Shown: piece after piece, positions 1 to 64,000 of the stretch | Numbering within the stretch: position 1 is the stretch's first letter | How the letters are laid out: the number at the start of each line of letters is the position of its first letter | Assembly (NCBI GenBank): GCA_963522175.1 | Contig: CAUQXC010000002.1 | Coordinates: forward strand, 253,134 to 317,133 | Reading direction: 5' to 3' | Source of the DNA: an uncultured Lachnospiraceae bacterium | Lineage (GTDB): Bacteria > Bacillota > Clostridia > Lachnospirales > Lachnospiraceae | Length of the DNA stretch: 64,000 nt | The notes under the pieces: model-generated | Told to the model about the DNA's origin: nothing | What the model saw: the letters and a program-made list of their open reading frames with translations, nothing else | The model's database searches: none | Program-made: the position numbers and the translations under genes

Positions 1-527
1 TTTACAAGCTCGCCCATATCTTTTCTAAGACTTTCGTCAAGCCCCGAAAAAGGCTCGTCAAGAAGTAAAACCTTTGGTTTTGCGGCAAGAGCTCTTGCGA
101 GAGCCACCCTTTGCATCTGTCCGCCGGAAAGCTCACTTATCTTTCTTTTTTCTAAACCCGAAAGTTTTACCTGTTCGAGTAAAAGCTTAACCTCCTCATC
201 TATCCTGCTCTTTTCAAATTTTCGAAGTTTCATCGGAAAAGCTATATTTTGCTCTACATTCATATTCGGAAAAAGCCTTAAATCCTGAAAGACTATTATG
301 GTATCCCTTTTTTCAGGTGCAAGTCCTACAATGCTTTTATTATCTATGCATATATCACCGCTTTTAGGCTCTACAAGACCGGCTACTGTCTTTATCAAAG
401 TAGTTTTTCCGCAACCGCTTTTCCCGAGAACCGAGACAAATTCACCCGATTTAATTTCCAAATTAAGGTCCTTAAGTACGTGATTTGTACCCAGACACAC
501 GTTCAAAGCCTGTATTTTCAAATTCAT
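1..527 (-). CDS. ABC transporter ATP-binding protein (partial; C-terminus lies beyond the window edge)
   Basis: Absent from the ORF track because it runs off the edge. My minus-strand translation from the ATG at 527 reads MNLKIQALNVCLGTNHVLKDLNLEIKSGEFVSVLGKSGCGKTTL (Walker A), then ELSGGQMQRVALARALAAKPKVLLLDEPFSGLD (ABC signature and Walker B). It starts 9 nt after the permease stop at 537. Confidence 0.9.
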   Translation of the reverse strand, partial: MNLKIQALNVCLGTNHVLKDLNLEIKSGEFVSVLGKSGCGKTTLIKTVAGLVEPKSGDICIDNKSIVGLAPEKRDTIIVFQDLRLFPNMNVEQNIAFPMKLRKFEKSRIDEEVKLLLEQVKLSGLEKRKISELSGGQMQRVALARALAAKPKVLLLDEPFSGLDESLRKDMGELV

Positions 528-536
528 AAGCACCTC

Positions 537-1346
537 TTAGACAAAATATTCAATCTTATTTCCCTTTGTATAGTACCGTGCCAAGGTATCGAAAACAAGA
601 AAAACACCTATGGTTATCACAAGAAAAATCACGGCATATATGCTTGCAAAATTTCTTTCCCCGCTTTGCATATAAGGTACCATTACAACGGAAAAGGTCT
701 TTACGTTTCCGCCGCCTATAAGCAAAGTCAAAAAATACTGACTTATGGAAATGATATACGACATTGTAAAAGCCGACAAAACCACAGGAGTCATATTAGG
801 CAGGCTCACAAGGAAAAAAGCCTTTAATGCACTTGCACCCAGAACTCTTGCCTGCTCTTCAAGCCCCTTTCCCAAGGCTCTCGTCCCTTCTTCTATAAGC
901 TTATTGGTATAAGGCAGGGAATATATTATATGGCATATAATAACACCGATAACACTGCCTCCCAAGCCTATTCTTAAAAATAATATCTGTACTCCCATAG
1001 CAAATACCGTTGTAGGTACTAAAAAAGGACTCAGCATCATAAATGAAATAAAAGTTTTAAACTTAAAATCATAGAAAACGAAAGCCCTTGCGCTCAATAT
1101 GGCAATGATAACGCAACAAAACGAAACCACACAGGATATAAAAATGCTGAGTAAAAATGTATTAAATAAATCCTTACTCTTAAATACTATACTGTTAAAT
1201 GCCCTTAATGAAAATTTATTCGGAATCAAATTGGGCCATGTATACCTCTCCGTAAGCATCCAAATAAATAAAGTTAGTAAAGGTAATACAACTATAGCGG
1301 CAAATAAAACCAAAATCACTCTGCCGAAAATCTTATTTTTTTTCAC
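537..1346 (-). CDS. ABC transporter permease (binding-protein-dependent inner membrane component)
   Basis: 269 aa polytopic protein with an EAA-type loop, LIEEGTRALGKGLEEQARVLGASALKAFFLVSLP. It sits between the ATPase gene and a second permease gene. Confidence 0.85.
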   Translation of the reverse strand: MKKNKIFGRVILVLFAAIVVLPLLTLFIWMLTERYTWPNLIPNKFSLRAFNSIVFKSKDLFNTFLLSIFISCVVSFCCVIIAILSARAFVFYDFKFKTFISFMMLSPFLVPTTVFAMGVQILFLRIGLGGSVIGVIICHIIYSLPYTNKLIEEGTRALGKGLEEQARVLGASALKAFFLVSLPNMTPVVLSAFTMSYIISISQYFLTLLIGGGNVKTFSVVMVPYMQSGERNFASIYAVIFLVITIGVFLVFDTLARYYTKGNKIEYFV

Positions 1347-1407
1347 CGTTTCTCCCTCACTGCTGTTTTATAATAATAGTTTTTTATCTGCGTGTCGGCT
1401 CCCGGTC

Positions 1408-2262
1408 TCATTCGGTACTTTCTCTTTTTTTGATTAAAATAAAGTATATTACACTTGCCGCAAGCGATATAAAAATCAAGATTCCGTTATATGCCATGGC
1501 ATAAGGACGCAGCCTTAAATCCGGCTTTTGAAACTCCTGATAAGCTAAAATAGGCAGAGCTTTGGGAATTGTGGCACCCATTAACACGGGAAGCTCATAC
1601 GCCCCTAATGAATAGGCAAAAATTATCAAAAATGCACTCATAACCGTATTGAAGCACAGGGGCAGAGTTATGGTGAAAAATGTTCTCATTTTGCCTGCTC
1701 CGAGATTTGTAGCCGCCTCCCCGAGTCTTTTGCTTATGGAAGACATCAAAGCTATCACAAAATACACAATAAAAGGCACTTCCTTCCACAGATAAGCCAA
1801 AATAACGCCTACTCCGAACTTATCATAGACCAGAACGGGAAACTGACTTTGGTCATTGATAAAACCGAAGTGATAGCACAAACGTGCAAGCAAACCGTTG
1901 GCTGAAATAATATTGATAAAAACAAGAGCAACTATAACATGGGGAACCAAAATAGGAATTTTGGTTACAAGCAGCATAAATCCCTTGTCTTTACCGTACA
2001 AAATCATTAAGTATGCCAAAAATACCCCTATAACCACAGAAATCACGGACGAGAGGAACGAAATTTTTAAACTGTATAAAATTGAACTTAGTGTATCCGG
2101 TCTTGCAAAAATCTCAAGATAATATTTAAAATCGGGTTTATATAAGCCAAAAATCGGAATCACACCGAAGCTCCATGTGATTCCGATTATTATACCTATG
2201 AAAAATATCGCACCTACAACCAACTGCGGTAACAGTAATAAATAAGGTGTTAAACGTTTCAT
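1408..2262 (-). CDS. ABC transporter permease
   Basis: 284 aa polytopic protein with the EAA-type loop RLGEAATNLGAGKMRTFFTITLP. It is the paralogous partner of the 537-1346 permease. Confidence 0.85.
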   Translation of the reverse strand: MKRLTPYLLLLPQLVVGAIFFIGIIIGITWSFGVIPIFGLYKPDFKYYLEIFARPDTLSSILYSLKISFLSSVISVVIGVFLAYLMILYGKDKGFMLLVTKIPILVPHVIVALVFINIISANGLLARLCYHFGFINDQSQFPVLVYDKFGVGVILAYLWKEVPFIVYFVIALMSSISKRLGEAATNLGAGKMRTFFTITLPLCFNTVMSAFLIIFAYSLGAYELPVLMGATIPKALPILAYQEFQKPDLRLRPYAMAYNGILIFISLAASVIYFILIKKRESTE

Positions 2263-2274
2263 TTTAATTTCCTT

Positions 2275-3009
2275 TTATTTTTCTTTACTCGCAACCACCA
2301 AAATCGATACTCCGAAAGGTAAGTTCATAAATCTTATCAAGGCTTTTTCAAATCTCAGGACCTCCGTAAGCACCTTGTTACTGAAGCCTTCATTAGCCAT
2401 AGAAAGATTATTCGACTTTATATGAAACAAATTAGAGAAAAATCTTACGGCAAATACGGCAGGGAATAAAAAAGTATTGAAATACGTAGCCTTCCTTACC
2501 TTAAATCCTGCTTTTTTAAGCTTAACAACAAGCTCCTTCATGCTATACCTTCTGTAATGCATATTTATCTCGTCGTGCTCACTCCATAAAAACCAAAATG
2601 CCGGAACTGTTATAACAAGCTTTCCTTTGTCCGTAAGCATTTCACGAAAAAGCTTTAAGGTTCCCTCATCATCCTTTATATGCTCTATAACGTCAAGAGC
2701 CGTAATAAGGTCGAATTTTGTATTTTCAAAAGGACGCTCATCCGGAAGCATGGCTTTTTGAACCTTGACATTCTTGGTATTTACAAGGTGCTCAAGGGCA
2801 TAATCCGAATTCTCCACCGCAAATACTTTTCCGAACTTTTTTAAATCATTCAATATGAAACCGCAGCCGGCTCCAATATCAATGATATTGTTGGATTTTG
2901 AAGGCGAAATTATCTTTTTTATCTGCTCAAGAACTATTTCCTTTCTCCCAATATACCACCAATGCGTCCTTTGGTTTTCTTCTATTTGTTCATACATTTC
3001 TTTTTTCAT
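2275..3009 (-). CDS. Class I SAM-dependent methyltransferase
   Basis: 244 aa. Motif I is IIDIGAGCGF, followed by an acidic residue (FAVENS) and motif-II-like DLITALDVIEH. An N-terminal HWWYIGR block is present. No TM segments or signal peptide. Confidence 0.8.
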   Translation of the reverse strand: MKKEMYEQIEENQRTHWWYIGRKEIVLEQIKKIISPSKSNNIIDIGAGCGFILNDLKKFGKVFAVENSDYALEHLVNTKNVKVQKAMLPDERPFENTKFDLITALDVIEHIKDDEGTLKLFREMLTDKGKLVITVPAFWFLWSEHDEINMHYRRYSMKELVVKLKKAGFKVRKATYFNTFLFPAVFAVRFFSNLFHIKSNNLSMANEGFSNKVLTEVLRFEKALIRFMNLPFGVSILVVASKEK

Positions 3010-3103
3010 AGTTTTACTCTCCTATTCACTTAAAAGGCTTACCCTATAATTATAATATAATTCTATTCCAAGCAAGCCTTATACGTCAAGTCAATTTGAA
3101 GAG

Positions 3104-4396
3104 TTATTTACCTAAAACCTCTTCAGCCCATATCTCTTCAATAATAGGCACCAAACCTGCCGGCATTTCAGGTAATCTCTTTTCAAGAAGCTCCTTCTGA
3201 GAAATAACACCCTTTCCTATATCAACGGAATCAAAAAGTGCTTTCTGCTCATCACTCAGCTTCTCGTAAGAAACAACAGGTATGGTTCTTAAGGTTTTAT
3301 GTCTTTCAGCCTGAACCTCAGGTGACATCATTTCGTTAATGGCTACCTGTGCCGCAGCTTTATTTCCGGAATTTCCCGCTATTGCAATATAGTTGGTGTT
3401 TCCTATTGTACCCTTGTCAAACTGGAAGCTTCTTGTTGTCTCGCTGAAGGTTCCGTCCTCTATGTTTGCCGCAACTCCGAAAGCCGCATAGGACATTCCC
3501 ATGACAAGCTCTCCGTCAGCATACATATTTCTCATGGTAGGCTCTTTTTCAGGAAAGGTCTTTCCTTCGTTCCAGAGATATGGATTAAGCTCTCTCAAAT
3601 ACTCAAGTGCAGGCTCAATAGCTTCCTTAACCTTTTCCTTATCCTCAGGCATATCGGCAAACTGCTCATATCCCACTATATCGTAAATGATATTTCTTAC
3701 AAATGCGGAACCTGTAAAGTCGGGAAGTGCCGGATATGTAACCTTTCCCTTGTATTTCTTTGCAAATTCAAGCAATTCTTCAGTATTTTTAGGTGTTTCC
3801 GGTGTAATTGCACTGTCATTATACATAACAAGCTGTGCCTTTCCGTAAGGCGCCTCATAGCCTTCAATAGGAAAACCGAAGTCAAAGTTTACTTCTCTTT
3901 CACTTGTGTCTATATACTTTTCAAAGTTAGGTAAGCTCTCGGCAAACGGTCCGTAAAGGAAATTGTTTTCTTTTGCACTCTTAAAGTTCTCACCGTTAAT
4001 CCAAATCATGTCTATGTCACCGTTTTCTTTTCCGGCGCTCGCTTCACCCGAAAGCTGGCTCATTATAGCCTCTATATCCATGCCTACTCTTTTAAGCTTA
4101 ATATCATACTTTTCTTTTAAATGTTCGGCATAATATCCGTCTATCCAAGTATTAAGCCTGTCGTCTCCGCCCCACATGTAAAATGTAAGCTCCGTACCTC
4201 TTGCTTCCTCAACAAGCTTATCAAAATCGGAAGTTCCCGCCGCTACCTGCTCCGCACTCTTTTCGGCTGTTGTTTCTCCCGCTTTTTCAGTAGCTGCGGC
4301 TGTACTTTGAGGCGCATCTGCCGCCTTTGAACAAGCCGCTCCCGTAAATAAAAGCGTACCGAGGGCTAAACCGAGTAATAATTTGTTCTTCATCAT
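3104..4396 (-). CDS. ABC transporter substrate-binding lipoprotein (possibly YnjB-like; family not verified)
   Basis: 430 aa. Signal peptide with lipobox LFTGAC, then an A/T/E-rich linker and a large soluble domain (LTFYMWGGDDRLNTWIDGYY...). It lies in an operon with two permeases and an ATPase. Confidence 0.75.
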   Translation of the reverse strand: MMKNKLLLGLALGTLLFTGAACSKAADAPQSTAAATEKAGETTAEKSAEQVAAGTSDFDKLVEEARGTELTFYMWGGDDRLNTWIDGYYAEHLKEKYDIKLKRVGMDIEAIMSQLSGEASAGKENGDIDMIWINGENFKSAKENNFLYGPFAESLPNFEKYIDTSEREVNFDFGFPIEGYEAPYGKAQLVMYNDSAITPETPKNTEELLEFAKKYKGKVTYPALPDFTGSAFVRNIIYDIVGYEQFADMPEDKEKVKEAIEPALEYLRELNPYLWNEGKTFPEKEPTMRNMYADGELVMGMSYAAFGVAANIEDGTFSETTRSFQFDKGTIGNTNYIAIAGNSGNKAAAQVAINEMMSPEVQAERHKTLRTIPVVSYEKLSDEQKALFDSVDIGKGVISQKELLEKRLPEMPAGLVPIIEEIWAEEVLGK

Positions 4397-4402
4397 TTTC
4401 TC

Positions 4403-5098
4403 CTATTTCTTCTTTGTCTTCTCAATATACACCTGTCTTGCAAGCATTATAAGAAATGACAGACCGAACAATATCAAAAGTCCCGTAACCATTATCTTTG
4501 CTCCTCCCGTGAGGAAACCGCCCACATAGGAGTAAACCAAGGTTGCCGGTAACTGCCCTATGCCCGTGGCTATAAAAAAGCTTGTAAACGACATTGATGT
4601 AAGTCCTGCGGCATAGCTTACTATATCGAAGGACACGAAAGGCAAAAGCCTTGCTATAAGCACACTCATATTACCGTGCTTTTCAAAAAATTCATCTATA
4701 TTCTTCATACCGGATTTGCTTGTGAGCTTTTCCGCCACGTCTCGTCCCAAAATCCTTGCTATATAAAAACAAAGAGCGGCTCCCGCCATTGCACTTGACC
4801 ATGAAAGAATTGCTCCCTGCCACCAGCCGAATAAATTTGCATTTGCAAATGTTATAAGAAAGGCAGGCAAGGGAGCAACTACAGACTGTAAAATCATCAG
4901 TAAAAACGAAACTATGGCTGCATATACTCCGTAAGATGCGACAAAATCCTTAACCACTTGGAAATCTCCCGTGGCAAACATTGAAAAGATGTTATTTATA
5001 AGCTTATTGACAGCCGGAACACATACATACACCGAAAAGCAAAGCAAAAGAGCCAGTATAAGATATATTTTCTTTATTAAACTCCTATTTTTGCTCAT
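4403..5098 (-). CDS. TVP38/TMEM64 (SNARE-associated, DedA-related) family membrane protein
   Basis: 231 aa, multiple TM segments. Core block is VVAPLPAFLITFANANLFGWWQGAILSWSSAMAGAALCFYIARILGRD, typical of the YdjX/YdjZ-type family. Confidence 0.75.
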   Translation of the reverse strand: MSKNRSLIKKIYLILALLLCFSVYVCVPAVNKLINNIFSMFATGDFQVVKDFVASYGVYAAIVSFLLMILQSVVAPLPAFLITFANANLFGWWQGAILSWSSAMAGAALCFYIARILGRDVAEKLTSKSGMKNIDEFFEKHGNMSVLIARLLPFVSFDIVSYAAGLTSMSFTSFFIATGIGQLPATLVYSYVGGFLTGGAKIMVTGLLILFGLSFLIMLARQVYIEKTKKK

Positions 5099-5106
5099 AA
5101 TTCGTT

Positions 5107-5871
5107 TTAGTTAAACTTATACTCCATTTCTTTTGTTCCGTCCAAGGTATTCCATACATTTGTATAGCCTTTGTCAGCTATATAAGCTGCCGCCTTTGCG
5201 GAACGGTTACCCGAGTAGCAATGTGTTATGATAAGAGTATCCTTATCCTCAGGAAGCCGGCTGTCCAAGGTTGAAAGGTCTTCCACATTAACATTAATCG
5301 CATTTGCAAAATGCTCCTTATCATAATCCTTTGCCTCTCTTGCATCCACTATGAAGGCTTCATCTTTCTTTGCCATAAGCTCTTCACCCGTTATGTTACC
5401 GTACTTAACAAGCTTATACTCATACTGCTTTACTCCGTCAGCATTTGTAACATCCTTAAAGCCGTTTTCTACAAGTATATCTGCCGCCTCTCCTGATTTC
5501 TTTCCGGAGTTGCAATATAAAATAACGCTCTTATCCTTCCATGCGTCAAGCTTGCTTATATTATCTTTAAATGTGTCTATAGGCATATTGATTGCAAATT
5601 TAACATGACCCTCGGCATACTCTTCAGGGCTTCTTACGTCAACTACCATAACACCCTCTTTTTTCTCCTTGTCGTCCTCTATAGCCTGTAAATCCGCACC
5701 TGCCATAGTTTTAACCGCAGACTTTTCGCTCGCTTCATTCCCTGACTGAGCCTCGGTTCCACCCGCCTGAGCCTTAGTTTCATTTGAAGCCGTCTGACCT
5801 GAGCAAGCTGTAGAAATTGCCAATGCTCCTATCACTCCGATGCCTAATAAAACTTTTTTGAATTTTTTCAT
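5107..5871 (-). CDS. Exported tandem-rhodanese lipoprotein (sulfurtransferase-like)
   Basis: 254 aa. Lipobox AISTAC. Two rhodanese modules each carry a candidate catalytic Cys loop: LYCNSGKKSGEAA and HCYSGNRSAKAA. Confidence 0.8.
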   Translation of the reverse strand: MKKFKKVLLGIGVIGALAISTACSGQTASNETKAQAGGTEAQSGNEASEKSAVKTMAGADLQAIEDDKEKKEGVMVVDVRSPEEYAEGHVKFAINMPIDTFKDNISKLDAWKDKSVILYCNSGKKSGEAADILVENGFKDVTNADGVKQYEYKLVKYGNITGEELMAKKDEAFIVDAREAKDYDKEHFANAINVNVEDLSTLDSRLPEDKDTLIITHCYSGNRSAKAAAYIADKGYTNVWNTLDGTKEMEYKFN

Positions 5872-5987
5872 TACAACTAACCTCCATGTTGTTTATATTT
5901 TTTTTATCAATCAGCAAAATTTTAACACATTTTCCTTTATTTTTCTAATTGATTATTTCTATTGCTTATAGTCCATATAGCTAAAAT

Positions 5988-7010
5988 CTATACTTCATCT
6001 TCGTAAAGTATATCCTCGATGCTTTTAATAAAATCACCACTTAAATAAGCATTAAGTTTACGTCTTGTACTTTCATTGCGTAAATTTTTACTTTCATCGA
6101 GATACTCCGTATATGCCATGGCACACCATGTCAAGCCTCGTATACAGTTTATTTTTATAAAGGTATAGGTACTTTCTCTTATTTTCGAAGTGTCAAATCT
6201 GTTATTTACTGCTTTTATATACTCATCTATGAAAATATCAAACTCTCTTTTCTGAAGTATCACATCCGTTTTCCAAAATGTTGTCGTAGGTGCAAGGAAA
6301 TGTCCGAGATCCTGAGCCGGCAAACCGAATATAGGCTTTTCCCAGTCTATAAGATAACTTTGCAAACAGCCTTCCCCAGTCAAAAAATTGCTCGAATTAA
6401 GCTCTGTATTTACTATACATTTATACAAGCCCTTTAAATTTTTGTCTACATTTTTTTCTATCTCCCTCGCCTTATACAAAAGCTTTTCAAGTCTTCGTTT
6501 TATGTCCTCCGAAGCCCTGTCGTTATACGTATATACCTTAAGCATGCTTTCGCACTCGTCAAGTATGAAGCCTATATCGTTTTCGCTTTGTATAAGCCCG
6601 CTTCCGTCAAGTTTGAGGCTGTGAATATCCGCAAGAATGTGAGCCGCTTTTAAAATATCCTTCTTATAGTCAAGAGGTCTTCCTTTAAGGTAATCCATAA
6701 CCAGAATGCCTTTATCTATATACTTTTTTGAGCTGTCCGTATAATAAACCTTCGGCGTTCTCCCTGTTTTCCGAAGCTTCGACAAAGCATAGGCTTCATA
6801 TTCTATCTGATTTTCAAGCTTCATTTGAGAACCGTAGTTTATTCTCAAAACAAGCTTTTTATTCCATACGGGATGTCTGAAAACATAGTTCAAATTGTAC
6901 TCTCCCGCAGCTAAAAACCTGTATTTTTCCTCAACTTTTTCGGGAAGAGACAGGGCCTTCCTGTATTCTTTACTTTTTACCAAATTTGAAATCTGTTCTT
7001 CATTTACCAT
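5988..7010 (-). CDS. Phosphotransferase (APH/choline-kinase-like) family protein with an atypical catalytic loop
   Basis: 340 aa. It has the kinase-fold C-lobe pattern IVNTELNSSNFL ... YLIDWEKPIFGLPAQDLGHFL. The IDWE block matches the metal-binding D of the APH/ChoK fold. Its start ATG overlaps the upstream stop (TAATG). Confidence 0.6.
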   Translation of the reverse strand: MVNEEQISNLVKSKEYRKALSLPEKVEEKYRFLAAGEYNLNYVFRHPVWNKKLVLRINYGSQMKLENQIEYEAYALSKLRKTGRTPKVYYTDSSKKYIDKGILVMDYLKGRPLDYKKDILKAAHILADIHSLKLDGSGLIQSENDIGFILDECESMLKVYTYNDRASEDIKRRLEKLLYKAREIEKNVDKNLKGLYKCIVNTELNSSNFLTGEGCLQSYLIDWEKPIFGLPAQDLGHFLAPTTTFWKTDVILQKREFDIFIDEYIKAVNNRFDTSKIRESTYTFIKINCIRGLTWCAMAYTEYLDESKNLRNESTRRKLNAYLSGDFIKSIEDILYEDEV

Positions 7011-8371
7011 TATCTCACATCCTTGTATAAGTTTGCCAAAACATCAATATCTATGCCGTCTCTGTACATTTTTCTGAGTCTGTTCATCTTCCACATAAGT
7101 TTGAGCTTATCGTATACATTACCTTTAAATCTTCTGTCGCTCGTATATATCCTGTTTCTTGTCATGCCGAAGCGTATCCCCGCTTCCTTCAAATTCAAAG
7201 AAAATTTATAGTCCTCCATTAAAGGGAGATCCGGAAAAGCTCCCGCTTCAAAAAACAGATCTCTTTCAAGGAATATTCCTTGGTCTCCGAACATAACTCC
7301 CCTGTCAAAAACCCTGCTGTTGCTTATAAGCCTGCATATAAACATAAGTGGCGAAAGAGATTTAAAGGCTATACCGAAGCAACCGGCTCTACGTCTTGAC
7401 ATGACCTCTCTTATCTGTGAAAGAGGTTTATCCGGTAAAATACTGTCGCTGTGAAGGAAAAAAAGCACATCCGCCTTTGTACTCAAAGCACCCGTATTCA
7501 TCTGTTTGCTTCTGCCTTTTTCCGAAAAAATAAGCTTAAGCCTTTTATCAATCAGCTTTCTTGTGTTATCCGTACTTCCTCCGTCAACAAGTATTATCTC
7601 GCACTTGTCATTAAGCTTTAAAAGCTGTTTTTGCAAGGCTTCTATGGTTTTTTCCTCATTGTAGACCGGGACTATTATCGCTATACTCATTGTTTTTATA
7701 AGATACTTTCCGGTATGACTTTTTCTGAATTTACGAGATTTCCTAAGTCTGTCTCTGTAATAAATAATATCCTCTTTTGTGTCTATATCTCTGAATGTTC
7801 TCAAAAAACTTATATTCTTATTTTGTGCCTTTATTTTATTCACTGTGCCTTCAAATACGCTTTCATCCCCGAATTTTTCCAGATTAAAGACCTCTCTGTC
7901 GGGCTTTTTCATACCTATAAGACAGTAACCGCCGTCTGCCGCCTTGCCCAGAACATAATCCTTATACCTTAAGTTTATAAAAGCGCTTTTTATGTCCGCA
8001 GCCCTAAGCTCGGGAATGTCGCTCCCCGTCAAAACAAGAAATTTGTAGCCCTTTTTGTATACCTCTTCTATTGCGGTATACATCTTTTCTCCTATATCCT
8101 TTCCTTCCTGTCTCAGGTACGAAACCCTTTCTCCGAAAATATTCTTAAGCCTCAAAAAAGCCTTTCTTACCGCTTCCTCATTTACCCCCTTCGGCACGTC
8201 ATAATAAAGAAACACTTTCACATCTTTAAGTTTTCCTATTTCCTCCGACATATCTTTAAGCATGGAAAGATGTAAGCCTACACACTTTTTCTCATCAAAA
8301 TAAGGCATAAGCCTTGTCTTTGTGTGCCGGTTTACAGGTAACCTGCTGAAAATAATAAGTGCTTTATCCAC
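7010..8371 (-). CDS. Fusion protein: DUF2064 (TIGR04282-like) domain + family-2 glycosyltransferase (TIGR04283-like) domain
   Basis: 453 aa. The N-terminal half begins ALIIFSRLPVNRHTKTRLMPYF (DUF2064 signature xxIFaKxPxxGxVKTRL). The C-terminal half has IAIIVPVYNEEKTI...EIILVDGGSTDNT...GRSKQMNTGA...FLHSDS (GT2). GTG start preceded by AAGGAG at 7-nt spacing. Confidence 0.75.
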   Translation of the reverse strand: MDKALIIFSRLPVNRHTKTRLMPYFDEKKCVGLHLSMLKDMSEEIGKLKDVKVFLYYDVPKGVNEEAVRKAFLRLKNIFGERVSYLRQEGKDIGEKMYTAIEEVYKKGYKFLVLTGSDIPELRAADIKSAFINLRYKDYVLGKAADGGYCLIGMKKPDREVFNLEKFGDESVFEGTVNKIKAQNKNISFLRTFRDIDTKEDIIYYRDRLRKSRKFRKSHTGKYLIKTMSIAIIVPVYNEEKTIEALQKQLLKLNDKCEIILVDGGSTDNTRKLIDKRLKLIFSEKGRSKQMNTGALSTKADVLFFLHSDSILPDKPLSQIREVMSRRRAGCFGIAFKSLSPLMFICRLISNSRVFDRGVMFGDQGIFLERDLFFEAGAFPDLPLMEDYKFSLNLKEAGIRFGMTRNRIYTSDRRFKGNVYDKLKLMWKMNRLRKMYRDGIDIDVLANLYKDVR

Positions 8372-8382
8372 AAAATAACTCC

Positions 8383-9357
8383 TTAAATAAACTTGGTTTT
8401 TGCTCTGTTAATCCACGAATTTTTAACATCCGGTTTTTCATTTGTTCCCAATATCAGTGGCAAGAAATGCAATACATTGTCACAGCCCTGTCTGTTAAAA
8501 TTTCCCGCACAGGTTCCGCAATACGTAACTATCTTATCATGCCCCTGCGCTTTAAGCTTTTTCGGCATATCAAGGGCAAGCTGCCTTTCCTTTACTATGG
8601 CACAGCCGCCCAAACCGCAGCACTGTACATTCTTAACAAAATCAGTTTTTGCATTTATAAAAGGAGCCACATATTCCATCCATTTTTTATTTTCCCTGTC
8701 CGGACAAGGCAAAAAAATATCCGCAGTGAAATCTATCTTATTCCCTATTCCAAGCTCGGTAAGCTTTTCATATATGGTGGTAATTTTAACATTCAGTCTG
8801 TCTCCGAAATGATAAAAACAGTTAGGACAAACCAGAACAAATTCCTTTATACCGTTTTTTTCTATAAATTTATTTATTTTATCTATTATCTCATTTTCTT
8901 CCTTTACAAGCCCCAGCTCTGCTATAGGCTTTCCGCAACAGTCATAAGCCGTGTCTATGTTTTGCTTTTCCTTAAGTAAAGCCGAAATATACCTCATGGT
9001 TTCAGGAAAAAATGAGGGAAAATTACAGCCCGGGAAAAGTATACTTTCCGATTTCGCCTTTGAATAATTCTTAAAAATATAATTTTTCTTTTCAAGAAGC
9101 AAAGGAGCATAGCCCTTTTGTTTTAAGGAATAGCCTCCCTCTTTTACCTCGTCCGTTCTCATGTCAAAAATAATCTGTCTTCCGTCTATATCCTTGGGAC
9201 ATACTCTTGTACACTCACCGCACAAAAAACAATGATATGCCAGATCCTTAAGCTTGTCTACATCACCTATGGTCAAATTGTACTTTGTGAGAAATGAGCA
9301 ATGTTTTGTACAAAGTTTACAATTTATGCACTTTGTAAAATCGGTATGTTTATTCAT
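8383..9357 (-). CDS. (Fe-S)-binding CCG-domain oxidoreductase subunit (HdrD/GlpC/LutA-like)
   Basis: Two ferredoxin-type clusters (CINCKLCTKHC and CFLCGECTRVCP) and two CCG motifs (YDCCGKP, VQCCGLGGC). Start trimmed to MNKHTDF (ATG at 9357), since the longer ORF-track start would run far into the upstream gene. Confidence 0.75.
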   Translation of the reverse strand: MNKHTDFTKCINCKLCTKHCSFLTKYNLTIGDVDKLKDLAYHCFLCGECTRVCPKDIDGRQIIFDMRTDEVKEGGYSLKQKGYAPLLLEKKNYIFKNYSKAKSESILFPGCNFPSFFPETMRYISALLKEKQNIDTAYDCCGKPIAELGLVKEENEIIDKINKFIEKNGIKEFVLVCPNCFYHFGDRLNVKITTIYEKLTELGIGNKIDFTADIFLPCPDRENKKWMEYVAPFINAKTDFVKNVQCCGLGGCAIVKERQLALDMPKKLKAQGHDKIVTYCGTCAGNFNRQGCDNVLHFLPLILGTNEKPDVKNSWINRAKTKFI

Positions 9358-10039
9358 TTGAAATTTCCTTATCCACCTTATACTTTTTAAACAAAAACGC
9401 GAGCAAAAACACCAAAACCGCAAGCCCCACAGCTAAACTCACATACAGAGTTCTGTTTGTTTTATCGACCACAGCCGCCGCTCCTATGGTATACATAGCC
9501 GTCCCCGGCAAAATAAATATAAAAGTAAACACGGAATATGTCGAAAGTCTCATATCCGTTACTCCATAGGCAAAATTCTGTAAATTAAAGGGAAACAGAG
9601 GGACAAGGCGGGTTATCATCAAGATAAAAATTTCATTTTTCTTCATATCTTCAAAAAGATATTTCTTTAAATACTTATTTTTCATAGCCAAAGGCTTAAT
9701 CCTGTCCTGCAAAAAATATCTTCCGCTTATAAATGCAAGTACCGCTCCTATGCTTGCGGCAAGCGTACATAAGAAAGTTCCGTAAAACGCTCCGAACAGC
9801 ATTCCCGCAGCTATTGCAAAGCTTATTCCCGGTAAAGCGAGGACCACACTTCCCACCACAGTTGCCGCTACGTATATAAGACTTGCGAGTAAAATATTGT
9901 CATCAACCGAACTTTTCATTTTCTTAAGCTCTTCCACACTTAAATAGCTTGAAAAATCAAACATTTTATTAAGTATTATTATAACAATTATAGCCGTCAC
10001 GAAAATGATAAGCTTGATATTTTTATTTTTCTTTTCCAT
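9350..10039 (-). CDS. TVP38/TMEM64 family membrane protein (second copy)
   Basis: 229 aa. Core block VVLALPGISFAIAAGMLFGAFYGTFLCTLAASIGAVLAFISGRYFLQD is paralogous to 4403-5098. It overlaps both neighbouring genes. Confidence 0.75.
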   Translation of the reverse strand: MEKKNKNIKLIIFVTAIIVIIILNKMFDFSSYLSVEELKKMKSSVDDNILLASLIYVAATVVGSVVLALPGISFAIAAGMLFGAFYGTFLCTLAASIGAVLAFISGRYFLQDRIKPLAMKNKYLKKYLFEDMKKNEIFILMITRLVPLFPFNLQNFAYGVTDMRLSTYSVFTFIFILPGTAMYTIGAAAVVDKTNRTLYVSLAVGLAVLVFLLAFLFKKYKVDKEISNE

Positions 10040-10454
10040 CTATCCCCCAAAATGCCAAAGCAAGTGACAAAATCTGTCTAATCAAAAGTATGCTTAAAAC
10101 TATCAAACAAGCATAGTAATCTCTACGCTTATCTATATTAAAAACGAAAAAATATATACCTGTAAATACCGCATAGATGAAAAGCAAAATTGTCTCTGCC
10201 AATACACCTTTATTTCTTATATACTTTTTATACAAAGTAAAAGCGATAAAAAATATACTTAAAAGCACAAGGAGCAAACAGACAAGACTTACCACAGGTA
10301 CCGAAAATATACTGGCATTTTTTATTTTTCTTCCGAGATAGACCATATATCTTGCCATTCCCATTTTTTTATTTGTGAAATACATGATGGCTATAAAGGC
10401 AAGCCAAAAAATGAGATGTAAGATTTCTATAATTATTTTTAAAACTTTTTTCAT
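10023..10454 (-). CDS. Small polytopic membrane protein, unknown function
   Basis: 143 aa with about 4 hydrophobic helices and no motif I recognise. It overlaps the downstream TVP38 gene by 17 nt, which suggests translational coupling. Confidence 0.6.
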   Translation of the reverse strand: MKKVLKIIIEILHLIFWLAFIAIMYFTNKKMGMARYMVYLGRKIKNASIFSVPVVSLVCLLLVLLSIFFIAFTLYKKYIRNKGVLAETILLFIYAVFTGIYFFVFNIDKRRDYYACLIVLSILLIRQILSLALAFWGIDGKEK

Positions 10455-10505
10455 TTCCTTCTTTCCTAAAAAAGAGTTCCTAAAAGGAACTCTTTTGATA
10501 AATTT

Positions 10506-11633
10506 TTATTTCTTAGCCTTGTCCGTACTTAAGTCGGAAACCTTAACTTCTTTGTAATCCGCACTTCCCGGCTCTCCGAGCTGAACAGGGTTTTCACCGT
10601 CCATCTGCCACTGGAACCAACCGCCGTCGTAAAGATATACGTTCTTTAAGCCGTTTTCGTAAGCAATAAGGAAAGGTACGCTTGCTCTCCAGCCCGTTCC
10701 GCAGTAAACTGCCAAACTGTTATCCTTTGTTGAAGCACCCGATTCTGCCAAATACTTGTCAAATGTATCAAGACCTACTATAGTTCCGTCAGGGTTGTTG
10801 TAAGACTTGTCATCCGTATCATGTCCCCAGATAGCTCCTAAAGGCTCTCCCGCTCTGTCGATGTAACCGTATCCCGATGTTTTTCCCAAAAATTCATCCT
10901 TAGCTCTGATGCTTACAAGCTTAAACTTAGGGTCGGAAGCGAGCTTTTCCTTAACCTCATCTATACTGAGTATGTACTCAGGATGTGCCGGAACTTTTAC
11001 TCCGAAGTCCTTATCGGTAGCCACAGGCTTGTTTACCTTAGACTCGGTTTCATAACCCGCCTTTGTCCAAGCATCTATACCGCCGCTTAAATTCTTCACA
11101 TTCTCAACACCTGCCCAAAGAAGTGTAAGAGCAAGTCTGTCATCCGCAGTGATTTCAGGAGTATTTCCGTAGGTGATAACAGTAGTATCCTTTGTTATTC
11201 CGTAAGACTTCATCAAAGCTTCTATTTCTTCCGGAGTTCTTATATTCCAAAATTCATCAGACTCTATATCGTCCGTATTCACATGAAATGCGCCCGGAAT
11301 ATGTGCTTTAGTGTAAAATTCGTCATCCTCAATCTTACCCCATGCAGCCTCGAGAACGACAAAATCTTTTGATTCCTCCTGCTCTCCGTCCATAACCGAT
11401 TTAACCCAATCAGGCCCCACATATACCTTGGTTTTTTCTTCTTTTGCAACTTCTTTCTTGTCCTCTGCCCCGGTTTCCTCAGTCTCCTTGCTTTCGCTTG
11501 TCTCCTTAGCTTCGCTTACCTCCTCGGTTTCACTTGCCGCCTGAGTTCCAGTGTTTGAAGCTCCCGCACAGGCACTGAGTAAAAGAGCTGCCACAGCGGT
11601 ACAGGCAAAAATTGAATAAACAGATTTTTTCAT
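10506..11633 (-). CDS. Exported two-domain rhodanese lipoprotein (thiosulfate/3-mercaptopyruvate sulfurtransferase-like)
   Basis: 375 aa. Lipobox LLSAC, then an E/T/K-rich linker. The N-terminal rhodanese domain appears inactive; the C-terminal domain carries the active-site loop YCGTGWRAS. Confidence 0.8.
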   Translation of the reverse strand: MKKSVYSIFACTAVAALLLSACAGASNTGTQAASETEEVSEAKETSESKETEETGAEDKKEVAKEEKTKVYVGPDWVKSVMDGEQEESKDFVVLEAAWGKIEDDEFYTKAHIPGAFHVNTDDIESDEFWNIRTPEEIEALMKSYGITKDTTVITYGNTPEITADDRLALTLLWAGVENVKNLSGGIDAWTKAGYETESKVNKPVATDKDFGVKVPAHPEYILSIDEVKEKLASDPKFKLVSIRAKDEFLGKTSGYGYIDRAGEPLGAIWGHDTDDKSYNNPDGTIVGLDTFDKYLAESGASTKDNSLAVYCGTGWRASVPFLIAYENGLKNVYLYDGGWFQWQMDGENPVQLGEPGSADYKEVKVSDLSTDKAKK

Positions 11634-11825
11634 AAGTTTTATTTTGCTACAAAAATATAACTTTCCTCCTATTTTTTATAAATACGTATCAGTTATTTAT
11701 ACTGTATTCTGAAAGAAAAGTAAAATAGTTAATATCTATCAAAGACTTATGTTATAGATTAAATCTATGGCTTTGCTTGAGATTGGATGTTTTAATTTTA
11801 TCCCTCTCTTCCATTCCCACCCTGA

Positions 11826-12578
11826 CTAATACTCCTCTACCCTTTCAATTATACTTATCTCTTCTCCGTTTTTCGTATAGCCGCTAATTGTAATACTCGC
11901 ATAAATTTTAGCCCCATTTTCTTCCATCCTACTTAGATAATCGTTTAACTCAATATCCAATTTATCTCCATCAGCTATATCAAAATATGAATTTAAATTT
12001 TTATCGCTTAATTCATAATCTATACTTATCTCACCGGTGTTCTCCGAATAACTTGTACTCGTAGCTTTATATCCTTTCAAGCTTTCCTCTCTTAAATCCA
12101 TGTATTGAAATACAAATTTCATATTTTTCATCCAATCTTCCACTTTTCTTCCGTCTACAGCATATATTCCCTTCTCCTCACTATAGGCGACCTCAAATGT
12201 TTCTACAAGTTTATCACTTTCACCCTCAATATATTTGATTTTTTCATATACGCCTCTTATTTCCTTCTTATTTGCATCAATTTTAAGTTCCAACTCATGA
12301 GAAATAATATCTCCCTCTTTCACATCAGTTTTCCAATGATACATCTCTCCTCCGTTCGGCAGTTTATCAAATATGTCACTTACCTTTTCGGTCGGATATA
12401 TTTTTCCCATATTACTGAAATGGGGTTCTATAACCGCTCTTCTTCGTGTTATGTAAAAGTATATACCAAGCGCAAGTATAAAAAACACTGTTACAGTTAC
12501 TATTATTGCACAGTAAATACAAACTATTTTCAGTAGTAGGCTTACAAGCGGGGGTAATTTTATTTTTTTTATTTTCAC
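11826..12578 (-). CDS. Membrane-anchored protein of unknown function, paralogue 1 of 3
   Basis: 250 aa with one N-terminal TM helix. It shares the blocks IYPTE, LPNGGE and EVAYSEEKGIYAVDGRKVEDWMKNMKFVFQY with 13039-13776 and 13902-14651. Confidence 0.7.
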   Translation of the reverse strand: MKIKKIKLPPLVSLLLKIVCIYCAIIVTVTVFFILALGIYFYITRRRAVIEPHFSNMGKIYPTEKVSDIFDKLPNGGEMYHWKTDVKEGDIISHELELKIDANKKEIRGVYEKIKYIEGESDKLVETFEVAYSEEKGIYAVDGRKVEDWMKNMKFVFQYMDLREESLKGYKATSTSYSENTGEISIDYELSDKNLNSYFDIADGDKLDIELNDYLSRMEENGAKIYASITISGYTKNGEEISIIERVEEY

Positions 12579-12660
12579 TTCTATAATCTCCTCGTATAAT
12601 ATATTTTAGATGCATGAATGCATATGAAAAACCAAATAAATATTTGTTCAATAGGCTTGG

Positions 12661-13038
12661 TTAAACCCAAGATATAATTCCCACTATTGGGGCTATATTC
12701 CCTCCCAAAGAGTGTCCTGTAAGTATAATTTCCTCTCCATATTTTTTTGATATTTTTTCATAAAAGCCGCAAGCACTTTTTTTTCTTTTTGTCTCCGGTA
12801 AATATTTTCATATCTGAAGCTATGTCTTTCATAAGTTCATTAAAGCCGCCACCCGGATTTGTCCCTGCAAAGCCCATAATTATTTTATCGGACTTCTTAT
12901 CCTTATTATCCGGTACCACCCCTACAGGCTTGAAAGCATTTTTAATAAGGTCTTCAATACCTTTATATTTATAAGGGTGTATATACATATCTTCTATTTC
13001 ATAAGCAATTCTTGATACATATAATGTTTCTACCTTTT
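12661..13038 (-). pseudogene. Lipase class 3 / DUF2974-like alpha/beta hydrolase remnant (frameshifted, truncated at both ends)
   Basis: The ORF-track fragment 12758-12988 reads ...KIIMGFAGTNPGGG...DMKIFTGDKKKKK and stops. A 1-nt shift at the A-run continues it as SACGFYEKISKKYGEEIILTGHSLGGNIAPIVGIISWV*. That gives the lipase_3 pattern (xFxGT, then the GHSLGG nucleophile elbow) but no downstream Asp/His. The upstream in-frame extension (KKVETLYVSRIAYEIED) has no start codon. Confidence 0.6.
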
Positions 13039-13776
13039 TTAGTCTTCCTTTATATTTTCTTTTATACTCTCGGAGATTGAAACGTGATTATTCTCATCTC
13101 CGGCACTGACATTAACCTGACCATAGAATTTCATACTCCCATTAATATCAAGACGTCTGCTCAACTCCAAAAATATATCCTTGTCCTCATCTACATTCAT
13201 ATATTTAGCCAGCTCGGAATTTTTTATAGTGTACACTATTCTTGTTCTTCTGAAATTAGTACTATCGTAATATTGTAAGCGTTTCTTGTATCCTCTCAAA
13301 TCTTTCTTCCCCAAGCTTAAATATAAGAATAAAAACTTCATATTCTTAACTCTATCATCCAAATCGCTTCCATCTGTCGCATATATGCCTTTTTCGTCAC
13401 TGTATGCCACATCCACTTCTTTCTCGATTTTAAATCTGTCTATCTCCTTACTGAATCTTTCTTTTACAAGTTTTCCTTCCATTATTCTTCTGTAAGGATC
13501 AACTTTAAAATTCAATTCATAAATAATATCTTCGTCATCTTCTTTTATATGTTCAGTATGATGCAATGTCCCTCCATCCGGCATTTTGTCATACAATTCT
13601 TCGACACTATTTGTGGGATACATTTTCCCGCTGTTTCTAAACTGCCACTCCACATTCATTCTCGTATTTTGGAAAAAGTACGTTACGATAAATAATACTG
13701 TCAGCCCTATAACCCCGATTATAGAATACACTATCAACAACAATAGCCTTTTTATTATCTTTAAAATCAAATCCAT
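13039..13776 (-). CDS. Membrane-anchored protein of unknown function, paralogue 2 of 3
   Basis: 245 aa with an N-terminal TM helix. Blocks MYPTN, MPDGGT and DVAYSDEKGIYATDGSDLDDRVKNMKFLFLY align with the other two copies. Confidence 0.7.
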   Translation of the reverse strand: MDLILKIIKRLLLLIVYSIIGVIGLTVLFIVTYFFQNTRMNVEWQFRNSGKMYPTNSVEELYDKMPDGGTLHHTEHIKEDDEDIIYELNFKVDPYRRIMEGKLVKERFSKEIDRFKIEKEVDVAYSDEKGIYATDGSDLDDRVKNMKFLFLYLSLGKKDLRGYKKRLQYYDSTNFRRTRIVYTIKNSELAKYMNVDEDKDIFLELSRRLDINGSMKFYGQVNVSAGDENNHVSISESIKENIKED

Positions 13777-13901
13777 TTGTATTTAATCTCCTCTCATACT
13801 CAAATTTCTTTTTACAAAAACGAAGTTTTCCTCATATCTCGATAAATAATCCAAGTACATGCGCCGTTTTTCTCATGATTTTACTACTCCTTCACAATTT
13901 C

Positions 13902-14651
13902 CTAATACTTGGTCACTATTTCAAACAGTGTTACAGAATTTTTGCTTTCACGGTCTTTATCAGCACTTGAACTGCTATACACCACAACTTCTCCAAGTGA
14001 TTTGCTGTTGTAATCACCTTTATGCAGTTTTATAGTTAAATTTCTTTCTTTCGGCATATCCATATATTCTCTCAACTTTTCATTTTCTATTTGATATTCC
14101 AATCTTTTATACATTCCATCTTCAGCATAAGCCCTATTTATCTCTTTAAATTTTTTCAGTTTTTCTTTCCGTAAATCAAGTAATTGGAAAATAAATTTCA
14201 TATCCTTCATCCACTCCTCTACCTCCCTTCCGTCCACGGCATACATCCCTTTTTCCTCACTATAAGCCACTTCAAACTCTTCTACTACTTCGGCCTCTCC
14301 ATATTTATCACCTCTTATTTTTTTATACGTTCCGCTTATGTACTTTTTAGATGAATCTACATTTAAAGAAAATTGATAACTATATAAATATTCTCCATCT
14401 TCTTTATCTACACCTGTATATATTTCTCCTCCGTTCGGCATTTTTTCAAATAATTCTTCGAGTGTTTCCGTCGGATATATTGTCCCTATACTTCTAAATT
14501 TAGACTCTATATACCAACGACTTCCGGTAATGTAATAATACGATACAACAGCCGCCACCAACAGTGCGGGTATAGCTACCACTGTTATTATCACTCCCAA
14601 TAATAAACGCAAAAAAAAGTTCAGTTTCTTATTGTTTTTTGCTTTTTCCAT
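13902..14651 (-). CDS. Membrane-anchored protein of unknown function, paralogue 3 of 3
   Basis: 249 aa with an N-terminal TM helix. Blocks IYPTE, MPNGGE and EVAYSEEKGMYAVDGREVEEWMKDMKFIFQL are present. Confidence 0.7.
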   Translation of the reverse strand: MEKAKNNKKLNFFLRLLLGVIITVVAIPALLVAAVVSYYYITGSRWYIESKFRSIGTIYPTETLEELFEKMPNGGEIYTGVDKEDGEYLYSYQFSLNVDSSKKYISGTYKKIRGDKYGEAEVVEEFEVAYSEEKGMYAVDGREVEEWMKDMKFIFQLLDLRKEKLKKFKEINRAYAEDGMYKRLEYQIENEKLREYMDMPKERNLTIKLHKGDYNSKSLGEVVVYSSSSADKDRESKNSVTLFEIVTKY

Positions 14652-14915
14652 ATTCTTTATTCTCCTGTTTAATTATTTCACCCTATTTTATTATTTTACC
14701 TTATTTTTACACTTTTTTATATTAAATATATTTACAATCATCTTTTAAGTAATATAGCCCGCTTTATGATACCAAAAAAGGAGATAGTGCCTAAAATAAA
14801 TGCGACCAAAATACTAATCGGTATTATCTTTAGACATAATCTCCTTCCAAATGCAAACAGGCTCAATCATTGACCCGGGTTCTTACTCAGCTTACTTTAG
14901 AGCGAGCAGAAATTA

Positions 14916-16076
14916 TTAAAATCTGTTGTAAACCTTTTTCCCGCCCACATAAGTACTTATGATATCGTTGTTTTCATCAATAACAAGCAAATCGGCTCTT
15001 TTTCCAATCTTAATATCCCCCAGCTTATCATACACTCCTATCAGCTTAGCAGGATTTTTCGTAAACATATCTATAATCTCTTCCACAGGCCTTTTGGTAA
15101 ATTCCAATACATTTTTAAAGCCTTTGATCATAGTAAGAGTGCTTCCCGCTCTCGCATCATTTGAAACCAGTCTGGCATCGCCGTTTTTTACTATGACATC
15201 ATTTACTCCAAGCTTATAATTACCGTCCGGAAGTCCTGCCGCCATAATAGAATCGGTAACGGCAACAACCTTATCAAGCCCCTTTGTTTTTATGATAAGT
15301 CTCACGGTTCCCGGATGCAAATGTTTTCCGTCACAAATCATCTCGCAATACACAACATCCGATTCAAGCACCGAGCCCCAAATTGCCGGCTCATGCTGAT
15401 GTAAAAGTCTCATTGCGTTACTTGTATGTGTAGCCGCCATAGCACCGTTTGCAATAGCCTCATTGGCTGTTGCATAGTCGGCACCCGAATGTCCTATAGC
15501 CACCTGTATACCCATACTTCTGAGCCTCGGTATCATTTGAAGGTTGCCCTTAACCTCCGGTGAAACCGTCATATACTTTATCTTTCCGTTCGCCTCATCC
15601 TGATATTCCTTTGCAAGCTCGGAGTTTCCCGTCTGAAGCAAATGCTCCGGCATAGCTCCTTTGTACTCCGGTGCCAAGAACGGTCCCTCAAGGTGTATGC
15701 CGAGTATATTTGCTCCCTTATGCTCCAACTCATCCCATTTTTTAAACTCATCTATGCACCACTTGGTCTGCTCTACCGTATCCGTAAGTACGGAGCACAG
15801 CCATGATGTGGTTCCCTGTGAAGCGAAAAACTCGCAAATTTTCTCATAATCCTCCGCCTTTGCCGCATTTACGTCAACTCCCACGGCTCCGTGGGTATGT
15901 ATGTCAACAAAGCCCGGAATCAGTCTTTTCGCCTTAAGGTCCACTTCCTCATCAAAGTCCGAAAAGTCCGCCAAATCATGGCTTATCCCTATTATGTTGC
16001 CGTCCTCAATAAGTAAGTGTGCATATACAAATACATTATCTATAAGCACCAAACCGTTTTTAAATAAAGTTTTCAT
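14916..16076 (-). CDS. nagA: N-acetylglucosamine-6-phosphate deacetylase
   Basis: Amidohydrolase motifs PGFVDIHTHG, GIHLEGPF, IGHSGA and VTDSIMAAG. Start trimmed to MKTLFKNG (ATG at 16076), which has GGAGGG 6-7 nt upstream. The longer ORF would overlap the response regulator gene. Confidence 0.85.
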   Translation of the reverse strand: MKTLFKNGLVLIDNVFVYAHLLIEDGNIIGISHDLADFSDFDEEVDLKAKRLIPGFVDIHTHGAVGVDVNAAKAEDYEKICEFFASQGTTSWLCSVLTDTVEQTKWCIDEFKKWDELEHKGANILGIHLEGPFLAPEYKGAMPEHLLQTGNSELAKEYQDEANGKIKYMTVSPEVKGNLQMIPRLRSMGIQVAIGHSGADYATANEAIANGAMAATHTSNAMRLLHQHEPAIWGSVLESDVVYCEMICDGKHLHPGTVRLIIKTKGLDKVVAVTDSIMAAGLPDGNYKLGVNDVIVKNGDARLVSNDARAGSTLTMIKGFKNVLEFTKRPVEEIIDMFTKNPAKLIGVYDKLGDIKIGKRADLLVIDENNDIISTYVGGKKVYNRF

Positions 16077-16087
16077 TCTCATCCCTC

Positions 16088-16753
16088 CTAGAATAAATGG
16101 TATAAATTCAAATCTTTTATTATTGAAACTATCTCTTTTGTTCTTGTACAACCGAATTTTCTCAGCAGGCTTTTAATTTGAGTTTTTACGGTAATCTGCT
16201 CCACACAACGTATTTGAGCTATTTCCTTGATTTTTTTATCATCAAGCAAAAGCTTTACAAGCTCCCTTTCAGCCTTTGTAAGTCCCGATACATTGCTTAT
16301 GAAAAACAAAAGACTTCTTTCGGACATCTGCAAACGTTTATATTCCTTCATCACAACATTTTGTATATGAGCCTGCATGATAGGTCTGCCTTTGTAGGCA
16401 TTTTTTATATGCTCTATTATAAGCTCAGTAGGGCTGTCTTTAACTATATAATCCACCGCTCCGCTTCCCATCGCTTTTATTATGATATCGTCCGTTTCGT
16501 GTATAGTCAGATATATGATTTTTTGCTCAGGCTTGGTATCCCTGATAGCTTCCGTTGCCTGTATACCCGCATACATATTTTCCATCTCTATGTCCATTAA
16601 TATTATATCCGAATCAAGAGTATTTGCAAGCTTTACAATCTCTTTTCCGGATGCCGCCGTTCCTATAACCTCTATCTCAGCATCTTTTTCAAGCTGTTCT
16701 TTAAGATTATCCCGCAATATATCAAAATCCTCAGCAATTAAAACCTTTATCAA
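16088..16753 (-). CDS. Response regulator, NarL/LuxR family
   Basis: REC domain (IAEDFD, phospho-acceptor context IILMDIEM). C-terminal LuxR/GerE HTH: LTKAERELVKLLLDDKKIKEIAQIRCVEQITVKTQIKSLLRKFG. Confidence 0.85.
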   Translation of the reverse strand: MIKVLIAEDFDILRDNLKEQLEKDAEIEVIGTAASGKEIVKLANTLDSDIILMDIEMENMYAGIQATEAIRDTKPEQKIIYLTIHETDDIIIKAMGSGAVDYIVKDSPTELIIEHIKNAYKGRPIMQAHIQNVVMKEYKRLQMSERSLLFFISNVSGLTKAERELVKLLLDDKKIKEIAQIRCVEQITVKTQIKSLLRKFGCTRTKEIVSIIKDLNLYHLF

Positions 16754-16759
16754 AACCCC

Positions 16760-18250
16760 TTACCTCCCGTACTTGGGTATGGAAATAAAAAATGACGTTC
16801 CCACACCCTCTTTACTTTCAAGCCTCAATATTCCGAAATGATTTTTTACAATCTGTTTAACATAATAAAGTCCCAGTCCCCAATTATTATTGGTATTCTT
16901 GCTCGTATAAAAAGGCTCAAATATCTTTTTTTGAGTTTTCTTACTCATTCCCGTTCCGCTGTCTTTTAATTCAAAGGTTATATAAAGTCTTTCCTTTTTT
17001 AGATTTATGCTTAAAGCCTCATCCTCCTTGCCGGCTTCCAGCATATTTTCATAGGCATTGGTCAGGATATTGTATATCGCCTCGCACAAGTGTGCCGTAT
17101 CCGCCAGAATATAAGTATTTTGGCAAAGCTTTATATTAAGCTTCGAGTCGGGATACTTTGCTTTAAACATCTCCGAGGACTTTTCAACAACCTCTGAACA
17201 AAGTACGGGCATCAGAGTAAGCTGCTCCGTCCTTATGCTTCTGTATATGGTATCCATTCTTGAAATTATACTTTTATTCACATTTTCAAGAAGCTCCGTA
17301 TTTTTTTTAAGTGCTTCTTTATCGACATTTTCATTTTCAAGCTCTTTTTGAAGCTTTGAAATTAAAATCTTACTTGCCAGAAGCTGATTTTTCATTCCGT
17401 GTACAAAAACGGACAGGCTCTTACTTGCCATATCCATTTTCTTTTGTATGAGTATATCCCCTCTTGTCTCTTCATATTCCATCCCTGAATACGAACCGAG
17501 GTTATAAAAACCGAATACTCCGAAGACTGTTGTAAGACTCGCAACCAAAACCCAATATCTTATATCGCCCCCGAAAATATCGGAATACAACACTCCACCG
17601 TAGCGCATATAATCAACCGCATACATTCTGTATACCTGAATAGGGTCCTGCCTTGAATAAAGCCAGTACATGGTACCCATGCATATTAAAAACAGCATTA
17701 TATATCTGAACTGCTTTTTACAATAAGGTATGGTAATACCCCTGTATTCTATAATCAACAAAAGTAAGGAAATAATCAAATATACCTGTATCTGCAGACT
17801 TGTCAGATTTATCAGTATAAGCTCCAGATGTTTATCCTCCAAAATTGTAAAAATAGAAGGATGATATAAAATAAGGCTGAGTACAGGCAAAAGCATTACC
17901 GTGATATGTCGGAACTTGGCTCGCATAATGGGCGAAAGCATGGAATACTCCAAAGAAAGCATAAGAAAAAAGCCGGGAAACAAAGCTCTGCCTATGGCTA
18001 TCATATATCCGAGCTTCATAAGCGGAAATGCGAGGTATGAGAGCTTTCTCTGTGTGCTTATATCAAAAAACAGAAAAAATTTCTGTTCCATATTTATTCC
18101 GCCGTTTTTTGCCTGAAAAATCATGATACCTATGAACATAAGACAAAAGCTGATACAAAGACAGAGCATCAGCACGGTTTTTATATTCCTTCGCAGGAAA
18201 AAAATAGCTATAGATGAAATCATTATGAAAAAAAGTACAACAAAAAGCAT
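16760..18250 (-). CDS. Sensor histidine kinase with polytopic N-terminal membrane domain
   Basis: 496 aa with about 6-7 TM helices. H-box-like FVHGMKNQL, N-box ILTNAYENM, G1 LKDSGTGM and G2 WGLGLYYV. It lies directly upstream of the response regulator. Confidence 0.85.
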   Translation of the reverse strand: MLFVVLFFIMISSIAIFFLRRNIKTVLMLCLCISFCLMFIGIMIFQAKNGGINMEQKFFLFFDISTQRKLSYLAFPLMKLGYMIAIGRALFPGFFLMLSLEYSMLSPIMRAKFRHITVMLLPVLSLILYHPSIFTILEDKHLELILINLTSLQIQVYLIISLLLLIIEYRGITIPYCKKQFRYIMLFLICMGTMYWLYSRQDPIQVYRMYAVDYMRYGGVLYSDIFGGDIRYWVLVASLTTVFGVFGFYNLGSYSGMEYEETRGDILIQKKMDMASKSLSVFVHGMKNQLLASKILISKLQKELENENVDKEALKKNTELLENVNKSIISRMDTIYRSIRTEQLTLMPVLCSEVVEKSSEMFKAKYPDSKLNIKLCQNTYILADTAHLCEAIYNILTNAYENMLEAGKEDEALSINLKKERLYITFELKDSGTGMSKKTQKKIFEPFYTSKNTNNNWGLGLYYVKQIVKNHFGILRLESKEGVGTSFFISIPKYGR

Positions 18251-18315
18251 ATTTCACCCCCTGCCTACAGTTTATCATACCTCGAACAAATATGCCATTT
18301 TTAGTTTTTTTGTTT

Positions 18316-18383
18316 CAAAAAAAGAGCAGGCTTTAATGATATTCCCCTGTCGTTTAGACAGGGTATATCAAAAGCCGCTCTTT
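18316..18383 (-). terminator. Rho-independent terminator after metQ (compound hairpin)
   Basis: On the minus strand, outer stem AAAGAGCGGCTT/AAGCCTGCTCTTT (one bulge) encloses inner hairpin CCCTGTC-TAAAC-GACAGGG. A T7 run follows. Confidence 0.55.
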
Positions 18384-18408
18384 ATATTTTTAACTTAAAC
18401 CGTTAAGA

Positions 18409-19308
18409 TTAGTTGTCACTAGGTACAACAGCACCCTCATACTTGCTGTTGATGAACTCCTTAATCTCGTCACTCTGTAATACGTTTACAAGTGCCTTAA
18501 TCGCTTCTTCGTTTTCTCTTCCGCTCTTAACAGCAATAATGTTTGCGTAAGTAACAGCTGCAACGCTGTCGGCATCCTCTGTTGCAAGAGCATCCTTTAC
18601 CTTAAAGCCTGCATCTATAGCAAAGTTTCCGTTGATAACCGCTATATCCACATCCTTTATGGATCTTGGAATCTGTGCCGCTTCTATCTCTTTAATATCA
18701 AGATTCTTAGGATTTTCAACTATGTCATTCTTTGTAGCCTCAAGACCTACACCGTCCTTAAGCTTTAACAGTCCCTTATCCGCAAGTAAAAGCAAAGCTC
18801 TTGCCTCATTTGTTACATCGTTAGGAACAGCAACGCTTGCTCCATCCTTAAGGTCTTCAAGACTTTCCGTCTTTCCCTTATATATACCGAACGGCTCATA
18901 GTGAATTGCTCCGGCTGAAACTATGTCGGTACCGTTTTCTTCGTTAAACTGCTCAAGATAAGGTAAATGCTGGAAATAGTTTGCATCTATCTCACCGCTT
19001 TCCGTAGCCTTGTTAGGAAGAACATAGTCGTTAAACACAACGATTTCAAGTTTAATTCCTTCTTTATCAAGAGCTTTCTTTGCCGCTTCCAAAATCTCTG
19101 CGTGAGGTGAAGGGCTTGCACCTACTTTAAGTGTAACAGGCTTATCACTGTCACTTTTTTTAGCCTCACTTGTCTCCTTTTTTTCTTCGGAAACAGCTGT
19201 TGTTTCCTCTTTTTTAGCCTCGCTTGACTGTGAATTGTTTGCTCCCGAGCTGCATGCAGCCAAAAGTGTCAATGCCGCTACCGCTGCAAATAAAAATCTC
19301 TTTTTCAT
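18409..19308 (-). CDS. metQ: Methionine ABC transporter substrate-binding lipoprotein
   Basis: 299 aa. Lipobox LLAAC, S/E/K-rich linker, NlpA/MetQ-type body (TLKVGASPSPHAEILE...). Last gene of a metN-metI-metQ arrangement. Confidence 0.85.
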   Translation of the reverse strand: MKKRFLFAAVAALTLLAACSSGANNSQSSEAKKEETTAVSEEKKETSEAKKSDSDKPVTLKVGASPSPHAEILEAAKKALDKEGIKLEIVVFNDYVLPNKATESGEIDANYFQHLPYLEQFNEENGTDIVSAGAIHYEPFGIYKGKTESLEDLKDGASVAVPNDVTNEARALLLLADKGLLKLKDGVGLEATKNDIVENPKNLDIKEIEAAQIPRSIKDVDIAVINGNFAIDAGFKVKDALATEDADSVAAVTYANIIAVKSGRENEEAIKALVNVLQSDEIKEFINSKYEGAVVPSDN

Positions 19309-19360
19309 AATATTTTTTCTCCTCTGATTTTTTTTATATAGTAAACGCCTCGGCGTATTG

Positions 19361-20071
19361 CTATTTACTTCTTTTATCGCTTATCTTTGCGGATCTCATC
19401 CAAAATTCCTGAATAAGCTGAACTATAACTATCAAAATAATGACCGTTATAAACATTATTTCCGTCTGATATCTGTAATATCCGTAGTTTACGGCTATGG
19501 TTCCCAGTCCTCCGCCTCCAGCAAAGCCCGACATTGCGGAATATCCCAGTATGGTCGTCATACTGATTGCCGCTCCCACAAGTAAAGACGGCTTCGCTTC
19601 CGGCAAAAGAACCTTGTATATTATCTGAAGGTTTGAAGCTCCCATTGATTTTGCCGCCTCAATCACTCCCGAGTCCACTTCCTTTAAAGAGGACTCAACC
19701 ATTCTTGCAAGAAACGGTGCCGCACTGATAACAAGCGGAGGTATAACCGCCGTAGGCCCTATAGTGGTTCCCACTATAGCTCTCGTAACAGGCATTACCA
19801 TAACAAGAAGGATTATAAAGGGCACTGACCTGAGTATATTTATCACAAGCCCCAAAATAAAGTTAAGACTCCTCATAGGTTTTATACCGTCTTTATCGCT
19901 TACGACCAAAAAAATTCCGAGCGGTATGCCGATAGCATAGGCTATGAAAGAAGAAACAAAAACCATGTATATCGTTTCACCTATACCTGTAAAAAGCATA
20001 TCCACCGTTGTCTCCGAGGTAGGGAAAAACATGTTTAAAAAGTTTGCTACGACTTGTGATACGATAAACAT
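19361..20071 (-). CDS. metI: Methionine ABC transporter permease
   Basis: 236 aa with EAA loop SLKEVDSGVIEAAKSMGASNLQIIYKVLLPEAKP. Its start overlaps the metN stop. Confidence 0.85.
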   Translation of the reverse strand: MFIVSQVVANFLNMFFPTSETTVDMLFTGIGETIYMVFVSSFIAYAIGIPLGIFLVVSDKDGIKPMRSLNFILGLVINILRSVPFIILLVMVMPVTRAIVGTTIGPTAVIPPLVISAAPFLARMVESSLKEVDSGVIEAAKSMGASNLQIIYKVLLPEAKPSLLVGAAISMTTILGYSAMSGFAGGGGLGTIAVNYGYYRYQTEIMFITVIILIVIVQLIQEFWMRSAKISDKRSK

Positions 20072-21069
20072 TATTCCACCTCCTCAAATGTTACTTTTTT
20101 ACTCATAAGATAATTGTAGACTTTATTATAATCCATTTCATTGTCGGGAAGCTGTATGATCATCTGACCGTGGGCACTCCCCTGCAAGTCATTTGTTTTT
20201 GCGTACAATATGTTGACGGGAACCTTAGTTGAAAATATAAGATTTGCGATAACAGGCTCAAAGGAGCTTCTGCCGTCAAATATTATCCTAAGTTTTCTTC
20301 CGCCCTCTATGCGCAGATTTTCATTTGCCTCTCCCAAAATAAGCTGCCTGCCTATGTCCGACTTAGGGTCCGCGAAAATATCCGAAACCTTGCCGCACTC
20401 CGCTATTCTTGCATTATCTATTATGGCAACTCTGTCGCATACGGATTCTATAACTTTCATCTCATGGGTAATAACTATAACCGTTATTTTGAATTTTTTA
20501 TTTATGTCTTTTATAAGCTCCAATATCTGCTTTGTCGTGTTGGGGTCAAGTGCCGAAGTCGCCTCATCGCAAAGTAACACCTTGGGATTGGTGGCTATGG
20601 CTCTTGCTATCGCAACTCTTTGTTTTTGTCCTCCGGAAAGCATTGAAGGGTAGTCCTTTTCTTTTTCCGAAAGTCCTACGAGCTTTAAAAGCTCTCTCGC
20701 CTTTTGAAGCGCCTCTTCTCTTTTAACTCCGGCAATTTCGAGGGGGAAGCAAATATTATCTATTATATTTCTCTGTGACAAAAGATTAAACGACTGGAAA
20801 ATCATTCCCATTTCCTGTCTTGTTTTTCTTATGTCTTTCTCCTTCATCTTGGTAAGGTCTTTGCCTTCAAAAATCACGGAACCGGCACTAGGTACCTCCA
20901 AATAGTTTATACATCTTACCAAAGTGGACTTTCCCGCACCGCTAAGTCCGATAATTCCGAATATTTCGCCTCTTTCTATATCCAGGTTGATTCCGTCAAG
21001 CGCCGTCAGCACATTATTTTTAGTTTGAAATTTCTTGACCATATCAACAATCCTGATGATAGGCTCCAT
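20071..21069 (-). CDS. metN: Methionine ABC transporter ATP-binding protein
   Basis: Walker A GLSGAGKST, signature LSGGQKQRVAIARA, Walker B LLCDEATSALD, and a C-terminal NIL-type regulatory domain (332 aa total). Confidence 0.9.
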   Translation of the reverse strand: MEPIIRIVDMVKKFQTKNNVLTALDGINLDIERGEIFGIIGLSGAGKSTLVRCINYLEVPSAGSVIFEGKDLTKMKEKDIRKTRQEMGMIFQSFNLLSQRNIIDNICFPLEIAGVKREEALQKARELLKLVGLSEKEKDYPSMLSGGQKQRVAIARAIATNPKVLLCDEATSALDPNTTKQILELIKDINKKFKITVIVITHEMKVIESVCDRVAIIDNARIAECGKVSDIFADPKSDIGRQLILGEANENLRIEGGRKLRIIFDGRSSFEPVIANLIFSTKVPVNILYAKTNDLQGSAHGQMIIQLPDNEMDYNKVYNYLMSKKVTFEEVE

Positions 21070-21126
21070 ATTATCTCCTCCTCAAGCTCACATACTCATT
21101 GTATACATGTAAATTGTATGCTCCAT

Positions 21127-21155
21127 ATTTTATATTCACTTTCTGTTATAGTCAA
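21127..21155 (-). promoter_or_regulatory. Putative sigma-A promoter of metNIQ
   Basis: Minus strand reads TTGACT, a 17-nt spacer, then TAAAAT, about 55 nt upstream of the metN ATG. No S-box or T-box leader is visible in between. Confidence 0.5.
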
Positions 21156-21213
21156 TACCTTTGCATATCCTTGTTTTTTATACTTAGATATAGTTTTTAG
21201 CTATATCTAAGCT

Positions 21214-22614
21214 TTATGAACATAAGTCAACTATAACCTGTGCAAATATTTTCGCCGAAACAACAAGCTCGTCTATAGGCATAAACTCATCCGCTCCGTG
21301 CATTCTTGTATCTGTTTCCGGGAATACCGCACCGAAAGCTACACCGTTTTTAATGTTATGTACATAAGTACCGCCGCCTATCGCTATGCACTCTCCCTTT
21401 CTTCCCGTATACTCCTCATAGCACTTATTCAAGGTTCTTACAAAATCCGAATTCGCATCAACCTCATGAGGATTTTGCATAGTTGTATTTGTAAATTCCA
21501 AACCTATACTTTGGAATTTTTCTCTACAGGTTTTAAGAGTCTTTTCCGGATCTGTAGAAACAGGGCATCTGGAATCGAAGTATCCGTCAAGCCCCTTCTC
21601 ATCAAGCTCAAGCATAGAAAAGGCAAGGGTTAAGCTTCCGCTTTTTTCATCGCTTACAGCTATTCCCAAATCAGTTCCGTCAGTCTGTCCGTGAGGCATA
21701 AGCTTTATAAGACCTTTAATCGCATCTACTCTCTTTGACGGTGCAAACTCAAGTCTTGATAAAAGTGTCAAAAGACCCGTTATAGCATTGTTTCCTTTAT
21801 GAGGTGTGGATGCATGTGCATTCGCTCCGAAAGCGGTTACTGAAAACTCGGGTTCCAAATCAAAAACAAACTTTATTCCCGTTTCCTTTTCCACTTCGTC
21901 CGCAAGCTTTTCAACCGCCTTAAAATCAAAGCCTTCCAAAACAGCCATAGCCTTAGGAGGAACTACGTTTATTTTTGTTCCCGCCTTGATGCTTACAAGC
22001 CTCGGAAGCTTATCCTCCAAAGGCAGACTTCCTATAAAATGTCCGTCAAGTCTTCCCTTCTCTATATTAACGACAGGATACTCTCCGTCCGGAGTAAAGG
22101 TCATAGGTGCTTCTTTTTCTATCTTGTAGTAATGCGCTATACAGGAGCTTCCGCATTCCTCGTCCGTTCCCAATATAAGTCTTACATTTTTCTTTAAAGG
22201 TATGTTAAGATCCTTTACAGCCTTAAGTGCATAGAGGGCAGCCACTGCCGGTCCCTTGTCGTCGCTCGTTCCTCTTCCGAATATCTTTCCGTCCTTTACT
22301 ATAGGGTCAAAAGGCTTTGTTTCAGTCCAGCCCTCTCCTTCGGGCACTACGTCAAGGTGAGCGAGAATATCAAGCCCTCTCTCCTTATCGTTTAAGTCCA
22401 CGGCTCCTACGTAATTGTCATAATTTCTTACCGCAAAACCGTAATTACCCGCCATTTCAAGAGCTATATGAAGGGCTCTTGCCGGACCTTCTCCAAAAGG
22501 CATACCCTCTTTATAAGCAGTTTTCTGGCTGTCAATTCTACATAAGCTTATGACATCGTCTATCATCTCCTGCTTATGCTCTTCAACATATTTTTCAATT
22601 TCTTCTCTGTACAT
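21214..22614 (-). CDS. M20-family dipeptidase (PepV/Sapep-like)
   Basis: 466 aa. Contains ILAHLDVVPEGEGW...GRGTSDDKGP, the metal-binding motifs of the M20A family. The length is typical of PepV. Confidence 0.8.
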   Translation of the reverse strand: MYREEIEKYVEEHKQEMIDDVISLCRIDSQKTAYKEGMPFGEGPARALHIALEMAGNYGFAVRNYDNYVGAVDLNDKERGLDILAHLDVVPEGEGWTETKPFDPIVKDGKIFGRGTSDDKGPAVAALYALKAVKDLNIPLKKNVRLILGTDEECGSSCIAHYYKIEKEAPMTFTPDGEYPVVNIEKGRLDGHFIGSLPLEDKLPRLVSIKAGTKINVVPPKAMAVLEGFDFKAVEKLADEVEKETGIKFVFDLEPEFSVTAFGANAHASTPHKGNNAITGLLTLLSRLEFAPSKRVDAIKGLIKLMPHGQTDGTDLGIAVSDEKSGSLTLAFSMLELDEKGLDGYFDSRCPVSTDPEKTLKTCREKFQSIGLEFTNTTMQNPHEVDANSDFVRTLNKCYEEYTGRKGECIAIGGGTYVHNIKNGVAFGAVFPETDTRMHGADEFMPIDELVVSAKIFAQVIVDLCS

Positions 22615-22635
22615 TTCTTATACCTCCCAAAATAA

Positions 22636-24225
22636 TTAATTTCTGCCGAACTCACTTAATTTTAAGTCCGGATTTCTTTCTTCCACCATTCTGATACTCC
22701 ACTCATTTATGAATATGAGTAAAGGATTATCCTTTAAGTCCTTAATCCTCTTCATATCACTTGTACCGCTTATCTTTGAAACATCAATTTCATGCGGATT
22801 TTCTATCCATCTTATATATTCATAAGGCAGCTTTTCAAGTTTTACATCAACATTGTATTCGCTCTCAAGTCTGTAGGTTAAAACCTCAAACTGCAAGACT
22901 CCGACCACTCCCACTATTATTTCTTCCATACCGGTGTTAAACTCTTGGAAAATCTGAATAGCTCCTTCCTGAGCAATCTGGTATATACCCTTTATAAACT
23001 GCTTACGCTTCATTGTATCTACCTGTCTTACTCTTGCAAAATGCTCCGGTGCAAAGGTAGGAATACCTTCAAACTCGATTTTTGAAGGACTGTCAGTAAT
23101 GGTATCGCCTATGGAAAAAATCCCCGGATCAAATACACCTATAATATCGCCGGCAAATGCCTTTTCCACTATTTTTCTTTCATCCGCCATCATCTGAGTT
23201 GAGCGATTAAGTCTGATTTTTTTCGCTCCCTGTATATGATTTACTTCTATTCCCGGCAAATACTCTCCCGAACATATACGCATAAAGGCTATCCTGTCCC
23301 TGTGCGCCTTGTTCATATTCGCCTGAATCTTAAAGACAAAAGCCGAAAAAAACTCATCCTTCATTGGGTCGACTTTGCCTTCCTTGGTTCTCCTTGAAAG
23401 CGGTGAGCTTGTCATTTCAAGGAAATACTTAAGGAATAAATCCACTCCGAAATTTGTAAGTGCCGAACCGAAAAATACGGGGCTGAGCTTTCCCTGCGAA
23501 ACCTTTTCTATATCAAGCTCATCCGCCGCACCGTCCAAAAGCTCTATATCTTCCAGAAGCTTTTCATAGTTCGTCTCTCCTATTACATTTTTTACATCCT
23601 TGTCTTCAAGTCCCACGATACTCGTTTCAAGCTCTTTCATACCTGCAAGGCTTGCCGTATATGAGTGTATCTCTTTTTTTCTTCTGTCATACACTCCTTT
23701 AAAATTCTTACCGCAGGATATAGGCCAGTTTACCGGGCAGGTTCTTATACCCAAAACATCCTCTATGTCGTCCATAAGTTCAAAAGGATCCCCGGCCTCC
23801 CTGTCAAGCTTATTTATAAATGTGAAAATAGGGATATTTCTCATCACACATACCTTAAAAAGCTTTATGGTCTGTTCCTCCACACCCTTACTTGCATCTA
23901 TAACCATCACCGCCGAATCGGCAGCCATAAGCGTTCTGTATGTATCCTCCGAGAAATCCTGATGTCCCGGGGTATCAAGTATATTTATACAGAAGCCGTC
24001 ATAGTTAAACTGCATAACCGAAGATGTTACCGAAATTCCTCTTTCCTTTTCTATCTCCATCCAGTCGCTGACCGCATGCTTTCCGGTCTTTTTTCCCTTT
24101 ACGCTGCCGGCTAGGTTTATAGCTCCTCCGTACAGCAAAAATTTCTCCGTCAATGTAGTCTTTCCCGCATCGGGGTGGCTTATAATGGCAAAGGTACGTC
24201 TCTTTTTTATTTCATCAAAATCCAA
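22636..24225 (-). CDS. prfC: Peptide chain release factor 3
   Basis: 529 aa. GTPase motifs AIISHPDAGKTT, DTPGHQDF and NKLD. TTG start with GGAGG 8 nt upstream. Confidence 0.9.
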   Translation of the reverse strand: MDFDEIKKRRTFAIISHPDAGKTTLTEKFLLYGGAINLAGSVKGKKTGKHAVSDWMEIEKERGISVTSSVMQFNYDGFCINILDTPGHQDFSEDTYRTLMAADSAVMVIDASKGVEEQTIKLFKVCVMRNIPIFTFINKLDREAGDPFELMDDIEDVLGIRTCPVNWPISCGKNFKGVYDRRKKEIHSYTASLAGMKELETSIVGLEDKDVKNVIGETNYEKLLEDIELLDGAADELDIEKVSQGKLSPVFFGSALTNFGVDLFLKYFLEMTSSPLSRRTKEGKVDPMKDEFFSAFVFKIQANMNKAHRDRIAFMRICSGEYLPGIEVNHIQGAKKIRLNRSTQMMADERKIVEKAFAGDIIGVFDPGIFSIGDTITDSPSKIEFEGIPTFAPEHFARVRQVDTMKRKQFIKGIYQIAQEGAIQIFQEFNTGMEEIIVGVVGVLQFEVLTYRLESEYNVDVKLEKLPYEYIRWIENPHEIDVSKISGTSDMKRIKDLKDNPLLIFINEWSIRMVEERNPDLKLSEFGRN

Positions 24226-24352
24226 ATTTTATTCCTCCGTCTAAGGATAATTTTTCTTAATACTTTCAAACTCTTATAATACTTCAAAAAGCCTTCTGTT
24301 ACAAGCTATATTTCCCAAAGAAATGCCGATTCAGTCGGACTGCATGAATTTA

Positions 24353-25174
24353 TCAGCTTAATTCCAAAGAATCCGAAATATAAAAATAATATTTATTTTC
24401 ATTACAATATTTTTCAATTTCTTTTTTCAACTTCTCATCAGCCGTATATTCCAGCAAGTATATATCGAGCTTCTTCTCCCTACAGTAACCAAGATAGTCC
24501 GTATAATAGCTCTTTACCTCCTCATCCGCCTTTTTAAACTCGGAGTTTTCAAAATCAATGGCTGTAAAAACGGTCTCCTGATTAACTCCCTTTACTATAG
24601 GACTTAAGCGCCCTTCCTCCAAAGCTTTTTTTACGAATTCATCTCCTCCGTTTATGATTAAAGGAAGCCCCGGCTCCGATAAAGAATCCAGAATATCCGC
24701 TACAGCTTCATATATCTCATCATTTTTATAATTTGAATACACGTCCGTATTATCTATAAAAAAACCGTCCACACCTTTTTCTTTATACTCTTTTGCAAGC
24801 TTTAAAATATGCTCTTGCCACTCTTTTTTTCTTACATCCACCCAATGCTCCTCTTCCCAGTTTTCATAAGCTCCCATGCTTATATCTTTGAAGTTTTCAT
24901 AAAAATCTCTAAACTCCTCAACCGAGCCTATATTCAGATAGGTGTAGACCTTTTTATTATTGTTTTTGTGTAAAGCCTCTATATCGTTCTTATCAAGATT
25001 ATATGCCTCTACTATAAGCAAATCGTAGTTTTCTTTTTTTAGGGTCTCTTCCCTTGATGCTCCTATGAATACTCCGTAGCTTTTTGAGGCTTCCGATTTA
25101 TCCGAGCGACAGGCGGATAAGAGAAAAATACATATAAATACTATAAATATCGTCTTAACTTTATTCATGCTCAT
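24353..25174 (-). CDS. Exported lipoprotein, probable glycoside hydrolase family 114-like (endo-alpha-1,4-polygalactosaminidase-like)
   Basis: 273 aa. Lipobox LLSAC. TIM-barrel-like blocks DLLIVEAY, YLNIGSVEEFRDFY, HWVDVRKKEW and GVDGFFIDNTDVY resemble the GH114/TM1410 family. This is recognition from memory only. Confidence 0.5.
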   Translation of the reverse strand: MSMNKVKTIFIVFICIFLLSACRSDKSEASKSYGVFIGASREETLKKENYDLLIVEAYNLDKNDIEALHKNNNKKVYTYLNIGSVEEFRDFYENFKDISMGAYENWEEEHWVDVRKKEWQEHILKLAKEYKEKGVDGFFIDNTDVYSNYKNDEIYEAVADILDSLSEPGLPLIINGGDEFVKKALEEGRLSPIVKGVNQETVFTAIDFENSEFKKADEEVKSYYTDYLGYCREKKLDIYLLEYTADEKLKKEIEKYCNENKYYFYISDSLELS

Positions 25175-26363
25175 TACCTTTCATTTTTATGAAATCAAGT
25201 ATTTTATGGGCAAGTTCGCTTTTACTCATCAAACTTAAACTTTGGATATCATCCTTTGTTATGATACTTGCCACATTGGTATCCGTTCCGAATCCCGCTC
25301 CCTCTGTTTTCAGATTGTTCGCCACTATCATATCGAGCTTCTTTTTTTCCAGTTTTTTTCTTGAATTTTCGAGCAGATTTTCCGTTTCCATGGAAAAACC
25401 GCACAAGAACTGCCTGCCTTTTTTGTGCTCTCCCAGATAAGCCAAAATATCATCCGTTCTTTCAAGTTCTATGTACATTTCTTCATCCGTCTTTTTCACC
25501 TTGTTTTCGGCTATATTTTTCGGTCTGTAATCGGCAACCGCCGCCGCCTTTATTATTATATCCGCTTCATCGGCACGGGAAATAACTTCCCTGTACATAT
25601 CCTTTGCACTGATAATATTCACGGTTTCTATACCCTTTACAACTCTTTCACCGGTTTTGCCCAAAACAAGGCTCACCTTTGCCCCTCTGTAATATGCCGC
25701 TTTAGCAAGTTCTATACCCATTTTTCCGCTGCTGTGATTGCTTATGAATCTGACCGGATCTACGGCTTCCATGGTAGGTCCCGCCGTAACGAGAACCTTT
25801 TTTCCCGACAAATCCTTTTCATAGGCAGTGTGATACTCTATCCTGTCATATATTTCATAAGGCTCCGGCATTTTTCCCGCACCCGTGTCTCCGCAGGCGA
25901 GGTATCCGCTTGCCGCTTCCATAACATCAAAGCCATAATTCTCAAGCCTTAAAATATTGTCCTTTACTATGGGATTTTCATACATTCTCGTATTCATGGC
26001 AGGTACCACAAGCTTTTTGCATGTACATGCGAGGGCCACCGTACTGAGCATATCATCCGCCAAACCGCAAGCAAGCTTAGCTACAATATCGGCACTCGCA
26101 GGAGCGACCACAAGTATATCCGCTTCCTTTGCAAGTTCTATATGCTCAACTTTAAATTCAAAATTCCTGTCAAAAGTATCCGTAAAGCACTTGTTACCCG
26201 TCAAGCTTTCAAAAGTCAGAGGGCTTATAAACTTTGTCGCATTTTCCGTCATTATGACTTTTACTCTCGCTCCCGCCTTTTTAAGTCTGCTTGCAAGCTC
26301 GGCCGCCTTATATGCCGCTATTCCGCCGCTTACACCTAAAAGTATACATTTATCCTTCAACAT
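25161..26363 (-). CDS. coaBC: Bifunctional phosphopantothenoylcysteine decarboxylase / phosphopantothenate-cysteine ligase
   Basis: 400 aa. N-terminal flavoprotein domain (LLGVSGGIAAYKA, PAMN) and C-terminal DFP domain (ISNHSSGKMG, AAAVADYRP). Confidence 0.9.
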   Translation of the reverse strand: MLKDKCILLGVSGGIAAYKAAELASRLKKAGARVKVIMTENATKFISPLTFESLTGNKCFTDTFDRNFEFKVEHIELAKEADILVVAPASADIVAKLACGLADDMLSTVALACTCKKLVVPAMNTRMYENPIVKDNILRLENYGFDVMEAASGYLACGDTGAGKMPEPYEIYDRIEYHTAYEKDLSGKKVLVTAGPTMEAVDPVRFISNHSSGKMGIELAKAAYYRGAKVSLVLGKTGERVVKGIETVNIISAKDMYREVISRADEADIIIKAAAVADYRPKNIAENKVKKTDEEMYIELERTDDILAYLGEHKKGRQFLCGFSMETENLLENSRKKLEKKKLDMIVANNLKTEGAGFGTDTNVASIITKDDIQSLSLMSKSELAHKILDFIKMKGNEHE

Positions 26364-26455
26364 AGGATTTTCCCCCTTTTACTTTTTTCTTTTATATTTA
26401 CAACGAATATGCTACACTATATTAGCATATTTAACAAATGAAAGGAATATTTATT

Positions 26456-27220
26456 ATGATTTTGGCAATAGATATGGGAAATTCAAATACGGTAATAGGC
26501 GGTATTGACAAGGACAAAATATATTTTTTGGAAAGACTTACCACAAGGCAGGGTAAAACCGACTTGGAATACGCTGTAAATATAAAAAATATTTTGGAAA
26601 TTTACAATATAGATAAAAAAGAGATTTCCGGCGCAATACTCTCAAGCGTTGTTCCTCCTTTAAATCAAACCATTTTGAAAGCCGTTAAAAAAATTACCGG
26701 AAAAGATTGTCTTTTGGTAAACCCCGATATGAGAACAAATATAAATATTGTTATGGATAATCCCAAAGCGGTCGGTTCCGACCTTATTGTGGACAGCGTT
26801 GCGGCTATAAACGAATACAAACTCCCTCTTGCGATAATAGATATGGGAACCGCAACCACCATCTTTGTAGTGGATAAAGATAAAAATTTTATAGGCGGAA
26901 TAATACATCCGGGGCTTCGTGTTTCCCTCGAATCCTTGAGCAATCGAACCGCCCAGCTTCCTCATATAAATCTTGAAAAACCCGAAAGAATAATATCAAA
27001 AAATACTGTAGACAGCATGAGAAGCGGTATTCTTTACGGTCATGCAGGTATGATGGACGCCTGCATAGAAAGAATGGAAGACGAGCTGGGAGAAAAGCTC
27101 AATGTAGTTGCAACAGGAGGTCTTGCTCCTTTCGTCATTCCGTTTTGCAAGCATGAAATCACGGTTGATGAAAACCTTCTTTTAAAAGGGCTTCGTATAC
27201 TTTATGAACTGAATAAATAA
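26456..27220 (+). CDS. coaX: Type III pantothenate kinase
   Basis: MILAIDMGNSNT..., DMGTATT, ATGG (ASKHA fold). Start chosen at ATG 26456 (AGGA about 10 nt upstream). An in-frame ATG at 26438 is the alternative. Confidence 0.85.
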   Translation: MILAIDMGNSNTVIGGIDKDKIYFLERLTTRQGKTDLEYAVNIKNILEIYNIDKKEISGAILSSVVPPLNQTILKAVKKITGKDCLLVNPDMRTNINIVMDNPKAVGSDLIVDSVAAINEYKLPLAIIDMGTATTIFVVDKDKNFIGGIIHPGLRVSLESLSNRTAQLPHINLEKPERIISKNTVDSMRSGILYGHAGMMDACIERMEDELGEKLNVVATGGLAPFVIPFCKHEITVDENLLLKGLRILYELNK

Positions 27221-27251
27221 AGTCTGCAAAGCTCTGTCCGAGCTCCTTTAT

Positions 27252-27303
27252 AAAAAAGAAAAGCACATTATCAAAACTTTATAAAGCTTGATAATGTGCT
27301 TTT
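27252..27303. terminator. Bidirectional terminator between convergent coaX and ftsZ
   Basis: Perfect 16-bp stem AAAAGCACATTATCAA / TTGATAATGTGCTTTT with a 13-nt loop. The stem carries an A-run at its 5' end and a T-run at its 3' end. Confidence 0.7.
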
Positions 27304-27309
27304 AACACT

Positions 27310-28581
27310 TTACTCATTATTTCTTTGATTTCTCTGTAGGAAGTCAGGTATTGTTATACTGCTTGCCTTAGGTCTTTGTCTGTAAGTATCCTCCGGCTGT
27401 CTGTTGCTCTGATAGCTGTTACTCTGATAAGGATTACTCTGTACAGGCTGCTCGGATTGAGTATTGTAATATGACTCCTGTTCCGGTCTTACAGGCTGCT
27501 GCTGTATAGGCTGAGCGGGAATATTGGTTACTCTTGAAACATTGGTAGTATTAACGGTATTATTGTTAATAACCTGTTTCTTGGCACTTTCCTTCATAAG
27601 ACTTCTCACAGGTGTGTTAAGTCCGTGAGCATCCAAACCGGTAGCTATAACGGTAATGCTTACCTCGTCAGGATTTGTATCGTCGTTAATAACACCGAAG
27701 ATAACGTTTGCATCCTCTCCTGTAAGCTCCTGAATATAAGTCATGGCTTCATCAGCCTCTATAAGACTTATATCACCTGAAATATTAACTATTACATGAC
27801 TTGCACCCTTAATATTGGTTTCAAGAAGCGGAGATGAAACAGCCTGCTTAACCGCCTCGATAGCCTTATCATCACCCGTTGCTCTACCGATTCCGACATG
27901 AGCGACACCCTTGTCGAGCATAACTGTCTGAACATCCGCAAAGTCAAGATTAATAAGTCCCGGAACATTAATAAGATCCGTGATTCCCGAAACCGCCTGC
28001 TGTAAAACTTCATCAGCTTTTTTAATGGCATCTTCTATATTGGTTCTTCTGTCAACTATCTGTAAAAGCTTGTCATTAGGAATAACTATAAGCGTATCCA
28101 CAGCGGCAGTAAGCTTTTCTATTCCCAAAAGTGCATTTGCCATACGTTGCTTACCTTCAAACTTGAAAGGTTTTGTTACTATACCTATGGTAAGTATGCC
28201 CATATCCTTTGCCGCCTTTGCAATTACGGGAGCCGCACCCGTACCGGTTCCGCCGCCCATACCGCAGGTTACAAAAACCATATCCGCACCGGCTATGGCA
28301 GTCTTTATTTCTTCCAAAGATTCTTCAGCAGCCTTTTCGCCAACTTCGGGCTTTGCTCCCGCTCCGAGTCCCTTTGTTAATTTTTCTCCTATTTGCACGG
28401 TAGTCGGAGCTGTACAATAACCTAAAGCCTGCTTATCCGTATTTACAGCTATAAACTCCACTCCCGTTATATTTTCTTTGATCATTCGTGATACGGCATT
28501 TCCGCCTGCACCGCCGACTCCTATAATTATAATTTTTGCTTCACTCTCTACTCCGTTTAACTTTATCTCAAACAAGCTCAT
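27310..28581 (-). CDS. ftsZ: Cell division protein FtsZ
   Basis: [10 protein letters not shown] and [11 protein letters not shown] tubulin signatures. Q/N/Y-rich C-terminal linker, then the conserved C-terminal peptide ITIPDFLQR. Confidence 0.95.
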
Positions 28582-28676
28582 ATCCTCCTAATAAACTTTT
28601 ACTGGCCGCGCAATCATCCAATGTAAATACTAAGCACTATGATAAACGCTTTTTATTCAAAATTCAACAACATTTT

Positions 28677-29411
28677 TTATTTTTTCTTGAAAGTATACAT
28701 CCCCTTTGAATTATTATCATTATATGTATCAAGATACAGGTCTCCTTTAAGTCCTTTAAGCTTAGGAAGTATGTCCATAAGAGCCGAAATCTGTGAATTC
28801 AGGTCATAAATTTCACCCAGCTCAACCCTTATTTCACCTATCATAAGATTTACGGTTTTATCGGAGTTGTATTCAATATATTCCGTTTTAATTCCCTTTA
28901 CACTGAGTACCTGTGTAATATTAAGTATATCATTAAAAATTTCGGTATTTTCTACGGGAAGCTTTTTGTACAAAACAACATCTCCCGTTTTCAAATTTTT
29001 GACAACAGGTATATTATCAAGCTTTTTTGCCGAACTTTCAACCACTATTCCGTCCTTGTCAAAATACAGGTATGAACTCATATATTCGACACCCGCCACC
29101 ATGCTTTTTTCATATATTATCAATTCTACGGAAAAAGGACTCTCGAAATTTATACTGTAATCCTGAACAAAGGGTATACTTTTTTTTCTGTTTAGAGCCT
29201 TATCCACTAAAGCCAAAAGAGAATTTCTTGATACATTGGTAGGAAAAACGAGATTTTCTATCTCACTATCAGTATACCACGAATTCCCCTTAACTTTTAT
29301 GTCTTTTATCCTAACAATAGCCAAAGTAAATATTAAGCTTAGAATCAAAATAAAGATAAATATAAATATTTTAAAACCCAAGCCAAGCTTAAATATTTTA
29401 TTTTCCTCCAT
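28677..29411 (-). CDS. Cell division protein FtsQ/DivIB-like
   Basis: 244 aa with a single N-terminal TM helix followed by a POTRA-like region (IKDIKVKGNSWYTDSEI). It sits between ftsW and ftsZ. Confidence 0.7.
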   Translation of the reverse strand: MEENKIFKLGLGFKIFIFIFILILSLIFTLAIVRIKDIKVKGNSWYTDSEIENLVFPTNVSRNSLLALVDKALNRKKSIPFVQDYSINFESPFSVELIIYEKSMVAGVEYMSSYLYFDKDGIVVESSAKKLDNIPVVKNLKTGDVVLYKKLPVENTEIFNDILNITQVLSVKGIKTEYIEYNSDKTVNLMIGEIRVELGEIYDLNSQISALMDILPKLKGLKGDLYLDTYNDNNSKGMYTFKKK

Positions 29412-30545
29412 TTAGTACTCCTGTCTTATTCCCTTCGCCACCGAAAATACCATGCCCATTTCAGCCATCAAAAATATCAGCGAGGTTCCTCCGTAACTTA
29501 TAAAAGGAAGTCCTATTCCGGTATTCGGAATAGCATTTGTAACAACGGCAATATTTAAAACAAGCTGAGTGGCTATATGTATAATAACCCCCACGACTAT
29601 GAGAGATCCCTCCAAATCCTTTGCCGAGCTTGCTATATCGACGAGTCTGAACAAAATAAAAGCAAACACAAGTATCAAAAGCACAGCTCCCACAAAACCC
29701 AGCTCTTCACAGATTATAGCAAAAATCATGTCATTATGTGCTTCGGGCAAGCGGAACTTTTGAAGACTCTGTCCCAGTCCTTTGCCTCCTATACCTCCGG
29801 ATCCCACCGCATACAAGCCTTGTAAAACCTGAAAGCCTCCATCCATAGGATATTTTTCCGGTTCAAGCCATACAAGAATTCTCATTTTTCTGTACTGCGG
29901 AAAAATTTTGTCCGGTATATAGTTTATATAATGTGCAAAGTAATAACCCACAACTCCCAAAGCTGCCGCAAATCCGTATAAAAGCTTATGCTTTGTAACA
30001 ACAAAAACCATGAGAAAGCCTATCATAAAAATGATAATACCTGAACTGAGGTTATTTATCGCAACAAGTGCCGAAGGAAGGGCTATAACTGAAAATAATC
30101 CCAGCTTTTCCATGTTTTTGTTTGCAAGAATTTTCTTATTCCGAGTAAATAAGTAGGCAAGAATAAGTATCAGACCTATCTTTACAATCTCAGCCGGCTG
30201 AAAAGTAAGTCCTCCCACCGCCAACCAGCGTTTTTTTCCGTTAAACTCTCTACCTATAAAGAATACAAGAACGGAAAGAATAAGCGCACCGGAGTAAATA
30301 ACAGGTGAGAACTTAACATACCAGTGATAATCTATAAAAGCCACTATCGCCATGGCTATAAGTCCCAAAGCCGCAAACAATAACTGTCTCGTAATAAAAT
30401 ACATAGGCTGATGAAATTTTATATTCGCCATATAAGAGCTGGCGGAATATATCATTACAGCACCGAAAATTATTATAAAAAGTATGGCAAAAAGCAAACT
30501 GTAATCAAAATATATTCTTTTTTTTATTCTTTCTTTTTCTGCCAT
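29412..30545 (-). CDS. ftsW: SEDS-family peptidoglycan glycosyltransferase (FtsW/RodA/SpoVE)
   Basis: 377 aa with about 10 TM helices. Contains the conserved block LPEAHNDMIFAIICEELGFVG. dcw-cluster context. Confidence 0.85.
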   Translation of the reverse strand: MAEKERIKKRIYFDYSLLFAILFIIIFGAVMIYSASSYMANIKFHQPMYFITRQLLFAALGLIAMAIVAFIDYHWYVKFSPVIYSGALILSVLVFFIGREFNGKKRWLAVGGLTFQPAEIVKIGLILILAYLFTRNKKILANKNMEKLGLFSVIALPSALVAINNLSSGIIIFMIGFLMVFVVTKHKLLYGFAAALGVVGYYFAHYINYIPDKIFPQYRKMRILVWLEPEKYPMDGGFQVLQGLYAVGSGGIGGKGLGQSLQKFRLPEAHNDMIFAIICEELGFVGAVLLILVFAFILFRLVDIASSAKDLEGSLIVVGVIIHIATQLVLNIAVVTNAIPNTGIGLPFISYGGTSLIFLMAEMGMVFSVAKGIRQEY

Positions 30546-30553
30546 TTTCCCTC

Positions 30554-31912
30554 CTATAATTTGTTCACAAGGTCTTTAAATACTCTTCCTCTTTCTTCAT
30601 AGTCTTTAAACATACCCCATGAAGCGCAGGCAGGTGAAAGCAGTACGCAGTCTCCTCTGTCGGCATAGCTTGCACATACCATTACAGCCTCGTCCATATC
30701 ACTGGCATACATAATTTCCGTAAAGCCGTGAGACTTTGCACAATCGGCTATGGCATCTCTTGTCTGTCCTATTAAAACAAGATACTTAACTCTGCCTTCA
30801 AAACTCTCCACCCACTCGTCATAACTTGAGCCCTTGTCATAGCCTCCGGCTATCAGAAGAATAGGCCCCGGCATGGCTTTAACAGCCTGTATAGCGGCAT
30901 CCGGGTTTGTCCCCTTTGAGTCGTTATAGTACGCCACCCCGCTTTTATTTGCCACAAATTCTATTCTGTGCTCCACCGCCTTAAATTCTTTGCAAGCTTC
31001 AACTATGGTCTGCATAGGAACATTAAGACACTTTGCCATGGCTATAGCCGCCATAACATTTTCATAATTATGTCTTCCGAGTATTTGTAAATCCTTAACG
31101 TTAAGAAGTAAATCCTCCCTACCGTCTTTACTTATATAAATATTATCATCTTCAAGATACAAGCCGTCTTTAAGTCTTGTCTTACTTGAAAAATAAATTT
31201 TTTTCGCCTTACATCTGTCACTTTCGCCGAATTCTCTTAAAACCGCATCCTCGTAGTTAAGAATCATATAGTCTTTTTCGGTCTGATTTAAACCTATATC
31301 TTCTTTTATACTTATGTAATTTTCCATAGTATGATGCCTGTTAAGATGATCCGGTGTAATATTAAGTATAGCCGCAACGTCGGGCCTGAAGTCTATGATT
31401 GTTTCAAGCTGGAAGCTCGAAACCTCAAGAACCGTAACCGAATCCTCGGTAGTTTCGTTAACAATGTCCGTATACGGAAGTCCGATATTGCCTACAACAA
31501 AGCTGCTTGCAAAATGTCTTTTTATAATTTCACCCACCAAAGCCGTAGTTGTCGTCTTTCCGTTAGTTCCCGTTATCGCAATGAGCTTTCCTTTTGCCAT
31601 ATGATAAGCAAGCTGTATTTCCGACCAAATTTGTATTTTATATTCATCAAGCAAAGCAACAAAAGGAGTATCCAAAGATATTCCCGGGCTTATAACACAT
31701 AAACTTACACCGCTTATATCCGCTTTAGTAAGCTCACCGAGTTTTATGCCTATCTTACTTCTCTCCTCTTCGTCAAAATACAAAGAAATCTCTTCTATAT
31801 CCAAATTTTCATTTCCGTCATACAGAAGAACTTCCCCTCCCGCCGATAATAAAAGCTTAGCCGCACTGATACCGCTTTTGCCAAGTCCGGCAACCAGGAC
31901 CTTGTTACCCAT
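30554..31912 (-). CDS. murD: UDP-N-acetylmuramoylalanine--D-glutamate ligase
   Basis: VAGLGKSG N-terminal Rossmann motif and ITGTNGKTTT P-loop. 452 aa, dcw context. Confidence 0.9.
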   Translation of the reverse strand: MGNKVLVAGLGKSGISAAKLLLSAGGEVLLYDGNENLDIEEISLYFDEEERSKIGIKLGELTKADISGVSLCVISPGISLDTPFVALLDEYKIQIWSEIQLAYHMAKGKLIAITGTNGKTTTTALVGEIIKRHFASSFVVGNIGLPYTDIVNETTEDSVTVLEVSSFQLETIIDFRPDVAAILNITPDHLNRHHTMENYISIKEDIGLNQTEKDYMILNYEDAVLREFGESDRCKAKKIYFSSKTRLKDGLYLEDDNIYISKDGREDLLLNVKDLQILGRHNYENVMAAIAMAKCLNVPMQTIVEACKEFKAVEHRIEFVANKSGVAYYNDSKGTNPDAAIQAVKAMPGPILLIAGGYDKGSSYDEWVESFEGRVKYLVLIGQTRDAIADCAKSHGFTEIMYASDMDEAVMVCASYADRGDCVLLSPACASWGMFKDYEERGRVFKDLVNKL

Positions 31913-31926
31913 AATCTACCTCCAAA

Positions 31927-32901
31927 CTATATACCGCTGCCTAATAGGGCTATTAAGCATAATATTATAGTTACTATTGTGAAAATTGTAAATACTTTTG
32001 TTTCAGACCATCCGCTAAGTTCAAAGTGATGGTGTATAGGTGCCATTTTAAATATTCTCTTTCCACCGGTTTTTTTAAAGTATGCAACCTGGATAATAAC
32101 GCTCAGAACCTCGGCAACATAAATAAAGCCTACTATCACAAGGAAAAGTTCAAGTCCCGATACTATGGATACCGCAGCCACATAGGCTCCTAAGGCAAGT
32201 GAACCCGTATCTCCCATAAATACCTTTGCCGGATGACAGTTGAAAACCAGAAATCCGAGCAAAGAGCCGAACACGGCGGCGCTCACGGGAGCCATAGTCA
32301 AATTTTCTTTTACCGACATCACTACAAAAAATAAAGCTACAACAGCGGTAACGCCTGAACAAAGACCGTCAAGACCGTCCGTAAAATTCACTCCGTTATC
32401 GGCACCCAGAATTACAAAAATTCCGAATGGAATGAAAAAAACACCTAACTTTATCATTATACCATTTGTAAGTCCGCCTGTAAAAGGAATAAGTACAGCT
32501 TTTTCAAAATATCCTTTTGAATACAAATAATACATAAATATCAAGCTGCATACTACCTGCAAAATAAACTTTTGTAAAGCTTTTAAGCCCTCGGATTGTT
32601 TCTTTACCACCTTCAAGTAGTCATCCAAAAAGCCTATAACCGCAAATGCCGCGGTTATAAGCAATACCTCAAGGGTATGTTCGTATTTGGAAATATAGGG
32701 CAGGGAAGCTGTAAGCACCGCCGCCACTATCATTATTCCTCCCATAGTGGGAGTTCCGCTCTTTTTTAAGTGTGTTCCCGGACCGTCATTTCTTACCTGC
32801 TGCCCGAATTTCATTCTGTGCAGTATCGGTATAAAAAACGGACATATCGCCACACATACGAAGAAGCCTGCCAATGCGGCTATTATACTGTCTCTGATCA
32901 C
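31927..32901 (-). CDS. mraY: Phospho-N-acetylmuramoyl-pentapeptide transferase
   Basis: Motifs GTPTMGG, DDYLKV, NGVNFTDGLDGL and HHHFE. 324 aa. Confidence 0.95.
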   Translation of the reverse strand: MIRDSIIAALAGFFVCVAICPFFIPILHRMKFGQQVRNDGPGTHLKKSGTPTMGGIMIVAAVLTASLPYISKYEHTLEVLLITAAFAVIGFLDDYLKVVKKQSEGLKALQKFILQVVCSLIFMYYLYSKGYFEKAVLIPFTGGLTNGIMIKLGVFFIPFGIFVILGADNGVNFTDGLDGLCSGVTAVVALFFVVMSVKENLTMAPVSAAVFGSLLGFLVFNCHPAKVFMGDTGSLALGAYVAAVSIVSGLELFLVIVGFIYVAEVLSVIIQVAYFKKTGGKRIFKMAPIHHHFELSGWSETKVFTIFTIVTIILCLIALLGSGI

Positions 32902-32904
32902 CTT

Positions 32905-35115
32905 TTACTGTCCCCCCTGCTTTTTAGTCTTCTCGTTTTTCTTTGTTTCTTTATTAGCTTTCGTTTCCTTGCTCGCCTGTGTTTCTTTATTTGATTTCGT
33001 TTCCTTGCTCGCCTGTGTTTCTTTATTAGATTTTGTTTCCTTATTAGCCTTCGTTTCCTTACCGGCACTCTCTCCTTCAGCCGGAGCGCTTGTCTCCGAA
33101 TTTTCTCCCTCGTATCCGTTTTCACCGTCATTCGGTACAACTTCATCCGTAGGATAAACCTTGCTTTCAGTCTCAGCCGTGCTTTCCGCGGTGCTTTCCT
33201 CTATGCCTTGATTTATTCCCTCGACTACATCTTCTTCAAGGCTTACATCCGTTTCCGGGAATATATTCATATAAGGCAAAACCTCAGTCATAATTTTACT
33301 GAATATTGTACTTGCAAAGGTGGAATGCGCCTGATCCGCAACACCCGGCTGGTCTATAAGCACATAGCATAAAACCTGAGGATTGTCAGTAGGCGCGAAG
33401 CCTATAAAGGAAACAAGGTAATTTCCCTGTCCTCTCGGATATTTTTCCGCAGTTCCCGTTTTTCCGCCTATATTATACCCTTCGACCTTTGCAGCCGCAC
33501 CGGTTCCCTGTGCAACCGTTCTTCTGAGAGCTTCATTTATAAATTTACTCGTATTATCCGAAACCGTTTCCTTTACAAGCTCCGGTTCAATATTCTCAAC
33601 AACCTGACCGTTGGAGTTAAGTATCTGTTTTACTATGTGCGGCTTGTAGTAATAACCTCCGTTTATAACGCTTGACATAGCCGCTGCGGTCTGTATCATC
33701 GTTGTATTATAATTCTGACCGAAGGCGTTGGTTGCAAGGTCGGTAGCTCCCATTTTTTCTCTTGTATGAATGAGAGTGCTTGTATCCGCTTCACCCGGTA
33801 AATCAATGCCCGTCTTTTTTCCGAAGCCGAACAAATCCATATACTTACTGAATCTGTCTTTTCCAAGTCTTGCACTTATTTGCATCATGGTATCATTGCA
33901 GCTTACCATAAGCGCTTCGGCAACCGTCAACTGACCGTGACCCGTTCTTGCAACGCAACGTATAAATCTGTCTCCTATCTGCTGTCCGCCGTCGCAGGCA
34001 AAGCTGTCCTCGGTTTGTATCGCCCCTTCTTCAAGTGCCGATGCAACCGTAAATACCTTTGAAGGAGAACCCGGCTCATAAGTGTCACTTACCACATAAT
34101 TTCTCCAGACTGTATTCCATGCCGTATTTTTTGCCTCTTCGTCCATGGCGGCTATTTCTTCTTCCAAGTAGTAGTAGCTCAAGTTTTTAGGATCGTTCGG
34201 GTCATACTTTCTGCTTGTTGCCAGAGCAAGTATCTCACCGTTTTTTGGATTCATAATCAAAACCGCCGTTATTTTACTTCTGGCTTCTTTTTCCCATTCG
34301 TCTATGTACTTTTCCGCTATACTTTGTATCTTTAAATCTATAGTCGATACAACCGTATTTCCGTCAACAGCCGGCTTTATTATTCTTTCAAGACTGCTCT
34401 CTTCATTTATGTAACCGTATTCTCTTCCCGATGTTCCCACCAAAGTAGAGTTGTAGTATTGCTCTATACCGCCCGTACCGCCGCTCCCGTCACTGCTTCC
34501 GAAACCTATAACGGTGCTTGCCAAGGTATTATAAGGATATTCTCTTTGATAGCTTTCTTCAAACCAGACTCCGTGTATTCTTTTACTGCTTCTTTGGTTT
34601 AATGAATTTTTGTTATACTCTTTAAGCTTTTCATTGAATTCATTTCTTTTTTCAAGACTTATATTCTTCGCATATCTTACATAGGAGCTGTCGGCTTTTT
34701 CGTCAATGAGCTTTGTAATTTCTTCCTTATTATAGCCGAAAACCTCAACCAATAAGTCTACAGTAGGTTCCATGTAATCTTCTTTTTTTGCAAGCATCTG
34801 CGACGGATCCAGAATAACATTGTACACTTTTTTGCTTATTGCAATATATGTACCGTTTCTGTCCGTTATATCACCCCTTTTATAAGGTATTTCCCTTGAA
34901 TCATATCTTTGCTGAGAAAGTATTTTCTGATTATAGCTGTCAAAATTTTTATTCTGTATCAAGAATATTCTGGCAATCAGACCTAATAAAGCTAGCATTA
35001 TAACGATGACCGCAAATGCTAGCTTTCTTTGCATATATGGAAGGAAAATTTTAAGTCTTCTGTTTCTTTGCTTTTTATCTGCTTGGGATGTCTTCATACT
35101 GTCTAACGTACTCAC
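32905..35115 (-). CDS. Class B penicillin-binding protein (FtsI/SpoVD-like) with a repetitive C-terminal tail
   Basis: N-terminal TM helix. Transpeptidase motifs SPSK (SxxK), SCN (SxN) and KTGT. C-terminal (KETKxN)n tail. Start is ambiguous: GTG at 35115 or ATG at 35097. Both overlap the end of ftsL. Confidence 0.85.
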   Translation of the reverse strand: MSTLDSMKTSQADKKQRNRRLKIFLPYMQRKLAFAVIVIMLALLGLIARIFLIQNKNFDSYNQKILSQQRYDSREIPYKRGDITDRNGTYIAISKKVYNVILDPSQMLAKKEDYMEPTVDLLVEVFGYNKEEITKLIDEKADSSYVRYAKNISLEKRNEFNEKLKEYNKNSLNQRSSKRIHGVWFEESYQREYPYNTLASTVIGFGSSDGSGGTGGIEQYYNSTLVGTSGREYGYINEESSLERIIKPAVDGNTVVSTIDLKIQSIAEKYIDEWEKEARSKITAVLIMNPKNGEILALATSRKYDPNDPKNLSYYYLEEEIAAMDEEAKNTAWNTVWRNYVVSDTYEPGSPSKVFTVASALEEGAIQTEDSFACDGGQQIGDRFIRCVARTGHGQLTVAEALMVSCNDTMMQISARLGKDRFSKYMDLFGFGKKTGIDLPGEADTSTLIHTREKMGATDLATNAFGQNYNTTMIQTAAAMSSVINGGYYYKPHIVKQILNSNGQVVENIEPELVKETVSDNTSKFINEALRRTVAQGTGAAAKVEGYNIGGKTGTAEKYPRGQGNYLVSFIGFAPTDNPQVLCYVLIDQPGVADQAHSTFASTIFSKIMTEVLPYMNIFPETDVSLEEDVVEGINQGIEESTAESTAETESKVYPTDEVVPNDGENGYEGENSETSAPAEGESAGKETKANKETKSNKETQASKETKSNKETQASKETKANKETKKNEKTKKQGGQ
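32935..33060 (-). repeat. Seven tandem 18-bp coding repeats (KETKAN/KETKSN/KETQAS units) with a 36-bp higher-order duplication
   Basis: The protein tail reads KETKAN KETKSN KETQAS KETKSN KETQAS KETKAN KETKKN. The DNA unit tcgtttccttgctcgcctgtgtttctttat occurs twice, 36 nt apart. Confidence 0.85.
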
Positions 35116-35548
35116 TTTCAGTCTTATCGTATTTTATAATTCGACTCTTATTTGCATAAACCATACCCAGCCTTCCGGTTGCGGTTTTGTATATTTCATC
35201 CAAGTCTATCCCCGCATTGATGCCGGCTTCCTTGGCATCATTCTCATTTGTAAGCTTTTCCAACTTTTGCTCCATCTCTTCTATTCTTTTTATACTCTTT
35301 TCCATAGAAGACTCAACATTCAAATAGTATATGCAGAAGAATGAAGCCACAGCCGTAGCAATAAACATAGTCAAGAAGGAGGTTACCCCCATTGCCTTTG
35401 AATTTGCCTGTGCTTTTCTTATATTCTTATTTTTGATTTTTTCTATACTTTCTTTTCTTAACGGACTTTCATATACCTTCTTCACGGTATTTCCGTCAAC
35501 ATAAGCATTTATATATCTTTTTTTCCTGTTTTCTCTGTTCTTATTCAT
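35075..35548 (-). CDS. ftsL: FtsL-like cell division protein
   Basis: 157 aa. Basic N-terminus, one TM helix (VTSFLTMFIATAVASFFCIYYL), then a coiled-coil-like segment (IKRIEEMEQKLEKLTNEN). It sits between rsmH and the PBP gene. Confidence 0.7.
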   Translation of the reverse strand: MNKNRENRKKRYINAYVDGNTVKKVYESPLRKESIEKIKNKNIRKAQANSKAMGVTSFLTMFIATAVASFFCIYYLNVESSMEKSIKRIEEMEQKLEKLTNENDAKEAGINAGIDLDEIYKTATGRLGMVYANKSRIIKYDKTESEYVRQYEDIPSR

Positions 35549-35567
35549 ACCGTCACTCTTTCTTAAA

Positions 35568-36509
35568 CTATTCTAAACGTTTCTCAAACACTCTAAGTTT
35601 CGCGCTCTTTGCCCTGGAATTTTGCTCGAGCTCTTTTATGCTCGGGACTATAGCCTTTCTTGTAATCACTTTTCCTTTACTTTTCTTATTGCAGACACAA
35701 ATAGGAAAATTCTTCGGGCAGGTGCAGGGACTTTCATTTCTCCTGAATATATTCTTTACTATCCTGTCCTCCAAAGAATGAAAAGTTATTATCGCCAACC
35801 TTCCCCCATCACTCAGCAAATCTATCATAAGGTCTATGGATTCCTCCAAAACCTTAAGCTCAGAGTTTAACTCTATCCTCAATGCCTGAAAGGTTCGCTT
35901 TGCCGGGTGTCCGCCTGTAAGCTGTATCTTCATAGGAATCGCCCCCTTTATAATATCGCTTAACTGTCCGGTTGTTTCTATACTTTTATTTGCTCTGTAG
36001 GCAACAATGTGCTTTGCAATGTTTTTAGCGAATCTGTCCTCTCCGTAATCACGTATTATTCTGAACAGCTCACTTTCGGAATAATTGTTTACTATATCTT
36101 TTGCCGTCTCGGTCTTTCTGTCGTCCATGCGCATATCAAGCACCGTGTCCACCCTGTAGGAAAAGCCCCTTTCAGCGGTATCTAGCTGATATGACGAAAC
36201 CCCGAGATCCAGATATATTCCATCAACCTTTTCTATATTAAGTTGTCTTAAAACCTCGCCTATATTGCGGTAATTATCTCTTACTATACTGTATTTGTCC
36301 TCGCCATAAACCGCCAGCCTCCCGCTTGCCGCCTGTATGGCATCCTTATCCTGGTCTATACCTATGAGCCTGCCTTCGGTCAAACGCTTACATACCTCGA
36401 ATGCATGTCCGCCGCCGCCGAGAGTACCGTCCACATAAATGCCGTCCGCCTTTATGTTAAGAGATTCTATCAGTTCACCGAGCAATACGGATTTATGTTC
36501 AAATATCAT
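35568..36509 (-). CDS. rsmH: 16S rRNA (cytosine1402-N4)-methyltransferase
   Basis: [15 protein letters not shown] and [10 protein letters not shown] motifs. 313 aa, directly after mraZ. Confidence 0.95.
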
Positions 36510-36934
36510 AATGTTATCCCTGAATTATATAATTTTTCCGCCGCAGTATCCGCATCTATATCGGAAACGCTTTCCCATGTTTCCTTAGACCAAATTTCGA
36601 CATGGTCTATGTTTCCGATAACAACCACATCCTTATCTATGCCTGCATAGCCTCTTAAAGGTGCGGGTATAAGTATTCTCCCCTGTTTATCTGTTTCAAG
36701 AACACTTGCACTTCCGACTATCATTCTTCTAAGGATACGTGCATCGGCACTTGTCATAGGCATTGTGGCAAGTTTTTCCTGTAAGCCTTCCCAGTTTTTT
36801 AAGTCATAAACGGAAAGACAATTATCAAAGCCCTTGGTGATTACAAATTCGTCGCCTAATTGTTCACGGAATTTAGAAGGTACAATAACTCTGCCCTTCG
36901 TATCCACCGTATGATTAAACTCCCCCATAAACAT
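36506..36934 (-). CDS. mraZ: Transcriptional regulator MraZ
   Basis: Starts [19 protein letters not shown], with a second repeat DKQGRILIP (two MraZ/AbrB-like halves). Start trimmed to ATG 36934. The longer ORF-track start is encoded by the operator repeats. Confidence 0.9.
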
Positions 36935-36942
36935 CATAATCA

Positions 36943-36967
36943 CCCACTTTTCACCACAATTTACCAC
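36943..36967 (-). promoter_or_regulatory. Putative MraZ operator: three GTGG[GT] direct repeats at exact 10-bp phasing
   Basis: Minus strand reads AAGTGGTAAATTGTGGTGAAAAGTGGGTGATT. The GTGG cores are at 36967-36963, 36957-36953 and 36947-36943. They lie between the putative promoter and the mraZ start. Confidence 0.55.
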
Positions 36968-36977
36968 TTGTATGTAG

Positions 36978-37006
36978 ATTTTAGCCTAATTTATTATAAA
37001 GCGCAA
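36978..37006 (-). promoter_or_regulatory. Putative dcw (Pmra) promoter
   Basis: Minus strand reads TTGCGC, a 17-nt spacer, then TAAAAT, immediately upstream of the GTGG repeats. Confidence 0.45.
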
Positions 37007-37082
37007 GTGAAATATATGTTCTGATACTACTTTCAACCCCTTTTTCCCTTTGGTGGGGAATTGTGGAGGATTATTTATAAAC

Positions 37083-37172
37083 AAAAAAAAATATGGAATT
37101 ATAACACCACACAAAATATTGTTATCCTTATAAAAGCAGACAACAATAGCTTGTACTATTATAATTCCATAT
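37083..37172 (-). terminator. Terminator after lgt (long hairpin plus T-run)
   Basis: 14-bp perfect outer stem ATATGGAATTATAA / TTATAATTCCATAT enclosing an imperfect inner stem. On the minus strand a T8-9 run follows. Confidence 0.55.
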
Positions 37173-37201
37173 CAAATTATTAATTTTCTTTTTCAAAAAT
37201 A

Positions 37202-38056
37202 TTACTTTTTGTTCTTTTTCTTGTGCACGAAAAACAAAATACCGGAGCAGATAAAACACAAAAGTGCCAATGCTTGTGAAACCGCTATCGAAGTATTAAA
37301 AAGCATAAGAGAATCCGTTCTTAGCCCCTCAATAAAAAATCTTCCCAAGCCGTAGCCTCCTAAATAAAGGTAAAATATCTCCCCTTTAAAGCTTTGTTTT
37401 TTTCTGTACCATAACAGGAATACAAGCAAAGCAAGATTCCACATACTCTCATATAAGAATGTAGGATGAACCTGTATATACTCCGTACCGTTTACATTAA
37501 TGACATGCTTAAGCAAATTCTCGCTTATCATGGAAGAGTTAACCAAGTCCTTTTTTAGCTGCATCGCAAAAATATTATCGGTATAGTCTCCAAAGGCTTC
37601 CATATTAAAGAAATTTCCCCAACGTCCAAGTATCTGACCGCTTACAAGTCCCAATACCGCGGTGTCCGCCATTACTAAGAAATTTTGTTTTTTTACTTTG
37701 CAAAAAACCAAAAGAGTAATAGCCGCGGCAATAACCGCACCGTATATGGCAAGTCCGCCCCCTCTTATATTAAATACCTCCATAGGATTATCTTTATACA
37801 AATCCCATGAAAATATCACATAATAAATTCTTGCACCCAGTATTGCAAAAACAATCGCATATAGGGCAAAATCACTGTAAATCTCAGGATCCTGTCCCCT
37901 TCTTTTTGCATCCTGTGTAGCAACCCATAAGCCGAGGAGCATACCGCAGGCTATAATCATTCCGTAGAAAGCGATGTCAAAGCCGAAAATGCTGATATGA
38001 TTCACAAGCTTCTGTATTTTTATGCCCAGATGCACAAAACTTAACTCGTAAGACAT
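37202..38056 (-). CDS. lgt: Prolipoprotein diacylglyceryl transferase
   Basis: 284 aa polytopic protein. Blocks GGLAIYGAVI and GRWGNFFNMEAFG are present. Confidence 0.9.
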   Translation of the reverse strand: MSYELSFVHLGIKIQKLVNHISIFGFDIAFYGMIIACGMLLGLWVATQDAKRRGQDPEIYSDFALYAIVFAILGARIYYVIFSWDLYKDNPMEVFNIRGGGLAIYGAVIAAAITLLVFCKVKKQNFLVMADTAVLGLVSGQILGRWGNFFNMEAFGDYTDNIFAMQLKKDLVNSSMISENLLKHVINVNGTEYIQVHPTFLYESMWNLALLVFLLWYRKKQSFKGEIFYLYLGGYGLGRFFIEGLRTDSLMLFNTSIAVSQALALLCFICSGILFFVHKKKNKK

Positions 38057-38093
38057 AAGTCCTCCTTATAATCATTTACATTCAAAAATAAGT

Positions 38094-39191
38094 TTATACA
38101 TTAAATCTGAATAAAATCACATCACCGTCTCTGATAACATAGTCTTTTCCTTCAAGGCGCACAAGCCCTTTCTCCTTTGCCGCAGTCATACCGCCGCAAT
38201 CCAGAAGATCCTGATAGTTTATAATTTCCGCTCTTATGAAGCCTCTTTCTATATCGGAATGTATCTTTCCCGCCGCTTTAGGAGCTTTGGTACCCTTTTT
38301 AATTGTCCATGCCCTCGTTTCATCTTCTCCCGAAGTTAAAAATGAAAGAAGTCCCAAAAGGTCGTAACTTGCCGTAATAAGCTTATCAAGTCCCGATTCC
38401 GCTATACCGAGAGCCTCCAAATATTCAGACTTCTCTTCATCGCTAAGCCGGGAGATTTCCTCCTCTATTCTTGCCGAAACCACAAAGACTTTGGAATTAT
38501 TATTTTTTGCATAGTCTCTTACCGCTACAACATTTGCATTATTTGCACCGTCATCCGCCAAATCATCCTCTGCAACATTCGCCGCAAAAATAACAGGCAT
38601 ATAGGTTATAAGCCCCAAAGACTTAACAAAGGAAAGCACCTCTTCATCATCGCTTGTAAAGGCGGAAGCGAGGTTTCCGCTCTCCAATATTTCTTTAAGC
38701 TCCTTGAGTATTTCAAGCTCTTTTTTTAAGGCTTTATCATTATTTGCCGCTTTTGCTGTTTTTGCTATTCTTCTTTCAAGTATTTCAATATCCGAGAAAA
38801 TAAGCTCAAAATTTATTGTTTCTATATCTCTCAACGGTCCTATGCTTCCGTCCACATGGATAACATTAGCATCTTCAAAGCAACGAACCACATGAACAAT
38901 AGCATCACATTCTCTTATGTTTGATAAAAACTGATTCCCAAGTCCCTCACCCTTTGATGCACCTTTTACAAGACCCGCTATATCAACAAAATCTATAACC
39001 GCCGGGGTTATTTTTTTGGAGTTGTAGAGTGCCCCCAAGGCATTCAGTCTTTTATCCGGAACCGCTACCACACCTACATTGGGGTCTATAGTACAGAAAG
39101 GATAGTTTGCGGCACTTGCTCCCGCTTTTGTAAGTGAATTAAATAAGGTACTTTTTCCGACATTCGGCAAGCCTACTATTCCCAGTTTCAT
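38094..39191 (-). CDS. ychF: Ribosome-binding ATPase YchF
   Basis: GIVGLPNVGKST P-loop, DIAGLVKGAS, and C-terminal block IHSDIERGFIRAE. 365 aa. Confidence 0.95.
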   Translation of the reverse strand: MKLGIVGLPNVGKSTLFNSLTKAGASAANYPFCTIDPNVGVVAVPDKRLNALGALYNSKKITPAVIDFVDIAGLVKGASKGEGLGNQFLSNIRECDAIVHVVRCFEDANVIHVDGSIGPLRDIETINFELIFSDIEILERRIAKTAKAANNDKALKKELEILKELKEILESGNLASAFTSDDEEVLSFVKSLGLITYMPVIFAANVAEDDLADDGANNANVVAVRDYAKNNNSKVFVVSARIEEEISRLSDEEKSEYLEALGIAESGLDKLITASYDLLGLLSFLTSGEDETRAWTIKKGTKAPKAAGKIHSDIERGFIRAEIINYQDLLDCGGMTAAKEKGLVRLEGKDYVIRDGDVILFRFNV

Positions 39192-39267
39192 ATATATTAT
39201 ATCTCCTTAGATTTTTCTTTGTTTATCATCATCAATAAAAGCCCAAATCGGCACGCTATAGTATACA

Positions 39268-39894
39268 CTAATCGGAGCTAAAATGCAATGTACATTGATT
39301 TTTAAACCAACTGTCGAGGAAAAGCATCTGATTTTTTGTATGGAAGCGGTGTTCCCCGTTTTCCATAATAGTTAAATCTGCATTTATTCTGTTTGCAAAG
39401 TCGCTAATCAGCTCCAAGGAAGTTATATTATCATTTTTACCGTAAAGAATACTGCTCGGTATATCCCATATTACAGGATGCTTTCTGACGTATAAAAGAT
39501 ATTCCCATGACAAAGTTTCACCGAAGGCTGTGGTGATTACTTTTTTCGCACTGAGCTCCTCTTCGGATATATCCTCGCTTTTCATCATAGCTAAGATCAA
39601 AGCTTCCATATCTACTATAGGTGAAATAAACATCGCTTTTTTGATCGGACTTCCGTATAGGGATATTAAAGAAAAATATGCACCGATACTGTTTGCAATC
39701 AATATGAGCTCATTATATTTTAAGGAAATATCTGTAAAATATTTTCTAAATTCCATTTCGGCTTCCCATGGCAGTTCCGATTTATAATCAAAACCTATAA
39801 CATCATACTCATCATTAAAAAACTTTTTATAGTGATGTGCTTCATCAGCCGAGCCGCCTTTACCGTGTACGTATACAACCGCTTTCATTTTCAA
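39268..39894 (-). CDS. Alpha/beta hydrolase family protein
   Basis: 208 aa. Contains VYVHGKGGS, a nucleophile-elbow variant IANSIGA, and a late GEHRFH histidine. Confidence 0.6.
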   Translation of the reverse strand: MKMKAVVYVHGKGGSADEAHHYKKFFNDEYDVIGFDYKSELPWEAEMEFRKYFTDISLKYNELILIANSIGAYFSLISLYGSPIKKAMFISPIVDMEALILAMMKSEDISEEELSAKKVITTAFGETLSWEYLLYVRKHPVIWDIPSSILYGKNDNITSLELISDFANRINADLTIMENGEHRFHTKNQMLFLDSWFKNQCTLHFSSD

Positions 39895-39920
39895 GTTTCA
39901 GTCCCCCCTCCGTCTACAGA

Positions 39921-40256
39921 TCATTCCCAAATTGTATGCTGTGCGTAAACCTCGAACTGATTCGACTTTTCTTCACCGAAAAATTTAGCTTCTATCGTAT
40001 ATCTCTTCCAAAGCATATAAGGATAGGCCTGCATTATCAATGAGAAATATTCTCTTCCTTTGTTTTCTCTGTAACTAATCGGAGACAAGGAAAAAATATC
40101 TTTGATATTCATTTTTTCAAAATCATCAAAAGATAATTTTGAAATATCTTTATCACATATTTTAATATCATCAAAGCTTTCGCTCTTTGACGACAGCCCC
40201 CAATAGGTAACTATGCAGTCTTCAAGTTTAGCCTTATCCTCATATTTCGGTGTCAA
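39921..40256 (-). CDS. Hypothetical protein or gene remnant (no convincing start)
   Basis: The ORF-track start is a TTG with no SD sequence. The frame stays open 32 codons further upstream (GAYADDIGDSHFYFGETVELVKDGKVYGYIN) to a stop about 20 nt after the preceding gene, with no ATG/GTG/TTG in that stretch. Confidence 0.35.
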   Translation of the reverse strand: MTPKYEDKAKLEDCIVTYWGLSSKSESFDDIKICDKDISKLSFDDFEKMNIKDIFSLSPISYRENKGREYFSLIMQAYPYMLWKRYTIEAKFFGEEKSNQFEVYAQHTIWE

Positions 40257-40371
40257 ATTTATGTATCCGTATACTTTTCCGTCTTTTACAAGCTCTACGG
40301 TTTCTCCAAAATAAAAGTGGCTGTCTCCTATATCATCGGCGTAAGCCCCTTAGATTTCGGGATATTGAGCT

Positions 40372-41466
40372 TTATTTACCAAGCTCCATATCCCCTTTTT
40401 TTACCCAGCCTATTTTTGTCAAAAATATATTTATCAAAGGGCAAATAAGTGCAGGAAGAACAAAAGAAATAAGTATAAGACCTGCCCAATCAAATCCGGT
40501 AACCGAAAGCTTATTTCCTTCGGAAATATCCTTTAACCAGCCCGAGTAAACACCTATCTGACCGACAAAGCCGCAGGTACCCATACCCGAAGAAACCGCC
40601 GCTCCGTTCATGCGAAGCTTAAAAAAACAGGTCGCTATAGGACCGGTAATAATTGAAGTAAGGCAGGGTGCAATCCAAATACGCGGATTCTTGACAATAT
40701 TCCCCATTTGCAGCATGGATGTACCTATACCCTGAGATACAAGACCCGACCACTTATTTTCAGGAAAAGACATCACCGCAAAACCTACCATCTGTGCGCA
40801 ACAGCCCGCTACCGCCGCTCCGCCCGCAAGCCCCGTAAGCCCCAAAGCTGCACAAATAGCCGCCGAAGATATAGGCAAAGTAAGAGCCATACCTACAAGC
40901 AGAGATATGAGCATACCCATTAAAAACGGCTGTAATTCCGTAGCCCACATAATCACGTCACCAAGCTTCATAGCCATCTTTCCGAGAGCGGGTGCCCACC
41001 ATGCGGAAAGAAATATTCCTACCGATATTGTAGTTAAAGGTGTCACCAATATATCTATTTTAGTTTCTTTAGATACCGCTTTTCCGACTTCGGCAGCTAT
41101 AACGGCAACAAAAAGTACCGCCAAAGGTCCTCCCGCTCCCCCTAGAGCGTTTGAAGCGAAGCCCACGGTTATCAAGGAAAAAAGAACCAAAGGAGGCGAA
41201 TTCAAAGCATAGCCTATCGCAACCGCCATTGCCGAACCGCTTACCGCACCGGCAAGTCCCCCGACCGTATAATCAACTCCGGCAATATTTGCCACCGGTG
41301 AACTTAAGAAAGCAATATGAAACTGAGTCCCTACGGTATTCAGTATGGTACCTATCAAAAGGGAGCAAAAAAGTCCCTGAGCCATAGCCCCCAATGCATC
41401 TATCCCGTAGCGCTTCGCGGATATTTCAATATCCTTTCTCTTTAAAAATGCCTTTATTTTTTCCAT
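40372..41466 (-). CDS. PTS EIIC-like membrane protein (PTS_EIIC_2 / PfoR family)
   Basis: 364 aa polytopic protein. The N-terminus FLKRKDIEISAKRYGIDALGAMAQGLFCSLLIGTILNTVG resembles the PfoR-type orphan EIIC family. No EIIA or EIIB gene lies nearby. Confidence 0.55.
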   Translation of the reverse strand: MEKIKAFLKRKDIEISAKRYGIDALGAMAQGLFCSLLIGTILNTVGTQFHIAFLSSPVANIAGVDYTVGGLAGAVSGSAMAVAIGYALNSPPLVLFSLITVGFASNALGGAGGPLAVLFVAVIAAEVGKAVSKETKIDILVTPLTTISVGIFLSAWWAPALGKMAMKLGDVIMWATELQPFLMGMLISLLVGMALTLPISSAAICAALGLTGLAGGAAVAGCCAQMVGFAVMSFPENKWSGLVSQGIGTSMLQMGNIVKNPRIWIAPCLTSIITGPIATCFFKLRMNGAAVSSGMGTCGFVGQIGVYSGWLKDISEGNKLSVTGFDWAGLILISFVLPALICPLINIFLTKIGWVKKGDMELGK

Positions 41467-41531
41467 TAATTTATCCCCCTAATAAAGTTTACGGCTACCC
41501 CTATAAAGTATATGCTAAGAGTCCGAGACCT

Positions 41532-41563
41532 CAAAATAAGGGATGCCTGTTCAACATCCCTTA
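41532..41563 (-). terminator. Putative terminator after the metal-transporter operon
   Basis: On the minus strand, TAAGGGATG-(9 nt)-CATCCCTTA is followed by ATTTTG. Confidence 0.45.
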
Positions 41564-41630
41564 CATATCCCTTTTAAGCCGTCTTTTTTAAGTCTATCAT
41601 ATTTTAATTGCATTTTCAATGTTGCGGTTT

Positions 41631-43400
41631 TTAAATAATTTCAACCATTATTCTTACTGCTGCCTTTCCCGCAATATGTTTATCCTCTCCTCTACAGCTT
41701 ATAAGCACGGAATCGTCAAAATCATCAATATCCTTTATAAGGAATTCGTCTCCGAGGGTTATTTTCTTATCTTCAAGGTATTCAAGCAAATCCTTGTCAT
41801 CTTCAACTTTATGCAAGCGACAGCGCGTTCCCTTTGAAAGCTCCGAAAGCTTTTTAAGTCTGTCCTCATCCGGATGATTTTCATATATCTCATTTCCGTG
41901 AGGGCAGTGCTTAGGTTTTCTCAAAAATTCATTGAGCTTATCTTTTAAATCATTTGAAGTAACATATTCCAAGGCTTTCGCATCCTCGTGGACATTCTGC
42001 CATGAATAGCCCAAATATTCCACGAGGAAGAGCTCCCACAATCTATGTTTTGTAAGAAGAGCTCTCGCTCTTTTTCTTCCTTCATCACTCAAAAAGATAT
42101 TCTTGTTTTCAACATATACCTCGCCCTCTTCGACAAGCTTCTTTAACATCTCGCTTACCGATGCCGCCTTAATTCCCAAAACATCCGCAAGCTTTTTATT
42201 TGTTACCGCTTCTCCTTTTTCGATGAGCTCATAAATAGCCAAGGTATAATCATCTCTGCTTGTGTCTATCTTTGCCATGTTGTTTTCCTCTACTTTAAGT
42301 CCATATTGAATTTTTATATCCGTGCTGAGCTTTTTTCCGGCTTCGGTTAAGCTGTATACACCCTTTTCCTTTGCCCTGTACACATATCCCTTTTTAATTA
42401 AGCTGTCCAAAAAATATTTAAGTTTCGCATCCGACCAGCCTACATGCTGTCTTATACTGCTGTAGCCCAATTCGCCCAAAGCCTCCTGCTTCCCGGTGTG
42501 ATTGTCTATATGTAAAATTAAAAGCTCCATGCTGAAACGATTTTTATTTTTCAGCTTCCTTATCATTCGTGTAAGTATTCCGCCCGGATAAAGTATAATG
42601 GTTATCATAAATGTCAAGCCCGAAACCGCTGCACACATTCCCGACATGGATACATTAAAGCTGAGCGCAAGAAAATATCCTATGCAGGAGTTAAAAACCG
42701 CATATACAGCCGACAATAAAAGCGTCATCTTTAAATCTTTCGATATAAGATAGGCGCTTGCCGCAGGTGAAACAAAAAAAGCGATGGCAAGTATGGCTCC
42801 TACAGATTCGAAAGCGGATACGGCAGTAAATGATACAAGTGCCATAAAAGCGTAGTACAGAAGCGTTCCCGCAATTCCCGACACGGCGGAATACACCGGA
42901 TCAAAGGAACTTATCTTTAATTTAGTGAAAAATGCACTTATAAATACCAAATTTATAAGAAGAACAATGCTCATCTGTACCAAAGCCTTCGGAAGACTGA
43001 GCCCGAGAAAATCTATCCTGTGCAAAGGAGCAAGAATAATCTCTCCAATCAGAACTATCTCGGTATCAAGATGCACATTTCTCGCATATTTTGTAATAAG
43101 AATAACGGCTATGGAAAAAAACAAAGGAAAAATTATACCTACGGATGCATCCTCCGTAACCCTCTTGCTTTTTATAAGAAGCTCTATGCAAAATGTCGTT
43201 ATTATACCGAAAACAGTCGCACCCACTATTAAAAAAATACTGCTTATATCTTTTGTAATAAAGTATCCTATAACTATTCCGAGAAGCACCGAATGTGAAA
43301 TCGCATCCGAGACCATGGAAAGTCTTCTAAGTACCAAAAAAACTCCTAAAACGGCACAGGCAAGAGAGGTCATTATGAGTATATATAAGGATTCTATCAT
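41631..43400 (-). CDS. Fusion: metal ABC transporter permease (ABC-3 family) + winged-helix linker domain + DtxR/MntR/TroR-type metalloregulator + FeoA/SH3-like domain
   Basis: 589 aa. Residues about 1-275 are a polytopic ABC-3 permease (LRRLSMVSDAISHSVLLG). Residues about 375-589 form a complete DtxR-like unit: DDYTLAIYELIEKGEAVTNKKLADVLGIKAASVSEMLKKL, then TKHRLWELFLVEYLGYSWQNVHEDAKALE, CPHGNEI, and an FeoA-like tail. Confidence 0.8.
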   Translation of the reverse strand: MIESLYILIMTSLACAVLGVFLVLRRLSMVSDAISHSVLLGIVIGYFITKDISSIFLIVGATVFGIITTFCIELLIKSKRVTEDASVGIIFPLFFSIAVILITKYARNVHLDTEIVLIGEIILAPLHRIDFLGLSLPKALVQMSIVLLINLVFISAFFTKLKISSFDPVYSAVSGIAGTLLYYAFMALVSFTAVSAFESVGAILAIAFFVSPAASAYLISKDLKMTLLLSAVYAVFNSCIGYFLALSFNVSMSGMCAAVSGLTFMITIILYPGGILTRMIRKLKNKNRFSMELLILHIDNHTGKQEALGELGYSSIRQHVGWSDAKLKYFLDSLIKKGYVYRAKEKGVYSLTEAGKKLSTDIKIQYGLKVEENNMAKIDTSRDDYTLAIYELIEKGEAVTNKKLADVLGIKAASVSEMLKKLVEEGEVYVENKNIFLSDEGRKRARALLTKHRLWELFLVEYLGYSWQNVHEDAKALEYVTSNDLKDKLNEFLRKPKHCPHGNEIYENHPDEDRLKKLSELSKGTRCRLHKVEDDKDLLEYLEDKKITLGDEFLIKDIDDFDDSVLISCRGEDKHIAGKAAVRIMVEII

Positions 43401-44284
43401 CTTCTACCCCTCATCTTTCTTCTGTTTATCAGCATGATGATTATTCCCCTGGGCGCAAATAAAACTGATATAAGGGCAATAAGGGACATTATCAGTATGA
43501 TTGTAGGACCTGTGGAAAAGCCCTTGAAAACACTGCTTATCAAAGTCCCTAAAAATGCCGACACCGCTCCCGTAAGGGCGGCAACAAGTAAAACCTTCTC
43601 GTAACTCTTACTCCATTGCAAGCCGGTAACGGCAGGGGTTATTAACATACTGCTTATCAAAATGGCTCCCACCGCCTTTAAACCGGCGGCAATGAGTATC
43701 ATTGTTATTATCATAATAAGTAAAGACAAAAGTCTTGAATTTATGCCTATGGTATAGGCATATACCGTGTCAAAAACATACACCTTTATTTCTTTATAGA
43801 AAATTATAAATAAAAGCAGGGATATGACGGATACCGTCAATATAATATAAACATCTTCTTTTAAAATATATGCCGCCTGACCGAAGATGTAGCTTGCAAG
43901 ACCCGACTGTGAAGCTCCCTGGTATTTTACATTTCCCTGAATATGGCTCTTAAGCACCATACCGAGTCCGAACATCGCCGATAAGACAACCGCCATAGCG
44001 GTATCCGCTTCTATTTTTGAACTCTCGGAAATAACTTGTATAATTATAAATGCGACTACTCCCGCAATTATGGCTCCTAACATCAAAATAACGGAACTTT
44101 TTCTTCCCGATATCATAAAAGCCAAAATTATTCCCGGTAAGGAAGCATGCCCTACAGCATCTCCTATCAGACTTTGGCCTTTCAATATACTTATTGTTCC
44201 GACTATACCTGTAGCCATCGCAAGGAGCAGAGTTCCGAGTGCAACCACGATAAATGAATATTGCGTAATTATATTTATATCCAT
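43397..44284 (-). CDS. Metal ABC transporter permease (ABC-3 family, TroC/MntC-like)
   Basis: 295 aa polytopic protein. Contains LKGQSLIGDAVGHASLPG. It overlaps the downstream fused permease gene by 4 nt. Confidence 0.85.
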   Translation of the reverse strand: MDINIITQYSFIVVALGTLLLAMATGIVGTISILKGQSLIGDAVGHASLPGIILAFMISGRKSSVILMLGAIIAGVVAFIIIQVISESSKIEADTAMAVVLSAMFGLGMVLKSHIQGNVKYQGASQSGLASYIFGQAAYILKEDVYIILTVSVISLLLFIIFYKEIKVYVFDTVYAYTIGINSRLLSLLIMIITMILIAAGLKAVGAILISSMLITPAVTGLQWSKSYEKVLLVAALTGAVSAFLGTLISSVFKGFSTGPTIILIMSLIALISVLFAPRGIIIMLINRRKMRGRR

Positions 44285-44287
44285 AGT

Positions 44288-45004
44288 CTACTCCCCATAC
44301 GTTGCGGCTATATTTTCTTTTGTAAATGCTTCTTCGGTTTTTCCGCTCGCTATAAGCTGTTTGTTGACCATAACCACATGGTCGAAATATTCCTCCAGAG
44401 TGTTCAGATCATGATGCACCGCTATTATGGTTTTACCCTCTTTTTTAAACTCCCTCATAGTTTCTATGATGATGTTTTCAGTTTTCTTATCAACCCCCGC
44501 CAAGGGTTCATCCATAAAGTAAATAAGGGCATCCTGAGCAATAGCTCTTGCTATGAAGACCCTTTGCTTCTGACCTCCCGAAAGTTCGGAAATCTGCCTG
44601 TCGCAAAAATCCTCCATTTTCATTTTTTTCAAAGCCTCCATGGCTTTATCCTTTTCTTTTGAGCTTATCCTTTTAAATAAACCCGTATGAGCATATCTTC
44701 CCATTGTAACCACGTCGATAACTGTGGTGGGAAAATTCCAGTTCACCGTAGTAGTTTGAGGTATATAAGCAATCTGCTTATATACCTCCTTATACGGCTT
44801 ACCCATAATACTTACTTTACCCGAAATGGGCTTCATAAGTCCCAGTATTCCTTTCATGAGAGTAGATTTACCTGCACCGTTAGGACCTATTATAGCCGTA
44901 ATGCTTCCTTCGTATATATCAAGGTCCATATCCCATATTACAGGGATATCGGTGTATGCCATGGTAAAATCTTCTATGTGTATCAACACATTTTCATTAT
45001 ACAT
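44288..45004 (-). CDS. Metal ABC transporter ATP-binding protein (TroB/MntB/ZnuC-like)
   Basis: Walker A GPNGAGKST, signature LSGGQKQRVFIARA, Walker B FMDEPLAGVD. 238 aa. Confidence 0.9.
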   Translation of the reverse strand: MYNENVLIHIEDFTMAYTDIPVIWDMDLDIYEGSITAIIGPNGAGKSTLMKGILGLMKPISGKVSIMGKPYKEVYKQIAYIPQTTTVNWNFPTTVIDVVTMGRYAHTGLFKRISSKEKDKAMEALKKMKMEDFCDRQISELSGGQKQRVFIARAIAQDALIYFMDEPLAGVDKKTENIIIETMREFKKEGKTIIAVHHDLNTLEEYFDHVVMVNKQLIASGKTEEAFTKENIAATYGE

Positions 45005-45023
45005 ATTTATATCCCCAAAAATT

Positions 45024-46043
45024 TTACTTCAAATTGTCCGTAATGAGCTTTACGTTATGCTTATACATGTCTACGTATGTATCTCCGTCCTGTCCCTTAG
45101 GAGCGAGCGAATCCGAGAAGAGTTCATTTCCTTCACCGCTTACTATCTTCACATCATGCCCTTTTGCCATAGCTCCTTCTTTAAGCTTTTCCATACGTGC
45201 AGGATCTGTTGTGGACTCGGCAAATATAGCCTTAATCTTATGTTCAACAATAAAATCTATGGTTTCCTGTATATCCTGATTTGCAACCTCCGATTCGGTA
45301 CTTACTCCCTGAGGCGCTTTAACCTCTATATCATAGGCTCTTGAGAAATAATTAAAGGCATCATGAGGAGTTATAAGGTATCTGCTTTCTTTAGGAATGG
45401 AAGATATATTCTCCTTTACATACTCGTCAAGCTTTGTAAGTTCATCAAGATACTTTGTTTTGTTTTCTTCGTACTTTTCTTTGTACTCCGGATTAAGGTT
45501 TTCAAGAGACTCGCCGGCAGCTTCCACAGCCTTCTTATACAAGTCTATATCAAACCAAAAATGCGGGTCTGTTATAACCTCTCCGTCTTCATCCATGGTT
45601 CCTATCTTGTCTTTCGGGAAATCCCTGCTCACAGACTCACCCGCTTTCTCCAAAGCCTCAACCATCTTACCCTCAAAATGCAAGCCGTGATAAAGAATAA
45701 GGTCTGCAGAGCTTAATTTGGTATAATCTTCAGGCTTTGCGACATAAAGGTGAGGGTCTTCTCCCGCAGGAATAATAAGCTGTACATCAACCGTATCACC
45801 GGCTATCTGTGTAACCATATCCTGTAAAAACGAAGTTGTGACAACCACACTTTTTTTATCCGAGCTTTCAGCCTCTTTCTCGCTTTTTGACTCCTCTCCC
45901 ATACTTTCTTTATCACTCTTTGACTCCGAGCTTTGTTCGGATTTATTCTCCGTACCGGAATTTTGTGCCTGACCCGCACATGCGGCAAGCGCAAAAGCCA
46001 TACCCATGGCTGTAATAAACGTAATTAATTTTCTTTTTAACAT
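45024..46043 (-). CDS. Metal-binding lipoprotein, cluster-9 (TroA/PsaA/ZnuA) substrate-binding protein
   Basis: Lipobox ALAAC, then an S/E/K-rich linker. His-containing blocks GEDPHLY, DPHFWFD and TPHDAF. Start trimmed to ATG 46043, which has GGGGGAG 7 nt upstream. Confidence 0.85.
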   Translation of the reverse strand: MLKRKLITFITAMGMAFALAACAGQAQNSGTENKSEQSSESKSDKESMGEESKSEKEAESSDKKSVVVTTSFLQDMVTQIAGDTVDVQLIIPAGEDPHLYVAKPEDYTKLSSADLILYHGLHFEGKMVEALEKAGESVSRDFPKDKIGTMDEDGEVITDPHFWFDIDLYKKAVEAAGESLENLNPEYKEKYEENKTKYLDELTKLDEYVKENISSIPKESRYLITPHDAFNYFSRAYDIEVKAPQGVSTESEVANQDIQETIDFIVEHKIKAIFAESTTDPARMEKLKEGAMAKGHDVKIVSGEGNELFSDSLAPKGQDGDTYVDMYKHNVKLITDNLK

Positions 46044-46066
46044 AAATACTCCCCCTATCAATTTTT

Positions 46067-46102
46067 TTAGGTAATTTAAAATTCTTAATTAGGTATACCT
46101 AA
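46067..46102 (-). promoter_or_regulatory. Putative DtxR-family operator (perfect palindrome TTAGGTATACCTAA plus an extra TTAGGTA half-site)
   Basis: The 14-bp perfect palindrome is at 46089-46102. A third TTAGGTA copy is at 46067-46073. The element sits 12-25 nt downstream of the putative -10. Half-sites match the TTAGGT half of the classical DtxR/IdeR box. Confidence 0.6.
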
Positions 46103-46113
46103 TCACATTTATA

Positions 46114-46142
46114 CTTATACCTTATTTGAGAAGATAAATCAA
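46114..46142 (-). promoter_or_regulatory. Putative promoter of the metal-transporter operon
   Basis: Minus strand reads TTGATT, a 17-nt spacer, then TATAAG, just upstream of the palindromic operator. Confidence 0.45.
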
Positions 46143-46162
46143 GTACTTTATGAAATTTATAC

Positions 46163-46205
46163 AAAAAAAGACATACAGAAAATGAGGAAGCATTTTCTGT
46201 ATGTC
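46163..46205 (-). terminator. Strong rho-independent terminator
   Basis: Perfect 15-bp stem GACATACAGAAAATG / CATTTTCTGTATGTC with a 6-nt loop. On the minus strand a T7 run follows. Confidence 0.8.
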
Positions 46206-46382
46206 TCTTTTAGGGATAAAACAGCCACATAAATATATTTTTCCTATTCGTATATACATCCGGTCCGGGATGCCTGCCTCCTGTGTTGTATAGAAGGCTG
46301 TACGGGGAAGAATTTCCTCTTGCAGCCCGGTAACTATAGGTTATTGGGTTTAAGGACTGTCCTATCCTTATTGATACTTAGT

Positions 46383-47756
46383 CTATTCCCCCTCCAAGGG
46401 TTTCATCACCACTTCTCCGTTCTCATCCATTACGACTATCGGATTGCTTCCATCCCTGTCAATTCTTGTTATACACCTTCCTTCACCTTTTTCATCATAT
46501 TCATATATAAATATATACTTATCAGTCAAGTATATACCAGGATATATATGGCTCAAAAAACAAGCTCTTTTTCTAAAAACTTCCTCATAATCCCCTGTCT
46601 CTATGTCTATATTGTATACATATATATCGCTAAAATTATCTACCCTATTAGAGCGTATCGTTAATAAACTTACCATGCCATCTCCAACTGCCAAACTACG
46701 TGGAGAGCCTTTGTAATCCATACTTTTTGACAAAGATTCATATATGAAATTAAAACTTTCTTTTGAATTTTCTATATCTTCAAGCTTTGCCCTGAATATA
46801 GAGTTTAAATAAGCTTTGTACTCAAACTTTTTCTTTTCCTCATCTTCTATTTCACTTGAAACATTCGGCTTAAACTTTTTATCAAAATCTTTATCTCTGT
46901 AGTTAACATCCTGGCGTCCTATGAAATAGATATATCCGTTTGAAGCTCTTGAAAATCGGAAAAAATCAAAAACTATATTCTTTAATTCATAGTTATCTAA
47001 AGATTTACTTTCCGATGACTTATATATCCCGCCTTCCCTTACCTTTTTATCAATGTTCTCTACCCACTCATTCAGGTATGTTGTATCCATTCCTTCATAT
47101 ACTTCTTCGATAGAGAAAAGTCCAGGGTATTCCGTCATAAGTTCATAGTCCTTATATCTTACTTTATTTATATCAAAAAGGTAATAATTCGGTGCACTTA
47201 TACCGATAGAGTGATACTCATATAACACATATTCATCGAAGACCTGATTATCTAAAAAATGAGTATATTTTACATCATTTACCCATATTTCTTTTCCGTC
47301 TAAACTATATTTTCCAAGTTCATTATTCCCCAAAACATAGATATAATCACCATCTAAAAATATATCTCCCTGTTTATCTATACAAGGCTTTATATCACCT
47401 GTTTTATCCATCTTATAGATTAGATTATCAATACCTCCATTAAAAAATATATCTTCACCATTTACCATTATCCCACCTATTCCACTGTCCATGCTGCATA
47501 CTTCTTTTACACAATTCGTTGTATCGCCCATAAACATCAGCTTGTTATTATAGGTAAAATATACTCCGTCTTTTGCCTGAGCTACACTATCACTGTATTT
47601 AACATCCGTAACTTTTTCTTTATCTTTAATCTTATCCTTCAAACGGTGCTTGTATGCAGGTACATACATAAAATCAAGCTTCGGAAGTACAAAAAATATA
47701 ATCGTAAATAAAATCGATGTTATAATTATCAATGTTATACAAAATTTTTTCTTCAT
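46383..47756 (-). CDS. Membrane-anchored hypothetical protein with repeated beta-strand-rich (propeller-like) segments
   Basis: 457 aa with an N-terminal TM helix. Recurrent D-G-x-Y-I-Y/F-type segments occur (DGVYFTYNNKLMFMGD, GEDIFFNGG, GDYIYVLGNNELGKYSLDGKEIW, NGYIYFIG, DKYIFIYEYD). It may be DUF5050-like, but this is not verified. Confidence 0.6.
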   Translation of the reverse strand: MKKKFCITLIIITSILFTIIFFVLPKLDFMYVPAYKHRLKDKIKDKEKVTDVKYSDSVAQAKDGVYFTYNNKLMFMGDTTNCVKEVCSMDSGIGGIMVNGEDIFFNGGIDNLIYKMDKTGDIKPCIDKQGDIFLDGDYIYVLGNNELGKYSLDGKEIWVNDVKYTHFLDNQVFDEYVLYEYHSIGISAPNYYLFDINKVRYKDYELMTEYPGLFSIEEVYEGMDTTYLNEWVENIDKKVREGGIYKSSESKSLDNYELKNIVFDFFRFSRASNGYIYFIGRQDVNYRDKDFDKKFKPNVSSEIEDEEKKKFEYKAYLNSIFRAKLEDIENSKESFNFIYESLSKSMDYKGSPRSLAVGDGMVSLLTIRSNRVDNFSDIYVYNIDIETGDYEEVFRKRACFLSHIYPGIYLTDKYIFIYEYDEKGEGRCITRIDRDGSNPIVVMDENGEVVMKPLEGE

Positions 47757-48264
47757 TTCCTACACCAACTCCCTTTATAATACTTTCTATCATAAACCTT
47801 AAACATATTTTTTACTTATTCAACATGAACTTTAAGGTTCTGTTACATAATACATCGGATAGAAATAATACATAGTAGAATTTCCCACAAGACACCAAAC
47901 CGATAATAATTATTGTCTGCAGTATAGAATATAGACCAAATAGAAAAAATAACAATCAGCGCATTGTATTGTTTATCTCTACCGGAACTATTTCCAACCA
48001 CCGGTAGCATTTCTTTTTATCAAGAAACATTTCTTAACAATAAAACAATAAACATACCCTTTTTATTTACAAATCTTCATATTTCTTCTTCTAAGTTTAA
48101 GGTAACATATACAAGGAATAATTTCAAGATATATTAATACATTTTATATCTATACTGCAGCCTATAAATCCGGTATTATAGTATAAATACATAATTACAT
48201 ACATTAATCTAAATATCTTATAAGCACTATCACGAATACGAAAAACATAACATAAGATCAATAG

Positions 48265-48306
48265 CAAAAAACACAGGGCGGACTTTTTTGTCCACCCTGT
48301 GTTTTT
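48265..48306 (-). terminator. Terminator after the NitT/TauT-type ABC operon (bidirectional architecture)
   Basis: Stem ACACAGGGCGGAC / GTCCACCCTGTGT (13 bp, one mismatch) with a T6 loop. It is flanked by an A-run on one side and a T-run on the other. Confidence 0.7.
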
Positions 48307-48371
48307 GCGTAATAATGTTAGTTTGCAGTTGATAGTTTATAATGATTTTGTCGTAGTTATCTTGGTTTCAA

Positions 48372-49466
48372 TTATTTTGCGTTTGCGTCCGCCGCTTCCT
48401 GCATGATATCGAACATAACGTATTTGTCTACATCCACAGCCTCTTTAATTCTTCCGGAATCTATAAATACTTTTTGCTGATTTTCATAATATTCTTTTAC
48501 CGTGCCGTCTTCAAGATACTTAGCAAGGTCTTTACCGCTTATCCAGTTTCCTTCTCCGGTTGATTTTAACATAACCTCTTCGTCTACCTGACACTGTTTT
48601 GCAACCATTTTTGCAACTTCTTCAATATTCTCGGAACGATAGTCCGCAGCTTTTTGTAATGCTCTTGCAAATCTTACAAGCACATCCTTGTTTTCGCTTG
48701 CATATTTTTCTGTCGTAATGAAGCTTGACGGGAATGTTACCTTATCTACATAATCCTCATTTGTTGCAAGTACCAGACCGTCATCCTTAAGTGCCTCAAG
48801 AATTGTTCCGGTTCCCGGTGACCATGTAGCACAGGCATCGACATTTCCGCTTACTATTGCAGAAACTATACCGTTTGCATCCATCTCTACGAGATCAAGA
48901 TCGCTGCTCTTTAAGCCTGCTTTGTCCAAAGCGAGGTTTAAGATAATCTCAGCCGATGTACCGCTTGTTACCGCAACCTTTTTGCCTTTCAAGTCTTCAA
49001 GCTTCTCAATGCCTTTTTTCTTATTTGCTATTACAGCATCTGCAAGAGAAGTACAATCAAGCTCGAATACTTTTGCCTGTCCCTCTATGCAAAGAGCGTG
49101 TGCTCCGTGTCCGATTTGTGAAATGTCTATGTCTCCTGATGCCATAGCCGCAATTTCCGCAGGACCTCCCTGAAACTCAACCATCTCGACGTCAAGACCC
49201 ATATCCTTGAAAAAGCCTTTTTCCTTGGCTGTTGTGGCAAGAGAAGCGCTTCCCATATTAGGCATGTATGCCACTCTCACCTTTACCGTATCAAATGTTT
49301 CTTTCGCCTCTTCCTTAGTTGTCTCGGCATCGGTCTTTGTCTCTTCCGCCTTAGTTGTCTCTTCCGCCGCCGCTTTTGTTGTTTCTTCACTTTGCTTTTG
49401 TGTTGAACATGCGCTCAGGGCTACCATCATTCCCAGTCCCAGAGCAAATAAAATTTTTTTCTTCAT
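48372..49466 (-). CDS. ABC transporter substrate-binding lipoprotein, NMT1/THI5-like (NitT/TauT family: sulfonate/nitrate/taurine-type)
   Basis: 364 aa. Lipobox ALSAC, then a T/E/K/A-rich linker. The body (VRVAYMPNMGSASLATTAKEKGFF...) is typical of SsuA/TauA/ThiY-like proteins. Substrate not assignable. Confidence 0.7.
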   Translation of the reverse strand: MKKKILFALGLGMMVALSACSTQKQSEETTKAAAEETTKAEETKTDAETTKEEAKETFDTVKVRVAYMPNMGSASLATTAKEKGFFKDMGLDVEMVEFQGGPAEIAAMASGDIDISQIGHGAHALCIEGQAKVFELDCTSLADAVIANKKKGIEKLEDLKGKKVAVTSGTSAEIILNLALDKAGLKSSDLDLVEMDANGIVSAIVSGNVDACATWSPGTGTILEALKDDGLVLATNEDYVDKVTFPSSFITTEKYASENKDVLVRFARALQKAADYRSENIEEVAKMVAKQCQVDEEVMLKSTGEGNWISGKDLAKYLEDGTVKEYYENQQKVFIDSGRIKEAVDVDKYVMFDIMQEAADANAK

Positions 49467-49479
49467 ACCTTCTCCCTTC

Positions 49480-50271
49480 TTATTTTCTTACCTCAAGATA
49501 CTCTTGGTAAACCTGTGACCAGATATAATTTTTAAGCTTTAAAAATTTATCCTCCATTTTGGTTTCCTGAGTTCTAGGGTACGGAATATCAATATCTACA
49601 ATCTCTTTAATCCTTCCCGGTCTTGCACTCATAATAATGACTCTTTGCGCAAGTATGATCGCCTCATCAACATCATGTGTTATAAAAAAGCAAGTCTTTT
49701 TCTCTTTTTCCCAAGTAAGCAAAAGTTCCGATTGTAATTGAGTTCTTGTTTGTGCATCCAAAGCTCCGAACGGCTCATCCATCAGTAATACCTGTGGATT
49801 CACCGCATAAGCTCTGGCTATCGCAACCCTTTGTTTCATACCGCCCGACAATTCTTTAGGATATGAATCCGCAAACTGTTCCAAATCAACCATCTTAAGG
49901 TATTTCATAGCTTCTTCCCTTGCTTTACCCCCCTTAATTCCCTTAAGATTCAGTCCGAATTCCACATTCTTTATAACCGTAAGCCATGGAAAAAGTGCAT
50001 ATTGTTGGAAAACAACCCCTCTTTCCGGCCCCGGTCCCTCAACAGCTTTATTATCCACATAGATATTGCCCGAAGTAGGTTCCAAAAGACCTGCAATAAT
50101 ATTTAAAAGTGTTGATTTACCGCAACCCGAAGGTCCTACAACACAAATAAATTCATTTTCTTTAATATCAAGACTTACACCGTTGAGAGCCGTCATTTCT
50201 CCTTTTCCGGTATTGAACTTTTTAACTACATTATCTATTCTTACCTTTACCGGTGCATTGTCTCCTGCCAT
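49480..50271 (-). CDS. ABC transporter ATP-binding protein (NitT/TauT family)
   Basis: Walker A GPSGCGKST, the family-typical VFQQYALFPWLTVIKNVEFGL, signature LSGGMKQRVAIARA, Walker B LLMDEPFGALD. Confidence 0.9.
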   Translation of the reverse strand: MAGDNAPVKVRIDNVVKKFNTGKGEMTALNGVSLDIKENEFICVVGPSGCGKSTLLNIIAGLLEPTSGNIYVDNKAVEGPGPERGVVFQQYALFPWLTVIKNVEFGLNLKGIKGGKAREEAMKYLKMVDLEQFADSYPKELSGGMKQRVAIARAYAVNPQVLLMDEPFGALDAQTRTQLQSELLLTWEKEKKTCFFITHDVDEAIILAQRVIIMSARPGRIKEIVDIDIPYPRTQETKMEDKFLKLKNYIWSQVYQEYLEVRK

Positions 50272-51035
50272 CCCGTCAGACTCCTTTCCAAAAATCTTAC
50301 TATCTGCTCAAATGTAAGTCCTATAATACCTATAATAAGTATTCCCATGAGAACCGTAGCCATATCGTAATAGCCCTGTGCCTTTTGTATCATCATACCC
50401 AGACCTCTGGATGCCCCCGTAAGCTCTGCCGCAACCAAAGTTGTAAGCGAAGCCGAAAGCCCCAATCTTGCACCCACAAGTATAAAAGGAGTGGACGCCG
50501 GAATAACAACCTTAAAGAATATATCTCTGTCAGTGGCACCTAAAACTCTTGCAGCCTTTATAAGAGTAACATCCACATTGCATACACCTTGATATATGGT
50601 AACAACCAGAACCAGAAAAGAAGCGATAAAAATAACAATAATCTTAGCACTTTCTCCTACTCCCGCTCCCGCTATTACAAGCGGTATGTATGCAAGAGGA
50701 GGTATGTTTCTTACAAACTGTATCCACGGTGCGACAAGATTTCGAAAGGGTGCATACCAACCCATTAAAAAAGCTACCGGTATTGAAGCTACAAAGCCTA
50801 TCATAAAACCTGCTATAACCCTGAATAAACTTATGTATACATGTCCCCGGAGAGTGTTGTCCCCCATCTTTTCGACAAGCTTTCCATAAACCTCGAAAGG
50901 AGATGCAAATATTACTCCGCCCGCTTCTGAAGATGCAATACCTATCCATATAAGAAATGCTGAAGCTACAGATATACACATCCACACGGAAGGCGGTATG
51001 TTGTTAAGAACACCTGTATTTTTTTTGGTTTTCAT
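50247..51035 (-). CDS. ABC transporter permease (NitT/TauT family)
   Basis: 262 aa polytopic protein with EAA loop LIKAARVLGATDRDIFFKVVIPAS. It overlaps the ATPase gene. Confidence 0.85.
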   Translation of the reverse strand: MKTKKNTGVLNNIPPSVWMCISVASAFLIWIGIASSEAGGVIFASPFEVYGKLVEKMGDNTLRGHVYISLFRVIAGFMIGFVASIPVAFLMGWYAPFRNLVAPWIQFVRNIPPLAYIPLVIAGAGVGESAKIIVIFIASFLVLVVTIYQGVCNVDVTLIKAARVLGATDRDIFFKVVIPASTPFILVGARLGLSASLTTLVAAELTGASRGLGMMIQKAQGYYDMATVLMGILIIGIIGLTFEQIVRFLERSLTGWQETMHR

Positions 51036-51082
51036 TTTATCTACCCCCTAAACTATCTTGATATAAGAATATAACAGAAATC

Positions 51083-51124
51083 AAAAAATAGAAAGTCTGA
51101 TATTTTATCATACTTTCTATTTTT
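51083..51124 (-). terminator. Terminator after ribU
   Basis: 13-bp stem AAAAATAGAAAGT / ACTTTCTATTTTT with a 15-nt loop. A-run and T-run are embedded in the stem, giving a bidirectional architecture. Confidence 0.6.
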
Positions 51125-51169
51125 AATCTATAAACGGTAACAGACGGATGTACCTTATACTCTATCCAA

Positions 51170-51937
51170 TTATACCACACTGCTGTCAAGCTTTTTTATT
51201 TTACTTGCAGCGAAATCTTCCACCTTTAAAATAACACTTATCTTCTTGTACAGGCTCAACGTAAGCACTGAAACAACAGAACCTTTAATCAGGTTAAGCG
51301 GTACCACCGAAAAAAGAACCAAGGTATAGACGGAGTTTATATACGGATTTATAGCGGTTCCCATGTTAACTATTGCTTCTAAAGGCATTCCGTACATACT
51401 TGCAAACTTGGGAAGCAGGTAAATGAGGTTAAACGCCGAACCGAAAACTGTCATTATTACTGTTCCCGAAAGTGTTCCGAAAACAGCCGAAGTCTTTGTT
51501 TTCTTGAAAAGATATATGATAGATGCCGGCAAAATAAAGCTTACACCGACAACAAAGTTGGCAAGCTCTCCCACAAAAGCCGTACTTGTAGATCTGAATA
51601 CAAGCTTAAGTAAAATCTTGCAAAATTCGGTAAGAACACCCGCCACAGGACCGTATGCAAAGCTTACTATAAGCACAGGAAGCTCGGATAAGTCTATTTT
51701 ATAGAATGTAGGCGCAAAAGGTAAAGGAACTTCAAACATCATTATTATGGTCGCTATTGCCGAAAATAAACCTATTACGGTAAGCTTTTTCGTTGTGAGT
51801 ATCCTACCCTTATAACCTACAGCCTTATTGTGCAGCTTTTCCGTAAAATAAGCCGCCAAAAACAGCCCCGCCACTGTAAGCATAAACTCGATGAAAAAAA
51901 TAAGATTGTCCCTTAAGATACTAAAAAGATTTTGCAT
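51170..51937 (-). CDS. ribU: ECF transporter S component, probable riboflavin transporter
   Basis: Polytopic protein of about 255 aa, directly downstream of an FMN riboswitch. Start trimmed to MQNLFSIL (ATG 51937), which has AAGGAGG 8 nt upstream. Confidence 0.75.
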   Translation of the reverse strand: MQNLFSILRDNLIFFIEFMLTVAGLFLAAYFTEKLHNKAVGYKGRILTTKKLTVIGLFSAIATIIMMFEVPLPFAPTFYKIDLSELPVLIVSFAYGPVAGVLTEFCKILLKLVFRSTSTAFVGELANFVVGVSFILPASIIYLFKKTKTSAVFGTLSGTVIMTVFGSAFNLIYLLPKFASMYGMPLEAIVNMGTAINPYINSVYTLVLFSVVPLNLIKGSVVSVLTLSLYKKISVILKVEDFAASKIKKLDSSVV

Positions 51938-51997
51938 TTTGATTTCCTCCTTGTATTTTTCTTTCCACATGCAAAAGTGTCCTCGGAGTTTTCAGAT

Positions 51998-52028
51998 AAA
52001 AAAATACCCCAAGTAACTCTTGGGGTAT
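51998..52028 (-). terminator. Expression-platform terminator of the FMN riboswitch
   Basis: On the minus strand, ATACCCCAAG-AGTTA-CTTGGGGTAT is followed by a T7 run. It lies between the aptamer and the ribU start. Confidence 0.8.
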
Positions 52029-52091
52029 GAATAATAAACAGAGCGTAGATGTTTTAATACATCAATAAAACCGTATATACAGTTTCACGAA

Positions 52092-52200
52092 CTCTTCTCT
52101 CATCCGGACTATACCGTCGGTATCGGAATTTCACCGATTCAAGCATCATGCTTCGCAGACTTTACTGCCGGTGGGGAATTGCGCCCCGCCCCGAAGAATA
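52092..52200 (-). promoter_or_regulatory. FMN riboswitch (RFN element) aptamer
   Basis: Minus strand reads UAUUCUUCGGGGCGGGGCGCAAUUCCCCACCGGCAGUAAAGUCUGCGAAGC...GAAUCGGUGAAAUUCCGAUACCGACGGUAUAGUCCGGAUGAGAGAAGAG. This matches the RFN consensus blocks (CUUCGGGGC.GGGUGAAAUUCCC.ACCGGCGGU, GGUGAAAUUCC, CCGACAGUAUAGUCUGGAUG.GAGAAG). Confidence 0.9.
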
Positions 52201-52224
52201 TACTTTGATTATAGTATTTTCGTT

Positions 52225-53454
52225 TTATTTGTCAAGAAGAATTTTACAAAAGTTCTTTTTGCCTCTTTTTACGAGCTTTCCTTCATCGCCAAAATCGGCA
52301 GGCTCATAGCTTGTTCTAATGTCTTTGACAAGCTCTCCGTCAACTGATACACCGCCCTGCTCCACGTTTCTTCTGGCTTCTCCTCTGCTCTTTGCAAGAT
52401 CTGCAAGTACCAGAATAGATAATATATCAATCTTTCCGTCGGTAAAGTCCGCTTCGGATATGTTTACACTCGGAACATTGCTCATATTTGTGCCTCCGGC
52501 AAATAAAGCCTTACTTGCTTCCTCCGCCTTCACAGCTTCTTCCTCTCCATGAACGAGCTTTGTCAAATCGAATGCCAAAATCTGCTTTGCTTCATTAAGC
52601 TTAGCACCTTCCCAGTCTTCCATAGCCTTTATTTCTTCTATAGGCAGGAAAGTAAGCATCTTTATGCACTTTAAGACATCATTATCGCTTACGTTTCTCC
52701 AATATTGATAAAACTCGAAGGGACTCGTTTTTTCCGGATCCAGCCAAACCGCACCGCCGACGGTTTTTCCCATCTTCTTACCCTCGGAGTTAAGTAAAAG
52801 CGTTATGGTCATAGCGTGGGCATCCTTACCGAGCTTACGCCTTATAAGCTCCGTTCCGCCGAGCATATTTGACCATTGATCATCTCCACCGAACTGCATA
52901 TTGCAGCCGTATTTTTGGTAAAGCATATAAAAATCGTAACTTTGCAATATCATATAGTTAAACTCGAGGAAGGACAAGCCCTTTTCCATACGCTGCTTAT
53001 AACATTCAGCCCTTAACATATTGTTTACGGAAAAATGAGGTCCCACCTCTCTGATAAACTCCATATAATTCAAGTCTCTCAGCCAATCGGCATTATTTAC
53101 CATCAAAGCTTTGTCTTCACCGAACTCTATAAACTTTGACATCTGCTTTTTGAAACACTCACAGTTATGGTCTATCTGCTCAAGCGTCATCATACTTCTT
53201 AAATCCGTTCTTCCCGAAGGGTCGCCTATCATACCGGTTCCGCCGCCTACCAGGGCTATAGGCTTATTTCCCGCCATTTGCAGCCTTTTCATCAGACAAA
53301 GAGCCATAAAATGACCTACATGAAGACTGTCAGCCGTCGGATCGAATCCTATATAAAAAGTAGCCTTACCCTCATTTATCATTTTACTAATCTCTTCTTC
53401 ATTGGTAGTTTGAGCAATAAGTCCCCTTGCCTTCAACTCATCATAACATTTCAT
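52225..53454 (-). CDS. tyrS: Tyrosine--tRNA ligase
   Basis: Class I motifs DSLHVGH (HIGH) and KMGKT (KMSKS). C-terminal S4-like domain. 409 aa. Confidence 0.95.
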   Translation of the reverse strand: MKCYDELKARGLIAQTTNEEEISKMINEGKATFYIGFDPTADSLHVGHFMALCLMKRLQMAGNKPIALVGGGTGMIGDPSGRTDLRSMMTLEQIDHNCECFKKQMSKFIEFGEDKALMVNNADWLRDLNYMEFIREVGPHFSVNNMLRAECYKQRMEKGLSFLEFNYMILQSYDFYMLYQKYGCNMQFGGDDQWSNMLGGTELIRRKLGKDAHAMTITLLLNSEGKKMGKTVGGAVWLDPEKTSPFEFYQYWRNVSDNDVLKCIKMLTFLPIEEIKAMEDWEGAKLNEAKQILAFDLTKLVHGEEEAVKAEEASKALFAGGTNMSNVPSVNISEADFTDGKIDILSILVLADLAKSRGEARRNVEQGGVSVDGELVKDIRTSYEPADFGDEGKLVKRGKKNFCKILLDK

Positions 53455-53576
53455 AATTCCACTCCTGTTTATCCGATATATTTATTAAACGATATAAGTA
53501 TTTAAAAAATAATCAAATACCTATATCGTCATATAATAATATATCAAAGTCAAAAAAACAAGTCCGCACTAAGATT

Positions 53577-54533
53577 TTATATCGTATCTCCAAGCTCGGC
53601 AAGGTTTTCTCTCAGTACCTTGCATGACTCATCAAACTTCTTTTTCTCTTCATCCGTAAGATTTATTTCCAGAATCTTCTGTATACCGTTTTTATTGATT
53701 ACACAAGGAACACCCACATAAAGCCCCTGATGTCCGTACTCTCCCTTGAGGTTTGCGGATACCGTAAGAACCGAGCTCTCATCGCCAAGTATAGCCTTGG
53801 TTATTCTTGTAAGCGCCATACCTATTCCGTAGTATGTGGCTTTCTTTGCCTCTATTACCTTATACGCCGCCGTTCTTACCTCTTCTTCTATAACGTCAAA
53901 ATCCCGAAGCCCCAGTTTACAGCCCGGGTCATCAAAGAAATCAATTATAGGCTTTGTTGACAGCATGGCATTTGACCAAGGCACAAACTCGCTGTCTCCG
54001 TGCTCTCCTATTACGTAAGCATGGATGGATCTCGGATCCACATGCATATTGCTTCCCAACTGGTAGCGAAGTCTTGCCGTGTCGAGAACTGTTCCGGAAC
54101 CGATTACTCTTCTCGGGTTAAAGCCTGAAAGTTTCATAACTATAAGAGTCATAACATCCACAGGGTTTGTAGCCACAAGGAAAATTCCGTTAAAGCCCGA
54201 CTCCGTTATAGGGTCTACTATAGTCTTGAAAACCGCGGTATTCCTCTCAAGAAGTTGTCTTCTCGACTCACCCGGCTGCTGTGCAACACCCGCACATATA
54301 ACAACAATGTCCGCATCCGAACAGTCATTGTAATCACCTGCCCAAATACGCATATGAGAACCGGAAAAGGCAAGTCCGTGGTTTAAATCCATAGCTTCTC
54401 CTTCCGCTCTTTGTTTATTTACATCTATAAGCACCAGCTCATCACAGGTGTTCTGGTTTAACATGGCATAGGCATAGCTCATACCGACCATCCCGCAGCC
54501 TACAAGTACAACTTTTCTTTTATCGTTTCTCAT
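53577..54533 (-). CDS. ldh: L-lactate dehydrogenase
   Basis: VVLVGCGMVGMS Rossmann motif, ATNPVD and GEHGDSE catalytic loop. 318 aa. Confidence 0.9.
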   Translation of the reverse strand: MRNDKRKVVLVGCGMVGMSYAYAMLNQNTCDELVLIDVNKQRAEGEAMDLNHGLAFSGSHMRIWAGDYNDCSDADIVVICAGVAQQPGESRRQLLERNTAVFKTIVDPITESGFNGIFLVATNPVDVMTLIVMKLSGFNPRRVIGSGTVLDTARLRYQLGSNMHVDPRSIHAYVIGEHGDSEFVPWSNAMLSTKPIIDFFDDPGCKLGLRDFDVIEEEVRTAAYKVIEAKKATYYGIGMALTRITKAILGDESSVLTVSANLKGEYGHQGLYVGVPCVINKNGIQKILEINLTDEEKKKFDESCKVLRENLAELGDTI

Positions 54534-54560
54534 AAAATCTCCTTTTCATAAAAGAATCAA

Positions 54561-54587
54561 TTAAAACCCGCTGCCTTTTAGCAGCGG
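54561..54587 (-). terminator. Putative terminator after rlmB
   Basis: On the minus strand, CCGCTGC-TAAAAG-GCAGCGG is followed by GTTTTAA. Confidence 0.45.
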
Positions 54588-54620
54588 ACAAGTTACTTTT
54601 TTATATTAAGAAAGCACCTG

Positions 54621-55367
54621 TTAAAGTGCTGTTCCCTCAAGTCTTTGTCTTACTATTTCGTAAGACAGTATCCCCGCCGCCACACTTGCATTTAAGGAAT
54701 CTATGTCTCCCTTCATAGGTATGGAAGCAAGCATATCACAATTTTTCTTTACAAGAGCACTGACTCCTTCGCCCTCGTTTCCTATGACAAGCCCGATCGC
54801 TCCTTTAAGATTGAGCTTATACATAAGCTCGCCCTTCATATCGGCGCATACAAACCACAAGCCCTTCTTTTTCAGCTCTTCTATACATGCATTTATGTTT
54901 GTAACTTTCGCTACGGGAACGTAGTTTATAGCTCCGGCGGATGCTCTGGCTACTGTAGGTGTAAGTCCGACCGCTCTGTGCTTTGAAATGATGACTCCGT
55001 GTGCCCCTGCAAGATTTGCGGTTCTTATTATGGCACCCAGATTATGCGGATCCTCTATGCAGTCCAGAACAATTACAAAGGGATCTTCTCCCTTTTTCTT
55101 TGCCGCATCAAGTATGTCATCCACCGTCGCATAGGTATAGGCGGCTAAAACGGCTATGAGTCCCTGATGCTTGCCGGTTTGACTCATTCTGTCAAGTGCT
55201 TCCTTTGCAACAAAGTTGACGTATACATTTTTCTTTTTTGCTTCTCTTAATGCCGTCTGTATGGGAGCATCCTTCAAACCCTCCTGTACATAAAGCTTAT
55301 CTATAGTTTTATCGGAACGAAACGCCTCTATAACGGCGTTCCTTCCCTCTGCCAAATTTTCCTTCAC
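54621..55367 (-). CDS. rlmB: 23S rRNA (guanosine-2'-O)-methyltransferase, TrmH/SpoU family (RlmB/YacO-type)
   Basis: SpoU motifs LDCIEDPHNLGAIIRTA, GNEGEGVS and LNASVAAGI. It follows mrnC and cysS, as in other Firmicutes. Confidence 0.85.
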   Translation of the reverse strand: MKENLAEGRNAVIEAFRSDKTIDKLYVQEGLKDAPIQTALREAKKKNVYVNFVAKEALDRMSQTGKHQGLIAVLAAYTYATVDDILDAAKKKGEDPFVIVLDCIEDPHNLGAIIRTANLAGAHGVIISKHRAVGLTPTVARASAGAINYVPVAKVTNINACIEELKKKGLWFVCADMKGELMYKLNLKGAIGLVIGNEGEGVSALVKKNCDMLASIPMKGDIDSLNASVAAGILSYEIVRQRLEGTAL

Positions 55368-55405
55368 AGAATATCCTTTCCGAATACTGTTTAATTCTAC
55401 ATCTC

Positions 55406-55858
55406 CTACATTTCAAAGAAATCCTTTGCCTTATTAATAAGCTCGAAAATCCTTTCATTTTGTCCGCTTAAATAAAGGTAGCCTATCAGGGCTTCAAAGG
55501 CTGTAGCATAACGATAATCCGATACCGTAGCATTTTTAGCTACGGTATGGCTTTTTGCATTTCTTCCTCTTTTGTACACACTCAGCTCTTTCGAGTTAAA
55601 GCCGTCCTTCAAAAACTTACCCAGCTCCGCCTGAGAATGTGCCTTTACAAGATCCGCACTCTTCTTGTGAAGCTTATTGACCGGTCTGTTTCCTTTTGAT
55701 AAAACAAAGCTTCTTACAATAAGCTCGTAAACGGCATCTCCTATGTATGCCAAAACGAGGGGTGATACCGTATCCACATCAAAATCTTCAGCCGAGAAAA
55801 AACGGGCACTTAGGTTGCTGACAGCTTCAAGCCCGGAGTTTTCTATATTCTCTTCCAT
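55406..55858 (-). CDS. mrnC: Mini-ribonuclease 3
   Basis: 150 aa. RNase III-like signature LAYIGDAVYEL and FEALIGYLYL. It overlaps the cysS 3' end. Confidence 0.85.
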   Translation of the reverse strand: MEENIENSGLEAVSNLSARFFSAEDFDVDTVSPLVLAYIGDAVYELIVRSFVLSKGNRPVNKLHKKSADLVKAHSQAELGKFLKDGFNSKELSVYKRGRNAKSHTVAKNATVSDYRYATAFEALIGYLYLSGQNERIFELINKAKDFFEM

Positions 55859-57252
55859 TTAACGCCTTCTCTTGTATCTTCCAAAACTATGCCTTTTTCT
55901 TTAAGCTCGTCTCTTATTCTGTCCGCTTTTGCAAAATCCTTATCCTTCTTAGCCTTGGTTCTTTCTTCTATAAGAGCCTCTATCTCTTCATCCAGACTGC
56001 CGTTTTCAAACTTGGTTATAATACCCAAAACATCGCAAAGCTTTTCCAAAGTATCAAGCATAGCCGAGGCATATTCTTTTGAAGAATCCTTGCTGACAGT
56101 TGTATTACCGAGCTTTACAAGTTCAAACACTGCACTTATGGCATCCGCGGTGTTAAAATCGTCATCCATGGATGCTTCAAACTTTTCTTTCAATGCTTTA
56201 AGCTCTTCAAGATACCCTTTCTCGCTTTCAAGCAGCTTGTCTGCGGTGATAAGCTTAAGATTGTCTCTAAGCTTATCTATCCCTGTAAGTATACGCTCCA
56301 AACCGTTTTTGGCAGCCTCCATAAGCGTCGCTGAAAAGTTCAGCGGACTTCTGTAGTGCGCACTTAACATAAAAAATCTCAAAACCTGAAGGTCATACTT
56401 TTCACTTATGTCTCTTACCGTGAAGAAATTACCCTCGGACTTTGACATCTTCTTGTTGTCTATATTTAAGAATGCGTTATGCATCCAATAGTTTGCAAAG
56501 GTTTTACCCGAACAGCACTCGGACTGGGCTATTTCATTTTCATGGTGCGGAAAAACAAGATCTTCTCCGCCGCCGTGTATGTCTATCTGCTCGCCCAAAT
56601 ACTTTTTTGACATAAGAGAGCATTCTATATGCCAGCCCGGTCTTCCTTTGCACCACTCAGCCTCCCAAAACGGTTCTCCGTCTTTTTTAGGCTTCCACAG
56701 CACGAAATCGGAAGGGCTTTCCTTGTCCGCCTCACCGCTCACCTTAAGCTCTCTAAGCCCCGACTGGAGCTCATCCATATTCTTGTGGCTCAGTTTTCCG
56801 TACTCCGCAAAGCTTGAAACTCTGAAGTAGACTGTACCGTCCTTTGCCGGATAGGCATGACCTTTTTGTATGAGATCGCTTATCATGTCTATCATTCCGT
56901 CAATCTCTTTTGTAGCCAAGGGATGTACCGTGGCAGGCAGGACATTCATCCCCGCCATGTCCTTTTTACATTCTTCTATATATCTTTCCGAAATAACATC
57001 GGCATCCACACCTTCTTCTATGGCAGCCTTTATAATCTTGTCGTCAACGTCGGTAAAGTTTGATACAAATTTGACATCATAACCGCTGTATTCAAAATAT
57101 CTTCTCACCGTATCAAAAAATATCATAGGTCTGGCATTTCCTATATGTATGAGGTTATAAACCGTAGGTCCGCATACATACATCCTCACCTTACCTTCTT
57201 CTATAGGCACAAACTCTTTTTTTGTTCTTGCCATAGTATCGTAAATCTTCAT
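55843..57252 (-). CDS. cysS: Cysteine--tRNA ligase
   Basis: CGPTVYNLIHIGNARP (HIGH) and KMSKSEGN (KMSKS). 469 aa. Confidence 0.95.
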   Translation of the reverse strand: MKIYDTMARTKKEFVPIEEGKVRMYVCGPTVYNLIHIGNARPMIFFDTVRRYFEYSGYDVKFVSNFTDVDDKIIKAAIEEGVDADVISERYIEECKKDMAGMNVLPATVHPLATKEIDGMIDMISDLIQKGHAYPAKDGTVYFRVSSFAEYGKLSHKNMDELQSGLRELKVSGEADKESPSDFVLWKPKKDGEPFWEAEWCKGRPGWHIECSLMSKKYLGEQIDIHGGGEDLVFPHHENEIAQSECCSGKTFANYWMHNAFLNIDNKKMSKSEGNFFTVRDISEKYDLQVLRFFMLSAHYRSPLNFSATLMEAAKNGLERILTGIDKLRDNLKLITADKLLESEKGYLEELKALKEKFEASMDDDFNTADAISAVFELVKLGNTTVSKDSSKEYASAMLDTLEKLCDVLGIITKFENGSLDEEIEALIEERTKAKKDKDFAKADRIRDELKEKGIVLEDTREGVKWKRI

Positions 57253-57277
57253 CTCATTTCCTCTCTGTTATACCTTT

Positions 57278-57820
57278 TTAAGCATTCTTATGGCAGGAAG
57301 CACATGAACCGCATGCATCCCTGTTAACATAGGTTGAAAAGGCATCACTCACCCCTGTAAGCAGACATACCGCATACGCCTTTATGCCCTTACTTTCCCC
57401 CGTAAAGCCGAGTCTTTCCTCTGTTGTCGCCTTCACATTCACCTGACTTATATCAAGGCTGAGGCAATCGGCTATATTCTGCCTCATCTTTTCTATATAA
57501 GGAGCGAGCTTCGGCTCCTGAGCTACAAGCGTAGCATCTATATTTTCTATTATATAAGTTTTTTCTTCAATAAGTCCGCCAACTTCTTTCAATAGCTTCA
57601 TACTGTCGGCATCCTTATACTTTTCATCAGTATCCGGAAAATGCTTTCCGATATCGCCTAAAGCCGCCGCTCCCAGCAAGGCATCACTTACGGCATGCAA
57701 CAAAACATCCGCATCCGAATGCCCTAGTAAGCCCAAGTGAAACGGAATATCAACTCCTCCGATTATGAGCTTTCTTCCCTCAACCAATTTATGTACGTCA
57801 TAACCATGACCTATTCTCAT
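57278..57820 (-). CDS. ispF: 2-C-methyl-D-erythritol 2,4-cyclodiphosphate synthase, with a short Cys-rich C-terminal extension
   Basis: [21 protein letters not shown] and [12 protein letters not shown]. Start at ATG 57820, with GAGG 5 nt upstream. The tail ...[29 protein letters not shown] extends past the usual end of the family. Confidence 0.9.
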
Positions 57821-57833
57821 AAACACCTCTGTA

Positions 57834-58820
57834 TCAACAAATAAATTTTAACTTCTCCAGTATACAACTCAAAGTTATATCCGAATACTCGCCACACAGC
57901 TCTCCGTCCGCATGAACAAAACAAGGGGCATCAAAGTGTATACATATTTCCTTACAATCGTAATGCTTCACACCCGAATAATTCAAATGTCCTCCCAGAA
58001 GAGAAGCAAGCAGGATTTTTATGAACTTATACCTGCTTTTCTGATGTATGAGGCATATACTAAGCTCTCCGTCATTATTTTTTGCCTTGGGAGCAAACTT
58101 GAAACCGCCGCCCTCATAAGGATGTATGTGAGTAGAGATAAAGTATATATTATTAAATTCCAGCTTTTTAACGCCATCAATAAGGATAAAGCCTTTGTTT
58201 GTCTTTGCTTCAAACAGATGCTTTATCCCAAGCTTTATATATGTAAATTTTTTTAAAATACCTCCCCGGTATCTGCTCTTGCCTTTAATCTCGGCATACT
58301 TCTCGACTATACCGGCATCAAAGCCTATACCCGAGCTCACCAAAAAACGCTTATGTCCTTCCGAACCGAAGCTTAATATTCCGTAGTCAAGAGCTTTTAT
58401 GTGCTTTCTGTCAAGAATTCTCTTGAGGCAAAGGTAAGGATTTTTAGGTAAACCCAGACCTCTCGCAAGGTCGTTTCCGGTGCCTGCGGGTATATGCCCG
58501 AAAATCAGTTTTTTGTTGGTGCATATTCCTTCTATCATGTCGTTTACCGTTCCGTCACCGCCCACGGCAACCACAATATTTTCTTCATCTTTGCAGTTTT
58601 CGGCACAGATCCTCGCCGTTATTTCTCTTGCCTCTCCTTTGTATTTTGTTATAAAGGAGTTATACTTCAAATTATGTTGCTTTAAATACGTTTCCAGCCT
58701 CTTCCACACCTTCAAGGAACGTCCTCCGCCCGAAGTCGGATTTATTATAAAAGTAATCAAAATGTACTCCCTCACCGCCTTGTATTTGCTCTGATTATAG
58801 CATATATAACCAATAAGCAT
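57834..58820 (-). CDS. Diacylglycerol-kinase-family lipid kinase (YegS/BmrU-type)
   Basis: [22 protein letters not shown] and [10 protein letters not shown] motifs. Confidence 0.8.
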
Positions 58821-58882
58821 TATAAATTTTACATAAAATTATTATAACAATAGTGAGGGACACATTTTGTCATTCCGGGAAC

Positions 58883-60844
58883 TTATTTTTCTTCTTCTTT
58901 AAGCTCTTCTCTTATCTGTTTTGTACGTATCTCCTTGCATATAAGATCCGTAAATTCCTCTATACTCCTGCTTCCTTCATCTCCGGCAAATCTGCTTCTT
59001 ACGGAAACCGTTTTTTCGGCTTCCTCTTTTTCTCCGACTACCAGCATATACGGAAGTCTGTCAAGTCTTGCAGCCCTTATTTTAAAGCCTATCTTTTCGC
59101 TTCTTTCATCTACAGTCGCATCCACACCGTTTGCTGTGAGTATATTTTTCACCTCGTTTGCATAAGGCGCATACTTCTCGGATATAGGCAGTATCCTTAC
59201 CTGTTCGGGACATAACCATGTAGGGAATTTTCCCGCATACTTTTCAATAAGCCATGCAAGAGTTCTCTCATAACAACCGAGACTTGTTCTGTGTATTATA
59301 TACGGACGTTTTTTCTCACCGTTTTTATCTATGTAATACATATCAAACATATCCGCTATGGCACAGTCAAGCTGTATGGTAATCATTGTATCTTCTTTAC
59401 CGTACACATTTTTTGCCTGTATATCTATCTTAGGACCGTAGAATGCGGCTTCGCCGTCCGCCTCCTTGAAAGGAAGCCCTTTATCGACAAGAATTTTCCT
59501 GAGTGCCGCCTGGGTTGTTTCCCAATATTCCTCATCTCCAAGGTATTTTTCCTTATTCTCCTTGTCCCATTTTGAAAGTCTGAAGCTTACATCGTCTTTA
59601 AGTCCCAAGGTATCAAGTACATGTATGGCGAGATTCAAACAGGATTGAAGCTCCTCCTCCGCCTGGTCCGGTCTGATCACAAGGTGTCCTTCACTTATCG
59701 TAAACTGTCTTACCCTTGTAAGTCCGTGCATTTCTCCCGAGTCTTCATTTCTGAAAAGTGTGGAAGTTTCACCCATTCTGTAAGGTAAATCTCTGTAAGA
59801 TTTTTGTGTATTCTTGTATACATAATACTGGAAAGGACAGGTCATAGGTCTTAAAGCAAAAACCTCCTTGTCATTTTCCTCATCTCCGAGAACGAACATT
59901 CCGTCTTTGTAATGATCCCAGTGACCGCTGATTTTATAAAGGTCCGACTTTGCCATAAGAGGGGTCTTTGTTCTCACATATCCCCACTCTCTGTCTTCTA
60001 TATCCTCTATCCATCTTTGAAGCTTCATAACCATCTTTGTACCCTTAGGTAAAAGAAGAGGAAGTCCCTGTCCAATAACATCAACGGTGGCAAACAACTC
60101 CATTTCACGACCGAGCTTGTTGTGATCTCTTCTCTTTATATCTTCAAGATGCTCAAGATAAGCCTGTAAATCCTCTTTGTTGTTGAATGCCGTTCCGTAT
60201 ATTCTTTGAAGTTGAGCTTTGTTTGAATCGCCCCTCCAGTATGCCATGGATGAAGAAATAAGCTTGAACGCCTTTATTCCCTTTGTACTCGGAATATGAG
60301 GTCCCGCACAAAGGTCGGTGAACTCTCCCTGCTTATAAAAGCTTATAACGGCTTCTTCAGGAAGATCCTGTATAAGTTCAACCTTATACGGCTCGTTTTT
60401 TTCTTCCATAAACTTGATCGCTTCCTGTCTCGGAAGTTCAAATCTTTCTATCTTGTGGTTTTCTTTTATTATTTTTTTCATCTCGGCTTCGAGTTTATCA
60501 AGATCCTCTCTTGAAAACGGTGCATGATCTATATCATAATAAAATCCGTTTTCAATAGCAGGTCCTATTGCAAGCTTTGACTCCGGAAATACTCTTTTAA
60601 CAGCCTGTGCAAGTATGTGACTTGCTGTGTGTCTCATTACAAAAAGCCCTTCCTCATCATTTGCGGTAATAAGGTTAAGCTCGCAATCCTTATCAAGTAC
60701 CGTTCTTAAGTCAACTATGTTTCCATCTACCTTCGCTCCCACACAAGCTCTTGCAAGACCTTCACTGATATCCTTCGCTATATCCGCTACGGACATAGGA
60801 CTTTCGTATTCTTTTACCGAATTGTCTTTTAATGTTATTTTCAT
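58883..60844 (-). CDS. thrS: Threonine--tRNA ligase
   Basis: Starts MKITLKDNSVKEY (TGS domain). Contains the editing-domain motif HTASHILAQA and a class II catalytic core. Start trimmed to ATG 60844, which has AGGAGAGG just upstream. Confidence 0.95.
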   Translation of the reverse strand: MKITLKDNSVKEYESPMSVADIAKDISEGLARACVGAKVDGNIVDLRTVLDKDCELNLITANDEEGLFVMRHTASHILAQAVKRVFPESKLAIGPAIENGFYYDIDHAPFSREDLDKLEAEMKKIIKENHKIERFELPRQEAIKFMEEKNEPYKVELIQDLPEEAVISFYKQGEFTDLCAGPHIPSTKGIKAFKLISSSMAYWRGDSNKAQLQRIYGTAFNNKEDLQAYLEHLEDIKRRDHNKLGREMELFATVDVIGQGLPLLLPKGTKMVMKLQRWIEDIEDREWGYVRTKTPLMAKSDLYKISGHWDHYKDGMFVLGDEENDKEVFALRPMTCPFQYYVYKNTQKSYRDLPYRMGETSTLFRNEDSGEMHGLTRVRQFTISEGHLVIRPDQAEEELQSCLNLAIHVLDTLGLKDDVSFRLSKWDKENKEKYLGDEEYWETTQAALRKILVDKGLPFKEADGEAAFYGPKIDIQAKNVYGKEDTMITIQLDCAIADMFDMYYIDKNGEKKRPYIIHRTSLGCYERTLAWLIEKYAGKFPTWLCPEQVRILPISEKYAPYANEVKNILTANGVDATVDERSEKIGFKIRAARLDRLPYMLVVGEKEEAEKTVSVRSRFAGDEGSRSIEEFTDLICKEIRTKQIREELKEEEK

Positions 60845-60910
60845 TTTTCCTCTCCTCATAATATTAATCTGAACTCTTTACCTGCGCCCGAAGCCCTGAA
60901 ATTTTGAAAT

Positions 60911-61125
60911 CAAAAAGTCCCTCAGACACAGTAACTGCATCTAAGGGACGATATAAACCGCGGTTCCACCCTAATTGTTTTCACCTCTCAATTATGATTG
61001 TAACGTAATCAACGTGCTGTATTAAAGCCACTCCGAGCCGGTTTTCATATACGGAAATGCCGAAGCTTGCACCGAACGCTTCTTCTCTGTGTTCTTTCCT
61101 GTATACTACTCTTCTCATCAACGTT
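60911..61125 (-). promoter_or_regulatory. T-box leader (threonine specifier ACC) with terminator
   Basis: Minus strand has Stem I elements (UUGAUGAGAAGAGUAG, CAGAGAAG) and a specifier-loop context AUGAAAACCGG with ACC at 61042-61040. The T-box sequence AAUUAGGGUGGAACCGCGG is at 60976-60958. The terminator GUCCCUUAGA...UCUGAGGGAC plus U5 is at 60949-60911. Confidence 0.9.
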
Positions 61126-61138
61126 TTGTTTATAGGGG

Positions 61139-61167
61139 TATGATAATACTTTAAATCCGTCTTGTCA
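61139..61167 (-). promoter_or_regulatory. Putative promoter of the thrS T-box leader
   Basis: Minus strand reads TTGACA, a 17-nt spacer, then TATCAT, about 15 nt upstream of Stem I. Confidence 0.6.
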
Positions 61168-61203
61168 AGAAGAACCGTAATTAATGCCGTTTGAAAGATT
61201 TTC

Positions 61204-62511
61204 CTAAACTATAGCCTTAAACGCCTCTTCAAGGTCCTCAATAATATCATCTATATTTTCAACGCCTATGGATAATCTGATTGTATTAGGCTTGATATTT
61301 TGTTCTTCCAAAGCTTTTTTCGTACTCTGGCTGTGTGTCGTAGTTGCCGGATGTATAACCAAAGACTTTACATCCGCAACATTGGCAAGAAGGGAGAAAA
61401 GCTCGAGATTGTCGATAAACCTTGTAGCCGTTTTTTCATCACCCTTAATTTCAAAGGTAAATATGGAGCCGCCGCCCTTAGGATAATACTTTTTATACAG
61501 GCTTTGTTGATTTTTATCCTCGCTTAATGATGGATGATTCACTTTTTCAACCGAAGGATGCTTACTCAGATATTCAACAACCTTTAAGGCATTTTCCACA
61601 TGCCTTTCCACTCTGAGAGACAGAGTTTCAAGTCCTTGTAAAAGTATAAATGCATTAAACGGTGAAATAGTGGCTCCCGTATCTCTAAGTAAAAGCGCTC
61701 TTATTTTTACCACAAAAGCTGCCGCTCCCACAGCCTTTGTAAAGCTCAGTCCGTGATAGCTCTCATTAGGCTCTACAAGAGAAGGGAACTTTCCCGAAGC
61801 CTCCCAGTCAAACTTACCGCTGTCAACGATAACACCGCCGAGACTCGTTCCGTGACCGCCGATAAACTTTGTAGCCGAATGTATGACTATATCCGCACCG
61901 TGTTCTATAGGACGAACCAAAAAAGGAGTGGCAAAGGTATTGTCTATGATAAGCGGTATCTTATTCTCATGTGCTATGGCGGCAATACCTTCTATATCGA
62001 CAACTTCGGAGTTAGGATTTCCCAAGGTTTCTATAAAGACAGCTTTCGTCTTTTCATCTATAGCCGCTCTTATATCGGCTTCATTGAAGATATCGACAAA
62101 TTTAACCTCTATTCCCATGTTCGGCAAAGTGTGTGCAAAAAGATTTGAGGTTCCGCCGTATATGTTCTTTGCCGATACTATATTGTCCCCGCTCTTTGCT
62201 ATATTCAAAATACTGTAAGTAATAGCAGCCGATCCGCTTGCAACGGCAAGAGCGGCAACTCCGCCCTCAAGAGCAGCTATTCTTTGCTCAAAAACATCTT
62301 CTGTAGGGTTCATAATTCTGCTGTATATATTGCCCGGTTCTTGCAGGGCAAATCTTGCCTCCGCCTGAGCGCAATCTTTAAAAACATAGGATGTTGTCTG
62401 ATATATAGGCACGGCTCTTGCACCCGTTGTAAGGTCCGGATTTTCCTGTCCTACGTGTAATTGTAAGGTTTCAAATTTTAAATTTCTGTTTTTTCTTTCT
62501 TTTTTTGACAT
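61204..62511 (-). CDS. metY: O-acetylhomoserine aminocarboxypropyltransferase / sulfhydrylase
   Basis: Cys/Met-metabolism PLP family. Contains FETLQLHVGQ, and HSATKFIGGHG with the PLP lysine. About 435 aa. Start trimmed to ATG 62511, with GGTGG 8 nt upstream. Confidence 0.85.
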   Translation of the reverse strand: MSKKERKNRNLKFETLQLHVGQENPDLTTGARAVPIYQTTSYVFKDCAQAEARFALQEPGNIYSRIMNPTEDVFEQRIAALEGGVAALAVASGSAAITYSILNIAKSGDNIVSAKNIYGGTSNLFAHTLPNMGIEVKFVDIFNEADIRAAIDEKTKAVFIETLGNPNSEVVDIEGIAAIAHENKIPLIIDNTFATPFLVRPIEHGADIVIHSATKFIGGHGTSLGGVIVDSGKFDWEASGKFPSLVEPNESYHGLSFTKAVGAAAFVVKIRALLLRDTGATISPFNAFILLQGLETLSLRVERHVENALKVVEYLSKHPSVEKVNHPSLSEDKNQQSLYKKYYPKGGGSIFTFEIKGDEKTATRFIDNLELFSLLANVADVKSLVIHPATTTHSQSTKKALEEQNIKPNTIRLSIGVENIDDIIEDLEEAFKAIV

Positions 62512-62565
62512 ATTTAATACCACCTGTTTTATATTTATAAGTACACTTTAAAGCCTTTTTTTATT

Positions 62566-63498
62566 TTACTCCGTAAATAAAGGAGTTGAATAATATCTGT
62601 CCGCCGAATCCGGTAAAAGAACAACTATAGTCTTACCCTCATTCTCTTTTCTTTTTGCGAGTTCTATACCGGCAGCCAAAGCCGCTCCGCTTGAAATACC
62701 CGCAAACACTCCTTCCTTGGAAGCAAGATATTTTGAGTTTTCAAATGCTTTTTCATTATCTATTTTAATTATTCCGTCGTATACGGATGTATTTAAGGTT
62801 TCCGGTATGAAGCCCGCACCTATTCCCTGTATTTTGTGCGCTCCCGCCGCTTCTCCGGAAAGAACTGCGGAACCTGAAGGCTCAACGGCATACACCTGTA
62901 CACTGCTCTTTTTCTCTTTTAAGAACTCCCCGGCTCCCGATAGGGTTCCGCCGGTGCCTACTCCCGATACAAATATATCCACCTCTCCCTCAGTATCTCT
63001 CCATATTTCAGGTCCTGTTGTCTTTTTATGTACCTCAGGGTTTGCGGGATTGTTAAACTGCCACGGAACAAAGCTGTTCGGTATGCTTTGTGCAAGCTCC
63101 TCCGCTCTTGCAATGGCACCCTTCATTCCCTTTGCACCCTCTGTAAGCACAAGTTCGGCACCGTAGAACTTTAGTATGTTTCTTCTTTCTATGCTCATAG
63201 TATCCGGCATCACCAATATCACCTTAAATCCCAATGCCGTTCCTACAAGAGCAAGGCCTATTCCTGTATTACCCGATGTCGCCTCTATAATGGTGGAGCC
63301 TTCTTTCAATAAGCCCTTTTCCACGGCATCCTCTATCATAGCCTTTGCTATACGGTCTTTAACCGATCCTCCCGGATTGAGTGCTTCAATCTTTACCAAA
63401 AGCTTTGCTTTAAGTCCCAAATCCTTTTCTATTCTTGTAAGTTCAAGCACAGGTGTGTTTCCTATCAATTCCAATGCTGATTTATATATCTTTGACAT
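62566..63498 (-). CDS. cysK: Cysteine synthase A (O-acetylserine sulfhydrylase)
   Basis: NPGGSVKDR (PLP lysine), TSGNTGIGLA and GVGTGGTLSG motifs. 310 aa. Confidence 0.9.
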   Translation of the reverse strand: MSKIYKSALELIGNTPVLELTRIEKDLGLKAKLLVKIEALNPGGSVKDRIAKAMIEDAVEKGLLKEGSTIIEATSGNTGIGLALVGTALGFKVILVMPDTMSIERRNILKFYGAELVLTEGAKGMKGAIARAEELAQSIPNSFVPWQFNNPANPEVHKKTTGPEIWRDTEGEVDIFVSGVGTGGTLSGAGEFLKEKKSSVQVYAVEPSGSAVLSGEAAGAHKIQGIGAGFIPETLNTSVYDGIIKIDNEKAFENSKYLASKEGVFAGISSGAALAAGIELAKRKENEGKTIVVLLPDSADRYYSTPLFTE

Positions 63499-63544
63499 AA
63501 GAGCCTCCTAAAATAAATATTTTACTTTATGTTTCATACTCGGG

Positions 63545-63573
63545 ATTATAAACCCTATTAACATACTTGTCAA
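63545..63573 (-). promoter_or_regulatory. Consensus sigma-A promoter of cysK-metY
   Basis: Minus strand reads TTGACA, a 17-nt spacer, then TATAAT. Both hexamers are perfect. It lies about 45 nt upstream of the cysK ATG. Confidence 0.65.
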
Positions 63574-63583
63574 GTATGTTAAT
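63557..63583. promoter_or_regulatory. 27-bp perfect palindrome (candidate operator) spanning both divergent -35 boxes
   Basis: ATTAACATACTTG-T-CAAGTATGTTAAT has 13-bp arms that are exact reverse complements. It overlaps the -35 and spacer of the cysK promoter and the -35 of the divergent promoter. Confidence 0.6.
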
Positions 63584-63595
63584 CAAAAATATAAA
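63567..63595 (+). promoter_or_regulatory. Putative promoter of the divergent DUF4364-like gene
   Basis: Plus strand reads TTGTCA, a 17-nt spacer, then TATAAA(T), about 65 nt upstream of the ATG at 63660. Confidence 0.5.
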
Positions 63596-63659
63596 TAAAA
63601 CTTGAATTTAGGCTTCAATCTTGCTATCATTAAGTTAATTATTTATCTTGGAGGATGAT

Positions 63660-64000
63660 ATGATAAATGACTCTATGACACTGTATAAATTAATGATTCT
63701 TTATATTTTAAACAATGTTAATTTTCCTGTAAGCAATAATCAGCTTTCCGAATTTTTTTTGGGCTCTGGCTATACGGATTATTCCAATCTTCAGCAGGCA
63801 CTTTCGGAACTTATAAATTCTGGTCTTATAAATATTGAAAGCACACACAACTCCAGCAGATACACAATCAGTAAAAGCGGTGAGCAAACCCTTGAATTTT
63901 TGGGAGACAAGCTTTCAAACACCATAACGACGGATATCAGCAATTACCTCAGAGAAAACAAATTCAGAATGAGAAACGAATCAAGCTCAAGTGCTTCCTA
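63660..64000 (+). CDS. DUF4364-like small winged-helix protein (partial; runs off the window end)
   Basis: Not in the ORF track because no stop lies within the window. My translation reads MINDSMTLYKLMILYILNNVNFPVSNNQLSEFFLGSGYTDYSNLQQALSELINSGLINIESTHNSSRYTISKSGEQTLEFLGDKL..., with GGAGGA 5 nt upstream. The family assignment is from memory. Confidence 0.6.
   Translation, partial: MINDSMTLYKLMILYILNNVNFPVSNNQLSEFFLGSGYTDYSNLQQALSELINSGLINIESTHNSSRYTISKSGEQTLEFLGDKLSNTITTDISNYLRENKFRMRNESSSSAS

Follow-up and report, generated by a model that had tools for sequence, protein, structure and literature searches.

A conserved gene block of anaerobic Bacillota that merges an E. coli-type envelope module with the downstream half of an ArsS cassette, and its possible role in nucleoside salvage

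Described systems with shared parts, and layout of the locus

The gene block described here shares parts with an Escherichia coli K-12 locus and with the ArsS cassettes of arsenosugar biosynthesis. FNR directly activates E. coli ydjXYZ-ynjABCD and ynjE (PMC3688515), which fits a function in anaerobes. The YnjE protein has poor sulfurtransferase activity with both thiosulfate and 3-mercaptopyruvate (PMC10215317). In vitro, ArsS adenosylates DMAs(III) to 5'-deoxy-5'-dimethylarsinoyladenosine (PMC13598754). A published proposal for arsenosugar lipids includes a nucleosidase step (PMC10456119), and an arsenosugar is thiolated by enteric bacteria (PMC6656958). The downstream half of an ArsS cassette consists of a TIGR04282 nucleotidyltransferase, a TIGR04283 glycosyltransferase and a TVP38 protein with a reductase. 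A search of the literature found no paper describing the ensemble reported here.

In the window (the whole 64-kb stretch of Lachnospiraceae DNA analysed), 13 genes run from position 11633 to base 1, all on the minus strand. The ORF list and the gene calls of the source contig agree on this, and domain searches returned the stated domains, as the original prediction of 13 co-directional genes and their domains had it. The junctions that it gave were reproduced from the gene coordinates: overlaps of 17 nt (10023-10039), 8 nt (9350-9357, if the CCG gene is taken to begin with the ATG at 9357) and 1 nt (7010), alongside gaps of at most 116 nt, the widest at 5872-5987. The features are:

1..527, minus strand: ATPase of the ABC transporter (PF00005, ABC_tran, 128 bits); the window edge truncates the gene and leaves the N-terminal 175 aa
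537..1346, minus strand: ABC permease 2 (PF00528, BPD_transp_1), matching the C-terminal half of E. coli YnjC
1408..2262, minus strand: ABC permease 1 (PF00528, BPD_transp_1), matching the N-terminal half of YnjC
2275..3009, minus strand: class I SAM methyltransferase (Methyltransf_23, 57 bits), between the SBP and permease genes
3104..4396, minus strand: substrate-binding protein (SBP), exported, lipobox GAAC, YnjB family (NF008633/PRK11622)
4403..5098, minus strand: VTT/DedA (TVP38-type) membrane protein VTT_a, YdjZ orthologue (PF09335, VTT_dom, 104 bits)
5107..5871, minus strand: tandem single-domain rhodanese, exported, with PspE/GlpE-like loops CNSGKKS and CYSGNRS (PF00581, two domains)
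5988..7010, minus strand: kinase-like protein of choline-kinase/APH fold with altered catalytic loop INTELNSTN (APH, 47.7 bits)
7010..8371, minus strand: fusion of a DUF2064/CofC-like nucleotidyltransferase and a GT2 glycosyltransferase (TIGR04282 and TIGR04283)
8383..9357, minus strand: soluble HdrD/GlpC-like Fe-S protein, putative disulfide-type reductase (Pfam CCG and Fer4 families)
9350..10039, minus strand: VTT/DedA (TVP38-type) membrane protein VTT_b, YdjX-like (PF09335, 76.8 bits); 8-nt overlap with the Fe-S gene
10023..10454, minus strand: small polytopic membrane protein without family assignment
10470..10496, no strand assigned: predicted terminator-like hairpin with a perfect 11-bp stem and a T-run, separating the first rhodanese gene from the one that follows
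10506..11633, minus strand: two-domain rhodanese, exported, lipobox LSAC, YnjE-like (PF00581, two domains)

The whole block comprises about 14 genes. On the source contig, the sequence beyond the window edge completes the ATPase gene (full-length product, 341 aa) and adds to the block, after a gap of 1 nt, a gene for an IU-type nucleoside hydrolase. An aldo-keto reductase gene downstream of the block is not conserved in related loci. Because the hairpin comes after the first gene, the block probably has more than one transcript.

By BLASTP, six cluster products matched E. coli K-12 YdjZ, YdjX, YnjB, YnjC, YnjD and YnjE, which upheld the suspected link to the ydj/ynj locus. Along its whole length VTT_a shares 53% identity with YdjZ (E = 9e-89); the two-domain rhodanese shares 40% with YnjE across 292 aa (E = 9e-69) and has the same active-site loop, CGTGWRAS. 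Identities were 36% for the ATPase (YnjD), 34% for the SBP (YnjB) and 28.5% for VTT_b (YdjX, E = 5e-24). YnjC matched both permeases, permease 1 aligning to its residues 37-266 and permease 2 to residues 237-502. The sole NCBIfam match of the SBP was NF008633/PRK11622 (447.6 bits; cut-off, 203), which we take to be the family of YnjB; neither the SBP nor the permeases fell into an unrelated characterised family. The homologues of the cluster parts are likewise adjacent in E. coli, but there the envelope module (YdjX/YdjZ, YnjBCD and YnjE) occurs without the cytoplasmic enzymes of the cluster. YdjY-like lipoproteins (39% identity, E = 2e-40) were found in four related loci.

The SBP and the two rhodaneses had been proposed to be exported lipoproteins. 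All three have N-terminal signal sequences with a Cys box (GAAC in the SBP, STAC and LSAC in the rhodaneses). The STAC box is non-canonical, yet its Cys is kept in orthologues, and the catalytic loops CNSGK, CYSGN and YCGTGWRA are kept across 43-50 orthologues.

Conservation of the block and of its parts

With the fusion protein as query, we retrieved 80 related loci from other species. The fusion was present in 73, the Fer4-CCG protein in 67, VTT_a, which is very highly conserved, in 66, VTT_b in 64, the kinase-like protein in 62, the YnjE-like rhodanese in 49 (46-49) and the importer in about 32. The core is formed by the two VTT/DedA proteins, the Fer4-CCG protein, the kinase-like protein and the fusion; rhodaneses, a C_GCAxxG_C_C protein and the small membrane protein are frequent extras. 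Many anaerobes of gut and mouth have the conserved block; carriers include Enterocloster clostridioformis, Dorea and Oribacterium sinus DSM 17245. Gene order is shuffled among these loci while the members stay together, and such recurrence across species is more than chance would give. The co-conservation that the original prediction called for is strong. We read the block as a single functional unit, conserved in anaerobic Bacillota, that merges two formerly separate orphan gene sets: the E. coli-type, anaerobically induced envelope module and the downstream half of the ArsS cassette.

The methyltransferase is the exception. Its gene occurs in none of the 80 related loci; it represents an insertion specific to this lineage and does not belong to the conserved cluster, so its inclusion in the system was not borne out. 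Nor is the enzyme ArsM-like: it scored only 15 bits against an ArsM family and gave no BLAST match with the ArsM-like protein found in ArsS cassettes.

The Fe-S protein contains two ferredoxin CxxCxxCxxxC motifs (2x[4Fe-4S]) and two CCG domains, all with conserved Cys motifs, and its alignment with NF045663, a model of 759 positions, spans positions 305-643. In four loci VTT_b and the Fer4-CCG protein are fused in a single ORF of 581 aa. A comparable protein, annotated as a bifunctional TVP38/TMEM64 family protein/FAD-dependent oxidoreductase, adjoins arsS in proteobacteria, and VTT_b is 34% identical to its TVP38 part.

The fusion protein combines the Pfam domains DUF2064 and Glycos_transf_2. 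Its scores exceeded both cut-offs (TIGR04282, 166.4 against 134; TIGR04283, 213.4 against 182), confirming the families named for it earlier. The closest PDB sequence match was 3cgx, a putative nucleotide-diphospho-sugar transferase, and the GT2 motifs VDGGSTD, LFFLHxDS and MFGDQGIF were at least 90% conserved among 81 sequences. In the kinase-like protein the catalytic HxD is replaced by NxE; therefore the protein may use a different kind of substrate or may be no kinase. N201-T-E203...N208, LRINYG and IDWE were invariant in 43 orthologues.

The tandem rhodanese family was present in 41 of the 80 loci, and both catalytic Cys are kept in orthologues; the scores of the window protein lay below cut-off for PspE NF007627 (100.5 bits; 102) and for NF045521, 'rhoda_near_glyco' (92 bits; 145). 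The small membrane protein had no Pfam or NCBIfam match above threshold. Its homologues, found in 36-41 of the 80 loci and mostly between the rhodanese and VTT genes, keep a YFTxxKxGMxR motif.

The original prediction had remarked on the absence of a radical SAM gene. None is present at this locus, but ArsS (TIGR04167, 442 bits; cut-off, 300) and TIGR04169 (202 bits; cut-off, 120) lie inside the cluster in nine related loci, all of which lack the importer. In locus L086 the VTT_b and CCG genes come after ArsS. Among 46 loci with full flanks, importer and hydrolase were present in 23, ArsS and TIGR04169 in 7, neither in 16 and both in none (Fisher p = 0.009, not corrected for phylogeny). For comparison we assembled 80 ArsS cassettes from other phyla. 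Their neighbours included TIGR04282 (40 of 80), TIGR04283 (27), an ArsM-like methyltransferase (22), MtnP (at least 14) and a TVP38-FAD reductase (11). MtnP was absent from all 80 Lachnospiraceae-type loci and the kinase was present in only one of the 80 ArsS loci. 5-Substituted ribose-1-phosphate is made via MtnP or, alternatively, via MtnN and MtnK, and the complementarity of MtnP and the kinase mirrors these alternatives.

Nucleoside salvage and other readings

We tentatively favour, at somewhat short of an even chance, the reading that the cluster is a radical-SAM-less salvage variant of an arsenosugar-type route. As judged from its genes, the cluster probably imports and re-packages an arsenic-bearing (or sulfur- or selenium-bearing) nucleoside. 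The SBP lipoprotein and ABC importer would take up an ArsS-type nucleoside with a 5'-heteroatom substituent (5'-deoxy-5'-dimethylarsinoyl-adenosine or an analogue). The IU-type hydrolase would strip the base, and the kinase-like protein would phosphorylate the resulting 5-substituted ribose. The DUF2064 half of the fusion could then form an NDP-sugar, which the GT2 half might pass to a glycerol-type or lipid acceptor. The TVP38-type DedA pair and the Fer4-CCG reductase may move substrate or product across the membrane with thiol/disulfide-type reduction, and the exported rhodaneses may transfer sulfur at the outer face, for example in an oxo/thio exchange on the heteroatom. We infer every chemical step of this route, as well as the element (S, Se or As). 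Experimental precedent exists for arsenic alone; the substrate may instead be an analogue that carries sulfur or selenium.

The earlier scheme of import, phosphorylation, activation and transfer survives in outline, except for its imported alcohol or sugar. The hydrolase gene lies directly behind the importer in 31 of 32 importer loci (in the 32nd the sequence breaks off inside the ATPase gene; permease 2 accompanies the SBP in all 32), which makes a nucleoside the more likely cargo. Salvage is further supported by the VTT_b-CCG fusion and by locus L088, where an IU-type hydrolase gene lies directly behind ArsS. Several observations speak against it, among them the lack of arsenic genes at the locus and in its flanks that is described below. 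The 16 of 46 full-flank loci noted above have neither source module, and the benefit of importing an arsenical is not evident. The SBP model (AF2, pLDDT 79) is of the PotD/FbpA/PhnS class by Foldseek, with no close liganded relative, and nothing in its fold points to a nucleoside as ligand. The kinase model (AF2, pLDDT 90) is nearest to choline/ethanolamine kinases (TM about 0.6), and MTR kinase was absent from its top 50 Foldseek matches. Finally, the E. coli module indicates that the envelope part can work alone.

That last point suits acquisition of a chalcogen (sulfane sulfur or selenium) without nucleoside or arsenic, a possible reading to which we give clearly less weight than to salvage. 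Here thiosulfate, polysulfide or selenotrisulfide would give up sulfane S/Se to the exported rhodaneses, its import would fall to the DedA pair and/or the YnjBCD-type importer, Fer4-CCG (and C_GCAxxG_C_C) proteins would reduce a carrier disulfide, and the kinase and NT-GT2 enzymes would make a small glycosidic carrier or cofactor. The conserved catalytic Cys of both rhodaneses, one of them PspE-like just below cut-off, agree with this, as do the persulfide-type loop of periplasmic YnjE, the CCG domains typical of heterodisulfide-type reductases, FNR activation of the E. coli operon and the selenoprotein members of the NCBIfam families ArsS, C-GCAxxG-C-C, YciW-related and rhodanese_LYCAU. However, it leaves unexplained the hydrolase behind both importer and ArsS, the ArsS/importer exclusivity and the MtnP/kinase complementarity; YnjE is poor on the two substrates named above, and selD or cys genes do not recur in the flanks of related loci. 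The original prediction, a lic-type decoration of the envelope, now appears unlikely. In this scheme a choline-like (possibly onium) alcohol would enter through the importer, the choline-kinase-like protein would phosphorylate it, the nucleotidyltransferase would activate it, and it would end up on a lipid or wall polymer, with DedA proteins flipping a lipid-linked intermediate. In its favour, LRxxxG and IDWE are choline-kinase-like motifs, CofC and related NTP transferases resemble the nucleotidyltransferase in fold, and the kinase model has the structural matches given above. Lipid scramblases are eukaryotic relatives of TVP38-type DedA proteins, but these COG0398 proteins lack the undecaprenyl-phosphate-binding residues (PMC10127716) and the gene fusion ties VTT to an Fe-S reductase, so that a role in handling lipid-linked intermediates was not supported. 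Moreover, the Pfam Choline_kinase match (E = 3e-6) scores 27.2 bits, below the cut-off of 29, LicB, LicC and LicD homologues are absent, the transferase is a GT2 sugar transferase and no phospho-alcohol transferase, the SBP is of the YnjB family, and the links to nucleoside hydrolase and ArsS go unexplained.

The NCBI family names of the fusion would suggest that the organism detoxifies arsenic by making arsenosugars de novo, which is more improbable still. The fusion does exceed both family cut-offs, and across many phyla TIGR04282/TIGR04283 genes have ArsS and ArsM-like genes as neighbours. At this locus, however, importer and hydrolase occupy their place; no ArsS, TIGR04169 or ArsM was found in the 64-kb window or about 10 kb beyond its left edge, and no ArsM-like gene in the 80 Lachnospiraceae-type loci, so arsenic is not indicated locally. 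ArsR or ars resistance genes, including regulators and efflux genes, were not found nearby or recurrently in the flanks of related loci. Least credible of all is a chance neighbourhood in which stress rhodaneses, a glycosylation pair and a generic importer belong to operons of unrelated function. The hairpin, gaps of 94-116 nt inside the block and the non-conserved methyltransferase and aldo-keto reductase would fit it, but it is contradicted by co-conservation: the genes stay together in about 70 loci of several orders despite many rearrangements, two of them are fused, and homologous parts adjoin in E. coli.

Gene content and surroundings of the cluster

The cluster comprises 13 ORFs, all on the minus strand and running from 11633 to base 1. 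Gene calling on the source contig agreed with the ORF list, and the original prediction of 13 co-directional genes with these junctions was confirmed. Genes overlap by 17 nt (10023-10039), 8 nt (9350-9357) and 1 nt (7010), and the widest gap is 116 nt (5872-5987). Profile searches of the window proteins also recovered all of the domains that had been named beforehand. The features that we refer to are as follows.

13902-14651, 13039-13776 and 11826-12578, minus strand: three tandem paralogues of 249, 245 and 250 aa, between nagA and the cluster
10506-11633, minus strand: YnjE-like rhodanese
10470-10496: perfect 11-bp hairpin followed by a T-run, directly past the stop codon of the YnjE-like rhodanese and ahead of the next ribosome-binding site
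9350-10039, minus strand: YdjX-like DedA (VTT, TVP38-type) protein
8383-9357, minus strand: Fer4-CCG Fe-S protein (CCG protein)
7010-8371, minus strand: fusion of DUF2064 (TIGR04282) and GT2 (TIGR04283)
5988-7010, minus strand: kinase-like protein
4403-5098, minus strand: YdjZ-like DedA (VTT) protein
3104-4396, minus strand: solute-binding protein (SBP) of the importer
2275-3009, minus strand: class I methyltransferase
1408-2262 and 537-1346, minus strand: BPD_transp_1 permeases of the importer
1-527, minus strand: ABC ATPase of the importer, cut by the window edge

The SBP had a sole NCBIfam match, NF008633/PRK11622 (447.6 bits, cut-off 203), which we take to be the YnjB family. Foldseek analysis of an SBP model gave only the broad PotD/FbpA/PhnS class and identified no ligand. 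Signal sequences that end in a Cys are present on the SBP and on each of the two rhodaneses. One rhodanese is of the tandem single-domain type and the other has two domains; the catalytic loops are kept across 43-50 orthologues. Export of the two rhodaneses implies a sulfur transfer on the outside of the membrane. The fusion protein scored above the cut-offs of both TIGR04282 (166.4 versus 134, residues 5-202) and TIGR04283 (213.4 versus 182, residues 230-449), which upheld the predicted link to these arsenosugar families. In the CCG protein, a putative disulfide-type reductase, two ferredoxin 4Fe-4S motifs are followed by two CCG domains, as in HdrD/GlpC-type proteins (Pfam CCG and Fer4), and the Cys motifs are kept in 61 sequences.

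The kinase-like protein has an APH fold, with a sub-threshold match to Pfam PF01633 Choline_kinase (27.2 versus a gathering cut-off of 29). Its AF2 model (pLDDT 90) was closest to choline/ethanolamine kinases in Foldseek (TM ∼ 0.6), and its LRxxxG and IDWE motifs are choline-kinase-like. Within residues 198-210, NTELNSTN replaces the Brenner motif HxDxxxxN. The change from HxD to NxE is invariant in 43 orthologues and is therefore a family trait rather than decay. PDB sequence searches with the kinase-like protein, the SBP, the fusion and the hydrolase described below returned generic or structural-genomics relatives only. We rejected the methyltransferase as a candidate ArsM: it scored only 15 bits to an ArsM family. 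It is also unconserved in related loci.

The context beyond the window was taken from ENA ERZ28634851 scaffold_6 (443 kb). There the cluster runs past the window edge: the ATPase is 341 aa long and is followed after 1 nt by an inosine-uridine (IU) type nucleoside hydrolase of 306 aa. Next come an aldo-keto reductase gene, 23 nt after the hydrolase (L162:12791-13789 on the source contig, past the left edge of the window), then relA, hisS and aspS. The aldo-keto reductase lies near L-glyceraldehyde-3-phosphate reductase (419 bits, cut-off 448). It was found in none of the 80 related loci, and we therefore treat it as outside the unit. On the far side of the cluster the window consists of housekeeping DNA (nagA, a two-component system, metNIQ-like genes, prfC, coaBC and, with ftsZ, the dcw cluster), and neither ars nor sel genes are present. 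An Rfam scan of 1-14000 revealed no riboswitch or leader. Promoter and terminator scans remained at background level except for the hairpin at 10470-10496, ahead of which the YnjE-like rhodanese gene may be separately transcribed or attenuated. The three tandem paralogues share 32-42% mutual identity and each has an N-terminal membrane anchor; they had no family match in our scans, and one carries a DUF576 record on the source contig. Elsewhere in the window, an ABC-3 (Mn/Zn-type) permease is joined to domains of the DtxR-like repressor and FeoA types in a 589-aa product (41631-43400, minus strand). This unusual transporter-regulator fusion adjoins genes for a ZnuA-type SBP and an ATPase.

Conservation of the gene set and its counterpart in E. 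coli

With the fusion protein as query, a scan of a single genome for each GTDB species yielded at least 396 relatives, from which we retained 80 loci. These Lachnospiraceae-type loci come mostly from Lachnospiraceae, with gut (Dorea, Enterocloster, Lacrimispora, Hungatella, Coprococcus, Faecalimonas) and oral carriers (Lachnoanaerobaculum, Catonella, Johnsonella, Oribacterium); Mogibacterium/[Eubacterium] saphenum, Miniphocaeibacter, Synergistaceae and Coriobacteriales are further carriers. The window proteins were compared with the 80 loci by tblastn.

Occurrence of cluster components in the 80 loci
Fusion: 73/80
CCG protein: 67/80
YdjZ-like VTT: 66/80
YdjX-like VTT: 64/80
Kinase-like protein: 62/80
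YnjE-like rhodanese: 49/80
Importer: ∼ 32/80
Methyltransferase: 0/80

The genes recurred together in an order that varied among lineages. That the set is kept together despite the shuffled order argues for functional linkage rather than inherited synteny. The conserved membership needs revision: the methyltransferase, originally listed in the cluster, does not belong to it. Clustering of all ORFs of the 80 loci added a tandem rhodanese family (41/80), a small membrane protein (36-41/80), a C_GCAxxG_C_C protein that is absent from the window (35-38/80) and the nucleoside hydrolase, which follows the ATPase in 31 related loci. No recurrent ars, sel or regulator gene was found within ±10 kb of the 80 loci or in the rest of the window. 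Two loci binned as 'Prevotella sp.' (L013) and 'Akkermansia muciniphila' (L074) contain Lachnospiraceae-like clusters, with 71-73% identity in the YdjZ-like VTT; they are probably mis-binned metagenome contigs.

The proposed link to the E. coli ydj/ynj locus held up in a BLAST comparison of the K-12 region with the window proteins, in which six E. coli proteins were matched.

E. coli K-12 proteins matched in the window
YdjZ: 4403-5098, 53% identity, full length
YdjX: 9350-10039, 28.5% identity
YnjB: SBP, 34% identity
YnjC: both permeases match
YnjD: ATPase, 36% identity
YnjE: 10506-11633, 40% identity over 292 aa, CGTGWRAS loop identical

The best matches between YdjZ/YdjX and the VTT pair were reciprocal, and the homologues of the six proteins are encoded by adjacent, co-directional genes. 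YdjY, YnjA and YnjF had no BLAST match among the window proteins; a YdjY-like lipoprotein is encoded in four related loci (39% identity, E = 2e-40). The kinase, the nucleotidyltransferase-GT2 enzymes, the hydrolase, the Fer4-CCG protein and the tandem rhodanese of PspE-like type are missing from E. coli. A single fused permease there corresponds to the two of the cluster, and YnjE has three domains compared with two in the window rhodanese. FNR is a direct activator of ydjXYZ-ynjABCD and of ynjE in E. coli (PMC3688515). YnjE is periplasmic and has poor activity on thiosulfate and mercaptopyruvate; its substrate is not known (PMC10215317).

ArsS cassettes and a proposed salvage pathway

The radical SAM protein ArsS (TIGR04167, 442 bits, cut-off 300) adjoins an AhpD-like TIGR04169 protein (202 bits, cut-off 120) in 9-10 of the 80 Lachnospiraceae-type loci. 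An AhpD/CMD-family protein thus occurs in this context as well as in E. coli, where it is YnjA. No ArsS homologue was found in the 64-kb window or ∼ 10 kb beyond its left edge, and TIGR04169 is absent from the window. Of the 46 loci whose 10-kb flanks were complete, 23 contained the importer plus hydrolase, 7 contained ArsS plus TIGR04169, 16 contained neither and none contained both; for these 46 loci, uncorrected for phylogeny, the exclusivity of importer and ArsS gave a Fisher p of 0.009.

A second scan, using an ArsS alignment as query, gave 80 loci, mostly from Bacteroidota. In these ArsS loci, TIGR04169 lies next to ArsS in 73 cases and TIGR04282/TIGR04283 homologues are present in ∼ 34-40; hardly any of them encode the Lachnospiraceae-type kinase (1/80), CCG protein or rhodaneses. 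On two annotated plasmids from Proteobacteria, arsS is accompanied by genes for a bifunctional TVP38/TMEM64 family protein/FAD-dependent oxidoreductase, TIGR04283, TIGR04282, mtnP, thioredoxin and CcdA. The methyltransferase of the Acinetobacter plasmid cassette had arsenite methyltransferases as its top NCBIfam matches. When the plasmid cassette proteins were searched back against the 80 ArsS loci, the ArsM-like methyltransferase turned up in 22 loci, DUF547 in 17, MtnP in at least 14 and the TVP38-FAD fusion in 11, often in one co-directional run (for example L152). None of the 80 Lachnospiraceae-type loci encodes MtnP or an ArsM-like protein, and MtnP and the kinase-like protein have complementary distributions across both sets of loci. 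Single loci combine components: a hydrolase of the cluster type comes immediately after ArsS in L088, a YdjX-like VTT and a CCG protein come after ArsS in L086, and the Bacteroidota cassette L142 includes a single-domain rhodanese. In L088, from a Eubacteriales MAG, a 340-aa ORF (L088:8550-9572) lies directly upstream of the TIGR04169-ArsS-hydrolase genes; two small ORFs, possibly for regulators, come before it. The Acinetobacter portensis plasmid pJNE5-X3_NDM-1 (L163), a 333-kb mobilizable plasmid, carries a cassette at 137070-145361 with genes for ArsS, TVP38-FAD oxidoreductase, DUF547, TIGR04283, TIGR04282, ArsM-like methyltransferase, a phosphate transporter and MtnP. It lies beside IS3 and Tn7-like tniQ/tniB genes, which argues that the cassette is mobile.

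The cluster and the ArsS cassette share TIGR04282 and TIGR04283, fused in the window, and a TVP38-type DedA protein paired with a reductase. This reductase is an Fe-S CCG protein in the window but a flavoprotein in the cassette. The window lacks ArsS, TIGR04169, ArsM, MtnP and DUF547. Where MtnP would be, the cluster has a YnjBCD-type importer with an IU hydrolase and a choline-kinase-fold protein; two exported rhodaneses and a second DedA protein come in addition. We class the cluster as a derivative of the arsenosugar cassette that is linked to the YdjXYZ-YnjBCD-YnjE module of E. coli and lacks the steps of the radical SAM enzyme and the methyltransferase. Its replacements are the importer, the hydrolase, the kinase-fold protein, the Fe-S reductase and the exported rhodaneses. 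Experimental support for the canonical arsenosugar cassette covers the ArsS step only, in which dimethylarsenite is adenosylated to 5'-deoxy-5'-dimethylarsinoyladenosine (PMC13598754). A published proposal for arsenosugar-lipid synthesis contains a nucleosidase step (PMC10456119).

The inferred logic common to both is conversion of a 5'-substituted adenosine via a 5-substituted ribose-1-phosphate and an NDP-sugar to a glycoside. In methylthioadenosine salvage, the substrate is processed either by the phosphorylase MtnP or by the nucleosidase MtnN plus the kinase MtnK. Two interchangeable ways from a 5'-substituted adenosine to a 5-substituted ribose-1-phosphate would exist in the cluster and cassettes as well. 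In the cluster, uptake of the nucleoside would fall to the YnjBCD-type importer, behind which the hydrolase is fixed. Base removal would yield the 5-substituted ribose-1-phosphate, for which MtnP would need a single step and hydrolase plus kinase two; that pair would then be functionally equivalent to MtnP. The CofC/MobA-like TIGR04282 domain would make the NDP-sugar, whose sugar would be transferred by the GT2 domain, TIGR04283. For the exported rhodaneses, arsenosugar thiolation is one concrete possibility; enteric bacteria have been seen to thiolate arsenosugar (PMC6656958). The downstream steps, nucleotidyl and glycosyl transfer, differ from the methionine regeneration of methylthioadenosine salvage, and the hydrolase belongs to the IU-NH family and not to MtnN.

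We consider this salvage of a 5'-substituted nucleoside, with its chemistry read from cassette composition, a real possibility that falls somewhat short of probable, because several observations fit it poorly. A kinase making ribose-1-phosphate should resemble MtnK, but the kinase-like protein had no NCBIfam MtnK match and no PDB profile match, and MtnK was outside its Foldseek top 50. The NxE loop, the SBP model with its match to a broad class only, the missing ArsM, the one third of complete loci with neither source module, and E. coli, which retains the envelope module alone, are further misfits. Arsenic itself is suggested by cassette homology and not by local context, since the Lachnospiraceae-type loci have no ArsM-like gene and no recurrent ars regulator. 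Trafficking of a chalcogen, with the conserved loops of the exported rhodaneses in its favor and the lack of recurrent sel genes against it, is an unlikely alternative that we retain. A choline-type pathway was also part of the original prediction. It would share the order of LicA choline kinase, LicC cytidylyltransferase and LicD transferase, and the fold of the kinase-like protein is choline-kinase-like. Unlike the Lic pathway, the cluster has no LicB, LicC or LicD homologue, its transferase is a GT2 and the catalytic loop of its kinase is altered; we regard this pathway as improbable. The more general outline of import, activation and transfer remains plausible, but the likely substrate class needs revision.

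Extending the nucleoside-salvage model, the cluster and E. coli ydjXYZ-ynjABCD/ynjE could belong to a widespread anaerobic 'make or take' pathway. An arsenic or S/Se 5'-deoxyribosyl compound would be built by an ArsS-type enzyme or scavenged from neighbors. A TVP38 flippase, coupled with the Fe-S reductase, would then attach it to an acceptor in the membrane or envelope. This broader proposal is speculative and, in our view, unlikely. If it is true, abundant commensals of the human gut and mouth produce or recycle a glycolipid or cofactor of organo-metalloid or chalcogen type that is so far undescribed. The carriers are common gut and oral Lachnospiraceae of humans (Dorea, Enterocloster, Lacrimispora, Oribacterium, Johnsonella, Lachnoanaerobaculum). 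An organo-arsenical substrate would provide a genetic handle on microbiome processing of dietary arsenosugars, such as thiolation (PMC6656958), and a sulfur or selenium analogue would mean new chemistry. The cluster connects two gene sets without assigned function, the nine-gene FNR-activated E. coli K-12 locus and the TIGR04282/TIGR04283/TVP38 part of the cassette, and suggests one concrete reaction scheme for both.

As had been anticipated, the ensemble is undescribed: literature searches, which also covered DUF2064, ynjB/ydjX, ArsS and TVP38 with rhodanese, returned no experimental or comparative description of it or of TIGR04282/TIGR04283 function, and no experimental papers on these two families. 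Their name, 'arsenosugar biosynthesis glycosyltransferase', rests on gene neighborhood, and caution is warranted where it is given automatically to genomes without ArsS in the locus.

The DedA proteins and their reductase partner

The original prediction made the TVP38 proteins possible handlers of lipid-linked intermediates. This role needs revision, since here they are linked to the reductase by overlap and fusion. An 8-nt overlap connects the YdjX-like VTT gene (9350-10039) with the Fer4-CCG gene, and in four related loci (L012, L018, L022 and L025) the two are fused in a single 581-aa ORF (e.g. L022:8242-9987). The VTT protein of the window shares 34% identity with the TVP38 portion of the TVP38-FAD fusion from Acinetobacter, and such a TVP38-flavoprotein fusion adjoins arsS on both proteobacterial plasmids. 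At the level of gene structure, then, the TVP38 proteins are tied to a predicted reductase by gene overlap, by the 581-aa fusion and by the proteobacterial flavoprotein fusions.

A fusion to pyridine-nucleotide-disulfide oxidoreductase is the commonest one in COG0398 DedA proteins, which have been argued to lack undecaprenyl-phosphate-binding residues and may scramble phospholipids (PMC10127716). Both systems couple a TVP38-type membrane domain to a cytoplasmic disulfide-type reductase; the partner in the cluster, however, is a ferredoxin-type Fe-S CCG protein, separate or fused. The hosts of the cluster are strict anaerobes, whereas the COG0398 subfamily has been described as tied to aerobic metabolism (PMC10127716). 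Each DedA protein has one conserved Cys, and for this reason we did not adopt a DsbD-like electron transfer by the pair. Their cargo may be a lipid product, a small substrate or reducing power. TVP38-type DedA proteins thereby gain a testable partner, an Fe-S reductase joined to them by gene fusion.

Follow-up and report, generated by a model that had tools for sequence, protein, structure and literature searches.

Gene content of the locus

The window analysed is the whole stretch of 64 000 nucleotides from an uncultured gut Lachnospiraceae bacterium whose genome is 99.88% complete. Towards its left end, a series of genes on the minus strand surrounds a gene that joins two transferases in one polypeptide. 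The features are listed below from left to right, with the evidence in brackets; the first lies outside the window.

G000:C2:251713-252645, left of the window: nucleoside hydrolase gene (PF01156, 104.4 bits; 11-nt overlap with the ABC ATPase gene)
1..533, minus: 5' part of the ABC ATPase gene, which runs on left of the window
537..2262, minus: two ABC permease genes, 537-1346 and 1408-2262 (weak similarity to YnjC)
2275..3009, minus: SAM methyltransferase (profile matches)
3104..4396, minus: YnjB-type substrate-binding lipoprotein of the ABC importer (NF008633, 447.6 bits against a cut-off of 203; 34% identity to YnjB, E 2e-58)
4403..5098, minus: TVP38/VTT membrane protein 1, YdjZ orthologue (53% identity to E. 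coli YdjZ over the full length, E 6e-81)
5107..5871, minus: exported tandem rhodanese lipoprotein (PspE/GlpE-like; NF045521, 92 bits, under the cut-off)
5988..7010, minus: atypical APH/choline-kinase-fold protein (Pfam APH, 47.7 bits; start overlaps the fusion stop, TAATG)
7010..8371, minus: fusion gene, 453 amino acids, GTG start (TIGR04282/DUF2064 nucleotidyltransferase-like part joined directly to a TIGR04283 family 2 glycosyltransferase, GT2)
7025..7684, minus: transferase-2 domain of the fusion, a GT-A family 2 glycosyltransferase (residues 230-449; TIGR04283)
7766..8359, minus: transferase-1 domain of the fusion, MobA/CofC/FbiD-like fold (residues 5-202; TIGR04282)
8383..9423, minus: CCG-domain protein with a 4Fe-4S dicluster domain (CCG and Fer4 families; partial NF045663 match)
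9350..10039, minus: TVP38/VTT-domain membrane protein 2 (PF09335, 76.8 bits; conserved in cassettes)
10023..10454, minus: small protein with four transmembrane segments, weakly conserved (open reading frame and cassette comparison)
10506..11633, minus: exported two-domain rhodanese lipoprotein, YnjE-like (40% identity to E. coli YnjE, E 4e-65)

The true start of the CCG gene is likely the ATG near 9357. The upstream junction of the fusion gene reads TAAGGAG, 7 nt and GTG, with overlap between the Shine-Dalgarno sequence and the CCG stop codon. Downstream, the fusion stop shares one base with the ATG of the kinase-like gene. Both junctions are as described in the initial annotation. To the left, outside the window, are the remainder of the ABC ATPase gene and the genes for the nucleoside hydrolase, for an aldo-keto reductase and for RelA. 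The aldo-keto reductase beside the hydrolase was considered as a member of the system and rejected, as it is not conserved in other cassettes. A counterpart of the methyltransferase was found in none of the other cassettes examined; it is confined to the cassette of this lineage. A PDB sequence search with the binding protein gave a single weak match, an uncharacterized substrate-binding protein that offered no hint of the ligand.

The fusion protein

Both halves were confirmed as members of the families to which they had been assigned, each matching a full profile over the curated cut-off. TIGR04282 scored 166.4 bits against 134 (residues 5-202, profile positions 1-189 of 189) and TIGR04283 scored 213.4 bits against 182 (residues 230-449, profile positions 1-221 of 221). 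Among the control genomes, Synechococcus elongatus alone exceeded the TIGR04283 cut-off, and exactly one control each exceeded those of TIGR04282 and of TIGR04167 (ArsS). Pfam matches were DUF2064 (PF09837, 77.6 bits), Glycos_transf_2 (PF00535, 65.6 bits) and CofC (28.8 bits); TIGR03552 (CofC) matched with 41.4 bits. The motifs quoted earlier for this protein (ALIIFSRLPVNRHTKTRL, GRSKQMNTGA and FLHSDS) are all present in the reading frame. Invariant residues of transferase 1 are K18-T19-R20, G116/D118/P120, D146 and D195/D197/D201. Those of transferase 2 are P235/Y237-N238-E239, D263-G-G, D268, H307/D309-S310 and E386-D387. They fall in blocks (KTRL, GxDxP and DxD; PxYNE, DGG, HxD and ED) which we take to be typical of nucleotidyltransferases and GT2 enzymes, respectively, and were counted in favour of a bifunctional enzyme.

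The AF2 model of the fusion protein is confident (pLDDT 90.6, pTM 0.88) and has two domains with no added linker. The transferase-1 domain matched PDB 3cgx both in sequence (E 8e-38) and in structure (Foldseek E 2.6e-20, TM 0.84, rmsd 2.4 Å); this entry is a Desulfovibrio DUF2064 protein from structural genomics with no assigned function. The domain model also matched guanylyltransferases (FbiD, 6bwh, TM 0.72; 7p97, TM 0.77). These proteins share the fold of the N-terminal half and are stand-alone, whereas that half is fused here. For the C-terminal half, the nearest matches in PDB sequence and structure comparisons were GT2 structures. Weak matches of the fusion protein to GpgS and MftF were also obtained.

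Distribution of the fusion and other fusions of transferase 1

The fusion had been presented as an unusual arrangement. This view was not upheld: full-length homologues number in the hundreds, the fusion was found in 15 of 300 sampled Lachnospiraceae genomes and it is the main form of the transferase pair in this family. NCBI already has a name for such fusion proteins. It is almost certain that the fusion is neither a product of misassembly or misannotation nor a gene in decay: an internally deleted remnant of 219 amino acids does occur in Extibacter muris (L023), but the frame is intact here, the catalytic-type residues are invariant and, besides the hundreds of homologues, the protein cluster holds 16 near-identical members from independent assemblies. 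No experimental work on the fusion protein was found in the literature.

Transferase 1 is a hub of fusions. Its fusion partner in Lachnospiraceae is transferase 2. Fusions with the kinase account for at least 120 protein clusters, from Anaerococcus, Peptoniphilus, Ezakiella, Peptostreptococcus and Treponema, and those with the nucleoside hydrolase are rare (two clusters). The transferase-1 and transferase-2 activities probably act one after the other, as was first proposed from the covalent fusion; in other lineages, transferase 1 is fused to the adjoining kinase or to the hydrolase of the cassette.

Cassettes with and without ArsS

The initial annotation had noted that no radical SAM partner lies at the locus. 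This was borne out, and a search of the whole genome gave no ArsS either (the highest TIGR04167 score is 34.8 bits, the cut-off 300). Some 5 kb beyond RelA, past the left window edge, lies a HemN-like radical SAM gene, which was not picked up as ArsS-like. Across the genome, the best match to ArsM (NF008823) scored 37.7 bits against 263, and TIGR04169, the AhpD-like partner that adjoins ArsS in relatives, had no match.

The same core was found in ArsS-type and importer-type cassettes: exported rhodanese, two TVP38/YdjZ-type proteins, CCG Fe-S protein, atypical kinase and transferases. This core is conserved across Bacillota, the CCG protein being retained across cassettes. The entry module alternates between ArsS with an AhpD-like gene and a YnjBCD-like ABC importer with a nucleoside hydrolase. 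The importer was present in one of 12 ArsS-positive genomes and in 14 of 19 ArsS-negative ones, and the hydrolase was present in 1/12 (in the cassette) and 16/19, respectively; the ArsS-negative set includes some incomplete MAGs, and related genomes make the samples in both counts non-independent. In all 15 importer-type cassettes, this locus included, the hydrolase gene follows the ATPase gene. In a tree of transferase 2, the ArsS-type and importer-type sequences interleave, with at least seven switches. ArsS was found in 10 of the 16 fusion-bearing Lachnospiraceae genomes, directly beside the fusion gene in five. Unfused transferase pairs without ArsS are also common.

It had been suggested from the absence of a radical SAM gene that the pair was recruited to a different pathway. 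The occurrence of the fusion together with ArsS, the shared core and the interleaved transferases mean that absence of ArsS is no mark of recruitment, and a single pathway that is entered through either of two modules is a better reading. A departure of the fused pair from the ArsS pathway to an unrelated one in this bacterium is unlikely. The lack of ArsS, ArsM and TIGR04169 in this genome, and the many genomes that hold the pair without ArsS, speak for such a departure; the core genes around the two versions are nevertheless identical in kind, their transferases interleave closely and most of the 16 fusion-bearing Lachnospiraceae genomes carry ArsS.

Comparison with known systems

In the cyanobacterial ArsM-ArsS arsenosugar set (TIGR04169, TIGR04282 and TIGR04283; NCBIfam), both transferase families are those found over cut-off at this locus, and ArsS-containing versions of the present cassette occur in close relatives. 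Here, in contrast, the transferases are fused, ArsS, ArsM and TIGR04169 are missing and an ABC importer and a nucleoside hydrolase stand in the place of ArsS. Even in five ArsS-positive Lachnospiraceae genomes ArsM is also missing, so that an arsenosugar product is only putative in those relatives too.

The second relative is the ydjXYZ-ynjABCD operon of E. coli K-12 (with ynjE and ynjF), which is FNR-activated and has no assigned function (PMC3688515). Identities to the E. coli proteins by tblastn were 53% for YdjZ, 34% for YnjB, 24% for YnjC (weak), 36% for YnjD and 40% for YnjE, and the corresponding genes are clustered here. Part of the core thus matches ydjXYZ-ynjABCDE, which indicates a backbone common to both; each set has two TVP38-type proteins and an Fe-S protein. 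E. coli differs in being without transferase 1, transferase 2, kinase and hydrolase, and in having the AhpD-like YnjA, the ferredoxin-type YdjY and, nearby, the CDP-alcohol phosphatidyltransferase gene ynjF. No AhpD-like gene was found in the window or the genome. YdjY gave no tblastn match here; in its place stands the CCG/dicluster protein, with no detectable similarity. The literature found on the operon and its proteins covers FNR regulation and DedA-family phylogeny only; no functional studies of the operon or of TIGR04282, TIGR04283 or DUF2064 transferases were found.

Proposed pathway

The reading that we favour, with moderate confidence, is that the fusion gene encodes a bifunctional enzyme of the pathway that elsewhere carries ArsS, fed here by an importer and a hydrolase and followed by kinase, nucleotidyl activation and glycosyl transfer. 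The YnjBCD-like ABC importer would bring in a riboside, from which the nucleoside hydrolase encoded after the ATPase would strip the base. The freed sugar would be phosphorylated by the atypical APH-fold kinase, presumably to a sugar 1-phosphate. Domain 1 (MobA/CofC-like, TIGR04282) would then use an NTP to activate the phosphorylated intermediate to an NDP-sugar, and domain 2 (GT2, TIGR04283) would transfer the activated group to an acceptor, possibly a membrane lipid, which may be moved by the two TVP38/YdjZ-type proteins. This order of steps is inferred, as is the acceptor; the imported compound may bear arsenic, selenium or sulfur, or none of these. What was observed directly is that the proteins belong to these families, that the cassette is conserved, that its entry modules alternate, that further fusions occur and that the E. 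coli operon is homologous. In favour of the scheme, ArsS is reported to make a 5'-modified adenosine that subsequently loses its adenine, leaving the ribose free to be derivatized (bioRxiv 10.64898/2026.04.29.721666).

In salvage-type sugar activation, an anomeric kinase is followed by an NDP-sugar pyrophosphorylase and a glycosyltransferase, as with the bifunctional fucokinase/GDP-fucose pyrophosphorylase. The proposed pathway would follow the same kinase-nucleotidyltransferase-transferase logic, with consecutive steps fused; the salvage-type enzymes have no sequence relationship to the cassette proteins, and the likeness would be functional only.

Several observations count against this bifunctional-enzyme reading. 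In the kinase-like protein, N-T-E replaces the canonical H-x-D loop. Decay of the kinase was rejected as the explanation, the motif being invariant in 26 homologues, in which INTELNxxNFL and (I/V)DWEKP are conserved. Its AF2 model has a generic APH/ChoK fold with no specific likeness to anomeric sugar kinases, compatible with a sugar as well as an alcohol as substrate, and a PDB sequence search gave no informative match. FbiD and CofC, the nearest structural relatives of domain 1, use PEP and 3-phosphoglycerate, which are phospho-acids and not sugar 1-phosphates and are not known to be substrates here. The ArsS-type cassettes lack a hydrolase of their own, which also counts against the reading, as base removal there has to be assumed from a housekeeping enzyme. 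In two kinase-less ArsS cassettes, no MTAP-like phosphorylase was found as a substitute. Finally, the reading assigns no role to the rhodaneses, the CCG protein or the methyltransferase.

Choline and ethanolamine kinases are among the structural matches of the kinase model, alongside APH enzymes, and a sub-threshold Pfam Choline_kinase match was obtained. A Lic-like head-group pathway could accommodate this: the kinase would phosphorylate an imported alcohol, for example a choline analogue, domain 1 would convert the product to an NDP-alcohol and the group would be attached to a lipid or polymer. The CDP-alcohol phosphatidyltransferase gene ynjF, which adjoins the homologous E. coli operon, points the same way. 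We nonetheless regard such a pathway as improbable here. A GT2 enzyme would normally be expected to transfer a glycosyl group and not a phospho-alcohol. Moreover, the nucleoside hydrolase is a constant partner, in rare cases fused to domain 1, and the ArsS product is a nucleoside (bioRxiv 10.64898/2026.04.29.721666).

The CofC matches (TIGR03552 and Pfam), the structural similarity to FbiD and a 3-phosphoglycerate guanylyltransferase (TM 0.72-0.77) and the weak GpgS and MftF matches would fit a cofactor-type pathway. In it, domain 1 would have the role of CofC/FbiD, with a phospho-acid as its substrate (PEP, 2-phospholactate or 3-phosphoglycerate), and domain 2, like MftF or GpgS, would decorate a small molecule rather than a lipid. 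This is very unlikely: kinase, hydrolase, importer and two TVP38 proteins would be left without a role, and the cassette showed no further genes of F420 or mycofactocin pathways.

Under the bifunctional-enzyme reading, a broader proposal can be made tentatively. The cassette might represent a widespread envelope pathway of anaerobes, in which a 5'-modified nucleoside, made by ArsS or imported, is converted to an NDP-sugar, from which the sugar is passed on to a lipid of the membrane or a molecule of the surface; the TVP38-type proteins and the exported rhodaneses would handle this recipient. The modification might involve sulfur or selenium in place of arsenic, and the backbone would be that held in common with the E. 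coli ydjXYZ-ynj operon.

Significance

At this locus, the fused transferases are probably supplied through an importer and a nucleoside-cleaving enzyme, and not through the radical SAM enzyme ArsS. The name 'arsenosugar biosynthesis' of both transferase families rests only on adjacency to ArsS. The transferases are part of a larger conserved gene set that often occurs without ArsS and ArsM and that, judging from its gene content, could be fed by an importer and a nucleoside hydrolase. An unexplained E. coli operon that is induced anaerobically has the same backbone. From the fusions of transferase 1 with three different partners, namely transferase 2, kinase and hydrolase, a concrete and testable order can be proposed for the later pathway steps. 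Should the product prove to be a glycolipid of gut anaerobes that bears sulfur, selenium or arsenic, it would represent a new class of envelope chemistry, and the current annotation would need correction.

The fusion gene and its junctions

The initial annotation described one polypeptide made of a DUF2064 half and a GT2 half, coupled to its neighbours on both sides. This observation is correct. Genes are listed here by window position unless otherwise stated.

Genes of the cassette discussed in the text
8383-9423, minus strand: CCG gene, upstream of the fusion gene
8371 down to 7010, minus strand: fusion ORF, GTG start, 453 aa
5988-7010, minus strand: kinase-like gene, downstream of the fusion gene
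2275-3009, minus strand: SAM methyltransferase, flanked by the genes for the binding protein and the permeases
G000:C2:251713-252645 (L112:10714-11646; coordinates of the window's own genome and of the extracted locus), minus strand: IU-type nucleoside hydrolase (PF01156, 104.4 bits), just outside the window

Residues 5-202 match TIGR04282 (transferase 1) with 166.4 bits against a curated cut-off of 134, and residues 230-449 match TIGR04283 (transferase 2) with 213.4 bits against a cut-off of 182; the whole profile is covered in both cases (NCBIfam). Pfam models DUF2064 and Glycos_transf_2 were found, together with a weaker CofC match. The upstream junction, TAAGGAG, contains the TAA stop of the CCG gene 7 nt ahead of the fusion GTG. 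Downstream, the last A of the fusion TAA is the first base of the kinase-like ATG. For the CCG gene, the longest reading frame opens at TTG and shares 74 nt with the upstream TVP38 gene; a more likely start is the ATG near 9357 (MNKHTDF...), which would cut the overlap to 8 nt.

The AF2 model of the fusion protein was confident over its whole length (pLDDT 90.6, pTM 0.88), the stretch that separates the domains (residues 200-230) included. As the stand-alone protein 3cgx also aligns with the C-terminal helices of domain 1, one domain passes straight into the other, and no linker has been added. Domain 1 matched 3cgx (TM 0.84), a 3-phosphoglycerate guanylyltransferase (0.77) and the PEP guanylyltransferase FbiD (0.72); domain 2 matched GT2 enzymes. 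The invariant residues fall in blocks that we take to be typical of nucleotidyltransferases and GT2 enzymes.

Frequency and origin of the fusion

Searching 5.8 billion protein clusters with the fusion protein gave 889 matches. The best 120 of these were all 434-498 aa long, contained both Pfam domains and were 49-61% identical to the query, except for the window's own cluster (99%). A Lacrimispora indolis homologue among these 120 is named 'TIGR04283 family arsenosugar biosynthesis glycosyltransferase' at NCBI. The fusion is ordinary within its family and already present in databases. One genome is shared by the window's family sample and a sample taken around Extibacter muris, which places the window's genome in the Lachnospiraceae.

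Genomes with TIGR04283 above the cut-off
Family sample: 19/300, 15 fused
Order sample: 6/301, 2 fused (the window's genome and one family member), 4 unfused
Class sample: 13/399, all others unfused

The single-frame arrangement, transferase 1 followed by transferase 2, was found in Bacillota only; other phyla have two adjacent separate genes, in the order 2 then 1 (Actinomycetota, Omnitrophota, Pseudomonadota) or 1 then 2 (Bacteroidota). In the transferase-2 tree, the sequences from Bacillota fall into one supported clade (SH-aLRT 98), in which one subclade (SH-aLRT 93) contains most fused forms. From this tree, the fusion may have arisen once, with a few splits afterwards. The homologue of Oribacterium parvum (L017:9463-11542) carries a long E/K-rich low-complexity insert within its transferase-1 domain.

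ArsS and its partners in the window's genome

The genome, assembled in 34 contigs, is 99.88% complete and has a single TIGR04283 gene. Genome-wide profile searches found neither ArsS (top match 34.8 bits, cut-off 300) nor ArsM (37.7 bits, cut-off 263), and TIGR04169 gave no match. The flank past the left window edge contains the rest of the ATPase gene, the nucleoside hydrolase, an aldo-keto reductase, RelA, an MBL-fold hydrolase and a HemN-like radical SAM gene with no ArsS score. The claim that the fusion has no ArsS partner beside it therefore holds.

A conserved cassette with alternating modules

The window's 13 proteins were compared with 37 Bacillota loci using tblastn. The conserved core consists of an exported YnjE-like rhodanese, a TVP38 protein, a CCG/4Fe-4S protein, transferases 1 and 2, the kinase-like protein and a second TVP38 protein, often with a C-GCAxxG-C-C protein. 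Two accessory modules take turns beside it: ArsS with an AhpD-like TIGR04169 protein (for example in Extibacter, L023), and an importer made up of a YnjB-type binding protein, two permeases and an ATPase, with the IU-type nucleoside hydrolase after it. The importer and the hydrolase were each found in the cassette of 1 of the 12 ArsS-positive genomes, and in 14 and 16, respectively, of the 19 ArsS-negative ones (Fisher p = 6e-4 on importer counts, related genomes being non-independent and some being incomplete MAGs).

In the window's genome the hydrolase gene shares 11 nt with the end of the ATPase gene; it is therefore the final cassette gene and lies beyond the window edge. Every importer-type cassette examined has an orthologue after its ATPase gene; identity is 46-52% for most of these and 32-35% for a few divergent ones. 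The methyltransferase has no counterpart in any other cassette compared; an ArsM-like identity was rejected (only 15 bits to an ArsM fusion model).

The cassette backbone matches that of E. coli K-12 ydjX-ydjY-ydjZ-ynjA-ynjB-ynjC-ynjD-ynjE; E. coli lacks the transferases, kinase and hydrolase.

Window proteins and their E. coli counterparts
TVP38 protein 1: YdjZ, 53% identity, E 6e-81
Rhodanese lipoprotein: YnjE, 40% identity, E 4e-65
Binding protein: YnjB, 34% identity, E 2e-58
ATPase: YnjD, 36% identity, E 2e-27

The E. coli ydj-ynj operon and ynjE are directly activated by FNR and are entered as predicted proteins of unknown function (PMC3688515).

ArsS is optional

Among the 16 fusion-bearing family genomes (15 sampled and the window's own), ArsS was present in 10, and in five of these it sits no more than about 3 kb from the fusion gene. 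Unfused transferase pairs without ArsS were seen as well; the lack of ArsS is thus frequent and independent of the fusion. Rows of the ArsS type and of the importer type lie intermingled at short distances on the transferase-2 tree (at least seven switches among 27 labelled rows), and for this reason one and the same downstream enzyme may be read as serving both entry modules. The proposal that the pair was recruited into another pathway is unsupported, given these ArsS-carrying fusion genomes and a core common to both cassette types.

In three Clostridia genomes (G955, G848, G699) the ArsS gene has one in-frame TGA inside the match and probably encodes a selenocysteine form. In Extibacter muris, locus L023 contains a 219-aa internally deleted fusion remnant (9995-10654), joining transferase-1 positions 1-45 to transferase-2 positions 56-221, beside an intact ArsS/AhpD-like/C-GCAxxG-C-C set; a kinase fragment follows (L023:10602-10958). 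A second locus of the same genome, L012, has an intact fusion and kinase.

Kinase-like protein and proposed pathway

The model of the kinase-like protein matched a generic APH/choline-kinase fold and nothing more specific. It has N-T-E where the canonical H-x-D would stand. Decay of the kinase was rejected as an explanation: N-T-E is a family trait, and the blocks INTELNxxNFL, (I/V)DWEKP and QGEYNxNY are invariant across 26 homologues.

At least 120 protein clusters (Anaerococcus, Peptoniphilus, Ezakiella, Peptostreptococcus, Treponema pedis) join transferase 1 to the kinase-like domain, and two join it to the nucleoside hydrolase. Counting its fusion to transferase 2, transferase 1 is thus the shared partner in three kinds of fusion. 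These fusions inform the order of steps and support the earlier suggestion that the two domains of the fusion protein act consecutively. The transferase 1-kinase fusions, of about 485 aa (for example L025:7213-8694 and L028:7203-8651), occur widely among Tissierellales, Peptostreptococcales and Treponema pedis; their NCBI names, TIGR04282 family or DUF2064 protein, leave out the kinase half.

ArsS reportedly joins a 5'-deoxyadenosyl radical to an organoarsenical, after which adenine is removed and the ribose is open to derivatisation (bioRxiv 10.64898/2026.04.29.721666). As the best reading, we infer a four-step order. A nucleoside would be produced by ArsS or taken up and would then lose its base, the released sugar would be phosphorylated, and the fusion protein would activate the sugar and then transfer it. 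ArsM was not found in five ArsS-positive Lachnospiraceae genomes. The exported rhodaneses suggest a chemistry of sulfur or selenium; the organism makes selenoproteins, since its SelD gene (G000:C4:302733-303650) has an in-frame TGA. For these organisms, the public name of this widespread system probably misleads.

Follow-up and report, generated by a model that had tools for sequence, protein, structure and literature searches.

Genes and gene remnants at the locus

The window, a 64,000-nucleotide stretch of DNA from a Lachnospiraceae bacterium of the mouth or gut, contains three intact genes (til1, til2 and til3) together with what is left of two lipase genes. The features of the locus are listed below.

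11797-11825, minus strand: lipase B relic and deletion junction, from blastn of the window against sister strain L008 and from the junction sequences
11826-12578, minus strand: til1, intact ORF of 250 aa, predicted TilA-like and TM-anchored
12661-13063 (approximate), minus strand: remnant A of a putative TslA-type lipase gene, from its translations, Pfam, blastx and an indel relative to L008
13039-13776, minus strand: til2, intact ORF of 245 aa, predicted TilA-like and TM-anchored, directly upstream of remnant A
13777-13901, minus strand: til3-til2 spacer with a 14-codon ORF inside
13902-14651, minus strand: til3, intact ORF of 249 aa, predicted TilA-like with an N-terminal signal-anchor TM helix
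14652-14915, minus strand: upstream island border, from a NagA-like gene to til3, from the ORF list

The first-pass annotation described three paralogues of about 250 aa with a common N-terminal TM helix and motif blocks, and the ORFs, their alignment and the helix in the AF2 model all agree with this description. The three proteins share 32-37% pairwise identity and 42 invariant columns (alignment and profile A1), which include IYPTE/MYPTN, LPNGG/MPDGG, VAYS[ED]EKG[IM]YA[VT]DG and MKF[VLI]F. Their paralogy is far beyond chance, since even the weakest-scoring pair has a BLASTP E value of 5e-36. They form one clade (support 100/93) and are the sole copies in their own genome.

Each N-terminus starts with basic residues and continues into a hydrophobic segment some 30 residues long, and the AF2 model of til1 predicts a helix at residues 10-44; the ectodomains of the three proteins would start at about residue 45. 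None of the three has a lipobox Cys of the kind found in lipoprotein signal peptides. The N-terminal Cys is absent from til2 and til3, til3 has neither Cys nor lipobox, and the two Cys of til1 occur in KIVC and CIYC contexts within its helix of about 35 residues, outside any lipobox context. L-x-G-C is present in nearly all of the relatives in the wider-family profile (A2). Judged from sequence, the til proteins appear to differ from TilA of Staphylococcus aureus (PMC10730906) in that a signal-anchor TM helix stands in place of the lipobox and lipid anchor. Their predicted topology, with the N-terminus inside and the domain outside, matches that of the lipoprotein relatives.

The frameshifted lipase_3-like remnant that had been noted at 12661-13038 is real and slightly longer (about 12661-13063), with a frame that extends into the 3' end of til2. 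We searched its pieces separately and neither joined nor repaired the broken frames. One frame reads ...IIMGFAGTNPGGGFNELMKDIASDMKIFTGDKKKKK and, past an A-run near 12775-12791 where the frameshift lies, the other reads ACGFYEKISKKYGEEIILTGHSLGGN...WV*. The second piece matches Lipase_3 and Mbeg1-like families in Pfam (E 3e-4), and blastx against TslA-like lipases aligns the remnant to residues 5-147 of a full-length relative, P0092. The start codon is absent, 83 bp that sister strains retain are deleted, and the coding sequence stops just past the GHSLGG nucleophile elbow, so that the catalytic Asp and His and the entire C-terminal helical domain are missing. As a query against PDB sequences the lipase matches nothing beyond generic class-3 esterases, and a homologue search with the TslA-like lipase profile (A3) gave, among the matches listed, close lipase relatives only and no named S. 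aureus TslA. Remnant A is likened to TslA by the synteny and architecture of its closest full-length relatives, and it appears to be TslA-like on these grounds. Of a second lipase gene, lipase B, about 30 nt of the 5' end are left, at a site where sister strains have 6.0 kb.

The first-pass annotation saw decayed gene fragments between the paralogues. This is correct for remnant A, but the short ORF in the til3-til2 spacer (MRKTAHVLGLFIEI*, 13876-13832), which does exist behind a GAAGGAG sequence, has no similarity to lipase or Tla partner genes by blastx. A decayed gene is therefore evident in one spacer only, and the til3-til2 spacer is probably ordinary intergenic DNA. Across the spacers and flanks, blastx found no Tla partner-gene remnant and no lipase piece besides remnant A. 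The upstream border contains a 42-aa hydrophobic ORF (14738-14866) that is conserved and also occurs in L008. We rejected as the cognate lipase another gene of the genome, an intact Mbeg1-like one at C3:181319-181987, because its motif differs (GHSKGG) and it has no neighbouring paralogue and no TslA-like match.

Family and fold

The first-pass annotation recognised no known domain in these proteins. A remote DUF576 domain is nevertheless indicated by profile, Pfam and structure searches. Searches of til1-til3 against Pfam and NCBIfam with hmmscan returned noise only, and PF04507 was not reported for any of the three with default filters. When scored via the genome search, til1 reaches 27.6 bits for PF04507, just above the cut-off of 27, and 10 of the 55 members of A2 pass the same HMM. 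The A1 profile matches PDB entries 4big (E 1.2e-3) and 4eg9 (E 0.029), both S. aureus DUF576 lipoproteins, in alignments of near full length. Matches of the A2 profile to 4bih, 4eg9 and 4big have E values of 5e-26 to 3e-23. Nearest relatives of the til proteins are named "Csa1 family protein" by NCBI.

The AF2 model of til1 (pLDDT 93.9) has the three-dimensional fold of DUF576. Foldseek places DUF576 crystal structures (4eg9, 4egd, 4big, 4bih) at all of ranks 1-8, with E values of 3e-10 to 8e-6 and target-normalised TM scores of 0.56-0.65. This structure search could have turned up an unrelated function such as sporulation or germination, and the fold came out as DUF576 instead. The til proteins share no more than 16-21% identity with the staphylococcal DUF576 structures and are predicted remote members of the DUF576/Csa1 family.

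To our knowledge, TilA (SAOUHSC_00405) is the sole DUF576 protein with a demonstrated immunity role. It has been proven experimentally to protect cells from the T7SS lipase TslA (YP_498992.1), which it binds with a Kd of 14 nM and whose PLA activity it inhibits (PMC10730906). Toxicity of TslA is seen only from outside the cell (PMC10730906).

Homologous loci

A til homologue lies directly upstream of a TslA-like lipase in five of the six informative related loci (L012, L013, L096, L097 and L109). The full-length lipase P0092 has an alpha/beta hydrolase domain followed by three long C-terminal helices. Its gene is the second in a series that encodes a lipoprotein, the lipase, proteins of 132 aa and 123 aa, WXG100, EsaA, two small proteins, YukC and a large protein that runs off the end of the locus and is presumably EssC by position. 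The lipoprotein encoded there matches A1 (HHalign 96.6%, E 6e-10). The closest full-length relatives of remnant A end in a helical domain, with two small helical genes behind them and genes of the T7SS core close by, and none of these features survives in the window. Besides the P0092 type, the nearest TslA-like proteins include a 422-aa protein of Granulicatella adiacens and a 387-aa protein of Streptococcus sp. DD11. The gene order of the immunity and lipase genes is the same at our locus, where til2 borders remnant A and where, in sister strains, til1 lies next to the 5' piece of lipase B.

An A1 search for related loci found no relative in the genomes of other species. Among 200 other Lachnospiraceae genera there was likewise no convincing relative, and the single other match was marginal (E 7e-4 over 63 residues).

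The proposal of a membrane-anchored immunity function against a secreted lipase of the T7SS type gains support from both the kinship with DUF576/TilA and the synteny of homologues with lipases. Homologues that never stand beside lipase or toxin genes had been named as an outcome that would count against it; the homologues instead stand directly upstream of TslA-like lipases.

An orphan island that varies among strains

The genome of the organism (assembly 99.88% complete) has no WXG100, YukC/EssB or LXG genes, and it has no second TslA-like lipase or intact toxin gene. With neither cognate toxin nor secretion apparatus in the genome, the locus has the orphan-immunity-island layout that the first-pass annotation had proposed. 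A relative, L017, has an empty site in place of the island, and the GC content of the island is 0.30-0.34 while that of its flanks is 0.38-0.47. We saw neither a mobile element nor an integrase alongside the island.

Conspecific strains have three versions of the island (haplotypes) that are related by deletion and vary in til copy number. The 5' end of til3 is frameshifted in L008-L011, and L112 and L113 have lost til1 by deletion. At least two til genes are intact in each haplotype seen, and all three are intact in the window.

Selection and alternative explanations

Values of dN/dS are 0.55 for til1, 0.22 for til2 and 0.52 for til3 (the last in comparison with L008). All are below 1, and those of flanking genes are 0.01-0.08. 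Since til dN is 10-50 times that of the flanking genes, and because of the til3 frameshift and the til1 deletion in some strains, relaxed constraint is possible. Substitutions between strains are unevenly distributed in the til genes and are concentrated in a few segments; the variable residues fall at 70-105 and 198-233 in til3 and at 83-102 in til1.

These observations bear on the best surviving alternative, an unlikely one in our estimation, in which a til-tsl cassette is simply decaying after loss of its toxin and secretion functions, confers no benefit, and retains intact til frames from too little time having passed. Such decay would fit the destruction or deletion of both lipase genes, the high til dN/dS relative to the flanks, the strain-specific losses of til3 and til1, and the unconvincing expression signals (promoter and terminator scans of the locus gave results at chance level). 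It is harder to reconcile with til frames that stayed intact while the neighbouring lipase DNA lost its start, was truncated and acquired a deletion and a frameshift, with dN/dS values that are all below 1, or with the clustering of strain substitutions in few segments. The divergence of the paralogues to 32-37% identity with 42 positions kept invariant also implies long selection after duplication.

A surface role other than immunity is less likely still. The til proteins would then interact with host or matrix, as has been suggested of staphylococcal Lpl/Csa proteins, or bind or transport lipids in the manner of LprG or LolA. According to the early reports cited in PMC10730906, staphylococcal DUF576 proteins entered the literature as antigens and as factors in host-cell invasion or immune stimulation. 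Foldseek also gives weaker matches of the til1 model to LprG (E 6e-4), but this similarity is slight (TM 0.38-0.46). The immune-stimulating effect of Lpl proteins depends largely on the lipid moiety that they carry, through lipoprotein-TLR2 signalling, and the til proteins lack this moiety. A non-immunity role would also leave unexplained the adjacency of homologues to lipases in unrelated genera and the lipase remnants at the locus itself.

A housekeeping role in the membrane of Lachnospiraceae, such as in sporulation or germination, has the membrane anchor as its sole support. It is effectively refuted by the distribution of the til proteins (200 other genera without a convincing relative and an empty site in a close relative) and by their DUF576 fold, and no sporulation family matches them in Pfam or NCBIfam.

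Proposed function and origin

We consider it probable that the locus was acquired and is an array of orphan immunity genes directed against TslA-type lipases. Because the array sits beside the wreck of a toxin gene in a genome without the secretion machine, its proteins most likely shield the cell from toxins of its neighbours. They would be TilA-like proteins with the DUF576/Csa1 fold, located outside the cytoplasm and tethered to the external surface of the membrane by their signal-anchor helices. If expressed, each may, by analogy with S. aureus TilA, form a 1:1 complex with the lipase domain when a TslA-type phospholipase A toxin arrives, and the toxin would be blocked before it can hydrolyse membrane phospholipids. 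The particular toxins neutralised would come from type VIIb systems of neighbouring Bacillota, and the taxonomy of the relatives suggests that TslA producers occur in the same habitat. The locus is probably what one or two til-tsl cassettes, gained by horizontal transfer, have left behind: their toxin genes decayed or were deleted, and the immunity genes were kept, duplicated and diversified.

A more specific history is plausible, though we would put it at slightly under even odds. It holds that the cassette came from oral Bacilli (Streptococcus-, Gemella- or Granulicatella-like), that the weapon was dropped while the immunity protein was re-anchored by a TM helix, triplicated and diversified, and that the products now give cross-class protection against several TslA-type lipases.

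Comparison with known systems

The closest counterpart is the TilA/TslA/TlaA1/TlaA2 system of S. aureus (Garrett et al. 2023, Nat Commun, PMC10730906). Common to both are the DUF576 fold, the extracytoplasmic location (predicted for the til proteins), and the placement of the immunity gene immediately upstream of a lipase gene whose product begins with a class-3-like lipase domain and ends in a helical one. Tandem, non-identical immunity genes whose number varies among strains also recur, as does their persistence where toxin genes are missing or broken. The til locus differs in its host, a member of the Lachnospiraceae in the class Clostridia without any T7SS, in lacking tla partner genes, and in retaining the toxin as a fragment only.

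The Csa1/Lpl tandem lipoproteins (PF04507; 4BIG, 4BIH, 4EG9, 4EGD) have the same fold by Foldseek and profile searches and form tandem arrays as well. Their motifs YP-x-x-x-[LV]-E-[DE]-L-[FY]-[DE]-K and [NM]-[FM]-K-F-[FV]-x-Q-Y correspond to motifs of the til proteins. However, the til proteins are predicted not to be lipoproteins and have no Gly/Asp-rich insertion behind the first motif, and their genes occur outside Staphylococcus and outside Lpl-cluster genomic islands.

TilM (DUF1433), which confers immunity to Tsl2/TslM lipases, resembles the til proteins in its N-terminal TM signal anchor and extracellular globular domain and occurs in strings of non-identical copies at toxin loci, sometimes with the toxin absent (bioRxiv 10.64898/2026.06.22.733114). 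It belongs to an unrelated family, and its lipase family has a single WXG100-like partner. The esaG and tsaI strings of firmicutes (PMC9484751) are likewise tandem divergent paralogues of immunity genes without cognate toxin or apparatus, and recombination or deletion between repeats yields strain haplotypes there too. They differ in immunity fold and in toxin class, which is a TslA-type lipase at the til locus.

TslA and TilA are a recently described toxin-immunity pair that has been studied in staphylococci, enterococci and Listeria. If our interpretation is right, TilA-type immunity reaches another class (Clostridia, in the Lachnospiraceae) and a genome that is unable to secrete such toxins, which would imply that T7SS lipase toxins exert selection across distant members of mouth and gut communities. 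The DUF576 immunity domain would also work, or at least be maintained, with a signal anchor in place of a lipid one. In Bacteroidales, acquired interbacterial defence islands against T6SS are orphan immunity arrays, and an array derived from oral Bacilli would be their Gram-positive, T7SS-directed counterpart. About 75 uncharacterised lipoprotein clusters found here could be annotated as TilA-like.

One of the strain haplotypes has a Gabija system inserted in the dead toxin gene. Together, the three haplotypes illustrate how toxin-immunity loci can turn into general variable or defence hotspots.

The DUF576 fold and membrane anchor

The locus is probably an orphan array of TilA-like immunity genes that the genome acquired, with decayed remains of TslA-type toxin genes and a variant membrane anchor; its assignment to the TilA/TslA type rests on DUF576 paralogues in the PDB, Pfam models and synteny. 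TilA is the DUF576/Csa1 immunity lipoprotein of S. aureus, and TslA is a type VII-secreted lipase toxin. The array consists of three genes:

11826-12578, minus strand: til1, ORF of 250 aa
13039-13776, minus strand: til2, ORF of 245 aa
13902-14651, minus strand: til3, ORF of 249 aa

The three proteins can be aligned end to end (32-37% identity, 42 invariant columns), with a BLASTP E-value of 5e-36 for the weakest pair, and are the only copies that a three-sequence profile detects in their own genome (a 2.68-Mb, 99.88%-complete assembly). At the N-terminus of each, a short basic stretch leads into about 30 hydrophobic residues. This N-terminal region contains no cysteine in til2 and til3, and the two cysteines of til1 occur in contexts (KIVC and CIYC) that are not lipoboxes. 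A signal-anchor helix stands in place of the lipobox. The tandem trio of diverged paralogues with an N-terminal TM helix described in the first-pass annotation is therefore real, and every motif named there falls among the invariant columns.

That annotation recognized no known domain in these proteins, and neither does hmmscan against Pfam with default filters. A remote DUF576/TilA domain is nevertheless found by profile, Pfam score and structure search. The til profile matches crystal structures of S. aureus DUF576 "tandem lipoproteins" (4big, E = 1.2e-3; 4eg9, E = 0.029) over almost their full length, with both signature motifs aligned. With genome-search scoring, til1 reaches 27.6 bits against PF04507 (cut-off 27). 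The default hmmscan of til1 (11829-12578, minus strand) on Pfam-A does not report PF04507 even at E <= 1; precomputed tables also list the domain, and 27.6 bits exceeds the gathering cut-off. This remote match is hidden by HMMER's filters.

Searched exhaustively with an HMM, 1.84 billion representatives yield 79 til relatives, nearly all of them lipoproteins (200-240 aa) that have an L-x-G-C lipobox. PF04507 is passed by 10 of the 55 aligned members of this wider family, whose joint profile matches 4bih, 4eg9 and 4big with E-values of 5e-26 to 3e-23. NCBI labels the nearest named relatives "Csa1 family protein [Streptococcus sp. DD11]". The AlphaFold2 model of til1 (pLDDT 93.9) has a helix at residues 10-44 and then a beta-rich domain, and its top eight Foldseek matches in the PDB are all DUF576 structures (E = 3e-10 to 8e-6; target TM 0.56-0.65). 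Because these profile, PF04507, naming and structural results agree, we place the til proteins in the DUF576/Csa1 superfamily. A maximum-likelihood tree groups til1-til3 in one clade (support 100/93) with lipoproteins as sisters, which places both the switch of anchor and the triplication within this lineage.

Genomic neighborhoods of til homologues

In S. aureus, the gene for TilA lies directly upstream of tslA in the order tilA-tslA-tlaA1-tlaA2, the last two encoding TslA partner proteins. TilA protects cells, binds the TslA lipase domain 1:1 (Kd 14 nM) and blocks the phospholipase A activity of the toxin; TslA itself harms cells exclusively from the exterior, and DUF576 copies differ in number and sequence among strains (PMC10730906). 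The same laboratory reports that toxin genes at such loci are often missing or frameshifted while immunity genes are nearly always kept, and that a second lipase family is countered by signal-anchored membrane proteins, DUF1433 (bioRxiv 10.64898/2026.06.22.733114). In the literature searched, ten papers mention DUF576, and none of them reports a clostridial, TM-anchored or T7SS-less case.

The first-pass annotation proposed asking whether homologues ever adjoin lipase genes, and at five of six informative loci a lipase lies directly downstream. This check, which could have refuted the immunity interpretation, thus speaks in its favor. In L012 and L013/L014 it immediately follows the til homologue (HHalign 97.9%). 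In Streptococcus sp. DD11 (L096) three tandem Csa1-like genes precede a 387-aa lipase, and in a Gemella-like contig (L097, 59-8675) six TilA-like genes in tandem (227-247 aa), along with gene fragments, precede an unusually long lipase of the same family (804 aa, with about 400 extra residues). In L109, which encodes one of the two sister lipoproteins of the til clade, the gene overlaps the start of a TslA-like lipase (HHalign 99.9%). One relative's contig ends too early to show a neighbor and is left out of this count. The exception is L098, where an Mbeg1-like gene lies three genes away amid DUF1310 genes. In this locus (810-3005), three DUF1310 genes lie around a 287-aa Mbeg1-like hydrolase, after a Csa1-like lipoprotein; the layout could represent a further pairing of lipase and immunity in which DUF1310 is the partner that is repeated.

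The lipase remnant

The spacer between til2 and til1 holds a broken lipase gene (remnant A), as first suspected. One frame reads ...IIMGFAGTNPGGGFNELMKDIASDMKIFTGDKKKKK and the second, past an A-run, reads ACGFYEKISKKYGEEIILTGHSLGGNIAPIVGIISWV*. The second piece matches Pfam Lipase_3 and Mbeg1-like (E = 3e-4). The first-pass view that the spacers carry decayed genes is borne out for this spacer only: the one between til3 and til2 has a 14-codon ORF (13876-13832, GAAGGAG upstream) with no relevant similarity found. Remnant A aligns to residues 5-147 of P0092, a full-length relative. Its frame continues into the end of til2 without a start codon, and it is missing 83 bp, kept in sister strains, that encode a conserved LEYIDSFYD..TGTSGVAF block and were lost between TAAG microhomologies. 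After the frameshift in the A-run it ends just past GHSLGG; the catalytic Asp and His and the entire secretion domain are absent.

A second lipase gene, lipase B, occurs in sister strains. Remnant A at 12672-12778 and lipase B in sister-strain locus L008 (13946-14052) are 97% identical over 107 bp around the GHSLGG codons and far more diverged outside this stretch, which suggests gene conversion or recombination between two toxin copies.

Queried with the 268-aa 3' piece of lipase B, the search retrieves full-length relatives of 399-422 aa, of which P0092 is the closest (46% identity); another, from Granulicatella adiacens, carries the annotation alpha/beta hydrolase. A later homologue search listed close lipase relatives, with no named TslA among them. 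The P0092 model has an alpha/beta-hydrolase domain (approximately residues 50-232) like class-3 lipases, feruloyl esterases and phospholipase A1, with three long helices C-terminal to it (235-398), a predicted layout that matches the "reverse" TslA architecture. The most telling evidence on the remnant's probable type is the genomic context of P0092. Its locus begins with a 214-aa lipoprotein homologous to the til paralogues (HHalign 96.6%, E = 6e-10), followed by the lipase, genes of 132 and 123 aa, WXG100, EsaA, two small genes, YukC/EssB and a large gene that runs off the locus end and, judged by position, is presumably EssC.

Haplotypes and evolution

Metagenome contigs from the same species, with 97% DNA identity in the flanks, share the til3-til2-remnant-til1 array; downstream of it they have lipase B, which an insertion divides into 5' and 3' pieces of 92 and 268 aa, respectively. 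The species has three haplotypes at the NagA-rhodanese island, and none of them has an intact lipase.

Haplotypes of the island
Short form (window and L110): til3-til2-remnant-til1, then some 30 nt from the start of lipase B that abut the region upstream of the rhodanese gene
Long form (L008-L011): lipase B interrupted by about 4.7 kb with PDC-S22-like fragments, GajA and GajB (Gabija)
Third form (L112/L113): til1 lost together with the 5' piece of lipase B, by deletion between two AGGAG sequences that resemble Shine-Dalgarno sites

With at least three haplotypes, the gap between NagA and the rhodanese gene is a hotspot of variation. In L008, the segment 9130-13642 within lipase B holds Gabija (GajA, 737 aa, E = 1e-234; GajB, 578 aa, E = 5e-206) and, ahead of it, two fragments of a PDC-S22-like gene; the window lacks this segment at 11797-11813. 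An anti-phage system has come to occupy a dead toxin gene.

Comparison of the window with L008 gives dN/dS values of 0.55 for til1, 0.22 for til2 and 0.52 for til3, against 0.01-0.08 for flanking genes. Replacements are clustered, for instance in til3 residues 70-105 and 198-233. From this one sequence pair, the pattern fits fast, perhaps diversifying til evolution under ongoing constraint; partly relaxed selection is a possible alternative for the same comparison. The til3 copies of L008-L011 are frameshifted at the 5' end, in two homopolymers; this may be genuine or an artifact of assembly.

Missing secretion system and probable origin

The 99.88%-complete genome has no WXG100, YukC/EssB or LXG gene, and its sole TslA-like match is remnant A. 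The only intact Mbeg1-like (DUF2974) gene (G000:C3:181319-181987; L004 1264-2358; 364 aa) can be dismissed as a candidate cognate lipase: it encodes an ordinary GHSKGG protein in metabolic surroundings, has no til neighbor and is unrelated to the island lipase. Fold, synteny and lack of a T7SS support the original interpretation of membrane-anchored immunity against a secreted lipase effector in an orphan-island layout.

The host belongs to the Lachnospiraceae near Lachnoanaerobaculum (NagA-like protein 81% identical). In a related Lachnospiraceae MAG the HK-RR-NagA / rhodanese-TM-VTT-CCG gene order is conserved and the NagA-rhodanese gap is empty, and island GC is 0.30-0.34 versus 0.38-0.47 in the flanks. 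Of 200 genera sampled across the family, seven have EssB, but a convincing til relative or a full TslA-like lipase was found in none; by taxonomy the nearest til relatives are in Streptococcus, Gemella and Granulicatella. The empty site, low GC, family-wide absence and relatives' taxonomy together point to probable horizontal acquisition, putatively from Bacilli.

Proposed mechanism

With a single helix after a basic N-terminus, each protein is predicted to be oriented N-in, which would place the DUF576 domain outside the cell, the same place where TslA acts. If expressed, each paralogue would capture the lipase domain of a cognate TslA-type toxin and obstruct either the active site or the access of that domain to the membrane. 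If their specificities differ, the three diverged copies may widen the span of toxin variants covered.

Minor features

Scans for promoters and terminators gave results at chance level. A 42-aa hydrophobic ORF (MSLFAFGRRLCLKIIPISILVAFILGTISFFGIIKRAILLKR; 14738-14866, minus strand) occupies part of the gap from the NagA-like gene to til3. It is kept in sister strains with one substitution (L008 5629-5757) and is at most a putative gene.
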